This document shows, piece by piece, positions 1 to 43,608 of a stretch of DNA of 43,608 nucleotides (within the stretch, counting starts at the first letter, position 1; the number at the start of each line of letters is the position of its first letter). Origin of the DNA: Thermoplasmata archaeon (GTDB lineage Archaea; Thermoplasmatota; Thermoplasmata; UBA10834). The position numbers and the translations under genes are program-made. The stretch lies in the NCBI GenBank assembly GCA_020696395.1, contig JAEHCN010000003.1, forward strand, positions 1 through 43,608. Direction: 5' to 3'. The notes under the pieces are model-generated. The model was not told the DNA's origin. It made no database searches and saw only the letters and a program-made list of their open reading frames with translations.

Positions 1-2
1 CG

Positions 3-809
3 TTGGCCCAGGAACCGAAAGCTCTTCTGTTGGATGAGCCGACCGTCTACCTGGATATCAGCGGCCAGCTCGAGATAATGGATCTCGTGAAGAAGCTTAA
101 CAAGGAGCGGGCGCTGACGATTGTAGCGGTCCTCCACGACATCAATCTCGCAGCCAGATACTGCGACAGGATAGCGCTTCTCCACCAGGGGAGGTTGGAG
201 GCAATAGGCCCGCCGAGCGAAGTCTTGAATCCCGAGACGATACAGTCCGTGTACGGCGTCGATGTCGCTGTCAGGAGAGACCCATTCACACACGGCATAT
301 ACGTCATGCCCAAGTCGGTCGTCGCGCCCGCTCGGAAGAACGGGGCCCGTGTCCACGTTCTCTGTGGGGGCGGGTCAGGAGGACCGATACTAAGGCAGCT
401 TGTCGAGCACGGCTTCTCGTTGTCCTCCGGCGTTCTGAATGTCCTCGATTCGGACTACGAGTGTGCGGTAGACCTTCACATCCCTGTCGTCGCGGAGGTT
501 CCCTTCTCCCAGATTAGCGATGAGACAAATAGAGACAACCTGAGCAGAATCGACGACTCAAGGGCGGTCGTTGTGTCACGTTTTCCCGTCGGGCCTGGCA
601 ACTTCAAGAACCTAGAGGCCGCTAGATACGCGCTGGACACTGGCAAGAAGGTGTTCGTTATCTCGGGCCCCGGTTTGCCTTCCGTAGATTTCATAGGCGG
701 GCGAGCCGATGCCTACCTGCGAGAGATCATCAAAGCTGGCGCGGTGGAGGTGTTGTCGTTGGACGAACTCGCACGCCAGCTGGGAGCCGAGCTGGAGGCG
801 TTGAAGTGA
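3..809 (+). CDS. ABC transporter ATP-binding protein, iron-siderophore/cobalamin (FepC/BtuD-like) type with C-terminal extension; 5'-truncated by window edge
   Basis: Walker B LLLDEPT, D-loop LD, switch VLHDINLAARYCD; the frame is open to the window start. Confidence 0.85.
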   Translation: MAQEPKALLLDEPTVYLDISGQLEIMDLVKKLNKERALTIVAVLHDINLAARYCDRIALLHQGRLEAIGPPSEVLNPETIQSVYGVDVAVRRDPFTHGIYVMPKSVVAPARKNGARVHVLCGGGSGGPILRQLVEHGFSLSSGVLNVLDSDYECAVDLHIPVVAEVPFSQISDETNRDNLSRIDDSRAVVVSRFPVGPGNFKNLEAARYALDTGKKVFVISGPGLPSVDFIGGRADAYLREIIKAGAVEVLSLDELARQLGAELEALK

Positions 810-1603
810 GAACCGAGCCGTTGCGTGACCTCAGGAAGAATACCGAGCTCCTCATCCTTGCCAGGCTACTAGAGGATCCATCAGTTAAGATGCGAGACGT
901 GGCCGCCGATCTGGATATCACGGTCCAGGCAGTAAGCCAGTATCTATCCTCCATGCGCAAGGCAGGCCTCGTCAAGGAGCAGAGAGGTAAGCTCAAGCCC
1001 ACGAGGAGAGGCATGCAGAATCTTCAGGAGCATTTCGGCTCGCTCAAGACCGAGGTTGACGCAGTGCTCAGGAGGATCATGGTGGTGGACACGTGCGTTG
1101 CCATCGCCGGGAAGAGCATTCAGAAGGGGGATAGGCTCGGCCTCCTGATGGAGGACGGCATGCTAATGGCCTATCCGAGGGGGAAGTCGAGCTCAAAGGG
1201 TGTCGCTCAGGAAGCCGCATCCGTTGGCGATGATGTGCTGGTCGGCAAGCTCGAAGGGATAGTCGACATGAAGCTCGGTACACTTCTGATCGTGGAAGCC
1301 CCCTCCGAGCACGACGGCGGGTCCAAGAAGGCAGATATCGACAGAGCGAAGCAGCAGATCGACCGCCTCTCCCCTGGCCTGATAGTGGCCGGAGACCTCG
1401 TCGGTTCGGCGCTGTTGGCGAAGGCGACCCAGGAGTTCTTCACAATCCACGCCCCGGTGGAATCAGCGATGAGCGCTCTCACACGAGGGGTAGATGTGGT
1501 GTTCTGTGGCACCCGCGAATCCGTGGACGGCATCCTCCTAGCGGTATCCACACTGAGAAAGGAGACCGGGTACTCGATTCGCTCGACATCAATCAGGGCC
1601 TGA
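806..1603 (+). CDS. Winged-helix transcriptional regulator (archaeal COG1497-like)
   Basis: N-terminal HTH MRDVAADLDITVQAVSQYL followed by a wing; GTGA start/stop overlap with the upstream gene. Confidence 0.75.
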   Translation: MRTEPLRDLRKNTELLILARLLEDPSVKMRDVAADLDITVQAVSQYLSSMRKAGLVKEQRGKLKPTRRGMQNLQEHFGSLKTEVDAVLRRIMVVDTCVAIAGKSIQKGDRLGLLMEDGMLMAYPRGKSSSKGVAQEAASVGDDVLVGKLEGIVDMKLGTLLIVEAPSEHDGGSKKADIDRAKQQIDRLSPGLIVAGDLVGSALLAKATQEFFTIHAPVESAMSALTRGVDVVFCGTRESVDGILLAVSTLRKETGYSIRSTSIRA

Positions 1604-1674
1604 TCCCTGGATTCTCCTCCTCGCGATTACTCAATGATTTATAGTGCCACCCCCTTTGTGTCAGAGGTGAGTTC

Positions 1675-2241
1675 GTGGAAGTGGCGGAGGCTATCGATTA
1701 CAGGAGGGCGCTGAGGGCTCTCGACACCCGTGTGATAGAAGACAACAAGGTCAACGCGTTGGTCGAGGCTGCGAGGCTATCTGCCTCATGCTTCAATAAC
1801 CAACCATGGCGATTTGTGTTCTGCACGAGCCCGGAGAGTGTGAACGTGCTCCGCACGGCGCTGCCGAAGGGAAATGCGTGGGCCACTCGCGCCCCCATGA
1901 TAGTCGTCGTCTCTGCTGCGGAGAAGGACGACTGCCAGCTCGGCGAACGTCGGGACTACTTTTTGTTCGACTGTGGATTATCCGTGGGACAGATGCTCCT
2001 TCGGGCGACGGAACTGGGTTTCGTCGCACATCCGATAGCTGGGTACGACTCCGTGAAAGTGAGAGCCGCTCTCGGCATACCGGAAGAATATGTGGTGATT
2101 ACCCTGATCATCTGCGGATACCACGGTCAGGACGACTCGCTCCTTTCGGACAAACAGAAGGCGGTGGAGGCGGTTCGTCCGGAGAGAAAGCCGATACCTG
2201 ACAACATCTACAGGGATTCCTGGAACAGGCCTTTCGAGTGA
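1675..2241 (+). CDS. Nitroreductase family protein
   Basis: RRALR FMN-binding start, ASCFNNQPW motif, LRATELGF; SD GAGGTGA upstream. Confidence 0.9.
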   Translation: MEVAEAIDYRRALRALDTRVIEDNKVNALVEAARLSASCFNNQPWRFVFCTSPESVNVLRTALPKGNAWATRAPMIVVVSAAEKDDCQLGERRDYFLFDCGLSVGQMLLRATELGFVAHPIAGYDSVKVRAALGIPEEYVVITLIICGYHGQDDSLLSDKQKAVEAVRPERKPIPDNIYRDSWNRPFE

Positions 2242-2334
2242 ATGGCATACTCCTCGCCTGCTCCGGCGTGGCAATCATCGAGAAGACATATATCCCGCCT
2301 CTGACCATCAGGAGTTCGTCAGCGTGGGATCATC

Positions 2335-3270
2335 ATGATCAGGTGCTACGTCTCAGAGCATGGGGTGCTCAAGGAGGTCGACAAGACCCGCATGGGGGAC
2401 TCGGTCTGGATAGACCTTGTCGCTCCCGGTCCCGATGAGGCCGAAATGCTGAGCAGGGAGTTCGAGATCGATCTGCAGGACATCGCTGACTCACTAGATC
2501 CGAACGAGCGGCCAAGGGTGGAGATAGCCGAGGAATATGACTTCCTAATCCTGAGGAATCTGCTTACTGACAGCGCGAACGAAGATAGGATTGACACGAT
2601 CCCGATCGGGATAATCCTGACTTCTCAGCATGTCATCACGATAAGGATTGGAGCAACATTCGCAGGGAGCGAGGTCACTGCGGATTTGAAGCGTCGTCCC
2701 CCATTGGACACGAAAGAGGACGTATTCGTGGCCGTGGTCCGTCGGGTTATTCGTGACATGGAGCGCAAGATTCGGCCAGTCGAACGGAGGATAGCCCACA
2801 TACAGGGGACGATTCTCACCGCAAGGAGGCGCGACGTAGCCGAGGGCGCATTTGCCCTGAGCAACAGCCTCATTCTTCTGAACACCGCCCTCCTGTCCGA
2901 CTTGAACGCGATATCTATGTTGCCCAAGATTAGAAACCTTCAGATGATGAAGGAGAAGATGGACATCATGGAAGACATCGAGAACGATGTCGCACAGCTC
3001 TACGAAATGACGACGATATACCGTGAGATAATGTCGAACATCCTGAACGCCTACGAGTTCGCCGAGTCGAACCAGCTCTCGACAATTATGAAGACCCTGA
3101 CATCCATCAGCCTCATACTCATACTGCCGACGCTCCTCGCAAGCCTTTACGGAATGAATGTGGCTCTCCCGTTCGAGGGTGACCCATACGCGTTCTGGAT
3201 AGTCATAGGTCTCTCTGCGATCGCCGTCGCTGGTCTTTGGGTCGTTCTGAGACTCAAGCACATATTGTGA
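2335..3270 (+). CDS. corA: CorA-family Mg2+/Co2+ transporter
   Basis: WIDL near the N-terminus, ERPR motif, YGMNV signature between two C-terminal TM helices. Confidence 0.9.
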   Translation: MIRCYVSEHGVLKEVDKTRMGDSVWIDLVAPGPDEAEMLSREFEIDLQDIADSLDPNERPRVEIAEEYDFLILRNLLTDSANEDRIDTIPIGIILTSQHVITIRIGATFAGSEVTADLKRRPPLDTKEDVFVAVVRRVIRDMERKIRPVERRIAHIQGTILTARRRDVAEGAFALSNSLILLNTALLSDLNAISMLPKIRNLQMMKEKMDIMEDIENDVAQLYEMTTIYREIMSNILNAYEFAESNQLSTIMKTLTSISLILILPTLLASLYGMNVALPFEGDPYAFWIVIGLSAIAVAGLWVVLRLKHIL

Positions 3271-3438
3271 TATTGCCCCCGCCCGTCACGTCAGCAGGTA
3301 TCTGGATTCAAAGGGGACCTCGCGAAAGTTCTTGACGGACGTAAGACAGTCTCCCTCTTCAGGGAGCGTGCTAGCGACTGGGTTCTGGGTAGCAGTACTA
3401 ATTATAGGTCTCGACCTCCTATATGGGACCGTTCACTC

Positions 3439-3729
3439 ATGATATACGTGGTCGACATAGCGTTGGGCGCACTCCTGGGGGCATCTATCTTCCTCCTTAT
3501 CCTAGCAGTGGTTTCCCACAGACGCAGCGGTCTGCTACCGCTACTACTCGTCAGCATCGGCCTCGGGGTCCATGCGTCCTTCACACTCGTCGTCCTGGTC
3601 GTTGGGCATTTCACGGAGTCTCTGTCGAATGTCGACGGTTACCAACTACTAGCGTTGGATGCCGCTGTATTCGTGGTTGTCCTTCTGGTTGGTACTCTTG
3701 GAGGTAGAGCGGTTGCAGGATCCTCTTGA
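3439..3729 (+). CDS. Small three-TM membrane protein, apparently co-transcribed with the downstream regulator
   Basis: 96 aa with three hydrophobic segments; TATA-like TTATA about 35 nt upstream; overlaps the next gene. Confidence 0.7.
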   Translation: MIYVVDIALGALLGASIFLLILAVVSHRRSGLLPLLLVSIGLGVHASFTLVVLVVGHFTESLSNVDGYQLLALDAAVFVVVLLVGTLGGRAVAGSS

Positions 3730-4237
3730 CCTGGAGAACAGGAAGAGAATATTCGAGTGCGTCAGGCAAAGCCCTGGTCTTCACTTCCGGGAGATCCAGC
3801 GCCGGACGAGCCTCCCTATAGGCGTGCTCGAGTATCACCTCAATTATCTTGTTCTGAGGGGACTTCTCTCTCTCGAGAAGCAAGATAATTTCTCGAGATA
3901 CTATCCAGAGGGTCAGCTGAGCAGCGACAAGCAGCGGATTCTATCGGCGTTGAGACAGGAGATTCCGCGGGGGGTGATCCTCTACCTGCTTGGGAACCCT
4001 GGGGCTACGCATGGCGAAATCCTGTCCAACTTCACGGTCTCTGGGGGCACGCTGTCGTATCACTTGAAGAAGCTGACCAGCAAGGGAATCGTCAAGGTGG
4101 AGAAGAAGGGTAGGGAGTCTCGCTTGACCGTCATCGACCCTGACAAGGTCGCGGACCTTCTGATCGTCTACAGAAGGACTTTCTTCGATCGGTTGGTTGA
4201 CGAGTTCGTTGCCAGGTACGTAGAGGGTGGCAGGTAG
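3713..4237 (+). CDS. Double winged-helix transcriptional regulator (COG3398-like)
   Basis: Two HTH repeats (PGLHFREIQR..LEYHL and PGATHGEI..LSYHL); TTG start at 3713 chosen from SD GGAGGT. Confidence 0.8.
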   Translation: MQDPLDLENRKRIFECVRQSPGLHFREIQRRTSLPIGVLEYHLNYLVLRGLLSLEKQDNFSRYYPEGQLSSDKQRILSALRQEIPRGVILYLLGNPGATHGEILSNFTVSGGTLSYHLKKLTSKGIVKVEKKGRESRLTVIDPDKVADLLIVYRRTFFDRLVDEFVARYVEGGR

Positions 4238-4248
4238 ACAGCGCCGAA

Positions 4249-5481
4249 TCAGGTCCTCTTTCTGTAGTACCGGTTCTTCTCGAGGTTGACGATGTCTGTC
4301 GGGTCCTCGTCGCTCTTTCTGCGCGCGACCGCGTATGCTCCGACGGTACCGATTGCGACGACCCCTATGACCACGCCTATCACGACGGATTCGCCGGATG
4401 TTCCTACCGGGATGATGTCACCAGGAATCTCTGCCTGCCCTCCCCCGATTGGATAGAGCCCCAGACTGGGGTCGTGCATCACGCTCACGGTCGTATCGTT
4501 GTAAGGTGTGGACAAGTACACTCTTAGCGATTCGCCATCCGTCCTGTACAGAGTCGCGATATCAACAAGCTCGTCCTCGTCGCCGGTCCAGCCTATCTCC
4601 GCCTGGCTTGCCCATCCGAAGAAGCTCTCATCTTCGCCCTCCTCGACAAAGGTGAAGAGCTGCTTGAAGCCGTTGCGCGGAGTGAACTTGTGAACTATCT
4701 GGACGTTTCCATCAGTCTCGTTCTCGTAGGGGTCGCTCTCCGTCACAACATCGTCCTGGTATCCATGGAACGTGTACTGCTCCGGCATCGATGTCGGCGA
4801 GAAAGTGTAATCATCCATCATCATGAGGCCAATGTCGATCGCCAGGTCCTCGGCGTAGATCGCTTTGTTTATATCGATCGATATGTCGAACTTGAGTTCC
4901 GTGGACCCGTTCACGTCATAGTCTGGGGAATCCTGGACATCATTGTAGTGTGCCGAGTAGTTGTCGCTCGTCACGATGAAGCTCACCCTGGCCTGCGCCC
5001 AGTCCTCGATGATCTCTATCCCCGGCGTCCCTGAGTCCGCGGGTCGGTCATTCTCGAAAGATGCTATCCGCCTGTTCATGTTTAGAGACGCGGTCATGTC
5101 CATGGTGACAGTCTCTCCCATATCGGCGTCAGTCTCATGTGCGACGCCGGAGAAGGTCCAAGTCGCATGTTCAAAGGACGCGCGGTATGGGACATCTTCT
5201 ATCACGAGCATGCCATCTTCGGTGGCATTGTATCCAAAGACCGCTGACATCACCAAACCGTATCCCAGTGAATCCTCCTGGTCAGGGGGAATTATCATCG
5301 CGGCAGGGAAGATCTTCGATATGGCGATGTCCATGTCGCCAGTCTCTATTACCACGGCCTCCGCAGTTTCAGCATACGAAATAGTCTGGTCTTGAGCGGA
5401 GGCTCCACCAGGCGTAGCGATGAATCCTGCCAGAAACGACGTGCAAACCAGCAGGGCGAGCAGATTCCGTGCTTTTGGCAT
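4249..5481 (-). CDS. Secreted, C-terminally membrane-anchored acidic protein of unknown function
   Basis: Signal peptide ending ASA, Asp/Glu-rich body, C-terminal TM followed by RRK. Confidence 0.8.
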   Translation of the reverse strand: MPKARNLLALLVCTSFLAGFIATPGGASAQDQTISYAETAEAVVIETGDMDIAISKIFPAAMIIPPDQEDSLGYGLVMSAVFGYNATEDGMLVIEDVPYRASFEHATWTFSGVAHETDADMGETVTMDMTASLNMNRRIASFENDRPADSGTPGIEIIEDWAQARVSFIVTSDNYSAHYNDVQDSPDYDVNGSTELKFDISIDINKAIYAEDLAIDIGLMMMDDYTFSPTSMPEQYTFHGYQDDVVTESDPYENETDGNVQIVHKFTPRNGFKQLFTFVEEGEDESFFGWASQAEIGWTGDEDELVDIATLYRTDGESLRVYLSTPYNDTTVSVMHDPSLGLYPIGGGQAEIPGDIIPVGTSGESVVIGVVIGVVAIGTVGAYAVARRKSDEDPTDIVNLEKNRYYRKRT

Positions 5482-5505
5482 GCCTGGTACTCAATCACAC
5501 TTGTC

Positions 5506-5535
5506 TTTATTAAGCCATTTGGTACACACGTAGAA
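5506..5535 (-). promoter_or_regulatory. TATA box (TTAATAAA) with upstream TTCTAC-N4-GTACCA motif; probably a leaderless transcript
   Basis: Minus strand reads TTCTACGTGTGTACCAAATGGCTTAATAAA, 25 nt before the ATG at 5481. Confidence 0.6.
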
Positions 5536-5586
5536 CTGGAAGAGGTTGCTGCGACATGCTGTCCTACCGGGGCTTCCCGTACCGTC

Positions 5587-5608
5587 AGTATGCTCAAAGT
5601 ATGCTCAA
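5587..5608. repeat. Perfect 11-bp tandem direct repeat AGTATGCTCAA x2 in a divergent promoter region
   Basis: Read directly at 5587-5597 and 5598-5608. Confidence 0.8.
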
Positions 5609-5810
5609 TCCGAGCCAGATGGAAAGCGAAATCGTGTTCGAGGCCTAAGAATCTCCTCCCTCAAGCGAATGTCAAAGGTGGAACCGCAGCCCATGCATGG
5701 CTGGCCTGAACAATTGTCAGTAAAATGCTATATAACGCAGTTACGACATAGAACAAAAGGGCTGCCCTCTGGTAGCTTCAAAGCGAAAAGATAGGGGAGG
5801 CTTAGAGAAC

Positions 5811-6596
5811 ATGAGATACAAAAGAGCATGGGCTATGGTGACAGTCACGCTGCTGGGTCTTCTGCCAGGGGCGTTGATTGTCGGTGGAGCGGAGGAACCA
5901 TCCGTCCCGATTCCCGTCACGCCGGCGGACAGCGAAGGATACGCGGTCTTCTTCGCTGACAACATGGCATTTGCGCCGCAGTGGCGAACGGGGAACCAGG
6001 TGAGGATCGAAGCGATGGTTCTCAAGGCTGGGGACTTCAACGGAGATGGCGTGACTAACGCCTCTGACATCCCACTGGACGTCAGTCTCGGGCTGACGCA
6101 GGCTGAATTGACAGCCAACCCGGATCTCATTCTTGGGACGTACATGGTGTCAGTCCCTGAGATATGGGTGACTATGTCTGGGCCTGGCGGAACGTACGAG
6201 TTCTACTCGTACTTCGCCGATGGCACGGCCGATGACACGGACACGGTTGGCAGGGAGATAAACAAGGCAGGACACCTGATCTACGGGTTCCTGTGGGACA
6301 CCACTGGCGTCGACCCTGGAGTGTACAAGGTGTCCGTCTCGATACCCGCTGAGTACGATGTGGTCATGGCGATCGAGCACCTGACCCTAGAGGAGGAAGC
6401 CGAACCGATAGGGTTCATCGAAGTTCCCGCCGCTGGAGCGGAACCCGTGTCTGGCACCGGAGGAGTAGCCGACGCTACGAACGAGGCGTTCATCTACCTC
6501 GGGGCGATAGTTGAACGCGGCTCGGGCGGCGGCGGTGGCAACGGAAACGGCGGCGGCGGAAACGGCGGCGGCGGAAACGGCGGCGGAAGGAAGTAA
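5811..6596 (+). CDS. Secreted protein of unknown family (paralog 1) with dockerin-like Ca-binding loop and Gly/Asn-rich C-terminal tail
   Basis: Signal peptide; GDFNGDGVTNASDI loop; motifs shared with 10382-11341; TATATAA promoter and GGAGG SD. Confidence 0.85.
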   Translation: MRYKRAWAMVTVTLLGLLPGALIVGGAEEPSVPIPVTPADSEGYAVFFADNMAFAPQWRTGNQVRIEAMVLKAGDFNGDGVTNASDIPLDVSLGLTQAELTANPDLILGTYMVSVPEIWVTMSGPGGTYEFYSYFADGTADDTDTVGREINKAGHLIYGFLWDTTGVDPGVYKVSVSIPAEYDVVMAIEHLTLEEEAEPIGFIEVPAAGAEPVSGTGGVADATNEAFIYLGAIVERGSGGGGGNGNGGGGNGGGGNGGGRK

Positions 6597-7154
6597 GCGG
6601 AGTTGCCAGGCTGCCACGAAACCTCTTCAGCAAACCCTTTGACAGTTTTTCCCTCGCAATGATTAAGTGGAAAAACTAGAAGGGGTTTCTTGCCTGCGCC
6701 ACTCCGCATGAATCGCTATACTGGTCTACAGGCCGGATCTCATTCTTGGGACGTACATGGTGTCAGTCCCTGAGATCTGGGTGACTATGTCTGGGCCTGG
6801 CGGAACGTACGAGTTCTACTCGTACTTCGCCGATGGCACGGCCGATGACACGGACACGGTTGGCAGGGAGATAAACAAGGCAGGACACCTGATCTACGGG
6901 TTCCTGTGGGGCACCACTGGCGTCGACCCGGGAGTGTACAAGGTGTCCGTCTCGATACCCGCTGAGTACGATGTGGTCATGGCCGTCGAGAGCTTGACCG
7001 TCGAGGAGGATGCGGACCCTGCCGGGTTCGTCGAAGTGCTTGCTGCCGGATCAGAACCGGTATCCGGAACCGGCGGAGTGGTCGACACCACAAACGAGGC
7101 GTTCATCTACCTCGGGGCGATAGTTGAACGCGGTTCGGGCGGCGGCGGTGGCAA
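6120..7154 (+). repeat. Direct repeat of about 422 bp (6120-6541 and 6733-7154, offset 613 bp)
   Basis: Both copies start CCGGATCTCATTCTTGGGACGTACATGG and end GGCGGTGGCAA. Confidence 0.95.
6618..6689. terminator. Nested inverted repeats, probable terminator after paralog 1
   Basis: GAAACCTCTTC (6618-6628) pairs with GAAGGGGTTTC (6679-6689); AGTTTTTCC (6644-6652) pairs with GGAAAAACT (6669-6677). Confidence 0.55.
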
Positions 7155-7188
7155 TGGCGGCAACGGTAGCCACGGTGGGAAGAAGTAG
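6733..7188 (+). pseudogene. 5'-truncated copy (paralog 2) of the 5811-6596 gene; ORF 6757-7188 lacks the signal peptide and N-terminal ~100 aa
   Basis: Homology begins abruptly mid-gene at 6733; no obvious SD or TATA upstream; ends in a Gly-rich tail GGKK. Confidence 0.7.
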
Positions 7189-7358
7189 AGCATCATCCTG
7201 ACGGGGTCGCCACGTCCGGTATCGAAACAATATGAAAACCCCTTACCTTCTCTTTGTGCTCGTTCGGTTGCTCTAGAATCCAAGGATTGAATCAAAACAT
7301 TGGCATGCTCACGACCTCCTCCTGGAGCATCGGTGAGCATGCCGATTTGCGTTTGTCC

Positions 7359-8138
7359 TCAGGGGGCGAGGTCCGGAACGGTGTCTATCTCCCCTTCGAC
7401 CTCTGTCAATTGGTCGTCCCATGCGATCTCAGTCACAAGTTCGTCCTCAAGGTCAATGATAGAGTCCAGGTCCTCGAGATCGGCTATGTCTGCTTCTGTC
7501 CAAACCACGACCGATATCGCTATGGAGTCTCCGTCGTCGTATGCCGCGTCGTCTCCGGACAGCGTCGGAATCTTCACAGTTACGATGTACCCTTCCGAGA
7601 ATGCATAGTCATCCTCGGGGTCAATCGTGATAGAGATATCACCCTCGCTGGTCGATCTGGTCACCTTGGCCTCTGGCGTCAGTGTCATTACCTCGTCGAT
7701 TCCAGGGACTGTAGGCAATGTCAGCTGTCCGAGTGTCATGCCTTCCCAGTCGTCTCTGGCGTCGGAATCGACTATCTCCACATTCAGGACATACACGAAC
7801 TTAGCGTAGTGAAGCGGGCAATCTACCTCTGCGTACAGATGGTCACCCTTGACTTTGAGATTCATGGTCCTGTTTGCAAGCAAGTCGGTCCCTACTACTT
7901 CGCCTGTGACGTCGTCGATGACCGGCTCTTCCAGGTAGGCCTTCTCCGATTTGAAGATGACTTGCTCCGTTATCGGAGGTCCTGATTCCCCGGGCATTGC
8001 CACTGAATACAGCGCTGAAACGCTCAGCATCGCGCACACGGCTACGGCTCCAAGAAGAAGCCCTTTCTTCCTCGAAGGCCGGCTAGTCTCTTGGCCGGTG
8101 ACTCGCCCGGCCAACTCACTCTCGAACTCCCTTTCCAA
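7359..8138 (-). CDS. Membrane-anchored/secreted acidic protein of unknown function
   Basis: Basic stretch then TM (GLLLGAVAVCAMLSVSALYSVA), then an acidic beta-rich domain; TTG start at 8138 chosen from SD AGGTGA (ORF track starts at 8213). Confidence 0.75.
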   Translation of the reverse strand: MEREFESELAGRVTGQETSRPSRKKGLLLGAVAVCAMLSVSALYSVAMPGESGPPITEQVIFKSEKAYLEEPVIDDVTGEVVGTDLLANRTMNLKVKGDHLYAEVDCPLHYAKFVYVLNVEIVDSDARDDWEGMTLGQLTLPTVPGIDEVMTLTPEAKVTRSTSEGDISITIDPEDDYAFSEGYIVTVKIPTLSGDDAAYDDGDSIAISVVVWTEADIADLEDLDSIIDLEDELVTEIAWDDQLTEVEGEIDTVPDLAP

Positions 8139-8412
8139 CTTCTCACCTTCTTTCGTCGAGGCGTCGCCCAGAGGGACCGTTCGCCTCCCTGGGGCGCTTC
8201 GTGATGCCCGCAACTGCGCTGGCGGTCAGAAGGAGTCCGATCGAGCAGTCTCTTACCTCTGTCCGCCTCTCAACTTGCGTCGAAAGCCCACCCGGTTAAG
8301 GCATCTATACGCGTTGTGGTACAAATTTCAAAGAATGGGACGAAAATAAAACTGTTAACTGAATTGGTCAATGGTTCTTCCGAGGAATAAGTGAAACCCT
8401 CGATGCGACGCC

Positions 8413-9702
8413 TCATTTCTTCCTTCTTGCCAGGTCGTCCAAGGCCGAGAGGAGACTCAGCACCTCGGCCTTCGAGTTGTAATGTACAAATGTGGCGCGC
8501 AACATAGTCTTCTTCTTGTATATCGCCGGGACGCGCGAGTAGTAGTCCTCCGCGCCCACAGCCAGCCGGTACCTGTCCCAGAGCTTCTTGGAGAGCGCGC
8601 GATCCGGGTAACCGCGCAGGTTGAACGAGAACGTAGGGTCCCTTTCCCACTCCTTGCTAACGTTCGAAGGACCGTAGAGTCGCAATCCAGGGATGTCGTT
8701 CAGTCCGGGGGTCTTTCCCTTTCCGTGAAGCGCGATGTCCATGAGTTCCTTCTCGTACCTCTCGATCGTCTTGAAAGCCTGTATGAGCCTCGTCCTGCGC
8801 GCCTTACCCGGCTTCGGAGGGCGCTTGGTGGACGGTCTTCCGACCCAAGCGAGATAATCGATGGCTCCGGAGATCGCAGCGAACATTGCCTGGTCCCTCG
8901 TCCCCTGCTCCCACTTCTCCGGGCCGCGCTTGGGGGATGGCAAAACCTTGTATGGCGACAGCTTCCTGATGTGCTCCGGCTTCGCATACATGAAACTCCC
9001 ATGTCGCGAGAACAGCTTGTATCCAGAGAACACGAGGAAGTCGCATCCGATCCTTCTCACATCCACAAGCTCGTGAGGGACATGGTGTACGGCGTCAATG
9101 ATGAAATACGCTTTCGCGTCGCGGGCGATCTTGCCGATCTCCGCGAGATTCGTCCTCGTGCCAAGGACGTTCGAGGCAGCAGAGACGGTAACCACCTTCG
9201 TGTTCCTGTCTACAAGTTCCTGTACGGCGCCTGGGTCCAGCATCCCCGTGTCTTTGTCGAACTCGGCGAACCTGAGCTCCTTTATCTCCAGGTTCGAGCC
9301 AAGCTCGACCCAGGGGTTGATGTTCGTGTAGTGCTCGTATCCTGTGGTCACTACGTTCTCGCTACCTGTGAACTCTCTTCCGAAAGCGTAACTGAGGCCG
9401 AACAGAAGGCTGGTGGCCGACTCCCCAGATATGATCGTGCCGGCCCCCTCGGCGTTCAGAAGGTCTGCTACGGCCATCCTGCCTTCCCGTATGGTCTCCC
9501 CCGCTCCTTCCGACTCCGGGAACAGGTTGCCGACGTTGGCGCTCCAGTTGACTCTAGCATCGTACTCTCTGTCAGCAGCGCGCCTCGTCACCAGCGTGCC
9601 TGCCCCATTGTCCAGAAAAGCCCGTCTTCGCCCTGCAGGGTCTGCGCTCACTGCGGGGAACTGTCTGCGGATTCCTGCGAGAAACTTGGAGTCGATCCTC
9701 AT
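8413..9702 (-). CDS. PLP-dependent aminotransferase class V, cysteine-desulfurase-like (VC1184-type)
   Basis: FLDNGAG, AASNVLG, IIDAVH, FSGYK (PLP lysine), WEQGT; no SufS-type HHC motif. Confidence 0.85.
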   Translation of the reverse strand: MRIDSKFLAGIRRQFPAVSADPAGRRRAFLDNGAGTLVTRRAADREYDARVNWSANVGNLFPESEGAGETIREGRMAVADLLNAEGAGTIISGESATSLLFGLSYAFGREFTGSENVVTTGYEHYTNINPWVELGSNLEIKELRFAEFDKDTGMLDPGAVQELVDRNTKVVTVSAASNVLGTRTNLAEIGKIARDAKAYFIIDAVHHVPHELVDVRRIGCDFLVFSGYKLFSRHGSFMYAKPEHIRKLSPYKVLPSPKRGPEKWEQGTRDQAMFAAISGAIDYLAWVGRPSTKRPPKPGKARRTRLIQAFKTIERYEKELMDIALHGKGKTPGLNDIPGLRLYGPSNVSKEWERDPTFSFNLRGYPDRALSKKLWDRYRLAVGAEDYYSRVPAIYKKKTMLRATFVHYNSKAEVLSLLSALDDLARRKK

Positions 9703-9864
9703 GGCGTGTGGATATGACGACGTACTTGATAAAAATTGACACCGAGATTCTCGGTCTCGACACTAGAAATCGAGAATTGAAGGGGTTTTTGGTGGGCAGG
9801 AGAGCCGCCGAACACTAAGGTAACTATGGGGGAGACCTTGTGCATCCCAATGCTTGGGTTACGG

Positions 9865-10134
9865 CTACTCCTGGCCACATGCAGACTGATGAGGACTCGG
9901 CTCTCCTGACTCTCCGTACAAGAAGTCGTAGAGGTACTCGTTGCAGGAATCACAATCCTCTGTCGATTCGTCGTCCGGGACGTCCTCTCCCAGGGTGTCG
10001 CAGCTGCCGTCCTTCAGGCAGTCCCTGTCGCAATCTCCGTTGCCCTTGTCCTCGTCGAAGGCCGCCACGGTGGCAACACCGCCGACCATCATAGTCGCGC
10101 CGAGTGCCAGCGCGATCCACATCTTTGCGATCAT
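9865..10134 (-). CDS. Small secreted acidic Cys-rich protein (89 aa)
   Basis: MIAKMWIALALGATMMVGGVATVAA signal peptide; CDRDC and CDSC motifs; start at 10134 after a purine-rich SD. Confidence 0.7.
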   Translation of the reverse strand: MIAKMWIALALGATMMVGGVATVAAFDEDKGNGDCDRDCLKDGSCDTLGEDVPDDESTEDCDSCNEYLYDFLYGESGEPSPHQSACGQE

Positions 10135-10381
10135 CTTCCTCTTGCCTCGTTGACGGGTCTCGGCCCGCCGTGGTTCGAGCAAGAGGGTGGTATTGATATG
10201 TGGTTTGTGGTACAAGAATCAAAGGCTAGCACAATCTTCTATCTATTTAGCCAGGAGGCGCGATTCCGAGACATTATCGCCCCTTCTCGAGAGTTCGCTT
10301 ATCTGACCTTCATCGCGTGAAAAAGATTGGTCAGAAGTGGTTTGTGGAAGTGGTCTTCGTCTCTTGGCAGGCCCTCTAACA

Positions 10382-11341
10382 TCACTTGCTGCGATAGCGG
10401 CTCCCTCCGTTGGAGTTTCCACCGCTTTGGTCGCCGCAATGATTGTTTCCGTCACCGTCTTCTCCGTGGCTGCCGCCATCTCCTCCGTTGCCACCGCCTG
10501 GGCCCTGTGGAATCAGCTGGCCGAGGACAATCCACCCATATCCTCTGTCCTCCAGTGGCGGATTGTCAGACGTAACATTGCCTATGCCGATGCCGTAGAG
10601 GTAGTAATCTGGGTTGTTCTCCTCCAGAAGACTAGAGAACGGGTATCCATCGTTCAGAAGGTCTCCTTCTACCTCCGGGTTGTACAGGTGAGCTATGGCG
10701 TGAGTGACATTATACCATTCCCCAAGCCTTACCTCGACGGTGTAGTCCCCGATTCCATTTATCGAATCCAGAACAGATGTGTCCCAGAGCATCCCGTAGA
10801 TCAGGTGGCCACCCTTGTTGACCTCGCGGCCCAACTCGCCATCAGACTCGCCTACCCATTCTCCCGTCTCAGGATCCCACTCCCACTCGGCGACGAATGC
10901 CTCACTGTATCCATCCGGGCCTGTTATCGTAACCTCGATGTAGTTCACGGAGACCATCCTGGTCTCGTTCAGGAGTTCTGGATAGTTATTCAGAGCCCAC
11001 TGTTGCTCGGTTCCAGCCAACACGACCTCAGGTGGTATCGGAAGAGCCGCTAGGGACTCCGCAGACACGTTCAAATCCGAATCCATGATATCCTCTGGCG
11101 AATCGAGGTCTGTCATGTTGATGACCATCGCTTCGATACGCACCAGGTTGCCGATGCGCCACTGCGGCGCATAGACCATGTTGTCTGCAAAGAAGACGGC
11201 ACATGGTATCGGTTCGTCCGTGTCTTCAGGCTCCGTTATGATCATGGGCACACTGTCCTCGTGCGCAGCGGCGATGCTGACGCACGATGTTGTGGCAAAA
11301 AGCACCGCTAGCGCTGCCACGAGTACTCTCCTAACTCGCAT
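10382..11341 (-). CDS. Secreted protein of unknown family (paralog 3) with Gly-rich C-terminal tail
   Basis: AVFFADNM..APQWR.GN.VRIEAMV and GRE.NK.GHLIYG.LWDT are shared with 5811-6596; signal peptide MRVRRVLVAALAVLFA. Confidence 0.85.
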   Translation of the reverse strand: MRVRRVLVAALAVLFATTSCVSIAAAHEDSVPMIITEPEDTDEPIPCAVFFADNMVYAPQWRIGNLVRIEAMVINMTDLDSPEDIMDSDLNVSAESLAALPIPPEVVLAGTEQQWALNNYPELLNETRMVSVNYIEVTITGPDGYSEAFVAEWEWDPETGEWVGESDGELGREVNKGGHLIYGMLWDTSVLDSINGIGDYTVEVRLGEWYNVTHAIAHLYNPEVEGDLLNDGYPFSSLLEENNPDYYLYGIGIGNVTSDNPPLEDRGYGWIVLGQLIPQGPGGGNGGDGGSHGEDGDGNNHCGDQSGGNSNGGSRYRSK

Positions 11342-11814
11342 TTCTTCGTTCCCCCGTAGTTCAGTCATATGCGCGGTACCAAGCACCGACGCCTCACGGG
11401 GAAGGCATCTAATCATATATCATACGTTCGGCCAGAAACAGCGTACTGACACACGCAGAAGCCACTCGGTCATAACGAGGTTAAGATGGGGTTGTTGAAC
11501 GGCAACGGGGAACCGACGGAGGGAGGGGGGGGTCGATAGGGGATTCTCGGAAGGTTTTCAGCTCCCTCTTGTAGAAGCTCCTCTCTCGCTTGCCGGAACG
11601 TGAGCCGTGTTTCTCTTCGTGACTGTTCTTCGTACCCCGCCTTGGCTAAGCCGTTCCAGAGGTTGTTTCAACAAAGGCTATGACCGCAATCACCTAGATT
11701 ATGGGTGCAAGGTCGACATCGAAGCCGTGAAGAGGCGGGAGTGGTCTTCCGCAAGATCAGGACGCGCGTTCCGCAAGAACTTGAAATACGAAGCAACGAT
11801 TTACGTGAGGTCGT

Positions 11815-13323
11815 ATGCGGGACCGGAGAATCCGCCAGCTGCCGATAACCCGCGTGATTGGCACGCTTGGCCAAGAGATAATCGAGCTGACTCCGACGTT
11901 CTTCAGATTCTTCGCCAAGCTGCCGAAAATCGTACAGCGTTCGATCAAGATATTCCTGCCGTTCTTCGTCCTCATGGCACTCACGATAATCCCTTTCCCT
12001 CTCGATCAGCAGGTGCAGTACGCGTTGGCAATCTTCGTGTGCGTTTCCATGCTCTGGACGTTCGGAGGGCTCCCGCTGCCTGTGACCGCCCTTCTTGTGC
12101 CAGTGCTGTTGACTTTCTATGGCATATTCAAGACGGATGAAGCCCTCAAATCGTTCGCAGATCCAGTTGTCTATCTTCTCATGGGGGGCCTCATCATGGC
12201 GGAGGCGTTCAGAAAACATGGCGTTGACCGCAGGCTTGCGTATTCTATCGTTTCCAGGTTCGGAGGGGATGTGGGTAAGATACTGTTTTCGTTCATGCTC
12301 GTCTCGGCCGTTCTGTCTATGTGGATATCGAACACCGCGACAGTCGCTCTCATGATACCGGTCGTTCTTGGGATCGCGGCAAGGGCGGGTGAAGAGAAGG
12401 GTAAGCTGTCCATATTGTTCCTACTCGGCGTAGGGATTGGGTCAGCGGTAGGCGGCATGGCGACGATAACTGGGTCTGCGCCGAACGCGGTCGTATCCTC
12501 TCTGCTCGCCCAGCGGCTCGCTGAGGATGGTGCGGTATGGACGTTCGTTGACTGGATGAAGATCGGTCTTCCGACGAGCATCATCTTGCTGACTGTTTCG
12601 TGGTATGCCTTGAGAAAGATCTTCCCGGTTCGAATTGAGTCTCTAGACATCGCCTCGGTCAGGAAAGAACTCTCGGAGATGGGGCGCCTGTCCCAGGGCG
12701 AGAGGAAGACGCTCGGAATATTCTTCCCGACCGTGGTCCTGTGGGTCGCCGGGGCCGATATTGGCGCTATGTTCGGTTTTCCGCCCAGTTTCATGAGTGC
12801 CGCGATAGTTGCGTTGACCGCTGCGGTCCTGCTCTTCGCCAGTAAAACCCTTGAGTGGCAGGATGCACGATCGATTTCTTGGGATATATTTCTCATCATC
12901 GGTGCTGGACTGGCTCTCGGAGAAGGTCTTCAGCAATCCGGAGCCGCTGATTGGATGGCAGAAGCCTTGGTTTCGCTCACTGGAGACCTCCACATCCTCC
13001 TCATCATGTTCGTGGTTTCCGTAGTCTCCGTAGCCTTCTCCAACTTCATGAGCAACACCGCCGCAGCTGCGATACTCGCACCGATTCTCATCGGCATGTC
13101 CGATGTGTTGATGGTCGATCCCAAGCTGCTGGTTCTCGTCTGCGCTCTTTCCGTTTCGGTGTCCTTCATAACCCCGATAGGTACTCCGCCATTCACTCTC
13201 ATCTACTCTACGGGAATTCTGTCCCGCAAGGATCTGGCAAGAAGTGGCCTCAGGGTCTCCCTGCCGGCGATTCTGGCGATCCCGACTATCGTCTACTTGA
13301 TGGTGAAATTCGGCTTTGTGTGA
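11815..13323 (+). CDS. DASS/SLC13 family sodium:anion (dicarboxylate/sulfate) symporter
   Basis: Two SNT motifs (SMWISNTA, NFMSNTA), TGSAPN, TPIGTPP; multiple TM helices. Confidence 0.9.
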   Translation: MRDRRIRQLPITRVIGTLGQEIIELTPTFFRFFAKLPKIVQRSIKIFLPFFVLMALTIIPFPLDQQVQYALAIFVCVSMLWTFGGLPLPVTALLVPVLLTFYGIFKTDEALKSFADPVVYLLMGGLIMAEAFRKHGVDRRLAYSIVSRFGGDVGKILFSFMLVSAVLSMWISNTATVALMIPVVLGIAARAGEEKGKLSILFLLGVGIGSAVGGMATITGSAPNAVVSSLLAQRLAEDGAVWTFVDWMKIGLPTSIILLTVSWYALRKIFPVRIESLDIASVRKELSEMGRLSQGERKTLGIFFPTVVLWVAGADIGAMFGFPPSFMSAAIVALTAAVLLFASKTLEWQDARSISWDIFLIIGAGLALGEGLQQSGAADWMAEALVSLTGDLHILLIMFVVSVVSVAFSNFMSNTAAAAILAPILIGMSDVLMVDPKLLVLVCALSVSVSFITPIGTPPFTLIYSTGILSRKDLARSGLRVSLPAILAIPTIVYLMVKFGFV

Positions 13324-13339
13324 TTTGGAGGTGAAATGG

Positions 13340-13690
13340 TTGAAGGTGTTGGTGATAGGTGCAGAGAAGCTGGGTGCTCAGGTTATGAAGCAGTTGAAGA
13401 AGATACCGGAGATCGAGCTGGTCGTGGCCGAGAGACGAGAGCGGCCAGTGGCCGTAGAATGCGGAGTCATAGACAAGGTGGACATAGTTACCCATGTCAC
13501 ATCACTTAATTTCTCCGAGGTGCTCGAGCGCGCGAACCCTGACTTCGTGATCCTTGCGAGGACGGTCCAAGATTGGGAGAAGACCGAGACGCCAATGGGC
13601 TCGGAGTACGTGGAGGGTATGGAGCGAGAGCTGACCAAGTTCGACGTGGCTGTATTTCCGGTTGACGGCAGGGTGCTGGGTCCCTATTGA
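13340..13690 (+). CDS. Small Rossmann-like (TrkA-N/NAD-binding-like) protein
   Basis: KVLVIGAEKLG beta-alpha start; TTG start after SD GGAGGTGA, directly downstream of the DASS gene. Confidence 0.65.
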   Translation: MKVLVIGAEKLGAQVMKQLKKIPEIELVVAERRERPVAVECGVIDKVDIVTHVTSLNFSEVLERANPDFVILARTVQDWEKTETPMGSEYVEGMERELTKFDVAVFPVDGRVLGPY

Positions 13691-13695
13691 TCCGT

Positions 13696-14166
13696 TCAAG
13701 ACCAGAATTTCCTGCTAGCCTTGAGTATGTCGAGCCCGTTCAGCTCGCCAACGAGCACGTTGTTGTTGTCTACGACGGGCAGGTCGTTGAGGTGGTTCTC
13801 GACCATCAACTTGGTCACGTTCACGAGCATCTCGTTGTATAACACCTTGACGGACTTGCCCATGACCTCCGTGACCTTGTCGTCCGATATCTCGGCCAGC
13901 ATCCTTAGCAGGGAGGTGACGCCTGTGCTTCTCACCCCGAGTAGATATCCCGCATGTCTCAGCAGGGTCTCAAGGGTGATGGTCCCCTTCAATTTCCCCT
14001 CGCTGTCGACTACGTACACCTTTCTCGTTTCGCTGTTTTCAACAATCGCCTCGACAGCGTTCTTGAGGCTCGCTTCGGTCGAGACGGTCGCTGGTTTGAC
14101 GGCCTTCCCCACCTCTGCCATTACATCGGATACCCGGATATCGCCTACGGGCTTATCGTCCACCAT
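13696..14166 (-). CDS. CBS-domain pair protein
   Basis: VSDVM..VYVVDSEGKLKGTIT and VTEVM..LPVVDNNNVLVGEL. Confidence 0.9.
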   Translation of the reverse strand: MVDDKPVGDIRVSDVMAEVGKAVKPATVSTEASLKNAVEAIVENSETRKVYVVDSEGKLKGTITLETLLRHAGYLLGVRSTGVTSLLRMLAEISDDKVTEVMGKSVKVLYNEMLVNVTKLMVENHLNDLPVVDNNNVLVGELNGLDILKASRKFWS

Positions 14167-14211
14167 ACACCTTCTCCTCCACCATCGACAATGATGCCTC
14201 TTCCAGGTTAT

Positions 14212-15789
14212 CTAGCTTTCCTTCTTGAGGTAAACCACCCTCTGTGGGAATGGTATCTCGATGCCTGCCTCGTTCAGCTTGCGGTAGATCTCCTCGACGA
14301 GCCTGTCACGCGCGGCGATGCGCTTCCCCCTGTCGTTTATCCAAAGCCATACAATGAATGTCAGAGCCGAATCACCCATCTCGTCGAAGATGATGATCGG
14401 CTCTTTGTTCGGGTCGTCCAGAAGCGAGTACGGGTTGTCCTTGATGGCTGCCATGATCGTTTCCCTTACCTTGGTCGGATCGGAACCATAGGCCACGCCC
14501 ACGGTCACATCCACTCTACCGGGGTCGGACACGTTGGTCATCCTGGCAATCTTGTCGTTGACGAGCCTGTTGTTGGGGAGCGATACGATTGATGCATCGG
14601 TATAACGGTACAGGCGCGTCGTCCTCATGCCGATCTTCCGCACCTCACACCAGTCCCCATCGCTCAGGATGATCATATCTCCCTCGCTGAATGGCCTGTC
14701 CAGTAGGATGAACATGCCACTGAAGAAATTGGAGATCGTCTCCTGGAGTGCGAAGGCAAGCACCATCGATATGACGACACCGCCAGCCACGAACATGGTG
14801 AGGTCGACGTCCAGCGCTCCCATGGCGTATCCGAGTGCTGCGAAGGCTATCACCACCACACCAAGTTTTTCGACGACGGGTATCAGCACATCATCGACCT
14901 TGCTGGCGGTCTTCTTGGAGATGATCTTGCCGTAGTACACGATTATCTTCTTGAACAGTTTGTAGGCGAGATAGAACACGACGAGGACGACTACCACGCC
15001 ATATATCGATATGACCGTGTCCCTGAGATCTATTGGTATGTGCATATGGAGCGCGTCCATCGAGTTGACCAAGCCGTACAAGAACACGAGTAGCAGGACG
15101 GGAGTCCTGATTATGCCGAGAATGATGTCATCGAGCATCGAGGTCGTCTTTCTCGTGAACGCCCAGGCAACGCCGTCCATGATGTAGGCGATGGAGAATG
15201 CTATCGCAAGCCAGATGATTACATCCAGGAGGAATACGCCCCATTCGTTGTCCAGCGGGGACGGCAACGGGTTGTCGAAATAGCCGAGTACCTTGTTGGC
15301 GCTGGCAAACGCTCCGACAATGGTGGTGTCAGCTCCTACGGAGGACACCTGCACTAGATGCACCCCCTCGTATACATTGAGAGTGACCGTCAGGTTCGCC
15401 TCCTGGGATCCGCTTTCGAGTGGAGCAGTGACCGTTACGTTGACAGTATCGAAACCATCTGGAAGTAACGTGATTGGGGTATCGTCGGCCTCGCAGGTCC
15501 AGCCGCGACCGGATATGCTTGCGGTCACGATGACTGTGAGGTTCACCCCAGAATCGGCATTCATTATGGTCCAGTTGTAGGTGGCGCTCGATCCCGCGGT
15601 GACTTCCTTGGCGTAATCGTCGATCGACAGTACCTGCACGAATTCCGTCTGGGCTGCGCTTCCCGTGCCAGCAATCAAGGTCGACAGTAGAATCACGGAT
15701 GCTGCAATCGGAGCGAGTCTCAGAGCCAGTCGTTTCGGTCCATTCGCCTTCAAGCATATCACCGCTGAGGGTCTCCCATGGGAGAACAC
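14212..15789 (-). CDS. MscS-family mechanosensitive channel with N-terminal extracellular Ig-like domain (start uncertain)
   Basis: FALQETISNFFSG..DRPF..GD, IGMRTT, GVAYGSD, GIEIPFPQR; signal peptide plus beta-rich N-domain. Confidence 0.9.
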   Translation of the reverse strand: MFSHGRPSAVICLKANGPKRLALRLAPIAASVILLSTLIAGTGSAAQTEFVQVLSIDDYAKEVTAGSSATYNWTIMNADSGVNLTVIVTASISGRGWTCEADDTPITLLPDGFDTVNVTVTAPLESGSQEANLTVTLNVYEGVHLVQVSSVGADTTIVGAFASANKVLGYFDNPLPSPLDNEWGVFLLDVIIWLAIAFSIAYIMDGVAWAFTRKTTSMLDDIILGIIRTPVLLLVFLYGLVNSMDALHMHIPIDLRDTVISIYGVVVVLVVFYLAYKLFKKIIVYYGKIISKKTASKVDDVLIPVVEKLGVVVIAFAALGYAMGALDVDLTMFVAGGVVISMVLAFALQETISNFFSGMFILLDRPFSEGDMIILSDGDWCEVRKIGMRTTRLYRYTDASIVSLPNNRLVNDKIARMTNVSDPGRVDVTVGVAYGSDPTKVRETIMAAIKDNPYSLLDDPNKEPIIIFDEMGDSALTFIVWLWINDRGKRIAARDRLVEEIYRKLNEAGIEIPFPQRVVYLKKES

Positions 15790-15912
15790 GAGTTGCTGAC
15801 TTAACGCTTTTGGCAGAATCCGACCGACTCGAAGGCCCGGCCGGATGTTCGGGGTCGATCCGATCTAGCAGGCGCTAAAATACCCTAACCGCCATAACGC
15901 TTCCGCGGATCC

Positions 15913-16644
15913 GTGACGGCGATGGTCAGGCCTAATCCGAAGCTCGAGGAACTCAGGGGCAATATGCTCGGGACCGAATTCAAAAGCCGAAAGAACAGGG
16001 TGTTCAGGGCTACTGATCAAGGTATGACCGTTGTTGTGAAGGAGTTCTCGGACAGCGAGGTGGCGTCTAAGGAGTTCTCCGTGTTGATGAGGTGTTCTGC
16101 CGGGTCCCTCCCGGTACCTCGGCCATTGTCGACTCACACGCGCGCGATAGTCATGGAGAGCTTATCTGGCGAGACGGTGGCGGAAGCGCTCGATTCTGTA
16201 TGGCTGGGCACAGGACCGATCTCCGCCGACGAGCGGGCCAAGCTGCTCGATATCGTCGATGGCCTCGGCGAGTGGCTTGCGAGATACCATGCCCTGTTCG
16301 AGTTCAGGATGACGAGAGGCGATGCCATCATGAAGAACTTCCTCGTGAGCGACGGCAGGATCGTCGGCATCGACTTCGAGGAGGCATCGGAGGAGGATGT
16401 GATACGCGACCTCGGCGAGATGTGCTCGAGCATCCTCAGCATGCACCCAATGTTCACGGGCGACAAACTCGCTCTCTGCAGACGACTCTCCGAGCGGTAC
16501 TTCGAGCTCACGGGCGCAGAGAGGGCCGCAGACTTGAGCGCGGCGACTGCGAAAGCTCTCAGACACTACGCCAATTACAGGACCGACGGTGGGGAGTTGG
16601 TGGCAAGAGCCGCCGTGATCGAGAGCGACGGCCTGTTCTCATGA
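15913..16644 (+). CDS. Protein-kinase-like fold phosphotransferase (RIO/Bud32/APH superfamily)
   Basis: VVVK, KEF, VPRPL, catalytic loop RGDAIMKNF, IDFE. Confidence 0.75.
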   Translation: MTAMVRPNPKLEELRGNMLGTEFKSRKNRVFRATDQGMTVVVKEFSDSEVASKEFSVLMRCSAGSLPVPRPLSTHTRAIVMESLSGETVAEALDSVWLGTGPISADERAKLLDIVDGLGEWLARYHALFEFRMTRGDAIMKNFLVSDGRIVGIDFEEASEEDVIRDLGEMCSSILSMHPMFTGDKLALCRRLSERYFELTGAERAADLSAATAKALRHYANYRTDGGELVARAAVIESDGLFS

Positions 16645-17403
16645 GAATAGTGGTAGGTCGACGGAGAGATGTCCGTCCAGCTGAAAGATTACCGTTGCCA
16701 ATGCGACCGTCGCGAGAACTGCCGCGCCGTCAGATAGGGACGGCTTGCGGGGATGCAGCAATGTGCGATCGGGATAGTTGCCGAACCCCCTGCCTGTCAT
16801 CGAGGCTGCCAACGAGTTGACCTTGAACATGGCCGAGAAGAACATCGGTAGAACGGTGTATCTGGCGGACCGTACTAGCCCTCTGACGCTTCTGTCGAGT
16901 CTCAGCCCTCTGATTGCCTGTGCCTCCCGGACTGAGTTCAGCTCAAACTGAAATATCGGCACGAACCTCATGGCCAACGCAGGAAGGTAGGCGTAGCGGT
17001 AGGGCATGCCCACAGACATCAACGATGACGACAGGTCAGAGGGCTTCGTGGTGGCAATCAGCATCCATGACATCATTATCAGGCAGAGGAACTTGCCCGC
17101 TATAGTGATTCCCGCCGAGACGCCGCCTGCGGTCAAGCTGAAGAACGCGACGGACCAGATCTCCTCTCCCGAGTGGTTGAAGATTATTTGGGCGATGAAT
17201 ATCGCGAAGGCGAACCCCACGACTCCCTTGGTGAAGATGCCCCTCGTCCGGAAGTGTTGCTTCGCTGCCAGCACGGAGATAATCAACGTTATCATAAGGA
17301 CGGGGGAGCTGATCAGTATCACCAGAACCGATGCAGTTACCAACATCAGAATCTTCGCGACGGGATTCAGACTTACGGCTCCTTCGCCCCTCAGAGTCTT
17401 CAA
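16639..17403 (-). CDS. ecfT: ECF transporter transmembrane T component
   Basis: AMRFVP, EAQAIRG and SMTGRGF coupling-helix Arg motifs; TTG start overlaps the ATPase stop. Confidence 0.9.
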   Translation of the reverse strand: MKTLRGEGAVSLNPVAKILMLVTASVLVILISSPVLMITLIISVLAAKQHFRTRGIFTKGVVGFAFAIFIAQIIFNHSGEEIWSVAFFSLTAGGVSAGITIAGKFLCLIMMSWMLIATTKPSDLSSSLMSVGMPYRYAYLPALAMRFVPIFQFELNSVREAQAIRGLRLDRSVRGLVRSARYTVLPMFFSAMFKVNSLAASMTGRGFGNYPDRTLLHPRKPSLSDGAAVLATVALATVIFQLDGHLSVDLPLFS

Positions 17404-18866
17404 AGGCCTCCCTCCCTGGACAACATGTCCCAATACCTACTAGGAACACTCTCGGTCGGCCCAGAGGCGACAACCCGCCCCTGGCTGAGGGCGATCAGGT
17501 CCGTGCAGAACCCCCTCGCAAGCTCATGATCGTGGGTCACGATTACGATGGTCTTTCCTTGGTTCTGGAGCTTCTCCAAGATGTTGACGACCCTGGTTGC
17601 GTTCCCCTTGTCTTGTCCTGCGAAGGGTTCGTCCAGCAAGATTATGCTGGGTTCATGAGACGAGCCTGATAATATGTTCACCCGCCTCTTCTGTCCGAAG
17701 CTGAGACAGTGTGGGTGGACATACCTTCTCAGGTCTTCGTGCTCCTCGAATTCCTCCACATACGATTCCGCGGTTGTGGGTGGTGCGTCGAAGTTGCGCG
17801 GAGCGAAGAGCATCTCACCCTCAACGGTGTTCTCGAAGATCTGATGGTTGGGGTTCTGGAAGATGAGTCCGACGTCCCTGCCGATTCTCCAAGCCTCTGC
17901 CCGTCTATCAGGGGTGACCGTGCTTCCGCAGACGACGATTCTCCCCTTCTGAATCTTCTGAAGCCCTGCTAGATGGCGTAGAACGGTCGTCTTCCCCGAA
18001 CCATTCTCTCCCATCAGAGCTACGACGGACCCGCCATTTATCTGGAATGATACATCGTCTAGTATTGTGAAACCATCGACTTCGTAGCTGAGTTTGTCGA
18101 CAGAGATGACGGCTAAAGCAGACGCGTCACCTGGGCGTCTGTACTCAGGCGGAGCGATAGCTTCTTCACGAATCCTCCCGAACTCCCCCTGCCCTCGAGC
18201 GCAGTTCACGGTCATCCTGCCGCCATCAAGAACCATAACCCTATCGACCAAGCCGATGAAATCCTTCAGGCGATGCTCTACGATGATCGCCGTCAGATCA
18301 GACTCATTCTTCATACCCTCTATCGCTCTGATCACCTGGCCGACCGACCTTCGATCTAAGCTCGCGGTCGGCTCATCGAGTATCAGCAGTCGAGGCTTGA
18401 CCGCGAGCATCGAAGCTATCGCGACCTTCTGCTTCTCACCTCCTGAAAGTGTCGACAGCATCCGGTCCCTTAGGTGGCTGGCTTTGACACTGGACAACGA
18501 CGAGTCAATGGCGCGCTCGATATCCGCGCGGCTGAACCTCAGGTTCTCAGGGCCGAAAGCCACCTCCTCCTCGACGGTCTCCGTGCAGAACTGGGTCTCA
18601 GGATCCTGTTGGACCATGCAGGCTAAGCCTGCAACCTCGCTGGGCTCCGTGTGGATAGTCCCATCGAGCCTGATCTCCCCGGAGATCTCCGCCGGGATCA
18701 TATCCGGAATGAATCCACAGACTGCCTGCATCGCCGTAGACTTGCCCGAGGCACTGTCGCCTGCTAGAAGGACGAACTCGCCCCGTCCGATACTGAGAGT
18801 TAGATTCGAGACCGCGGGTCTCGATCTTCCCCTATATCTGATGTTGAGATTCTTGATGTCCAGCAT
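17400..18866 (-). CDS. ECF transporter fused double ATPase (A-A')
   Basis: Two ABC domains: GDSASGKS/LSGGEKQK/LDEPT and GENGSGKT/LSFGQKRR/LDEPF. Confidence 0.92.
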   Translation of the reverse strand: MLDIKNLNIRYRGRSRPAVSNLTLSIGRGEFVLLAGDSASGKSTAMQAVCGFIPDMIPAEISGEIRLDGTIHTEPSEVAGLACMVQQDPETQFCTETVEEEVAFGPENLRFSRADIERAIDSSLSSVKASHLRDRMLSTLSGGEKQKVAIASMLAVKPRLLILDEPTASLDRRSVGQVIRAIEGMKNESDLTAIIVEHRLKDFIGLVDRVMVLDGGRMTVNCARGQGEFGRIREEAIAPPEYRRPGDASALAVISVDKLSYEVDGFTILDDVSFQINGGSVVALMGENGSGKTTVLRHLAGLQKIQKGRIVVCGSTVTPDRRAEAWRIGRDVGLIFQNPNHQIFENTVEGEMLFAPRNFDAPPTTAESYVEEFEEHEDLRRYVHPHCLSFGQKRRVNILSGSSHEPSIILLDEPFAGQDKGNATRVVNILEKLQNQGKTIVIVTHDHELARGFCTDLIALSQGRVVASGPTESVPSRYWDMLSREGGL

Positions 18867-19952
18867 CTATCTCACTTCGATAGCGACGACTTCTTCGACC
18901 CAGTAGCCTCCTTCATAAGCGTCAGCAACTAGCCGGAAGTAGCCCTCATCGTCGGTGATTATGATTCCATCTTCTTCCATGACATCCGCTAAATCGAATA
19001 CGGCGAAGTACCCGTCTCTTCCTCTGACTACGACCTCTGAAGCTCCATCCTGAGGGACGGCTTCCGCCAACAAGTCGCTCAAGAGAATCCCGGTGTAGTC
19101 TCTGGGGGCGACATGAGTGACTGTGCCGACCAGCTCGGCGTTCACCACCACTTCCCGGTCTTCGAAGTCGTCGTATCTGAAGTCGAAGGGGTTGTCGACA
19201 TCGCCCTCGACGCTGATTGCATCTCCTCCATGCAGGGTGAACACGAACATGAAGTAGTAGACGGCCCCGAGGATGAAGACCGTCAAGAAAGAGGCTACCG
19301 CCGCCAGGGACGCCCTTCTTCGCCTCTTCGCCTGTCTGTTCCTCTTCCACGCTTCATCTTCAGCTGAGCGTTGGTCGACGAACACCTCCTTATTCCCGCC
19401 GACCACGCCTGCCTCCTCCAGTGCCTCGAGCATCTCAACTGAGAGCCAGCCACCGAACACCATGCCGGAGGCGCAGGCGAGCATGCACAGCACGAGGATC
19501 AGGATCCACGGAACACCCGCAAAGAATAGTGTCTGGAACACAATCACGTTGACCGCCGCGGAGAGGCCGCCGGCAGCGGAATACGAAAAGTAGTCCCTTC
19601 GGTCCTTCGCCTTGTCGCTGAAGAGGACCATGTCAGCCACGACTCCCTGCATCAACGACACGACTACGATGACGACCCCGTGCGTGCTCCCAGTGAACAG
19701 CTCCACGACGCCTTTGAGCGCTCCTGTGACGGTTCCAGCGCCCTTCTTCTTCGTTATGCCTATCGCCAGGATGATCCAAAGGACATGAAGTCCGGCCATG
19801 AACTGTCCTGCGCCGAAGGGCACGCCGACGATGTGGTTCATGAGATTCCCAAGGTACCCTACGTAGGTCGAGAGGACACCGCCCAGAGCAGACAGTAGAG
19901 CGATGGTGATGAGATCCTTGGTCGAGAGCATCAGTCGTTTGGTCACGGGCAC
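18867..19952 (-). CDS. ECF S component (YkoE/ABC_cobalt-like) fused to a C-terminal extracellular Oxidored_molyb-like domain
   Basis: TKDLITIALLSALGG, six TMs, KKKGAG; an extra TM then VEGDVDNP..YTGILLSDLL..GRDGY; GTG start after SD GGAGGTGA. Confidence 0.8.
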   Translation of the reverse strand: MPVTKRLMLSTKDLITIALLSALGGVLSTYVGYLGNLMNHIVGVPFGAGQFMAGLHVLWIILAIGITKKKGAGTVTGALKGVVELFTGSTHGVVIVVVSLMQGVVADMVLFSDKAKDRRDYFSYSAAGGLSAAVNVIVFQTLFFAGVPWILILVLCMLACASGMVFGGWLSVEMLEALEEAGVVGGNKEVFVDQRSAEDEAWKRNRQAKRRRRASLAAVASFLTVFILGAVYYFMFVFTLHGGDAISVEGDVDNPFDFRYDDFEDREVVVNAELVGTVTHVAPRDYTGILLSDLLAEAVPQDGASEVVVRGRDGYFAVFDLADVMEEDGIIITDDEGYFRLVADAYEGGYWVEEVVAIEVR

Positions 19953-21439
19953 GGTATCACCTCCACCAAGGCGACGCATTTGACCCATCTCGCCCCGGCT
20001 GAAGGATACACGACGTATCCCTGTCCTTCGTAGGAGGTGGCCTCGCAATCAGGGTTGCTGTACTCCCCATCAGGGGCAAGCATGACAAGCTTGGGCCCAT
20101 CCCCCCATTCTGGCACCAGCTCTGATTCATAGCTCAGCGCCACCACCATCTCCCCTTGGAGCTGAAGCCATGCTTCGTTCGGGTAGACGTTCAGGTAACC
20201 GAATTCCTGGAGGTAGCCGTCTGAGGAAGTGACGCGTAGCACATCCCCCTCAATGATCCCTCCGACCAGCTCGACCAGGTTCGCAACCGAGACCCCCGAG
20301 TAGTCACCCGCTCCTCCGATGTTGTCGTAGAGGTTCTCGAACGAGGAATATCCTTCTGTAGTCGACATCGCGAACATCTCGTCATAGGACAAGTCCAAGC
20401 GCGATCCCTCTCTTCCGACGAGAGTCACGAGGGATAGATTCGAAGCATCGATTGCGGCCTCGACCTTCTCAAAGACGAGGTTGTCAGAACCGACCACGGT
20501 CACGTTCACGAAGTGGTGTTCGCCGTCGACAAGAGTTGCCCCCGCTCCTCCAGTGATGATGAAATCCGTATCACCGATGACTGTGTGGTTGAATGCGTGT
20601 ATGTGCCCAGTGAAGACCGCCTCGATGTCATCCGTTTCGATGAATTCGAGCATTCGGTCGCACGAATCCGGATATAGCGTATGATTATCACCGAACGGGT
20701 CGAAGCACGGCGCGTGGGTCACGATGACGTTCCTGGTTGCACCGCTGAACTCCTCTCTCATCCATGATATCTGTTCCTCGGTGACATTGAGGTCGGACGA
20801 GTCAACAATTACGAACCGTATGCCCCCGAAGTCGAAGCCGTATTGAGTCGGGCCGAACCTCGTCTCGTACTCGGTTATGCCATCGTTCTTCGCGTCGTGG
20901 TTGCCCGGCGTGGTGTAGACCGGGACGGGGGAACTGCATAGCACTTCCTGGACTGCTGCGAACTCGCTCGGCATTCCCGAGGGGGTCAGGTCCCCGCACA
21001 GTATAGCAAACTCGCATTCTCCGAGCGCTGAGAGCATCGACACGAGAATCTCATTCCGTCCGTGGCTGTCTCCGAGGACAGCGAACGTGAGGCTATCCTT
21101 CGCCGTCGGCCTGATGCATATGTCGTCTGAGCTGCCAGTTGAACGGAACGATATCGAAGTGTTGTCCGGGAACTCGTATTCGTCGACCCCTTCAACGGAG
21201 GACCCCGCGACGCAGTTGCGGAGTTCCACATCTCCTTCGAAGCCGTTCAAACGGAGTGATACCTCCGGCTTGTAGCACCAAATCTCCACCGCATCATCAA
21301 ACTGCGCTCTGACGATGCCTCCATCGACTACGATATCTGAACCTGAGGTGAGGATGAGCCCTGATTTGTATGCAACATGCAAGCTAGCAGCGATTACCAG
21401 CGTACATACCGCTAAAGCCGCCGCCCGCTTCCTGTTCAT
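19943..21439 (-). CDS. Membrane-anchored calcineurin-like metallophosphoesterase fused to an Oxidored_molyb-like domain
   Basis: GDSH, GDLT, PGNHD, VTH, FTGHIH motifs; C-terminal YSGVSVANLV..SSDGY..GPKLV; N-terminal signal/TM. Confidence 0.85.
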   Translation of the reverse strand: MNRKRAAALAVCTLVIAASLHVAYKSGLILTSGSDIVVDGGIVRAQFDDAVEIWCYKPEVSLRLNGFEGDVELRNCVAGSSVEGVDEYEFPDNTSISFRSTGSSDDICIRPTAKDSLTFAVLGDSHGRNEILVSMLSALGECEFAILCGDLTPSGMPSEFAAVQEVLCSSPVPVYTTPGNHDAKNDGITEYETRFGPTQYGFDFGGIRFVIVDSSDLNVTEEQISWMREEFSGATRNVIVTHAPCFDPFGDNHTLYPDSCDRMLEFIETDDIEAVFTGHIHAFNHTVIGDTDFIITGGAGATLVDGEHHFVNVTVVGSDNLVFEKVEAAIDASNLSLVTLVGREGSRLDLSYDEMFAMSTTEGYSSFENLYDNIGGAGDYSGVSVANLVELVGGIIEGDVLRVTSSDGYLQEFGYLNVYPNEAWLQLQGEMVVALSYESELVPEWGDGPKLVMLAPDGEYSNPDCEATSYEGQGYVVYPSAGARWVKCVALVEVIPCP

Positions 21440-21443
21440 CTCC

Positions 21444-22964
21444 TCACTCTGGAAGGTCTACGAGGTCTACCCTGACCACACCTTTGACATTCGTCGATCC
21501 CGGCAAGTCCTCCCCCGTAAGCATTAGGGGGTATTCCTCTCCTGTGAAGTACTCTCCGTCGAAAGTCAGCGCCAGTATCAAGGAATCATTGTATTCCACA
21601 TCTTCCACAGAAAGGGTCTTGCTGTAACCATCCGACCCGGTGACCTTCACACCGTAGCCAAGGTCTGCGAGCGTGTCGTTGAACAGCCAGTGAGATGAGT
21701 CCGCTCCGTCGACGAGTCCGACCAGGACCCACAGTGGGATGCCCGCGTAGCTGTGCTCTTCCAGGTCTTCGGTGTAGTTGTAGTAACTGACATGCAGCCC
21801 CTCGTCGCAGTTGAACAACGCGACGAAATCCCACTCGGTGAATGTCTCCGTCGTAAGGCCTGCGAGTGTGAGCTCCCATGCCGGGGTTTCTACATATCCC
21901 TCGATGGCTATCCGGACGATGTTCCTAACCTTCTGGGAGCCTGCAAGGTCATCGCCGACAATCCTCAGTGGCCAGTCATCCTCTGCAAGCACCTCCCCAT
22001 CCAGCTTGTAGGCGACGATGATGCTGTCGTTCCTGGCTACCTGCGCCGCATCAAAGGTGGCCGAGTACCCGTCTGAGGCGGTGACGTTGACCGTGTATCC
22101 AGCCTCTGCGAGCGCGTCGTTGAACATGTAATGACCATCAGGTGCATCCGCTTCGTCCACTGCTGAAAGCAGAACCCATAGTGGGATTCCCTCGTAGTAG
22201 TGATCGTCATCATCGTCCGTGTAGTTGTAGTAGGTCGTGTGGTAGTAGCACGTGGCCAAGGACTCGAAAGTCTGACTGTTCATGTCCATCGTAGTGACTC
22301 CCTCGAGCTCGAGGGTCCAGTCGTGGACGAACGGGGCCACGTTCAGCTCCTTGACCATCTTTGCCCAGAAGTGTCCGTCCGTGACGGGCTTCTCCTCATC
22401 GTCCACTACCACTATCCTCAGACTGTCGTAGGCAAGGCGCTCCCCATCCTCCTCGTAAGCAAGCATCATCGTGAGGTCATCCGGTCCAAGGAGCTCGCCG
22501 TCGAGGTTGTAGGTAGGGAAGGTCCCGTTCTCGACCTGTCCTGAGTTGTAGGTCATCTCGTACCCGTCCCAAGCGACGGTGTTCAGGCTGTAGTTGTCGC
22601 CGTCGTAGACAAGGTCGACCAAATCACTAACTGGTATCCCCGTGAAGTTGAGAGGGCCGACGATGGTCCCAGTAGATTTCATGAAGTACCCGGAACCTTC
22701 GTAGGATTCCATGTCCGATAGTTCTGAGACGGTCAGATTCACACTTCCGCCGAACCCGGAGATGATGATTGCAGCGTCACCATCTGGATTCGAATCGTCC
22801 GTCCCTTGGGTCGCCAAGTATCCCAGAGGTACTCCTACCAGGAGTGCGGCAATCGCCACAAGGGCGATTAGCTTCCGACCGCCCATTCTCTTCGGCACTT
22901 TCGGTGAGGGTGCTTCCATTCCCTTCACAGGCCCGTTGTCGGTATCTCGATTCTCCTCCGCCAT
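21444..22964 (-). CDS. Membrane-anchored protein with three tandem molybdopterin-oxidoreductase-like (Oxidored_molyb) domains
   Basis: Three repeats of [FY]xGIP..DGY..(P)L[RM][IL]..K.V; N-terminal TM; start at M88 of the ORF track. Confidence 0.8.
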   Translation of the reverse strand: MAEENRDTDNGPVKGMEAPSPKVPKRMGGRKLIALVAIAALLVGVPLGYLATQGTDDSNPDGDAAIIISGFGGSVNLTVSELSDMESYEGSGYFMKSTGTIVGPLNFTGIPVSDLVDLVYDGDNYSLNTVAWDGYEMTYNSGQVENGTFPTYNLDGELLGPDDLTMMLAYEEDGERLAYDSLRIVVVDDEEKPVTDGHFWAKMVKELNVAPFVHDWTLELEGVTTMDMNSQTFESLATCYYHTTYYNYTDDDDDHYYEGIPLWVLLSAVDEADAPDGHYMFNDALAEAGYTVNVTASDGYSATFDAAQVARNDSIIVAYKLDGEVLAEDDWPLRIVGDDLAGSQKVRNIVRIAIEGYVETPAWELTLAGLTTETFTEWDFVALFNCDEGLHVSYYNYTEDLEEHSYAGIPLWVLVGLVDGADSSHWLFNDTLADLGYGVKVTGSDGYSKTLSVEDVEYNDSLILALTFDGEYFTGEEYPLMLTGEDLPGSTNVKGVVRVDLVDLPE

Positions 22965-22979
22965 GTCAATCGTCCTCGT

Positions 22980-23023
22980 TATGCTCGTGCGAGCATATCG
23001 CGGATAGAATCGCGGTATAAATA
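22980..23023 (-). promoter_or_regulatory. TATA box (TATTTATA) plus perfect 8-2-8 inverted repeat over the predicted transcription start
   Basis: TATGCTCG-TG-CGAGCATA at 22980-22997; ATCGCGG direct repeats at 22997 and 23009; TATA at 23016-23023. Confidence 0.6.
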
Positions 23024-23149
23024 GCTGTCGTGATTCAGAGGCGCCTTGACCTGGATTGGGAGCTCTAGGCATCCCTGAGAGGGCAACCTGCCGTCGGTGT
23101 GGCTTCGCCCAATGGATTGAACACATCGCGGAACCAGGTCTCCAGAATC

Positions 23150-24304
23150 CTATCCCTCTAGCCCCTTGACGACATCCTTCAGGGAGTTCCTTATCTTGAT
23201 GCCTTGAGGGCATAGCTCCTCGCACTTACCGCATTCGGTGCACTTCGACGCTCTGTTCTTCGGCTTGACTGCCCAAGAATACATCCTCTTTGCGTAGGAT
23301 ATGTCGTCATACATGTATCCGTGGTTCAGCTGCTCGAAGCACGCGGGTATGTCGACTCCCGAAGGACAGGGCGTGCAGTACTTGCACCCTGTGCATGGAA
23401 TCCTGGACTTGGATTCCAGCCCTTTCCTCACCCTTTCGATTAGCGTCTTCTCACCCTTTGTGAGGCAGCCCGGTTTGGCCTTATCGGCTATTCTGACGTT
23501 CTCCCTAAGCTGACCCATGGTCGTCATGCCGCTCAGAACCACGCTAACCTCCCGTTTGTCCCAGAGGAACCTCAGAGCTAGCTCGGCGGGGGTCCTTTTC
23601 GGCGCCGCTCTATCAACCTTTCGGCGTATGTCGCGCGGCAGCTTGTTCCCCAGAAACCCTCCGAGCAGGGGCTCCATGATAATCACGCCGAGCTTCTTTC
23701 TCGCTGCGTACTTGAGCCCCCTCGTCCCCGCCTGGTTTTCCTCGTCCATGTAGTTGTACTGTATCTGGCAGAATCCCCAGTCGTAGGCGTCTACGATCTC
23801 CTTGAACACTGGCAACTCGTCATGGAATGAGAAACCCGCGTGCCGGATCCTGCCGTCTGACAGGGCGGCATCGAGGAAATCCAAAACCTTGTGGTTGTTG
23901 AGATTCTTCCAGAAGTTGAGTGTGAGCCCATGGAGGAGATAGAAGTCGATGTAGTCCGTTCGGAGCCTTTTCAGCTGATCGTCGAGGTATTTGTCCATGT
24001 CCTTTCTGCTCTTCACTAGCCAGATGGGAAGCTTGGTGGCTATCTTGAACTCATCTCTCGGAAAATCGCGTAGAACCTTCCCGAGGAGCGGTTCGCTCCT
24101 GCCTTTAGGGCTGCGGTCGGACTTGTGATACGGATAGGCCGTGTCGAAGTAGTTAACTCCGTGTTTGATGGCGTAGCGTATCATCGCAGTAGCTCTCTTC
24201 TCGTCGATCTGATGCGCCTTGCCATCGATCGTGGGAAACCTCATGCATCCGAATCCTAATATCGAGGCTCTCTCGCCTGTCTTGCCGATCTTCCTGTACA
24301 GCAT
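23150..24304 (-). CDS. Aldo/keto reductase with C-terminal 4Fe-4S dicluster
   Basis: SILGFGCMR, YFDTAYPY, ATKLP, DFYLLHG, CTGCKYCTPCP and CTECGKCEELCP. Confidence 0.93.
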   Translation of the reverse strand: MLYRKIGKTGERASILGFGCMRFPTIDGKAHQIDEKRATAMIRYAIKHGVNYFDTAYPYHKSDRSPKGRSEPLLGKVLRDFPRDEFKIATKLPIWLVKSRKDMDKYLDDQLKRLRTDYIDFYLLHGLTLNFWKNLNNHKVLDFLDAALSDGRIRHAGFSFHDELPVFKEIVDAYDWGFCQIQYNYMDEENQAGTRGLKYAARKKLGVIIMEPLLGGFLGNKLPRDIRRKVDRAAPKRTPAELALRFLWDKREVSVVLSGMTTMGQLRENVRIADKAKPGCLTKGEKTLIERVRKGLESKSRIPCTGCKYCTPCPSGVDIPACFEQLNHGYMYDDISYAKRMYSWAVKPKNRASKCTECGKCEELCPQGIKIRNSLKDVVKGLEG

Positions 24305-24584
24305 CGAAAGTCCTTCCCGGTGTCCACTACCGCCATAGCAGTGACGGCCTTTTCTCACTTGTGGCTCCTGAATTTCTAAGCGGCGATGCGCACGCTTAGC
24401 GAAAAATATATCAACAACCTCCTCTGTAGTTGGCTTGGTCGTGTGACCAGGAGGTTCCCGGAGATGATGTCTGATAGAGTTCTAGCTGATGCGCCGGGAA
24501 CCGTTTGATGTAGACTCGGGCGCCCGGCGTTTGGTGATTGTGGAGCTTGCAGTGCGAACGCCCTAACGGTATAACGAATCTAAC

Positions 24585-25325
24585 ATGCCTAACAGTCCAT
24601 ATCTGGACGCCAGCGTCGCCTGGCGCATCAAATCAGGAAGCATCGATTTCAAGGAGGCAGGATACGAGTCAATCGTGGAGTCGATTCTATCCTCGGGCCT
24701 TGCCACCAGCGTGAAAGCCCTCATCAGCGCGGGCAAGGAAGCGGATGTCTACCTCGCAGGCTATCGCGACGCACCGATTGCGGTCAAGGTCTATCGGCTC
24801 TATCGAACCTCGCACCGCGGCGGTCGGCCGATCAAGCTGGACGGTCTCGGGTGGACGGCGGCCAAAGAGTATGAGATGACCCATCAGGCGTGGAAAGGGG
24901 GTGCGCGCGTGCCCGCTCCCGCGAGGCGTGTCGAGAACATGTTCACGATGCGGTATCTTGGATGCGAAGCGGGCCCCGCGCCAAGGTTGCAGGATGTCAA
25001 GCTTGGGTCGCCTGAGAATTTCTTGGAGAAAGTCCTTCACGGAGTGGAGGCACTCTCCGTCGCAGGCGTGGTTCACTCCGATCTTAGCGCATTCAACATA
25101 CTCGTGTTCGAGGGTGAGCCTTGGTTCATCGATCTCTCCGAGGCCATACGTGTCGATCGAACCGGAACATCTCCATGGATGAGGCTTCAGGAGGCCTCGG
25201 ACGCATTGACCAGCGGGCTGAACGCACTTGGCAAATACTTCGGCAAATACGGCCTGGAGATTGAGGTCGAATCAGTCGCCTCTCGTCTAGTGAGGTCGCT
25301 CGACCGATTCGGCGTGCTCGAATAG
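24585..25325 (+). CDS. RIO1-family atypical Ser/Thr kinase
   Basis: ISAGKEADVY, AVKVYR, VHSDLSAFNIL, IDLSEA. Confidence 0.88.
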   Translation: MPNSPYLDASVAWRIKSGSIDFKEAGYESIVESILSSGLATSVKALISAGKEADVYLAGYRDAPIAVKVYRLYRTSHRGGRPIKLDGLGWTAAKEYEMTHQAWKGGARVPAPARRVENMFTMRYLGCEAGPAPRLQDVKLGSPENFLEKVLHGVEALSVAGVVHSDLSAFNILVFEGEPWFIDLSEAIRVDRTGTSPWMRLQEASDALTSGLNALGKYFGKYGLEIEVESVASRLVRSLDRFGVLE

Positions 25326-25349
25326 GATGCTGGGGGAAAAGTCCGGAAT

Positions 25350-25378
25350 TTCTACTTCCGTACCAAATTTCTTATTAG
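25350..25378 (+). promoter_or_regulatory. TTCTAC-N4-GTACCA motif plus TATA-like TTATTA
   Basis: TTCTACTTCCGTACCAAATTTCTTATTAG, the same architecture as 5506-5535. Confidence 0.55.
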
Positions 25379-25446
25379 CTGCAAGTTCGATTCGTGTGTG
25401 ACTAAGCACAGCAGGCTCAGCGTATGCTTGGCAGGGGAGAGACGTT

Positions 25447-26568
25447 ATGAGGGCAAATGCAGTTGGGCGTGTGAGAGGGCTTCTCGTAAGCGCGTGTATG
25501 TGTACCGTTGCCATGATGGTGCTCCCGGTCGCAGGGGCGGATTCCCTGCCATCGGATGTGTTCATCGGTGGTGTGCCATTGTATCAGCAGATTGACGCGA
25601 AAGGGTGCGGGGCCGTTTCTCTACAAATGGTCTTCGACTATTACGGCGAGTTCATCGACCAGAAGGAAATATACAATGCCGCCAGGAGTGGTGGCACAAC
25701 GCTTCCGGACATGGCTAGGGCCGCTCAATTCAGTGACATGAGCACGACCGTCGGAGATAGGTGGGCTGATTCAATCGTAACAGGATACACGGACAGAGAT
25801 GTCGGCTATGCCGGGTTCTACTATGCATCGGACGAGCCATGGCTGGACGAGATGAAGCAGATACTCGCGATGGGATACCCGGTTATCGTCCTTGTGTACT
25901 GGATGCCAGAATGGTACAGCGGAGACCACTACCGGGTCGTGGTCGGATACGACGACAATGAGCAGGTACTCCTGATTAACGACGGCTGGTCAAGGGAGTT
26001 CAAGATGGATCAGGACTACCAGGGGTCTACATCTCAGTCTGCAAGTGACAACGCATGGGATGACGACTTCGTTCCCCTGAAATGGAAGTACGAAGATTTC
26101 CTCGACACCTGGACCTGCGACACGACCATCTGGGGCGTTCCGGGGATGAAGTATGGCGGCGTGTTTGTCACTCCGTGGGAGGTGGATATATGCGCTCCCT
26201 CGACGGTGCTTCCTGGAGAGAAGTTCAGAGTCAGCGCTAAGATCACCTATCCCTGCATGGAACCGTTTGGATCTGACGCATTCCCGACATTCCCAGCCGA
26301 GAGCTTCAGCGCCGTTCTCGAGACCTCTACTGGATTGAGCATCTGCAAGGAACCAGACCTGTCCGAGATCGGCTCTTTCGAGGCCGGTCAGGCCGTGACA
26401 CTCTGTTGGGACTTGCGCGCATGCCAGACCGAGGGAGTGTACTCCTTTGAGATAGGCGCAGAGGGGCTCGTCTCGGGATTGTTGGAACCATGGAAGGACT
26501 ATCCGGCGTATGATTACCTCGACGCGATAGGCGGCAGCGCTTCCTTCACGACCGAAGTTGCTGCGTAG
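25447..26568 (+). CDS. Secreted C39-like (papain-fold) cysteine peptidase with C-terminal Ig-like domain
   Basis: Signal peptide; YQQIDAKGCG (Q..C), DHYRVVVGYD (H), INDGW (D). Confidence 0.8.
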   Translation: MRANAVGRVRGLLVSACMCTVAMMVLPVAGADSLPSDVFIGGVPLYQQIDAKGCGAVSLQMVFDYYGEFIDQKEIYNAARSGGTTLPDMARAAQFSDMSTTVGDRWADSIVTGYTDRDVGYAGFYYASDEPWLDEMKQILAMGYPVIVLVYWMPEWYSGDHYRVVVGYDDNEQVLLINDGWSREFKMDQDYQGSTSQSASDNAWDDDFVPLKWKYEDFLDTWTCDTTIWGVPGMKYGGVFVTPWEVDICAPSTVLPGEKFRVSAKITYPCMEPFGSDAFPTFPAESFSAVLETSTGLSICKEPDLSEIGSFEAGQAVTLCWDLRACQTEGVYSFEIGAEGLVSGLLEPWKDYPAYDYLDAIGGSASFTTEVAA

Positions 26569-26706
26569 TCAGCATCCTGATATGGCCCAGAGGAAGCCAA
26601 CGCCAGCGCTTAGTCTTGACTAACGGAGTGCGGACGCAATGGCATTGCCCGCCGAAGAGGGTTAATGAACTCTTCGTGCCATTCCCGTCCTCGATGGAGA
26701 GATGAA

Positions 26707-27747
26707 ATGGTCGCACTGAGGCGTACACCCGTCGCGGATGGTCTCTCTATGCCCGCCGAATGGGCTCCTCATCGGAGCACCCTGGTCTCCTGGCCCTGCA
26801 GGGAGGAGTCCTGGAGGGGGCATATCGTTGGAGCTAGGAGTGAATACGCGGAGGTAATCAGGGCTATACAGAGGTTCGAGCCAGTCCATGTCCTCACATC
26901 TCCACAGACACTGTCAGGGGCAAGGGCCATGCTGCCAGAACGCTCCAATCTAATCCCGGTCGATCTGGATGATTCGTGGATCAGGGACAACGGCCCAATA
27001 TTCGTGTCATCTCCCAGCGGGGACGTCGCCATGGTAGACTTCCGATTCAACGCCTGGGGCTCGAAATCTCCATATGTTAAGGACGATGCCGTTCCGAAGT
27101 TCCTCTCTGAGGAATTGGAAATGAGGCGCTATCCCGCCCCGATGGTCCTCGAGGGGGGCTCGATTTCCGTAGACGGAGAGGGCACCCTGCTCACTACTGA
27201 GCAGTGTCTTCTTGATGAGAATCGAAACGCTGACATGTCCAGGGTGGAGATTGAGGCCGGTTTGAAGGACTTCCTGGGCATCAATAAGATAATCTGGCTC
27301 GCTCGAGGCCAGGCCAACGATATCACAGATGGCCATGTTGACGGTGTGGCCTGCTTCTGTTCCCCGGGAAGAATCATGATTGCCCGAACGAAAGACGACC
27401 ATGACCCGAATCACGATTCCCTGGAGGAGAATCGGGCCAGGTTGGAGACCGAGACTGACGCGAAAGGGCGGTCAATCGAAGTGCTTGAGATCGTGCAGCC
27501 AAGACCGAGAGAGTATGAGGGGCTGGTCATCACCCCTGGATACATCAACCATTATATCGTTAACGGCGGAGTTGTCGCACCAGAGTTCGGGATTATCGAA
27601 GACTCCCTCGCCATCGACACCCTTCGATCGGTATATTCCGACCGTGAGGTCGTTGCCGTACCTGCTGGACACATCGAGATAGGCGGTGGGGGAATCCACT
27701 GCATTACTCAACAGGTCCCCGACGGCCCATTTCTATGCAGATCATGA
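26707..27747 (+). CDS. aguA: Agmatine deiminase / peptidyl-arginine deiminase family protein
   Basis: MPAEW, DSWIRDNGP, LEGGSI, TDGHVDG, GGGGIHCITQQ. Confidence 0.9.
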   Translation: MVALRRTPVADGLSMPAEWAPHRSTLVSWPCREESWRGHIVGARSEYAEVIRAIQRFEPVHVLTSPQTLSGARAMLPERSNLIPVDLDDSWIRDNGPIFVSSPSGDVAMVDFRFNAWGSKSPYVKDDAVPKFLSEELEMRRYPAPMVLEGGSISVDGEGTLLTTEQCLLDENRNADMSRVEIEAGLKDFLGINKIIWLARGQANDITDGHVDGVACFCSPGRIMIARTKDDHDPNHDSLEENRARLETETDAKGRSIEVLEIVQPRPREYEGLVITPGYINHYIVNGGVVAPEFGIIEDSLAIDTLRSVYSDREVVAVPAGHIEIGGGGIHCITQQVPDGPFLCRS

Positions 27748-27824
27748 GATCAAGACCGCCGCTGCGTGGCGTCAGGGACATTCGGCGGCGTTTTGAGGGG
27801 GCGCTCGACGATACAGGCAGGGTT

Positions 27825-28277
27825 TCACGGCCCAACCTTGGAGAACACCTGCGCAGTCTCGTCCCCCTCGTACGACTCTCGAAGGATCTGTCCCATGATC
27901 ACGCCGATCATCCCGCCGAGGAAGAAAAGCATCACCAGTATTACCGTCATGTTAAGGAAGAATAGCACGTACTGGCCTGGGAACATCACATCGAAGTCGT
28001 AGAAGAGGAAAGGAGCGGAGTAGGCGACTATTGCGAGAATGTATCCGACGAGGACGTACACTAGGATCGTCACGACCGCGATGTCCATCCTTCTCGTCAT
28101 GTAGCCCGAGGGCATGCCAAACAGGATAGACAGAAGGAACGCGACAAGCAGATTCTTCTGGAGAGACGGAGTCGAGATGTTCGGAAAGACGAAATCGAAG
28201 GTCATGAAGGCTATGGCAGGAGCGGTGATCAGCGCAAGGACGAGAATCCTGATCCAATCGTCCAACCGGACCTTCAT
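27825..28277 (-). CDS. Four-TM membrane protein, last gene of the peptide ABC operon
   Basis: Hydrophobic ORF with ATGA overlap to the upstream gene. Confidence 0.75.
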   Translation of the reverse strand: MKVRLDDWIRILVLALITAPAIAFMTFDFVFPNISTPSLQKNLLVAFLLSILFGMPSGYMTRRMDIAVVTILVYVLVGYILAIVAYSAPFLFYDFDVMFPGQYVLFFLNMTVILVMLFFLGGMIGVIMGQILRESYEGDETAQVFSKVGP

Positions 28278-28876
28278 AGATAGAGTCCCCCCAGATAAGT
28301 TCTCTCGATCTTGACCATGTCGTTAAGATATGCCTCCTTGGAGTACTGATAATCGTGGTCGAAGTCGGAGATCCAGGCTACGACCCTGAAGTCGTGGACG
28401 TAGGGAACAGACTCCATCGTGAGATCGAGCCCTTCCGAGGCGGAGTGGTTGATGTATCCGCTCAGACTCGCGAGCTTCTCCTGGTCGACCACGAACCCCT
28501 CGCGCTCGATCGTCATCGCTTCGTGCGCTCGCAGGACGGAGTATTCGGGGGAGACGCCGAAATGGCTGGTCATTGGGATGTAGGTCGTTCCCGTATCGGA
28601 GACGTTATAGACCTTCACGTTCCAGCTGATGCTGGAAATGACCAGCTCTTGCCGCGACGGATTGTCAAGGACTATCGTAAGGGATATCACTAGCGATCCG
28701 TTGGTGAGGAGTTCCGCCGTTTCGACAGCATCCCTGAACTCGACCTCCAACCTGGTGTCCATCACGCTCAAGTAGGTCGCTGCGGAAAAGATCAGCGCCG
28801 CCGAGAAGAACACGGCGGCCGCGATGGATAGAGTCGCGACGAACCATCTCTGGCGAAGCTCATCCTTCACGCCCAA
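28274..28876 (-). CDS. Single-TM protein with extracellular beta-rich (LEA2-like) domain
   Basis: N-terminal TM then ISLTIVLDNPS..ISSISWNV; 6 nt from the oppF stop. Confidence 0.7.
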   Translation of the reverse strand: MGVKDELRQRWFVATLSIAAAVFFSAALIFSAATYLSVMDTRLEVEFRDAVETAELLTNGSLVISLTIVLDNPSRQELVISSISWNVKVYNVSDTGTTYIPMTSHFGVSPEYSVLRAHEAMTIEREGFVVDQEKLASLSGYINHSASEGLDLTMESVPYVHDFRVVAWISDFDHDYQYSKEAYLNDMVKIERTYLGGLYL

Positions 28877-28882
28877 ATTCTC

Positions 28883-30754
28883 TCACCTTCCCAGGGGCAC
28901 GACTGTGCTAGTCTGTGGTGCTCCCCCTCTGAACAGATAGCACGCGACCATGTGTCCTCCGCCAACATCGTACAGGGGCGGGTCCTCAGTCTTGATGAAT
29001 CTGACTGCCACTACCTTCTGAGTAGTCTTCGTCCTCTTGACGGTGATCTTGCTCACCATATTGGCGCCGCTCCCACCGCCTTCTGTGGAGAACTGACGTC
29101 TGAGAACAGATTCGAGTCTGGTCCAGTTATCCTCTGGGCCCATGATGCTGATCCTCACCTTCCTGCCCTTCGTCTTGACCGGGAATAGGTGTGTCGACAG
29201 TTCCTTCTCGTCGGCGACACACCTCTCGACGTGCTTGGCCACGTCCTTTGCCACCGCAGCCGCCGGTCCCTTGGCGTCACCGCATGTGACTACAACGGAT
29301 CTTCTCGAAGGGTCCGGTGAGATGCTCTTGACCCCCCTGAACTCCGGTCGGTTCTTTCGCTTGTGGTATCGGACATAATCCTCCAGGAAGGCCTCGACTA
29401 CCTTCACGTTCTGGTCACCACCGCCCACCGATACGGTCAGACGGCCCCCCTCCTGCTTCATGTCGGAGATGATGTCGTGCATCGGGTGGTCTGTCTCTCG
29501 ATAGGTCACCGTTGACTCGATCAGGGCGAAAAGCTCGCGCGCGAGTTCATCGGCGGACATCTTCGTCGACTTGCATCTCATCTCGATGAATCTGTCCGTC
29601 AGAGTCGAGTCGATCGCCTCGACAGCCTCCACGATAGGATTCTGTCCCCTGGACTTCTCGAGCAGGTTCCTGATCGAGTCGATGACCGCCTGCGCGTCCG
29701 CGGCGTCCTTGATCCTGATCTGGAGTATGAATCCGCCAGGTTCGAGCCCATCAACGGCGCCTGCAAGGACGGCGTCACCTGCCAAGCGATTCTCCTCCTC
29801 CAGCCAATCGATGAAATCGGCAGCCTGCCATCCGCAGTCCTTGAACGACTTCGGGCACCTCGGCCTGAACCTGCATCCGAGAGGCACGTTCGCCGCACTC
29901 GGCACCTCTCCCTTGATCTGGATCCTTCCGTGCTTCGCATCAGGGTCTGGGACTGGCACGGCCGAGAGCAACGCCTGCGTGTACGGGTGTTTCGGCTCGA
30001 ATATCACAGTGTCGGTCTCGCCGAGTTCAACGGTCTTTCCTAGGTACATGACCGCGAGCCGGTCGCTTATGTAACGCGCCACAGCGATGTCGTGCGTGAT
30101 GAAGAGGTAGGGTATTCCATACTTGTCCCTGAGGTCGAGCATCAGGTTCAGAACACCTGCACGTATGGACACGTCGAGCATCGATACAGGTTCATCGGCG
30201 ACTATCACCCTGGGCTTGACCACGAGTGCCCTTGCGATGGATACTCTCTGCCTCTGACCACCGCTTAGCTCGTGCGGGAATCGGTTCAGATACTCCTTGG
30301 CGGGCGCCAGCCCTGCATCCTCGAGCGCCTGAACGACCATCTCGAGCCTCTCCTCGGCGGTCTCTCCGACGTTGTGGTTCTGCAGTGGCTCCATTATGGT
30401 CTGGAGCGCCGTCGTTCTCGGGTTGAGCGATTCGTAGGGGTCCTGGAAGACCATCTGGATGTTTCTGCGGAAGACCTTGACGTCCTGTCCTTCCAGGAGT
30501 GCGATGTCTCTCCCGAGGAAGAACACGTAACCATCCGTCGGGTCTTCGAGTCTGGTGAGCAGTCTGCCGACAGTGGTCTTGCCACAGCCGCTCTCCCCAA
30601 CGAGCCCAAGTATCTCCCCGGAGCGCAAGTCGAGGTTGACGCCATCCACGGCTCTGACGAAAGGTGTCTCCTTGCCGAACGACAGGAACCCTTTCTTGAG
30701 CTCGAAGTACTTCTTCAGGTCTCTGACCTTGATGATGATGTCCCCTGCCGCCAT
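28883..30754 (-). CDS. oppF: Oligopeptide/dipeptide ABC ATPase (OppF/DppF-like) with ~280-aa insertion in the C-terminal domain
   Basis: GESGCGKT, FQDPYESLNP, LSGGQRQR, ADEP, HPYT, CRFRPRC..C..ACYL. Confidence 0.9.
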   Translation of the reverse strand: MAAGDIIIKVRDLKKYFELKKGFLSFGKETPFVRAVDGVNLDLRSGEILGLVGESGCGKTTVGRLLTRLEDPTDGYVFFLGRDIALLEGQDVKVFRRNIQMVFQDPYESLNPRTTALQTIMEPLQNHNVGETAEERLEMVVQALEDAGLAPAKEYLNRFPHELSGGQRQRVSIARALVVKPRVIVADEPVSMLDVSIRAGVLNLMLDLRDKYGIPYLFITHDIAVARYISDRLAVMYLGKTVELGETDTVIFEPKHPYTQALLSAVPVPDPDAKHGRIQIKGEVPSAANVPLGCRFRPRCPKSFKDCGWQAADFIDWLEEENRLAGDAVLAGAVDGLEPGGFILQIRIKDAADAQAVIDSIRNLLEKSRGQNPIVEAVEAIDSTLTDRFIEMRCKSTKMSADELARELFALIESTVTYRETDHPMHDIISDMKQEGGRLTVSVGGGDQNVKVVEAFLEDYVRYHKRKNRPEFRGVKSISPDPSRRSVVVTCGDAKGPAAAVAKDVAKHVERCVADEKELSTHLFPVKTKGRKVRISIMGPEDNWTRLESVLRRQFSTEGGGSGANMVSKITVKRTKTTQKVVAVRFIKTEDPPLYDVGGGHMVACYLFRGGAPQTSTVVPLGR

Positions 30755-30756
30755 GT

Positions 30757-32040
30757 CTACTCCCTCCTCCTGAGCTCGTCCCATAGCTCTTTCGCATAGT
30801 GGCAGTAGGATATGTGCCCTGGCTCCACCTCTACTCCCTTGGGTCGCCCCTCTTGGCAGGCCTTTCTAGCGTGCTGGCACCGAGGATGGAACGGACACCC
30901 GCTCGGCGGCTCCACCAGGTCCGGTGGGAACCCGGGGATCGATATGAGCCGTTTCTTCTTCCCCTTGATGGAGGGGAACGATCCGAGGAGTCCCGCCGTA
31001 TAGGGATGAGCAGTGTTCTTGAAGACCTGCGTCGTCCTGCCGATCTCCATCATGAGTCCAGCATACATGACGCCTATCTTGTCTGAGACCTCTGCAACCA
31101 CTGATACATCGTGGGTGATGATCATCATGGCCATATTGAGCTGCTCCTGCAGCCTGCGTATCTCTGCGAGGATCCTGTCCTGGGTGATGACGTCCAGGGC
31201 CGTCGTCGGTTCGTCCGCTATCACGAACGACGGGTTCAGGGCCAGCGCGAGTGCTATCATGGCCCTCTGCTTCATCCCACCTGAGAACTCGTGCGGGTAG
31301 TTGTCGATCCTGTCTGGACCTATGCCGACGAATTCGAACAACTCTCTGGCCCTTTCGCGTGCCTCGTCGTCGCTGACATCTTTATGCAGCGTGATCGCCT
31401 CGATGATTTGGTCCCCGACCTTGAAGACCGGATTGAAGGCGTTCATTGCACCCTGGAATATCATCGATATCTCCGTCCAGCGGATCTTCCGTATCTTCTC
31501 GTTGTAGTCGTCGAGGGATCCGTCCTTGCGTATTGATATTCTGAGGAGATCGTACGAGTATGTGAGGGCCGAGAGTCTGTTCTCCAACTCGCTAGCCTCC
31601 GCTGTCAGCTCCACGAGACGTTTCTCGAGGATGGGAGATGATGAGGTCGACCCAGAGGCCCCCTTCTGCTGCGGAGATTTCGCTAACTCCTCCTGAAGCT
31701 TCCGCAGTTCACCCCGCAACGGACTTAGTTTACTCGTCACCCTTGCGATTTCCTTCTTCCTAGCCGTCGGTGCGCTCTTGAAACTCTCATCGTACTTCCT
31801 TCTCAGATCTGCGACCCTAGGGGGTTCCTTGAAGAATATGTGCCCCCCTTTGATGAACCCGTTGGGCGGCAGGAGCTGGGTGATGGCGTACGCCGCCGTG
31901 GTCTTCCCGCAGCCGCTCTCCCCAACGAGCCCCATGGTCTCCCCGAGATCGATGGTGAAGGTGATGCCGTCGACGGCCTTGACCCACCCTTCCTCTATCT
32001 TGAAATGAACCTTGAGGTTCTTGACTTCGAGCAGGGCCAT
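30757..32040 (-). CDS. oppD: Oligopeptide/dipeptide ABC ATPase (OppD/DppD-like) with ~90-aa coiled-coil insertion
   Basis: GESGCGKT, ISMIFQGAMNAFNP, FSGGMKQR, ADEPTTALD, HPYT, CPFHPRC..C..C. Confidence 0.9.
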   Translation of the reverse strand: MALLEVKNLKVHFKIEEGWVKAVDGITFTIDLGETMGLVGESGCGKTTAAYAITQLLPPNGFIKGGHIFFKEPPRVADLRRKYDESFKSAPTARKKEIARVTSKLSPLRGELRKLQEELAKSPQQKGASGSTSSSPILEKRLVELTAEASELENRLSALTYSYDLLRISIRKDGSLDDYNEKIRKIRWTEISMIFQGAMNAFNPVFKVGDQIIEAITLHKDVSDDEARERARELFEFVGIGPDRIDNYPHEFSGGMKQRAMIALALALNPSFVIADEPTTALDVITQDRILAEIRRLQEQLNMAMMIITHDVSVVAEVSDKIGVMYAGLMMEIGRTTQVFKNTAHPYTAGLLGSFPSIKGKKKRLISIPGFPPDLVEPPSGCPFHPRCQHARKACQEGRPKGVEVEPGHISYCHYAKELWDELRRRE

Positions 32041-32044
32041 GATA

Positions 32045-34306
32045 TCATCTCCTCCTGAGGCGTGGGTTCACGACCTCATCGAACGCCCTTCCTATCAGGT
32101 AGAACGCGAGTGACAGCAGCGTGATCGCGATCCCCGGGGGCAGGAGCCACCAGGGCGCGTCGAGCGAGTGTCCGCTGATCTGCAGGTACTGCAGCATCAT
32201 TCCCCATGTTATCGCATTGGGGTCTCCGAACCCGAGGAAGGCCAGGATGGCCTCGGTCACGATCGCCCCGCTGATCATGAATGTCATGTATAGGAACGCG
32301 AAGGGGAGCACGTTCGGGCCGATGTGCCTGAAGATGAGCCGCATATCCGATGCTCCAGCGACTATGGCGGCGTCGACGAACGCCCTTTTGCGCGTGGAGA
32401 GCGTCACCGACCTGATCACCCTGGCGATGCCCGCCCAGGATAGGATGGCGAAAATTATGATGATATTGAACAGCGAGGGCCCGAAGGCAGCTGCGAAAAG
32501 TAGCATTATGACAAGGTACGGCAGGCTCAGCATCACATCTGTCGCCCTCATGAGGAGCTCCCCGACGAAGCCCGAGTAGAACCCTGCGACAAGCCCAACG
32601 ATCGTCCCTATCACGACCGAGAAGAACGCTGCGGTGACGCCAACCAACAGCTCCGCCCGAGTGCCGAACATCACCTGGGTCAGGATGTCGTGTCCCTCGT
32701 AGTCCGTGCCAAGCGGATAGTAGTTGCCGGACGGATAAGTGCCCGGTGGTAGCGGGGCAATGTTCACTCCAGTGAGCGTCTCAACGAAGAGCGAGTTGTC
32801 CTCCGTTATCACTCCGAAGTAATTGCCGGTTTTCGAGTCTTCGATGTAGATGTTCCCAAGGAACGCCACAGGCGTGACAGCCCCACCTCCAGGAGCGCTG
32901 AAGGTGGCATTGATCTTCATCTCGTTCGTGATTAGATATATCGTCCCCTTGTCGGTGCTGAAAACGAATCGATACTGGCCACTGACATACTGTGGCGGGC
33001 TGTTGAGGTATCCGTCCACCGTCGAGAAGAGCGTGTTGTTGCTCCCGACCCTGCCTGTCTTCGGGTCGAGGCCAACAACGAGCCCTCTATCGCCCGTCCT
33101 GCCCACCATGACGAGATGCTCCGGCGAGGAATGGAGCGAGGATATATCGAAATCCCGTATGCCTGGAAGTATCGGTTTGCTCGACCAAGTCACGTTGCCC
33201 GTGAGTCTGTCATAGGCAACTACGCGTCCATCTGTCGTCGCAACGAAAACGGATTCCTTGCCGATCGCGGTGGTGGGCTGGTACGGGTACTGGAAGATGA
33301 TCATGTCATCGCCAACCACTGGTTCAAACGCCTCGTCTTCGACGGTGTAGTTACTCTCCCATCTGAGGGCGTCTATGGTTACGTTGAGGATCTTTCCCGT
33401 GAGCAGGGATTTCGTGAGGTTGAGGTCATAAGTCCTAAGCCCAACATCGGTGGGTACGATGAGCATGCTCCCGTTGGCGAAGTCTCCATCGACCACCAAC
33501 GGGTTTCCCACGATGGTCGCGTTGGCTATCGTGAGGTTGCTCGTGAAGGTGACTCCGTCCAAACCGGGTTCGGTGATGTCCGGCGGTCTCTTGTTGATCA
33601 TCCAGACGTTGTGGTCATCCGCGAATGCCATGGCTAGCCTGCCAACCTGATATAGCGGCGAGAATCCGTTCCATAGATTGGACGTGTACAGTGGAACGAA
33701 CGGTATCTCGTGCTCTCGGATGTACAGGAAATCATAGCTGTATTCGTACAATGTGGCTGATTGGTTGTCTCCTTCCTGGTTTGAACGGAGTACGAAGAAG
33801 AAAGTCTTGTAGAAGTGGGTGTAGTCCAGGTAGTCCGCTTCGGCGGGCAACTGTACGGTCGACGGTTCCTCGATATCTATGCCGAGCTCGCCCGTCTCCT
33901 CGCCACTGCCCGTCCTCGCAACTGGGTATACGATTACCGTACCTCCCTCTGAGTAGACCATCAGCCTCTCCATAGGCCTGTCCTTGAGGGTAGACGTCAG
34001 GCCAAGAATCTCCGTCCAGTTGCTATCAGAGGGTAGGTCTCGGGTTGCGTAGTCTGCTATGAAAGTGTCGATTGCGGGCGCCTTGAAATCCGCATTATAG
34101 GGGGCGGTCCAGGGTGCCGTGATGGCGATGACCAGGAATCCGAACACGATGCCCATGCCGGTCACACCCGTCAGCGACCTTCGATAGATCTTCCATGTGT
34201 TCCTCAGAGCTATCGCGATCCGTCTGGCTGTCTTTATGCCGGCCTCCTGGAGCTCCCTCGTATCGGGTCTTTTCGTCTGCTCTTTCGCCTCTTCTTCCTC
34301 TTTCAC
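32045..34306 (-). CDS. oppC: Oligopeptide ABC permease (OppC-like) with ~440-aa extracellular beta-propeller-like insertion
   Basis: YPLGTDYEGHD, EAA-loop FVDAAIVAGAS..IFRHIGPN, AFLGFGDP, NPRLR. Confidence 0.88.
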   Translation of the reverse strand: MKEEEEAKEQTKRPDTRELQEAGIKTARRIAIALRNTWKIYRRSLTGVTGMGIVFGFLVIAITAPWTAPYNADFKAPAIDTFIADYATRDLPSDSNWTEILGLTSTLKDRPMERLMVYSEGGTVIVYPVARTGSGEETGELGIDIEEPSTVQLPAEADYLDYTHFYKTFFFVLRSNQEGDNQSATLYEYSYDFLYIREHEIPFVPLYTSNLWNGFSPLYQVGRLAMAFADDHNVWMINKRPPDITEPGLDGVTFTSNLTIANATIVGNPLVVDGDFANGSMLIVPTDVGLRTYDLNLTKSLLTGKILNVTIDALRWESNYTVEDEAFEPVVGDDMIIFQYPYQPTTAIGKESVFVATTDGRVVAYDRLTGNVTWSSKPILPGIRDFDISSLHSSPEHLVMVGRTGDRGLVVGLDPKTGRVGSNNTLFSTVDGYLNSPPQYVSGQYRFVFSTDKGTIYLITNEMKINATFSAPGGGAVTPVAFLGNIYIEDSKTGNYFGVITEDNSLFVETLTGVNIAPLPPGTYPSGNYYPLGTDYEGHDILTQVMFGTRAELLVGVTAAFFSVVIGTIVGLVAGFYSGFVGELLMRATDVMLSLPYLVIMLLFAAAFGPSLFNIIIIFAILSWAGIARVIRSVTLSTRKRAFVDAAIVAGASDMRLIFRHIGPNVLPFAFLYMTFMISGAIVTEAILAFLGFGDPNAITWGMMLQYLQISGHSLDAPWWLLPPGIAITLLSLAFYLIGRAFDEVVNPRLRRR

Positions 34307-35265
34307 ATCCGCACCCTCGGGTCAAGGTATCCATATATCAAGTCCGCCGCGAAGTTGCCGAGAAGGACCATAAGGGTTATTATGTAGAGCGTGGCCTGGG
34401 CCACGGGGAAATCCAGCTGGAACAACGCGTTGATGTAGAGCGCTCCCATGCCAGGAAAGCTGAACACGTTCTCGAGGACCACAGCCCCTCCGATCGAGAA
34501 CACGAATGCGATGACGAACGAGGTGACAACGGGCAGCATGGCGTTCCTCGCGCCATGCTTGAACAGGACTTTCCTTTCGGGGAGTCCGATCGCCTTGGCC
34601 GTCACCATGTAGTTTTCGCCAATAACATCGAGCATGGCTGTCCTCATGAGCAGGACGGTGCCAGCAAGCGATAGGAGGAGAAGCACTATCATAGGCAGGC
34701 TCACATGCCAGAGGATGTCCACCAGATAAGGTAGGTTGTCAGTTGGGTCGTACCATCCCGTCAGCGGGAACCAATCGAGTTCGGACGCGAACACAACCAG
34801 GAATATCAGGCCGATCCAGAACGACGGCATGTTGTAGAACACGAGACTGATGACCACCGAGCTGCCATCGAGGACCCCGCCGCGTCGCCATGCGATCAGG
34901 GCCCCGAGGTATATGCCCACGATGTAAGCGAGTACCGTCGCCCCGCCGAACAGTAGCAGCGTCCGCGGTATCCGCTCCTTCAGGATGTTCCCGACTTCCT
35001 CCGCTTGGCTGAAGGATATGCCGAAATCGAATGTCAGCATGTTGACCATGTACATGGCGTATCTGTCCAGAACAGGGCGGTCGTATCCGAAGAGCTCCAT
35101 CATGAACTGTATCTGGGAAGGTTGCATATTCGGCGTCGTGGCGAGAAGATCTTGTGGTCTGGCGGGCAGCGCCTCGAACATGATGAAAATCAGCGTCAGG
35201 ATGATTAGCAGCGTGATGAAGGTCTGTATGCTGCGCACTGCCACATATCTAGCCATACCTGCCAT
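34303..35265 (-). CDS. oppB: Oligopeptide ABC permease (OppB-like)
   Basis: FDFGISF, RIPRTLLL, MPSFWIG, TAKAIGL..KHGARNAMLP, LDPRVR. Confidence 0.92.
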   Translation of the reverse strand: MAGMARYVAVRSIQTFITLLIILTLIFIMFEALPARPQDLLATTPNMQPSQIQFMMELFGYDRPVLDRYAMYMVNMLTFDFGISFSQAEEVGNILKERIPRTLLLFGGATVLAYIVGIYLGALIAWRRGGVLDGSSVVISLVFYNMPSFWIGLIFLVVFASELDWFPLTGWYDPTDNLPYLVDILWHVSLPMIVLLLLSLAGTVLLMRTAMLDVIGENYMVTAKAIGLPERKVLFKHGARNAMLPVVTSFVIAFVFSIGGAVVLENVFSFPGMGALYINALFQLDFPVAQATLYIITLMVLLGNFAADLIYGYLDPRVRM

Positions 35266-35411
35266 CGAGATGCCTCTCTTGACACGAGTACGCTTAGCTG
35301 CGTTACAATCGCAAACGCCCGTATTAAAGGTTTAGACGAAATACACGTCCCACATCAATCGAAAGCGTACCTGCTTGGAGCCACCCACAGAATCGAGGAA
35401 TGAAAATCGGG

Positions 35412-35434
35412 AAAAGGTTTTCTGAAGGGGTTTC
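35412..35434 (-). terminator. Putative terminator motif GAAACCCCTTCAGAAAACCTTTT after oppA
   Basis: Begins 15 nt after the stop; matches the motif at 6618-6640 at 20 of 23 positions. Confidence 0.5.
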
Positions 35435-35449
35435 CGCCTCGAAGGGCGC

Positions 35450-38400
35450 TTATTCCGTCTTCTCTTCTCCCAGCAGCTCCGGTTCAAGGACGGGCTCGTC
35501 CTCGGGAGGTTCCACCAGTCCCGTCTCTGGCACTTTCTTCGGCCTATACTTCATGACGAACACCAGAGCCACCACAGCGATGATCCATCCGATTGCCGCA
35601 AGACCCCAGGCAAGGATGCTCCCTCCCTCGGCGGCCGCCTCGAAGGTGAAGTCGACCTCCATCTCGCTCGAGACTCCCAGAGAGTCCGTCGCGGAGATTA
35701 CGATCGTGTGCTCTCCCTCCTCAAGGTCCTCAAGGGTCTCGGATATGGCGGCAGCCACCGATCCCGCGGTCACGGTCAAGTCTATGTCCGTCCCGTTGTC
35801 CAAACTCATGGTGGCCGACGCGATGCCGTTATTGTCGTAGATTGACGCCGTGAGAGTCGCATTTCTGCCCAAGACCTCTCCGTCGGCTGCCGGAGACGTG
35901 ATTACGATTTCCGGACCCAAGTTCTTCACGGCGATCATCATCTTCGCCGTTGAACCTTCAGGTGCTCCACCAGTCGCCAGCGAGATTGCGACCAAAGCCG
36001 CAGGCGCATCCTCTATGTTCGATGTGTCCACGACCATCGTAGCCACGCCATCGGCGTCCGTCAGGACCATTGGGGTCACTACTGTGCCCGCGCCCGTCGC
36101 TATGGAGACGGGCAGATCGGGGTACGGCTCGCCCATATCGTCAACGACGGTCGCCGTGACGTGCAGCTGATCCCCTATCATGTAGACATCGAGCATCGGC
36201 TCCAGTTCGAAGAAGACGGTGTCCCTCATGGTCTCTATGACGAGCTGCGTCTGGCTGAAGATGTTCATCGCACCGTCGACTTCTGCAATCACGTACATGT
36301 CTGGGTTGGTCGCATATGTCACTTCCGTGAACTCGCCGGTGTCCGGGTTCTCAGCTGCCGCGATGATCTCGAAGACGACCTTTCCAGTGGCGTCCGTCGT
36401 GCTATCTTCCGTGGTCACGCCGTAGTCGCCCGCCGGGTACAAGGACACCTCAGCGCCCTCTACGAGGGCGTTGTCCTCGTCGTACGCGGTCACCGTCACG
36501 TCTGTCACCTCGAACTCAGCGTCCTTGGCCGCAAGCACTGGTTTGTCGATCTCGTAGACTACAGTCGTGACCGCAGTGGCCCGGCTGTATCCGTAGTTGC
36601 TCGAGATTGTCGTCAGGCCAGTGATAACATGGTTGCCCGTGTCGGTGCTGAAGCTCCCCGTCGAGTTGGGGAGCAGAAACAGGTCCATCACGAGGTCCAA
36701 GTGCGCCATGTCCACGCCCTCCACGGTTATGGAGTACATCCCGTCGACCACTTCGATCCCGGGGGTGTCCACATAGACCCCCCAATCTGGGACGTCCGCA
36801 AACTCTGGCGCGGCGTACGAACCCGCGGACACGATGTTCTGTCCATCGGCCTCGGTGAGTATGTTGAGACCCGCGTAGTCCCAGAGAGTGTTCCACTGCG
36901 ATTCGTTCCAGTCGGTCAACTGTCCGTAGGCCGTGCCCGCGACCACAACGCTCGAGTTCACATTGGCTGGGTTGCCCTCGCTGTCGAACACATAGAACGT
37001 CACGTCGATCGTTCCGAGCGGGTCGACGAACTTCGGAGTGGCGTACTGAACATAGCCGCCGTACATGTCCGTCAGTCCACCAGCGTCAGAGTACGTTAGC
37101 GTGACAGCGTCCATGATCGAGTTGGCCACAGAGCCGTTGCCGATCGTGACCCTCAGAGCGGCGTCGACGCCGATGTCGTCTATCTCGACATCGAAGCTCG
37201 CAAGTCCTGACCCGTCCGTCGTCACTTTCGTCTCTGCGCCGACAACCATGGTGTCATCACTGTACGTGATATCTAGCATCTCGCTAGCCAACGGGCTGCC
37301 CGCAGCGTCCATTGCCATGACCTCTATCGTGGTCGTGGGCGATGCGCTGCTCAGAGCGGTGGTCGTGACCGATTCGATCGTGGTCATTCGCCAGACTGGC
37401 GCTGCGTCGTTATATATCACCATCGAGCTCGCCGCAAGGTTCGACAACGTGTACTTCGGGTGCGACACTGACGCAGCCAACGTCACCAACAGATGCTGGT
37501 TCTGCGTAGCCTCGTCAGGGGCTGAGTATGTCATCGTTCCCGCACCGTTCGCGTCCGTGAACACTGTGCCTGATTCCGGCGAAATCGAGCCATAGCCAAG
37601 CAGGTACGGGTCGATCGTCACATTCGCTCCCTCGACAGGGTCTCCGTTGACGTCTGTTACCCTGACGGATATCGCGACGTCCTCAGCAGCGACTAGGGCC
37701 GTCTTCGCCGGTATCACCTCGACGCCGAGGCCTCCGAGCGATGTCACTATGAGGCTCGACGAGTCGTTGGCCTCCAGCGTGCCGCTGGTAACGTTGACGT
37801 TAACGGCCGAAATGCCGGCCGCTTCGCCCATCACGGAGAACTCAAAGACACCGTTCGCGTCGGTCGTTCCGTCCGTGGGAGACGCCGCCGCTCCGCTGGT
37901 CACGTCCACCTCGACCGCTGCCCCAACGACAGGGTTGCCGAGATTGTCGATGGCCTTGACGTATCCGTCAACGCTCTGGTCGCACTTCACCTTCTCAGCG
38001 ATGGTGAGACCTGCGCTCAGGCTGGTGGTGACTGCACCCCCGCCCGTTGCGCTGCCCGCCCCTGAATACTCAAGCGTGCACAGATTGAACGGGTTCATCA
38101 GCGTGCCGTCGAATTGGGTCCAGTTGGTCCAAGTCTTGCTGTGCGCCTCGACGTTCACCCTGTAGTACAATACGTTGCACGGAACGGCGTCCGCGATGAT
38201 ATCCTGGCCAATCTTCACGTAGTTGATCTGCTCCGCCACATCGAAGGTCGCCCTCGCAAGGGTCTCATTCTCGGTGAACATGTCAACTAGCTCCATGGTC
38301 CTCTCGTCGGCGAGCGTGCTCACGCCGCCCAGGTCCTCGTAGAGTGGGTTCGAGTTAGTGTCGGACCAGAATGCCCAGTTGTTGCTAGCCGCGGCCGCTC

Positions 38401-39832
38401 CGTATATGTCGTAGAGGACGCTGACGCACTCGGTGTAGCCCGAGAAGTTCCACCCGATTATGAGCATCTGATAATCGAATGCGACCAGCTTCGCAACCAA
38501 CGTGTTGAAGTCTATCGGTTTCGCCTCGACGTTGATGCCCGCCTCTCTCATGTTTGTGGCGATCATCTGTCCCGCTCTGATCCTGATGGGGTCGTAGTCG
38601 GCAGGCGGAGTCAACAGAGTTATCTTCTCCATGAGGGTGCCGTCGGGCAAATCTCTCCAGCCGTCCTCGTTGACGTCCACATACCCGGCGTCGTCCAGGA
38701 GAGCCTTCGCCGCATCGACGTCGAACGCGTAAGTCGTCACGGTGGGGTTGTGCCACTCATCGAAGAACGGTGAGACCGCCGCCGATCCCACCTTGCCGAA
38801 GCCGCCCATGTACACATCGACGAGCTGTTCCTTGTCAATCAGGTGAGACACGGCCTTTCTGAACGAGATGTTGTTCATCGGCTCCTTCTTCATGTTGAAC
38901 GCCAGGTAGAAGTAGCCAGCATCAGACATGTATTCCAGTTCGATGTTCGGATCGCTCTGGAGTCCAGGCACTCGCCCGGACGTAACCGCCCATGCGATGT
39001 AGTCCACATCTCCGCCCTGCAGGGCAAGTATCGCGGTGTCAATGCTCGTGTATATCTTGTAGAACACAGTGTCGACTACCTTCGGGAAGACCGGCATGCC
39101 TGCGGGGGTCGTGTAGTCGACGCCCCAGTAGTCGTCGAACTTCTTCATCACCCTGTACGAGTTCGTCACGCCATCTGCGTAGTACCAGGGGCCCGTTCCT
39201 ATCGCCATTTCCCTTTCGCTCTCCTCGACTATGACTCGGTCTTCGTCGTCGACATAGTTCTCCCAGATGTGCTTGGGCATGATTGGTATCCCAAGGGTGC
39301 TCGAGAAGAACTGACCGTAGGGCTTTGCCATAACCATCTGGACGTGGTATTCGGAGATCACCTTGATGCCAGCGTTGAGTTCTGCCGCACTCACGACGTT
39401 GTCCTCGTCAGCATCGAAGGCGGGTATGAGGTTGCTGTCATAGGTCGTACCTTGTCTGCACATCAGGTACGAGAAGAGGACATCGTCCGCGTGCATCTCC
39501 TCTCCATCGTGGAACAGGACGCCTTCTCTCAGATATATGTCGACCGTGTCCACTTCGTCGAATTCCCAGCTCTCAGCCAGGAGCGGAATCGGTCTAAGAT
39601 CATAGTCAGCTGTTGACAGTCCCTCATATCCCATGCCTATCACGTTGTATTTCCAGACGCTGTTGGACCCAAGGTTGTAGTAGTTGAAGTCCGGCATGTC
39701 CAGCTGCATGGCGATATACAGTACATCCTCATCTGCGGCCGCTGCGCTAGCGGACTTCGCGGGCAGGGCCGCAAAGGCCGATAGAATCATCAACGACATC
39801 ACCAATCCGGCTAACACTGCTTTGCTTTTCAT
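35450..39832 (-). CDS. oppA: Peptide ABC substrate-binding protein (SBP family 5, OppA/DppA-like) fused to tandem Ig-like domains and a C-terminal TM anchor
   Basis: PLLAESW, LREGVLFHDG..ADDV, IGTGPW, FRKAVSHLID; Big_1-like repeats (D..G.PV.GA.V..TDANG); C-terminal TM. Confidence 0.9.
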   Translation of the reverse strand: MKSKAVLAGLVMSLMILSAFAALPAKSASAAAADEDVLYIAMQLDMPDFNYYNLGSNSVWKYNVIGMGYEGLSTADYDLRPIPLLAESWEFDEVDTVDIYLREGVLFHDGEEMHADDVLFSYLMCRQGTTYDSNLIPAFDADEDNVVSAAELNAGIKVISEYHVQMVMAKPYGQFFSSTLGIPIMPKHIWENYVDDEDRVIVEESEREMAIGTGPWYYADGVTNSYRVMKKFDDYWGVDYTTPAGMPVFPKVVDTVFYKIYTSIDTAILALQGGDVDYIAWAVTSGRVPGLQSDPNIELEYMSDAGYFYLAFNMKKEPMNNISFRKAVSHLIDKEQLVDVYMGGFGKVGSAAVSPFFDEWHNPTVTTYAFDVDAAKALLDDAGYVDVNEDGWRDLPDGTLMEKITLLTPPADYDPIRIRAGQMIATNMREAGINVEAKPIDFNTLVAKLVAFDYQMLIIGWNFSGYTECVSVLYDIYGAAAASNNWAFWSDTNSNPLYEDLGGVSTLADERTMELVDMFTENETLARATFDVAEQINYVKIGQDIIADAVPCNVLYYRVNVEAHSKTWTNWTQFDGTLMNPFNLCTLEYSGAGSATGGGAVTTSLSAGLTIAEKVKCDQSVDGYVKAIDNLGNPVVGAAVEVDVTSGAAASPTDGTTDANGVFEFSVMGEAAGISAVNVNVTSGTLEANDSSSLIVTSLGGLGVEVIPAKTALVAAEDVAISVRVTDVNGDPVEGANVTIDPYLLGYGSISPESGTVFTDANGAGTMTYSAPDEATQNQHLLVTLAASVSHPKYTLSNLAASSMVIYNDAAPVWRMTTIESVTTTALSSASPTTTIEVMAMDAAGSPLASEMLDITYSDDTMVVGAETKVTTDGSGLASFDVEIDDIGVDAALRVTIGNGSVANSIMDAVTLTYSDAGGLTDMYGGYVQYATPKFVDPLGTIDVTFYVFDSEGNPANVNSSVVVAGTAYGQLTDWNESQWNTLWDYAGLNILTEADGQNIVSAGSYAAPEFADVPDWGVYVDTPGIEVVDGMYSITVEGVDMAHLDLVMDLFLLPNSTGSFSTDTGNHVITGLTTISSNYGYSRATAVTTVVYEIDKPVLAAKDAEFEVTDVTVTAYDEDNALVEGAEVSLYPAGDYGVTTEDSTTDATGKVVFEIIAAAENPDTGEFTEVTYATNPDMYVIAEVDGAMNIFSQTQLVIETMRDTVFFELEPMLDVYMIGDQLHVTATVVDDMGEPYPDLPVSIATGAGTVVTPMVLTDADGVATMVVDTSNIEDAPAALVAISLATGGAPEGSTAKMMIAVKNLGPEIVITSPAADGEVLGRNATLTASIYDNNGIASATMSLDNGTDIDLTVTAGSVAAAISETLEDLEEGEHTIVISATDSLGVSSEMEVDFTFEAAAEGGSILAWGLAAIGWIIAVVALVFVMKYRPKKVPETGLVEPPEDEPVLEPELLGEEKTE

Positions 39833-40095
39833 GTTACACTCATCCTCCGTGAAGTCCCTCCCCCATAGTAGAGGGATCAGCTTCTGCAATCGTCTTCATG
39901 TATATATGAGGTTTCCCCATGATGAGTCGCGGTATCTGGGTATATATATGAAATCGCATTCCGACGAGGGGATAGGGTTAACGCTGAAAAGACATCATCA
40001 GAGCGCAGATTCTGACACGCCTTCACGCCCTCGAACTCTAGCCCTCGTTCTAAGCATGCGAAGGGAGCCGTCCGTCGGAGCCGGCCCGCACATAA

Positions 40096-41076
40096 TCACC
40101 TTGAGGCGGTGTCTTCCACGTCTCTCGAGAGATCCTTGCTGTACCACACGCTCTCCATGTCGTTCGAGAACCCGAAGGACCTGTAGAGTCCGAGGGCCTT
40201 CTCGTTCTTGGCGAACACGCCGAGGTAGATAGTGTCCATCCCTTTGTCGAGAATCCATCTCATTCCGTCCGAAAGCAGCGCCCCACCGAGGCCGAGGCGT
40301 CTGAACTTGGGGCGCACGCCGAGGATATCGACCCAGCCAGTCCGCTCGCCTTTCTCCTCGTTGAACGTCGAGCTCTCCTCCGAGAGGCAGAAACCAGCGA
40401 TGCCGTCGTCCGTCACCGCGAGCGTAAGGACAAGAGGGTCATTGCCGCAGTCCCGAGCGTTGATGAAGCGTTCAGCCCTCTCGGGTGCGAAGTTGAAGTG
40501 GTCTCGGAAGGAATCATTGAACACATCCACTACCTTCGATATGTCGTCGTCCGAACAGTCGCGGAGATTCCTTCGCTCAAGTCTGAAGCCCGCTGGGGGC
40601 GGCACATCTCGCACCTCAGCCCGCCCTCGCCTTACTAGGATATACACCCTGTAAGTCTCCTCGAACGAGTGCGTGGTCAACAACGAACGTCTCCAGTCGT
40701 CCTTGGCCGGAGCCCTCGAAAGGGCTTTGCCTACGTTCCTCGACCTCAGATAGTCGAACGATTTCTCAAGCAGCTTCTGCTCGACCCCTTTTCCCTGGTG
40801 TTCTGGTACGACATCGATATCGACATATGCATCGTCCTTTCCGGCCTTGATCCGGTTGGCTTCGACCAAAACGAGACCGAATCCAGCCACCTCGCCGTCG
40901 AGGGTTGCGAGCCAAGTCCCCTGCGGATCGAAGTCCGGGTCCAGGAACGTCTCTGACCTGGCTTCGTCGTGTGTGAGCCTCCGCCTGTGCGGGTCATCCG
41001 CTCGTGCCTTCGCTAGGACATCGATCATGTCTTCGAGCGATGACTCCGTAAGATGTCGGAACTCCAGGCCTGACAC
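40096..41076 (-). CDS. Tandem GNAT acetyltransferase (MshD-like architecture)
   Basis: VVPEHQGKGV and GVRPKFRRLGLG acetyl-CoA motifs; NEKALGLYRSFGF. Confidence 0.88.
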   Translation of the reverse strand: MSGLEFRHLTESSLEDMIDVLAKARADDPHRRRLTHDEARSETFLDPDFDPQGTWLATLDGEVAGFGLVLVEANRIKAGKDDAYVDIDVVPEHQGKGVEQKLLEKSFDYLRSRNVGKALSRAPAKDDWRRSLLTTHSFEETYRVYILVRRGRAEVRDVPPPAGFRLERRNLRDCSDDDISKVVDVFNDSFRDHFNFAPERAERFINARDCGNDPLVLTLAVTDDGIAGFCLSEESSTFNEEKGERTGWVDILGVRPKFRRLGLGGALLSDGMRWILDKGMDTIYLGVFAKNEKALGLYRSFGFSNDMESVWYSKDLSRDVEDTASR

Positions 41077-42014
41077 ATTCTCCGCCTAGACCAGAAGTCG
41101 GAGATAATCCTTTCGGGCATGTTCGCCTGTATGATCCATCCGGCCTCGGACGTAGATTCCTCGCGAGACACCTCTACGAATCTGTATTTCCCTTTCGGCA
41201 CGAGGATCTCGAATCGCGCCCCCTCACCTACGACGCCAGTCTCTCGTATCGATATCTTCGTGATACGGAGTATCTCCGCCGACAGGAAGAGGCCGTGGCT
41301 GCGTTTGCCCGTTAAATGTTCTCTCTGTAATATGACCTCCTTGCGCTCTGCGGGGACGCCGATGCCATCGTCCTCCATCACTATCGTCAAGCCCTCTGGG
41401 CCTTCCGAGTACGACAGCGAGATCGCGGTGACAGTCTGTCCGTGGTTGAGTGAGTTGCTGATAAGGCTGTGCAGCACTTTCGGAAACATCGGATCCGCGA
41501 GAACCTCGACACCCTCCAGTCTGCCTCTTAGTTCCTTTCCCGTAAGGTCGAGTCCCGCGATCGCAGAAACGAAAGCGTCGTGAACGTTCACCCAATCAGG
41601 CTTATTTATGCCCACTTCCTCGTATTCGCTCGTGAACCTGATGAAGGATACTAGGTTGTCGGTCGTGGCCTCCATCTTGCGCAGATAGTCGCTTACGACA
41701 GGGTCCTTCGAGGATTCCGCCGCCATGCCCAGCCATCCCTTCTGGATGGTAATCTGGTTCAAGGCATCGTCTCGGGTTATAGACGACAGCACACCCAGTT
41801 TCTTGTTCACGTTTTCTAGTTCTTCCGTCCGTTCCTTGACCTTCCTGTCTAGACCTGAATACGACTGTTCGAGTTCGGAGGCCATTTCGTTGAATGACTT
41901 CGCAAGTCGGCCAAGCTCGTCCCTTCTGGAGGTGGAAATCCTCTGGTCCAGATTGCCCTGGGCCATGTTTCGAGTCGCTTCCTCCAATGCCGCGATCGGG
42001 GTCGTGATCTTCAC
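41025..42014 (-). pseudogene. Truncated HAMP + histidine-kinase (HATPase_c) gene remnant lacking the sensor/TM region and the phospho-acceptor His
   Basis: HAMP DELGRLAKSFNEM; H-box ITRDDALNQ; N-box LISNS; G1 EDDGIG; degenerate G2; in-frame TAG seven codons upstream of the GTG. Confidence 0.65.
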
Positions 42015-42274
42015 GCTCGCTCGAGCCTGCCCCTAGCATCCTCGACACTCCCTGAGCTTCAGGAACGGTCCACCAGGCTATACCTTCGTGCCCTCGGTTT
42101 CAATCGACTCGTGGGGATTTATTCTCTTACCCTGGTTGTCGAGGGCCGTCGTGCCCCATCTCCGCGTCTGTACGTTGGTCGGTCATATGAGAAGATCATG
42201 CCGTCGTTACCGCGCTGTGATGGTGGCGGCGACTGACTGGTGTTGCCCGACTCATCTTCGGATGCGCACGGATG

Positions 42275-42346
42275 TGGACCGGGCGAGATTTGAACTCGCG
42301 ACCTCCCGCATGCCAAGCGGGCGATCTTCCGCTGATCTACCGGCCC
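42275..42346 (-). tRNA. tRNA-Ala(GGC), CCA not encoded
   Basis: GGGCCGG/CCGGTCC acceptor stem with G3:U70; anticodon arm CCCGC-TTGGCAT-GCGGG; T arm GCGAG-TTCAAAT-CTCGC; TTTAA box upstream. Confidence 0.96.
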
Positions 42347-42404
42347 ATCCTGGGCGGCGTTGTATACACTGGTCGTAGTTAAAGCTTGTCTGAAGGCATA
42401 CCAC

Positions 42405-43607
42405 TCAGGCGAATGAATCCAGCTTCTTCTGAAACCTCACCTTCTCGCCCTCGACTGGTAGCGGATACTCTCCGTTGAGGCAGCCGAGACAGAGGTCGTT
42501 CGCGTTCAATCCTATTGCGTCTACCAGTCCCTCTATCGAGATGTATCCGAGGCTGTCTGCCGTGAGCATCTTGGCAATCTCCTCGACAGTCCTGCCCGTG
42601 GCGGCGAACTGGTCCCTCGTCTTCATGTCGATGCCGAAGTAGCATGGCGCTCGGATCGGCGGCGATCCTATCCTCACGTGCACCTCCTTCGCGCCCGCAT
42701 TCCTGACGAGCTGCACGATCTGTCTCATGGTCGTGCCTCGAACGATGGAGTCGTCCACCAGCACGATACGCTTGTCCTTGATGACGCTCTTCAGCGGGTT
42801 GAGCTTCAGCATAACACCGGTTGCCCGGTCGTTCTGTTCTGGCATGATGAACGTGCGCTCGACGTACCGGTTCTTCATCAATCCCTCGGAATACCGTATC
42901 CCCGAAGTCTCAGAGTAGCCCATAGAATGCGACCTGCCGGAGTCAGGGACGGGCACGATCACGTCAGCGTCGACGGGCTGTTCGTCTGCCAGACGCTGAC
43001 CTATCTTCCTCCTGACGTCGTACACGAGGCGCCCGTCGAGGCACGAGTCCGCCCTGGCGATGTACACCCACTCGAACATGCAGTGCGCCTTCCCTCTGGC
43101 CAGGCCGGTCTTGGCAGACCTTATCTCTCCTGGGAGGAGCTCTACTAGCTCCCCTGGCTCAACATCTCGCATGAACTCGCCTCCGAGCGTGTCGAAGACG
43201 ACGCTCTCCGAAGCGGCGGCATAGCCTCCCTTGGTCCTTCCGACGCAGAGCGGCCGGATCCCGAGCGGGTCGCGCAGCGCGAACACACGGTTGTCCACCA
43301 TCAGGGTGATGGAGTACGACCCTGATAGCAACGACATGACGTTCTTGACGGACCTGACTGGGTCGCCGGTGTTCGAGATGTCGTTCGCCAACATACGGAT
43401 TATGATCTCTGAGTCGCTGGTCGTCGCGAACGCCCAGCCCTTCTTCTTCAAGCCGTCCCTCAGCTGGCCGCCGTTCACGATCTCGCCGTTATGCGCCAGG
43501 GCTATGTCGCCATAGTTGGTGGACATGACGACCGGTTGTGCGTTCTCCGAGCTCGACGAACCCACCGTGGAGTAGCGGACATGGCCTATGCCCATCTCCC
43601 CTTTGAG
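42405..43607 (-). CDS. purF: Amidophosphoribosyltransferase (5' end beyond the window)
   Basis: GHVRYST, AHNG, RDPLGIRPL, CMFEWVY, PVPDSG, VDDSIVRGTT, PCYFGID, CLGC. Confidence 0.97.
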   Translation of the reverse strand, partial: LKGEMGIGHVRYSTVGSSSSENAQPVVMSTNYGDIALAHNGEIVNGGQLRDGLKKKGWAFATTSDSEIIIRMLANDISNTGDPVRSVKNVMSLLSGSYSITLMVDNRVFALRDPLGIRPLCVGRTKGGYAAASESVVFDTLGGEFMRDVEPGELVELLPGEIRSAKTGLARGKAHCMFEWVYIARADSCLDGRLVYDVRRKIGQRLADEQPVDADVIVPVPDSGRSHSMGYSETSGIRYSEGLMKNRYVERTFIMPEQNDRATGVMLKLNPLKSVIKDKRIVLVDDSIVRGTTMRQIVQLVRNAGAKEVHVRIGSPPIRAPCYFGIDMKTRDQFAATGRTVEEIAKMLTADSLGYISIEGLVDAIGLNANDLCLGCLNGEYPLPVEGEKVRFQKKLDSFA

Positions 43608-43608
43608 A

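What the first reader, a model, noticed from the sequence alone, without database searches (positions are those of the whole stretch)
16639..22964. Candidate molybdo-/tungstopterin cofactor scavenging system: ECF transporter wired to five Oxidored_molyb-like domains and a surface phosphatase
Seen: five tightly coupled minus-strand genes (gaps of 0-4 nt or overlaps). They encode an anchored protein with three repeats of a sulfite-oxidase/MsrP-like domain, a metallophosphoesterase with a fourth copy, an ECF S component with a fifth copy, a fused ATPase and EcfT. Each copy keeps [YF]xG[IV]x[LV]..DGY. Three of the five copies (first repeat of 21444-22964, and the phosphatase and S-component copies) have no Cys in the segment before that motif. 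Established: ECF systems import vitamins and cofactors; in the sulfite-oxidase family this fold binds molybdopterin and a Cys upstream of the WxGV motif ligates Mo. Inference: the domains are non-catalytic pterin-cofactor catchers that relay ligand to the S component, with the phosphatase trimming a phosphate or nucleotide before uptake. I know of no characterised ECF for Moco/Wco.
Basis: partly seen in the sequence, partly recalled or inferred. Interest (0 to 1): 0.85.

Follow-up and report, generated by a model that had tools for sequence, protein, structure and literature searches.

The report
Likely tungsten/molybdenum cofactor uptake system
An archaeal gene cluster looks like an importer that scavenges the ready-made tungsten/molybdenum pterin cofactor from the environment, a nutrient that microbes were thought unable to take up.

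Summary
Window 16639-22964 (minus strand) holds five tightly packed genes. They encode a membrane-anchored protein with three sulfite-oxidase-fold (SUOX-like) domains, a metallophosphoesterase with a fourth, a YkoE-type ECF S component with a fifth behind an extra transmembrane helix, a fused double ATPase, and EcfT.

A sixth part was missed: a small kinase-fold gene (15913-16644, plus strand) that occurs only with the cassette.

Two independent lines tie the system to the Mo/W pyranopterin cofactor.
- **Phyletic pattern.** In the window's order (28 genomes), 18 carry the cassette and 10 do not. Cassette-bearing genomes have mostly lost MoaA/C/E, MoaB, MoeA and the tungstate-binding protein. 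They keep 2-6 tungsten aldehyde oxidoreductase genes, and MobA where checked. All 10 cassette-free genomes keep the pathway. One closed genome shows a fresh moaA-moaE-moaC deletion.
- **Riboswitch.** In Bacillota relatives of the cassette, a Moco/tungsten-cofactor riboswitch (P3-less type) sits in the operon leader in 6 of 19 loci scanned. No TPP riboswitch was found.

Best reading: import of the metal-loaded cofactor. The roles of the phosphoesterase and kinase (trim outside, re-phosphorylate inside) are inferred.

Caveats: three Bacillota carriers also have MoaC, and no ligand binding has been shown.

I found no published description.

The parts
23016..23021 (-). TTTATA box, putative archaeal promoter of the operon, 52-57 nt upstream of the ATG at 22964
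   Evidence: Read directly from the sequence. It lies after the stop of the upstream aldo/keto-reductase gene at 23150. Function not tested.
21444..22964 (-). Membrane-anchored extracytoplasmic protein with three SUOX-like domains. Repeat 1 is about 22344-22784 (no Cys). Repeats 2 (about 21897-22343) and 3 (about 21447-21896) carry a conserved Cys.
   Evidence: PF00174 48.2 bits. Three domain hits at 161-178 bits with the five-copy HMM. N-terminal hydrophobic anchor without a twin-arginine motif. Orthologues carry 3 to 7 repeats of conserved subtypes.
19943..21439 (-). Surface metallophosphoesterase (N-terminal anchor, catalytic part about residues 110-320) fused to a fourth SUOX-like domain (about 19946-20434)
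   Evidence: Metallophos 53 bits and Metallophos_2 43 bits. The motifs GDSHG, GD, GNHD and GHIH are visible in the sequence. The nearest solved relatives by sequence are GpdQ-type phosphohydrolases at E 2.5e-10, then purple acid phosphatases. Domain hit 153 bits.
18867..19931 (-). ECF S component of the YkoE family (six helices), an extra seventh helix preceded by a Lys/Arg-rich stretch, and a fifth SUOX-like domain (18870-19235) predicted to face outward
   Evidence: PF09819 69.8 bits and PF00174 26.2 bits. 5edl YkoE at E 2e-5 by sequence. AF2 model with mean pLDDT 76. Foldseek: 5edl TM 0.79; SorA, YedY and PruR for the C-terminal part. Invariant Y-x-G, D-G-Y and W in 63 homologues.
17400..18866 (-). 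Fused double ECF ATPase (EcfA-EcfA')
   Evidence: ABC_tran, two stretches, 179.5 bits. ECF_ATPase_1 322.2 bits (cut-off 315) and ECF_ATPase_2 320.3 bits (cut-off 330).
16639..17433 (-). ECF T component (EcfT/CbiQ family)
   Evidence: CbiQ PF02361 96.1 bits. TIGR02454 54.5 bits, below its cut-off.
15913..16644 (+). Small protein-kinase-like-fold kinase, convergent with EcfT; it co-occurs strictly with the cassette
   Evidence: APH 33.8 bits and RIO1 28.3 bits. An orthologue of at least 124 bits is found in 16 of 18 cassette-bearing genomes and 0 of 10 cassette-free genomes of the order. It is adjacent in 10 of 13 fetched loci; the other 3 are cut by contig ends. It is also adjacent in Asgard and Bacillota loci, some on the same strand after EcfT. 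Catalytic K, E, D-x4-N and D-x-E are conserved. AF2 pLDDT 95.4. Nearest folds are PRPK/Bud32 and RIO, plus small-molecule kinases.

Best explanation
The cluster most likely encodes a dedicated (group-I) ECF importer that salvages the mature, metal-loaded pyranopterin cofactor (W-MPT/Mo-MPT, i.e. Tuco/Moco) from outside the cell.

Proposed steps:
1. Five extracytoplasmic, degenerate SUOX-fold domains act as cofactor-binding antennae. Three sit on an anchored protein, one on a surface phosphoesterase and one is fused to the S component.
2. The phosphoesterase trims the captured cofactor, removing the terminal phosphate and/or the nucleotide of dinucleotide forms.
3. The S component, driven by EcfAA'T, carries it in.
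4. The linked kinase restores the phosphate and so traps it.
5. The cofactor then goes to aldehyde:ferredoxin oxidoreductases, and via the retained MobA to bis-MGD enzymes.

Shown: the gene content, the folds, the phyletic complementarity and the riboswitch link. Inferred: the ligand's exact form, the relay between domains, and the substrates of the phosphoesterase and kinase.
For: **1. Fold.** The S-fusion model matches YkoE (5edl, E 1.8e-6, TM 0.79). Its C-terminal domain matches SorA (E 1.8e-5), YedY with a W cofactor (1xdy, 1e-4) and the non-catalytic pterin binder PruR (7kom, TM 0.63). A 13-sequence profile aligns Y-x-G-[IV]-P-L, DG and RLV..YEGAYWV to SorA's WRGVPL, DG and RLVVPGYYGTYWV. 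In PruR a Tyr of an N-x-Y motif and a C-terminal Trp sandwich the pterin (PMC11194511, passages read). D-G-Y and that Trp are invariant in the S-fused domain.

**2. Own genome (86% complete).** No MoaC, MoaE, MoaA C-domain, MoeA_N or MoCF_biosynth. It has 4 AOR hits, 3 PF00384 hits and 1 true PF00174 hit, and a MobA-like gene.

**3. Order (28 genomes, at least 85% complete).** AOR is in 28 of 28.
- Of the 18 cassette-bearing genomes, 3 have MoaC (one a remnant), 3 MoaE, 3 MoeA, 4 PF00994 and 2 PF13531.
- Of the 10 cassette-free genomes, 8 have MoaC, 8 MoaE, 10 MoeA, 10 PF00994 and 10 PF13531. The two without MoaC/MoaE have the cluster cut at a contig end.
- Two single-contig genomes (G017, G018) are among those lacking the whole pathway.

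**4. A fresh deletion.** Closed genome G015 carries the cassette and a moa cluster with a deletion that fuses the start of moaA to the second half of moaC. Its close relative G014 has the pathway and no cassette.

**5. Class sample (401 genomes).**
- All 35 cassette genomes have AOR.
- Of 46 AOR genomes without MoaC, 29 carry the cassette; of 102 AOR genomes with MoaC, 6 do.
- A second family, f14, repeats the pattern: 12 cassette only, 9 MoaC only, 3 both, 1 neither.

**6. Riboswitch.** RF01055 at 61-72 bits (gathering score 36) lies in the operon leader in 6 of 19 bacterial loci scanned. All copies lack P3, which Regulski et al. associate with tungsten-cofactor genes (PMC2408646, passages read).

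**7. Controls.** ThiC is in 28 of 28 genomes. The top PF00809 orthologue is in 5 of 5 genomes checked. No TPP riboswitch was found.

**8. Kinase.** It co-occurs strictly with the cassette and neighbours it across domains of life.
Against: - Three of three Bacillota genomes with the cassette also have MoaC. Five class-sample archaea have both, plus one remnant. So the system is not confined to auxotrophs.
- Seventeen AOR-bearing genomes without a MoaC hit lack the cassette with my query. Two of these are explained by contig breaks.
- On a ThiC tree only 3-4 phylogenetically independent contrasts exist in the order. All go the predicted way, but the sign test gives p = 0.25.
- The riboswitch also controls tungstate/molybdate transporters, so alone it cannot separate cofactor uptake from metal uptake. 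One Pelotomaculum operon holds two TupA-like binding proteins in place of the phosphoesterase.
- Sequence similarity to PruR is not significant (E 0.28-0.94). I could not inspect the pocket residue by residue.
- The only solved member of the S-component family binds thiamine (5edl).
- Free Moco is described as chemically unstable outside proteins (PMC9026282, passages read).
- The closed genome G018 has no phosphoesterase anywhere, with my query, yet keeps the kinase.
- No kinase lies within 6 kb in the Anoxynatronum, Hermodarchaeota and some other loci.
- The kinase fold does not tell protein substrates from small-molecule substrates.
Confidence: 0.72

Rival explanations
1. The ECF system imports the oxyanion (tungstate/molybdate) rather than the pterin cofactor. 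The SUOX-like domains would then bind the anion or have some other role.
For: Cassette-bearing archaea lack the PF13531/TupA-type binding protein, which all 10 cassette-free relatives have. Moco/Tuco riboswitches are known to control tungstate and molybdate transporters (PMC2408646). A Pelotomaculum operon carries two TupA-like proteins between the riboswitch and the S component.
Against: The same archaea also lack MoaA, MoaC, MoaE, MoaB and MoeA, including two single-contig genomes. Imported metal would therefore have no pterin to go into. The fused domain has the Moco/pterin-binding fold, not an oxyanion-binding fold.
Confidence: 0.07
2. The system imports another pterin (neopterin/monapterin-type, a folate or methanopterin precursor, or a related heterocycle) captured by PruR-like domains. 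Its association with Moco-pathway loss would be indirect.
For: Three of the five domains lack the Cys and resemble PruR, which binds simple pterins in a shortened pocket (PMC11194511).
Against: The phyletic complementarity is with the Moco pathway and the tungstate-binding protein specifically. The riboswitch class is Moco/Tuco, and no THF or other class reached threshold. The top PF00809 orthologue (257-285 bits) is present in all 5 genomes checked, whether or not they carry the cassette.
Confidence: 0.08
3. It is an ordinary YkoEDC-type thiamine/HMP importer, as most database names say. The extra domains would be unrelated decoration.
For: PF09819 membership. 5edl is the best structural match to the membrane part. 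Source names such as 'ABC-type thiamin/hydroxymethylpyrimidine transport system permease subunit' appear.
Against: ThiC is in 28 of 28 genomes with no relation to the cassette. No TPP riboswitch was found in 19 bacterial loci, while Moco riboswitches lie in 6 leaders. Similarity to YkoE is only 27 bits.
Confidence: 0.02
4. The SUOX-like domains are catalytic extracytoplasmic Moco enzymes (MsrP/sulfite-oxidase-like), and the ECF system supplies them or is merely co-located.
For: PF00174 hits above cut-off. Repeats 2 and 3 carry a conserved Cys in roughly the expected region.
Against: The host genomes cannot make Moco. There is no twin-arginine signal. No haem, Fe-S or MsrQ-like redox partner is in the cassette. 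Three domains lack the Cys. The domains, about 120-165 residues, are PruR-sized truncations of the fold.
Confidence: 0.04

Closest known systems
YkoEDC, group-I ECF transporter for thiamine/HMP (Bacillus subtilis; YkoE structure 5edl)
   Same: Same S-component family (PF09819), a fused double ATPase and a dedicated T component in one operon.
   Different: The S component here has a seventh helix and an extracytoplasmic SUOX-fold domain. The operon adds binding-domain proteins, a surface phosphoesterase and a kinase. Bacterial versions sit behind Moco/Tuco riboswitches, not TPP riboswitches. There is no link to ThiC.
PruR, periplasmic pterin-binding protein of Proteobacteria (7kos, 7kou, 7kom, 7kp2, 7rkb)
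   Same: A small degenerate SUOX fold of about 150 residues that is exported and non-catalytic. The Mo-ligand Cys is absent in three of the five copies here. A Tyr and a C-terminal Trp are conserved at comparable places.
   Different: PruR is a free sensor that controls a c-di-GMP enzyme (DcpA). Here the domains are fused to transporter parts and come in 5-9 copies per system. Sequence similarity is not significant.
SUOX-family Moco domains (SorA 2blf/2c9x, YedY/MsrP 1xdq/1xdy, sulfite oxidase 1sox)
   Same: The fold and the WxGV / DG / RLVVPG..WV signature region.
   Different: About 120-165 residues instead of a full catalytic module. There is no dimerisation or redox partner domain, no Tat signal, and the Cys is missing in three copies.
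NadN-PnuC-NadR NAD/nicotinamide-riboside salvage of Haemophilus
   Same: The same logic as the mechanism proposed here: a surface metallophosphoesterase-type enzyme trims a phosphorylated cofactor, a transporter takes up the trimmed form, and a cytoplasmic kinase re-phosphorylates it.
   Different: Unrelated proteins and cofactor. This is an analogy only.
Dietary Moco acquisition in Caenorhabditis elegans
   Same: An organism obtains ready-made Moco from other organisms (PMC7849362, listing and abstract; PMC9026282, passages).
   Different: It is an animal, the transporter is unknown, and protein-bound Moco is the proposed species. PMC9026282 calls C. elegans the only known exception to obligatory de novo synthesis.
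'Orphan molybdoprotein' genomes (Peng et al. 2018, PMC6147048)
   Same: Genomes with molybdoenzymes but no complete Moco pathway and often no Mo transporter, left unexplained there (passages read).
   Different: That study offers no uptake system. The present cassette is a candidate explanation for part of those genomes. Its supplementary tables could not be seen.

Membership tests
ECF transporter, group I (dedicated module) | S component, T component and two ATPase domains encoded together | tested here: met
   PF09819, PF02361 and two ABC_tran stretches. ECF_ATPase_1 scores 322.2 bits (cut-off 315). The genes abut or overlap.
ECF transporter, group I (dedicated module) | No extracytoplasmic substrate-binding protein or domain (recalled as a hallmark of ECF systems) | tested here: not met
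   The S component carries a fused SUOX-fold domain behind a seventh helix. Two neighbouring exported proteins carry four more.
YkoEDC thiamine/HMP transporter | S component of the YkoE family with a fused YkoD-like double ATPase | tested here: met
   PF09819 69.8 bits. 5edl at E 2e-5 by sequence and TM 0.79 by fold.
YkoEDC thiamine/HMP transporter | Link to thiamine metabolism (TPP riboswitch in bacteria; complementarity with HMP synthesis) | tested here: not met
   No TPP riboswitch in 19 bacterial loci. ThiC is in 28 of 28 genomes regardless of the cassette.
SUOX-family molybdoenzyme (PF00174) | Moco-domain fold and signature motifs | tested here: met
   PF00174 above cut-off in two proteins. 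Foldseek hits to SorA, nitrate reductase, YedY and sulfite oxidase. Profile alignment to SorA.
SUOX-family molybdoenzyme (PF00174) | Mo-ligating Cys before the WxGV motif | tested here: not met
   Absent in repeat 1, the phosphoesterase copy and the S-component copy. A Cys is present in repeats 2 and 3, but its structural equivalence to the Mo ligand was not established.
SUOX-family molybdoenzyme (PF00174) | Ability of the host to supply Moco and export the folded holo-domain (Tat) | tested here: not met
   No Moco pathway in the genome. No twin-arginine motif in the two N-terminal anchors.
PruR-type pterin-binding protein | Exported truncated SUOX fold of about 150 residues without the Cys | tested here: met
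   Foldseek TM 0.59-0.63 normalised to PruR chains. Three copies lack the Cys.
PruR-type pterin-binding protein | Tyr/Trp sandwich and Asn contact to the pterin ring | tested here: inconclusive
   D-G-Y and a C-terminal W are invariant in the S-fused domain. The W is also present in the phosphoesterase copy. No residue-level structural alignment to PruR was available, and repeats 2 and 3 lack the W.
PruR-type pterin-binding protein | Operon with a DcpA-type GGDEF-EAL protein | tested here: not met
   None in the window or in related loci.
Moco/Tuco riboswitch regulon (bacterial orthologues only) | RF01055 aptamer in the 5' leader on the coding strand | tested here: met
   L078, L079, L080, L082, L083 and L099, at 61-72 bits against a gathering score of 36. 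The first cassette gene starts 85-292 nt downstream. It does not apply to the archaeal window, where Rfam found only a tRNA.

The most novel reading that the evidence does not exclude
Prokaryotes have a dedicated, widespread uptake pathway for the ready-made tungsten/molybdenum pyranopterin cofactor. 235 genome-collection loci encode relatives of the S-component fusion; the 80 examined are full-length fusions from Thermoplasmata, Asgard archaea and syntrophic Bacillota.

It would work through a new ECF architecture. Arrays of degenerate SUOX domains harvest the cofactor outside the cell. A surface phosphoesterase removes the phosphate or nucleotide. A previously unknown 'dephospho-molybdopterin kinase' restores the phosphate inside.

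Whole lineages of sediment archaea would then be cofactor auxotrophs living on their neighbours' Moco/Tuco.
Probability: 0.3. Interest if true: 0.95.

Novelty: new variant of a known kind. Interest (0 to 1): 0.88.

Why it matters
- **Challenges a textbook view.** Moco is held to be the one major cofactor that cells must make themselves because it is too unstable to be shared. PMC9026282 (passages read) names C. elegans as the only exception.
- **Explains a puzzle.** A prokaryotic importer would help explain 'orphan molybdoenzyme' genomes that lack both the pathway and metal transporters (PMC6147048).
- **Adds cofactor cross-feeding.** Tungsten/molybdenum cofactor exchange would join the known dependencies in anoxic sediments and syntrophic consortia.
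- **Changes the ECF picture.** It would show that ECF transporters can use extracytoplasmic binding domains.
- **Makes it testable.** The cassette, with a cofactor riboswitch nearby, occurs in cultured Anoxynatronum isolates. A transporter and binding domains for Moco could also be of interest for delivering the cofactor in Moco deficiency.

Tried and rejected
**Rejected readings**
- Thiamine/HMP import. ThiC is in 28 of 28 genomes and there are no TPP riboswitches.
- cPMP or metal-free MPT as the general cargo. MoaE, MoaB, MoeA and the tungstate-binding protein are lost together with MoaA/C in most carriers, while MobA is kept. G015 still has intact MoeA and MoaB, so metal-free MPT cannot be excluded for that genome. 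Its PBP_like_2 hit is PstS, not TupA.

**Steps that led nowhere or stayed open**
- Sequence searches of the domains against solved structures gave only marginal hits to PruR (E 0.28 and 0.94).
- NCBIfam and fold search could not tell whether the kinase acts on a protein or a small molecule.
- The tree-aware test found only 3-4 independent contrasts (sign test p = 0.25).
- Rfam found no regulatory RNA in the archaeal window.
- I did not run complex prediction, the protein atlas, the representative-protein search, or the sequencing-run tools.
- Whether the Cys of repeats 2 and 3 matches the Mo ligand was not resolved.

**Literature**
- Searches for a prokaryotic Moco/Tuco transporter or an ECF-Moco link found none.
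- Only listings, abstracts and the cited passages were read.
The supplementary gene lists of PMC2408646 (Moco RNA contexts, including 'genes of unknown function' in Syntrophomonas wolfei) and the tables of PMC6147048 may already list these genes.

Full report
**What is there.**
The window is archaeal DNA of about 56% G+C. It comes from a 1.71-Mb assembly estimated 86% complete. Close relatives are recorded as Thermoplasmata MAGs.

On the minus strand, 16639-22964 holds five genes. They are spaced by 4 nt, then 11 nt or an overlap, then 0 nt, then an overlap.
- A TTTATA box at 23016-23021 lies 52-57 nt before the ATG at 22964.
- Pfam and NCBIfam identify five products:
  - an anchored protein with Oxidored_molyb (48.2 bits);
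  - a calcineurin-like metallophosphoesterase (53 bits);
  - a PF09819 (YkoE-type) S component with Oxidored_molyb at its C-terminus (26.2 bits, cut-off 24);
  - a fused double ECF ATPase (ECF_ATPase_1 322 bits);
  - a CbiQ/EcfT.
- An HMM built from the five domain copies recovers exactly these five in the whole genome, plus one unrelated anchored single-domain protein on contig C67.

**Fold.**
An AF2 model of the S-component fusion was built from 63 homologues (mean pLDDT 76). It shows six S-component helices, a long seventh helix preceded by a Lys/Arg-rich stretch, and a beta-rich domain.

Foldseek against the PDB returns:
- YkoE (5edl, E 1.8e-6, TM 0.79 to the target) for the membrane part;
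- for the C-terminal domain, SorA (1.8e-5), nitrate reductase, YedY including its W form (1e-4), and all PruR structures (TM 0.59-0.63).

PruR is a degenerate, Cys-less SUOX fold. It binds a pterin ring between a Tyr and a Trp (PMC11194511, passages read). The S-fused domain keeps an invariant D-G-Y and an invariant C-terminal Trp. A profile aligns its motifs to SorA's WRGVPL, DG and RLVVPG..YWV.

Direct sequence similarity to PruR is not significant. I could not compare pockets residue by residue.

**A sixth component.**
The convergent gene 15913-16644 (+) is a small kinase-fold protein (APH 33.8 bits, RIO1 28.3 bits).
- In the order, an orthologue of at least 124 bits occurs in 16 of 18 cassette-bearing genomes and in 0 of 10 cassette-free ones. 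The cassette-free genomes have at most a paralogue of about 35% identity.
- It lies next to EcfT in 10 of 13 fetched loci. The other three are cut by contig ends.
- It also neighbours the cassette in Asgard and Bacillota loci, sometimes on the same strand directly after EcfT.
- The catalytic Lys, Glu, D-x4-N and D-x-E are conserved across 21 sequences.
- Its model is confident (pLDDT 95.4). Nearest folds mix Bud32/PRPK and RIO with small-molecule kinases, so the substrate class stays open.

**Phyletic pattern, own genome.**
The genome has no hit to MoaC, MoaE, the MoaA C-domain, MoeA_N, MoCF_biosynth, PF13531 or PF12849. It does have four AOR hits, three PF00384 hits and one true PF00174 hit. 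It also has a MobA-like gene whose best models are all MobA (126, 114 and 100 bits, below their strict cut-offs).

**Phyletic pattern, order (28 genomes at least 85% complete).**
AOR is in 28 of 28 and ThiC in 28 of 28. Eighteen genomes carry the cassette.

| Marker | Cassette-bearing (18) | Cassette-free (10) |
|---|---|---|
| MoaC | 3 (G015's is a remnant) | 8 |
| MoaE | 3 | 8 |
| MoeA_N | 3 | 10 |
| PF00994 | 4 | 10 |
| PF13531 | 2 | 10 (one below cut-off) |

- The two cassette-free genomes without MoaC/MoaE have MoeA and MoaB at the very start of a contig, so their cluster is simply cut.
- The PF13531 hit in G007 is a TupA-like gene followed by TupB.
- Single-contig genomes G017 and G018 carry the cassette and lack the whole pathway.
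- Closed genome G015 carries the cassette. In place of moaA-moaE-moaC it has one 188-residue ORF that joins the first ~57 profile positions of the radical-SAM domain to MoaC positions 62-136. MoaB and MoeA remain intact beside it. G007 shows the intact five-gene cluster.
- On a ThiC tree, G015 and the cassette-free, pathway-positive G014 are near-identical sisters.
- The tree needs at least 4 changes of cassette state and 6 of pathway state. It gives 3-4 independent contrasts, none the wrong way. That is too few for significance (p = 0.25).

**Phyletic pattern, class sample (401 genomes).**
- The cassette is in 35 genomes, and all 35 have AOR.
- Of 46 AOR genomes without MoaC, 29 carry the cassette. 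Of 102 AOR genomes with MoaC, 6 do.
- A second family (f14, 25 genomes) repeats the pattern: 12 cassette only, 9 MoaC only, 3 both, 1 neither.
- Seventeen AOR genomes have neither MoaC nor the cassette with my query. Two are the contig-break cases. The rest, in families f7, f12, f14, f15, f16, f20, f24 and f31, are unexplained.

**Beyond Thermoplasmata.**
A scan of one genome per species found 235 loci encoding relatives of the fusion. The best 80 include Asgard archaea and Bacillota: Syntrophomonas, Syntrophaceticus, Pelotomaculum, and the cultured Anoxynatronum buryatiense and A. sibiricum. The order phosphoesterase - S - AA' - T is kept in most of the loci examined, often with SUOX-domain proteins and the kinase.

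In 19 bacterial loci, Rfam found the Moco/tungsten riboswitch RF01055 in nine.
- In six (L078, L079, L080, L082, L083, L099) it lies on the coding strand, 85-292 nt before the first cassette gene. L079 and L082 are near-identical to each other.
- Most other loci are cut at the 5' end.
- All copies shown lack the P3 stem. Regulski et al. associate that variant with tungsten-cofactor genes (PMC2408646, passages read).
- No TPP riboswitch reached threshold.
- In Anoxynatronum the riboswitch instead precedes a second, stand-alone S component next to a 2Fe-2S gene.

Against a simple auxotrophy story, three of three Bacillota genomes tested have MoaC. Two Asgard genomes of unknown completeness do not.

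**Mechanism.**
The pattern 'everything upstream of MobA lost, MobA and the enzymes kept, metal-binding protein lost' places the salvage entry point at metal-loaded MPT.
- The domains come in conserved subtypes. The S-type and phosphoesterase-type have the Trp and no Cys. Two subtypes carry a conserved Cys. Systems hold 5-9 copies in all. This suggests division of labour, but that is inference.
- The phosphoesterase has all its metal-binding motifs and is nearest to GpdQ-type diesterases.
- Together with the strictly linked kinase, the simplest model is trimming outside and re-phosphorylation inside. This is analogous to NAD salvage by NadN-PnuC-NadR, which I recall from my own knowledge and did not check.
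- G018 lacks the phosphoesterase altogether yet keeps the kinase. Some loci show no kinase within 6 kb. This part of the model therefore deserves about one chance in three.

**Novelty.**
Six literature searches found no prokaryotic Moco/Tuco importer and no paper linking ECF transporters to this cofactor.
- PMC9026282 calls C. elegans the only known exception to de novo synthesis.
- PMC6147048 reports unexplained 'orphan molybdoprotein' genomes.
- A 2013 riboswitch-regulon survey lists no Moco uptake category (PMC3766115).
- Supplementary gene lists of these papers could not be seen and might already contain the genes.

**Verdict.**
This is a new architectural and functional variant of ECF transport. 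Confidence is 0.72 that the cargo is the Mo/W pyranopterin cofactor.

Noticed in passing
G000 contig C67:5245-5898 (+), locus L020: A sixth SUOX-like domain in the genome. It is a small N-terminally anchored protein with a canonical Cys (ICVSG), WTGV and VVPGKWGYKW motifs. PF00174 scores 88.4 bits. It has no twin-arginine signal, in a genome that cannot make Moco.
   Followed up: partly
window 22985-23012 (-): The heptamer CCGCGAT occurs twice, 12 nt apart, between the TTTATA box and the start codon of the operon. It is a possible operator. Conservation in related loci was not checked.
   Followed up: no
L091/L093 11218-12001 (+) (Anoxynatronum): A Moco/Tuco riboswitch (78.7 bits) precedes a separate 178-residue S component (PF12822, 37.4 bits), followed by a 2Fe-2S domain gene. 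This may be a second cofactor-related S component sharing the ECF module.
   Followed up: partly
L083 3825-5851 and 10261-12994 (+) (Pelotomaculum): Here the leader riboswitch is followed by two TupA-like binding proteins before the S component. A second riboswitch after the kinase precedes a 729-residue surface protein with PKD domains and a Shr-like haemoglobin-interacting domain (91 bits). That hints at harvesting cofactor from proteins.
   Followed up: partly
Class sample genomes G032, G040, G043, G053, G058, G068, G082, G094, G100, G106, G318, G333, G341, G344, G381: These have AOR-family hits but no MoaC hit and no cassette with my query. They may use a divergent importer or another route.
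   Followed up: no
G000, G017, G018 (whole genomes): No PBP_like_2 (PstS/TupA-type) binding protein at all in the three genomes of the window's genus that were tested. G015 has a complete pstSCAB.
   Followed up: no
G000 contig C77:18058-18612 (-): A paralogue of the cassette-linked kinase, about 33-37% identical. It is found in 23 of the 25 genomes of the window's family in the order sample, including this genome and with or without the cassette. Its function is unknown.
   Followed up: partly
window 35450-39889 (-), 28883-34306 (-): A 1479-residue family-5 solute-binding protein extended by Big_1, MG4 and CarboxypepD_reg domains. It lies next to an oligopeptide-type ABC system whose 753-residue permease has a long extracytoplasmic part.
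   Followed up: no
window 23150-24304 (-): An aldo/keto reductase fused to a 4Fe-4S dicluster domain lies directly upstream of the operon. It is not conserved next to the cassette in the related loci.
   Followed up: partly
G014 contigs C229 and C140: The assembly of the cassette-free sister of G015 breaks inside moaC (hits 1-56 and 84-136 on two contigs). This is the same gene that carries the deletion end in G015, so it may reflect strain heterogeneity.
   Followed up: no
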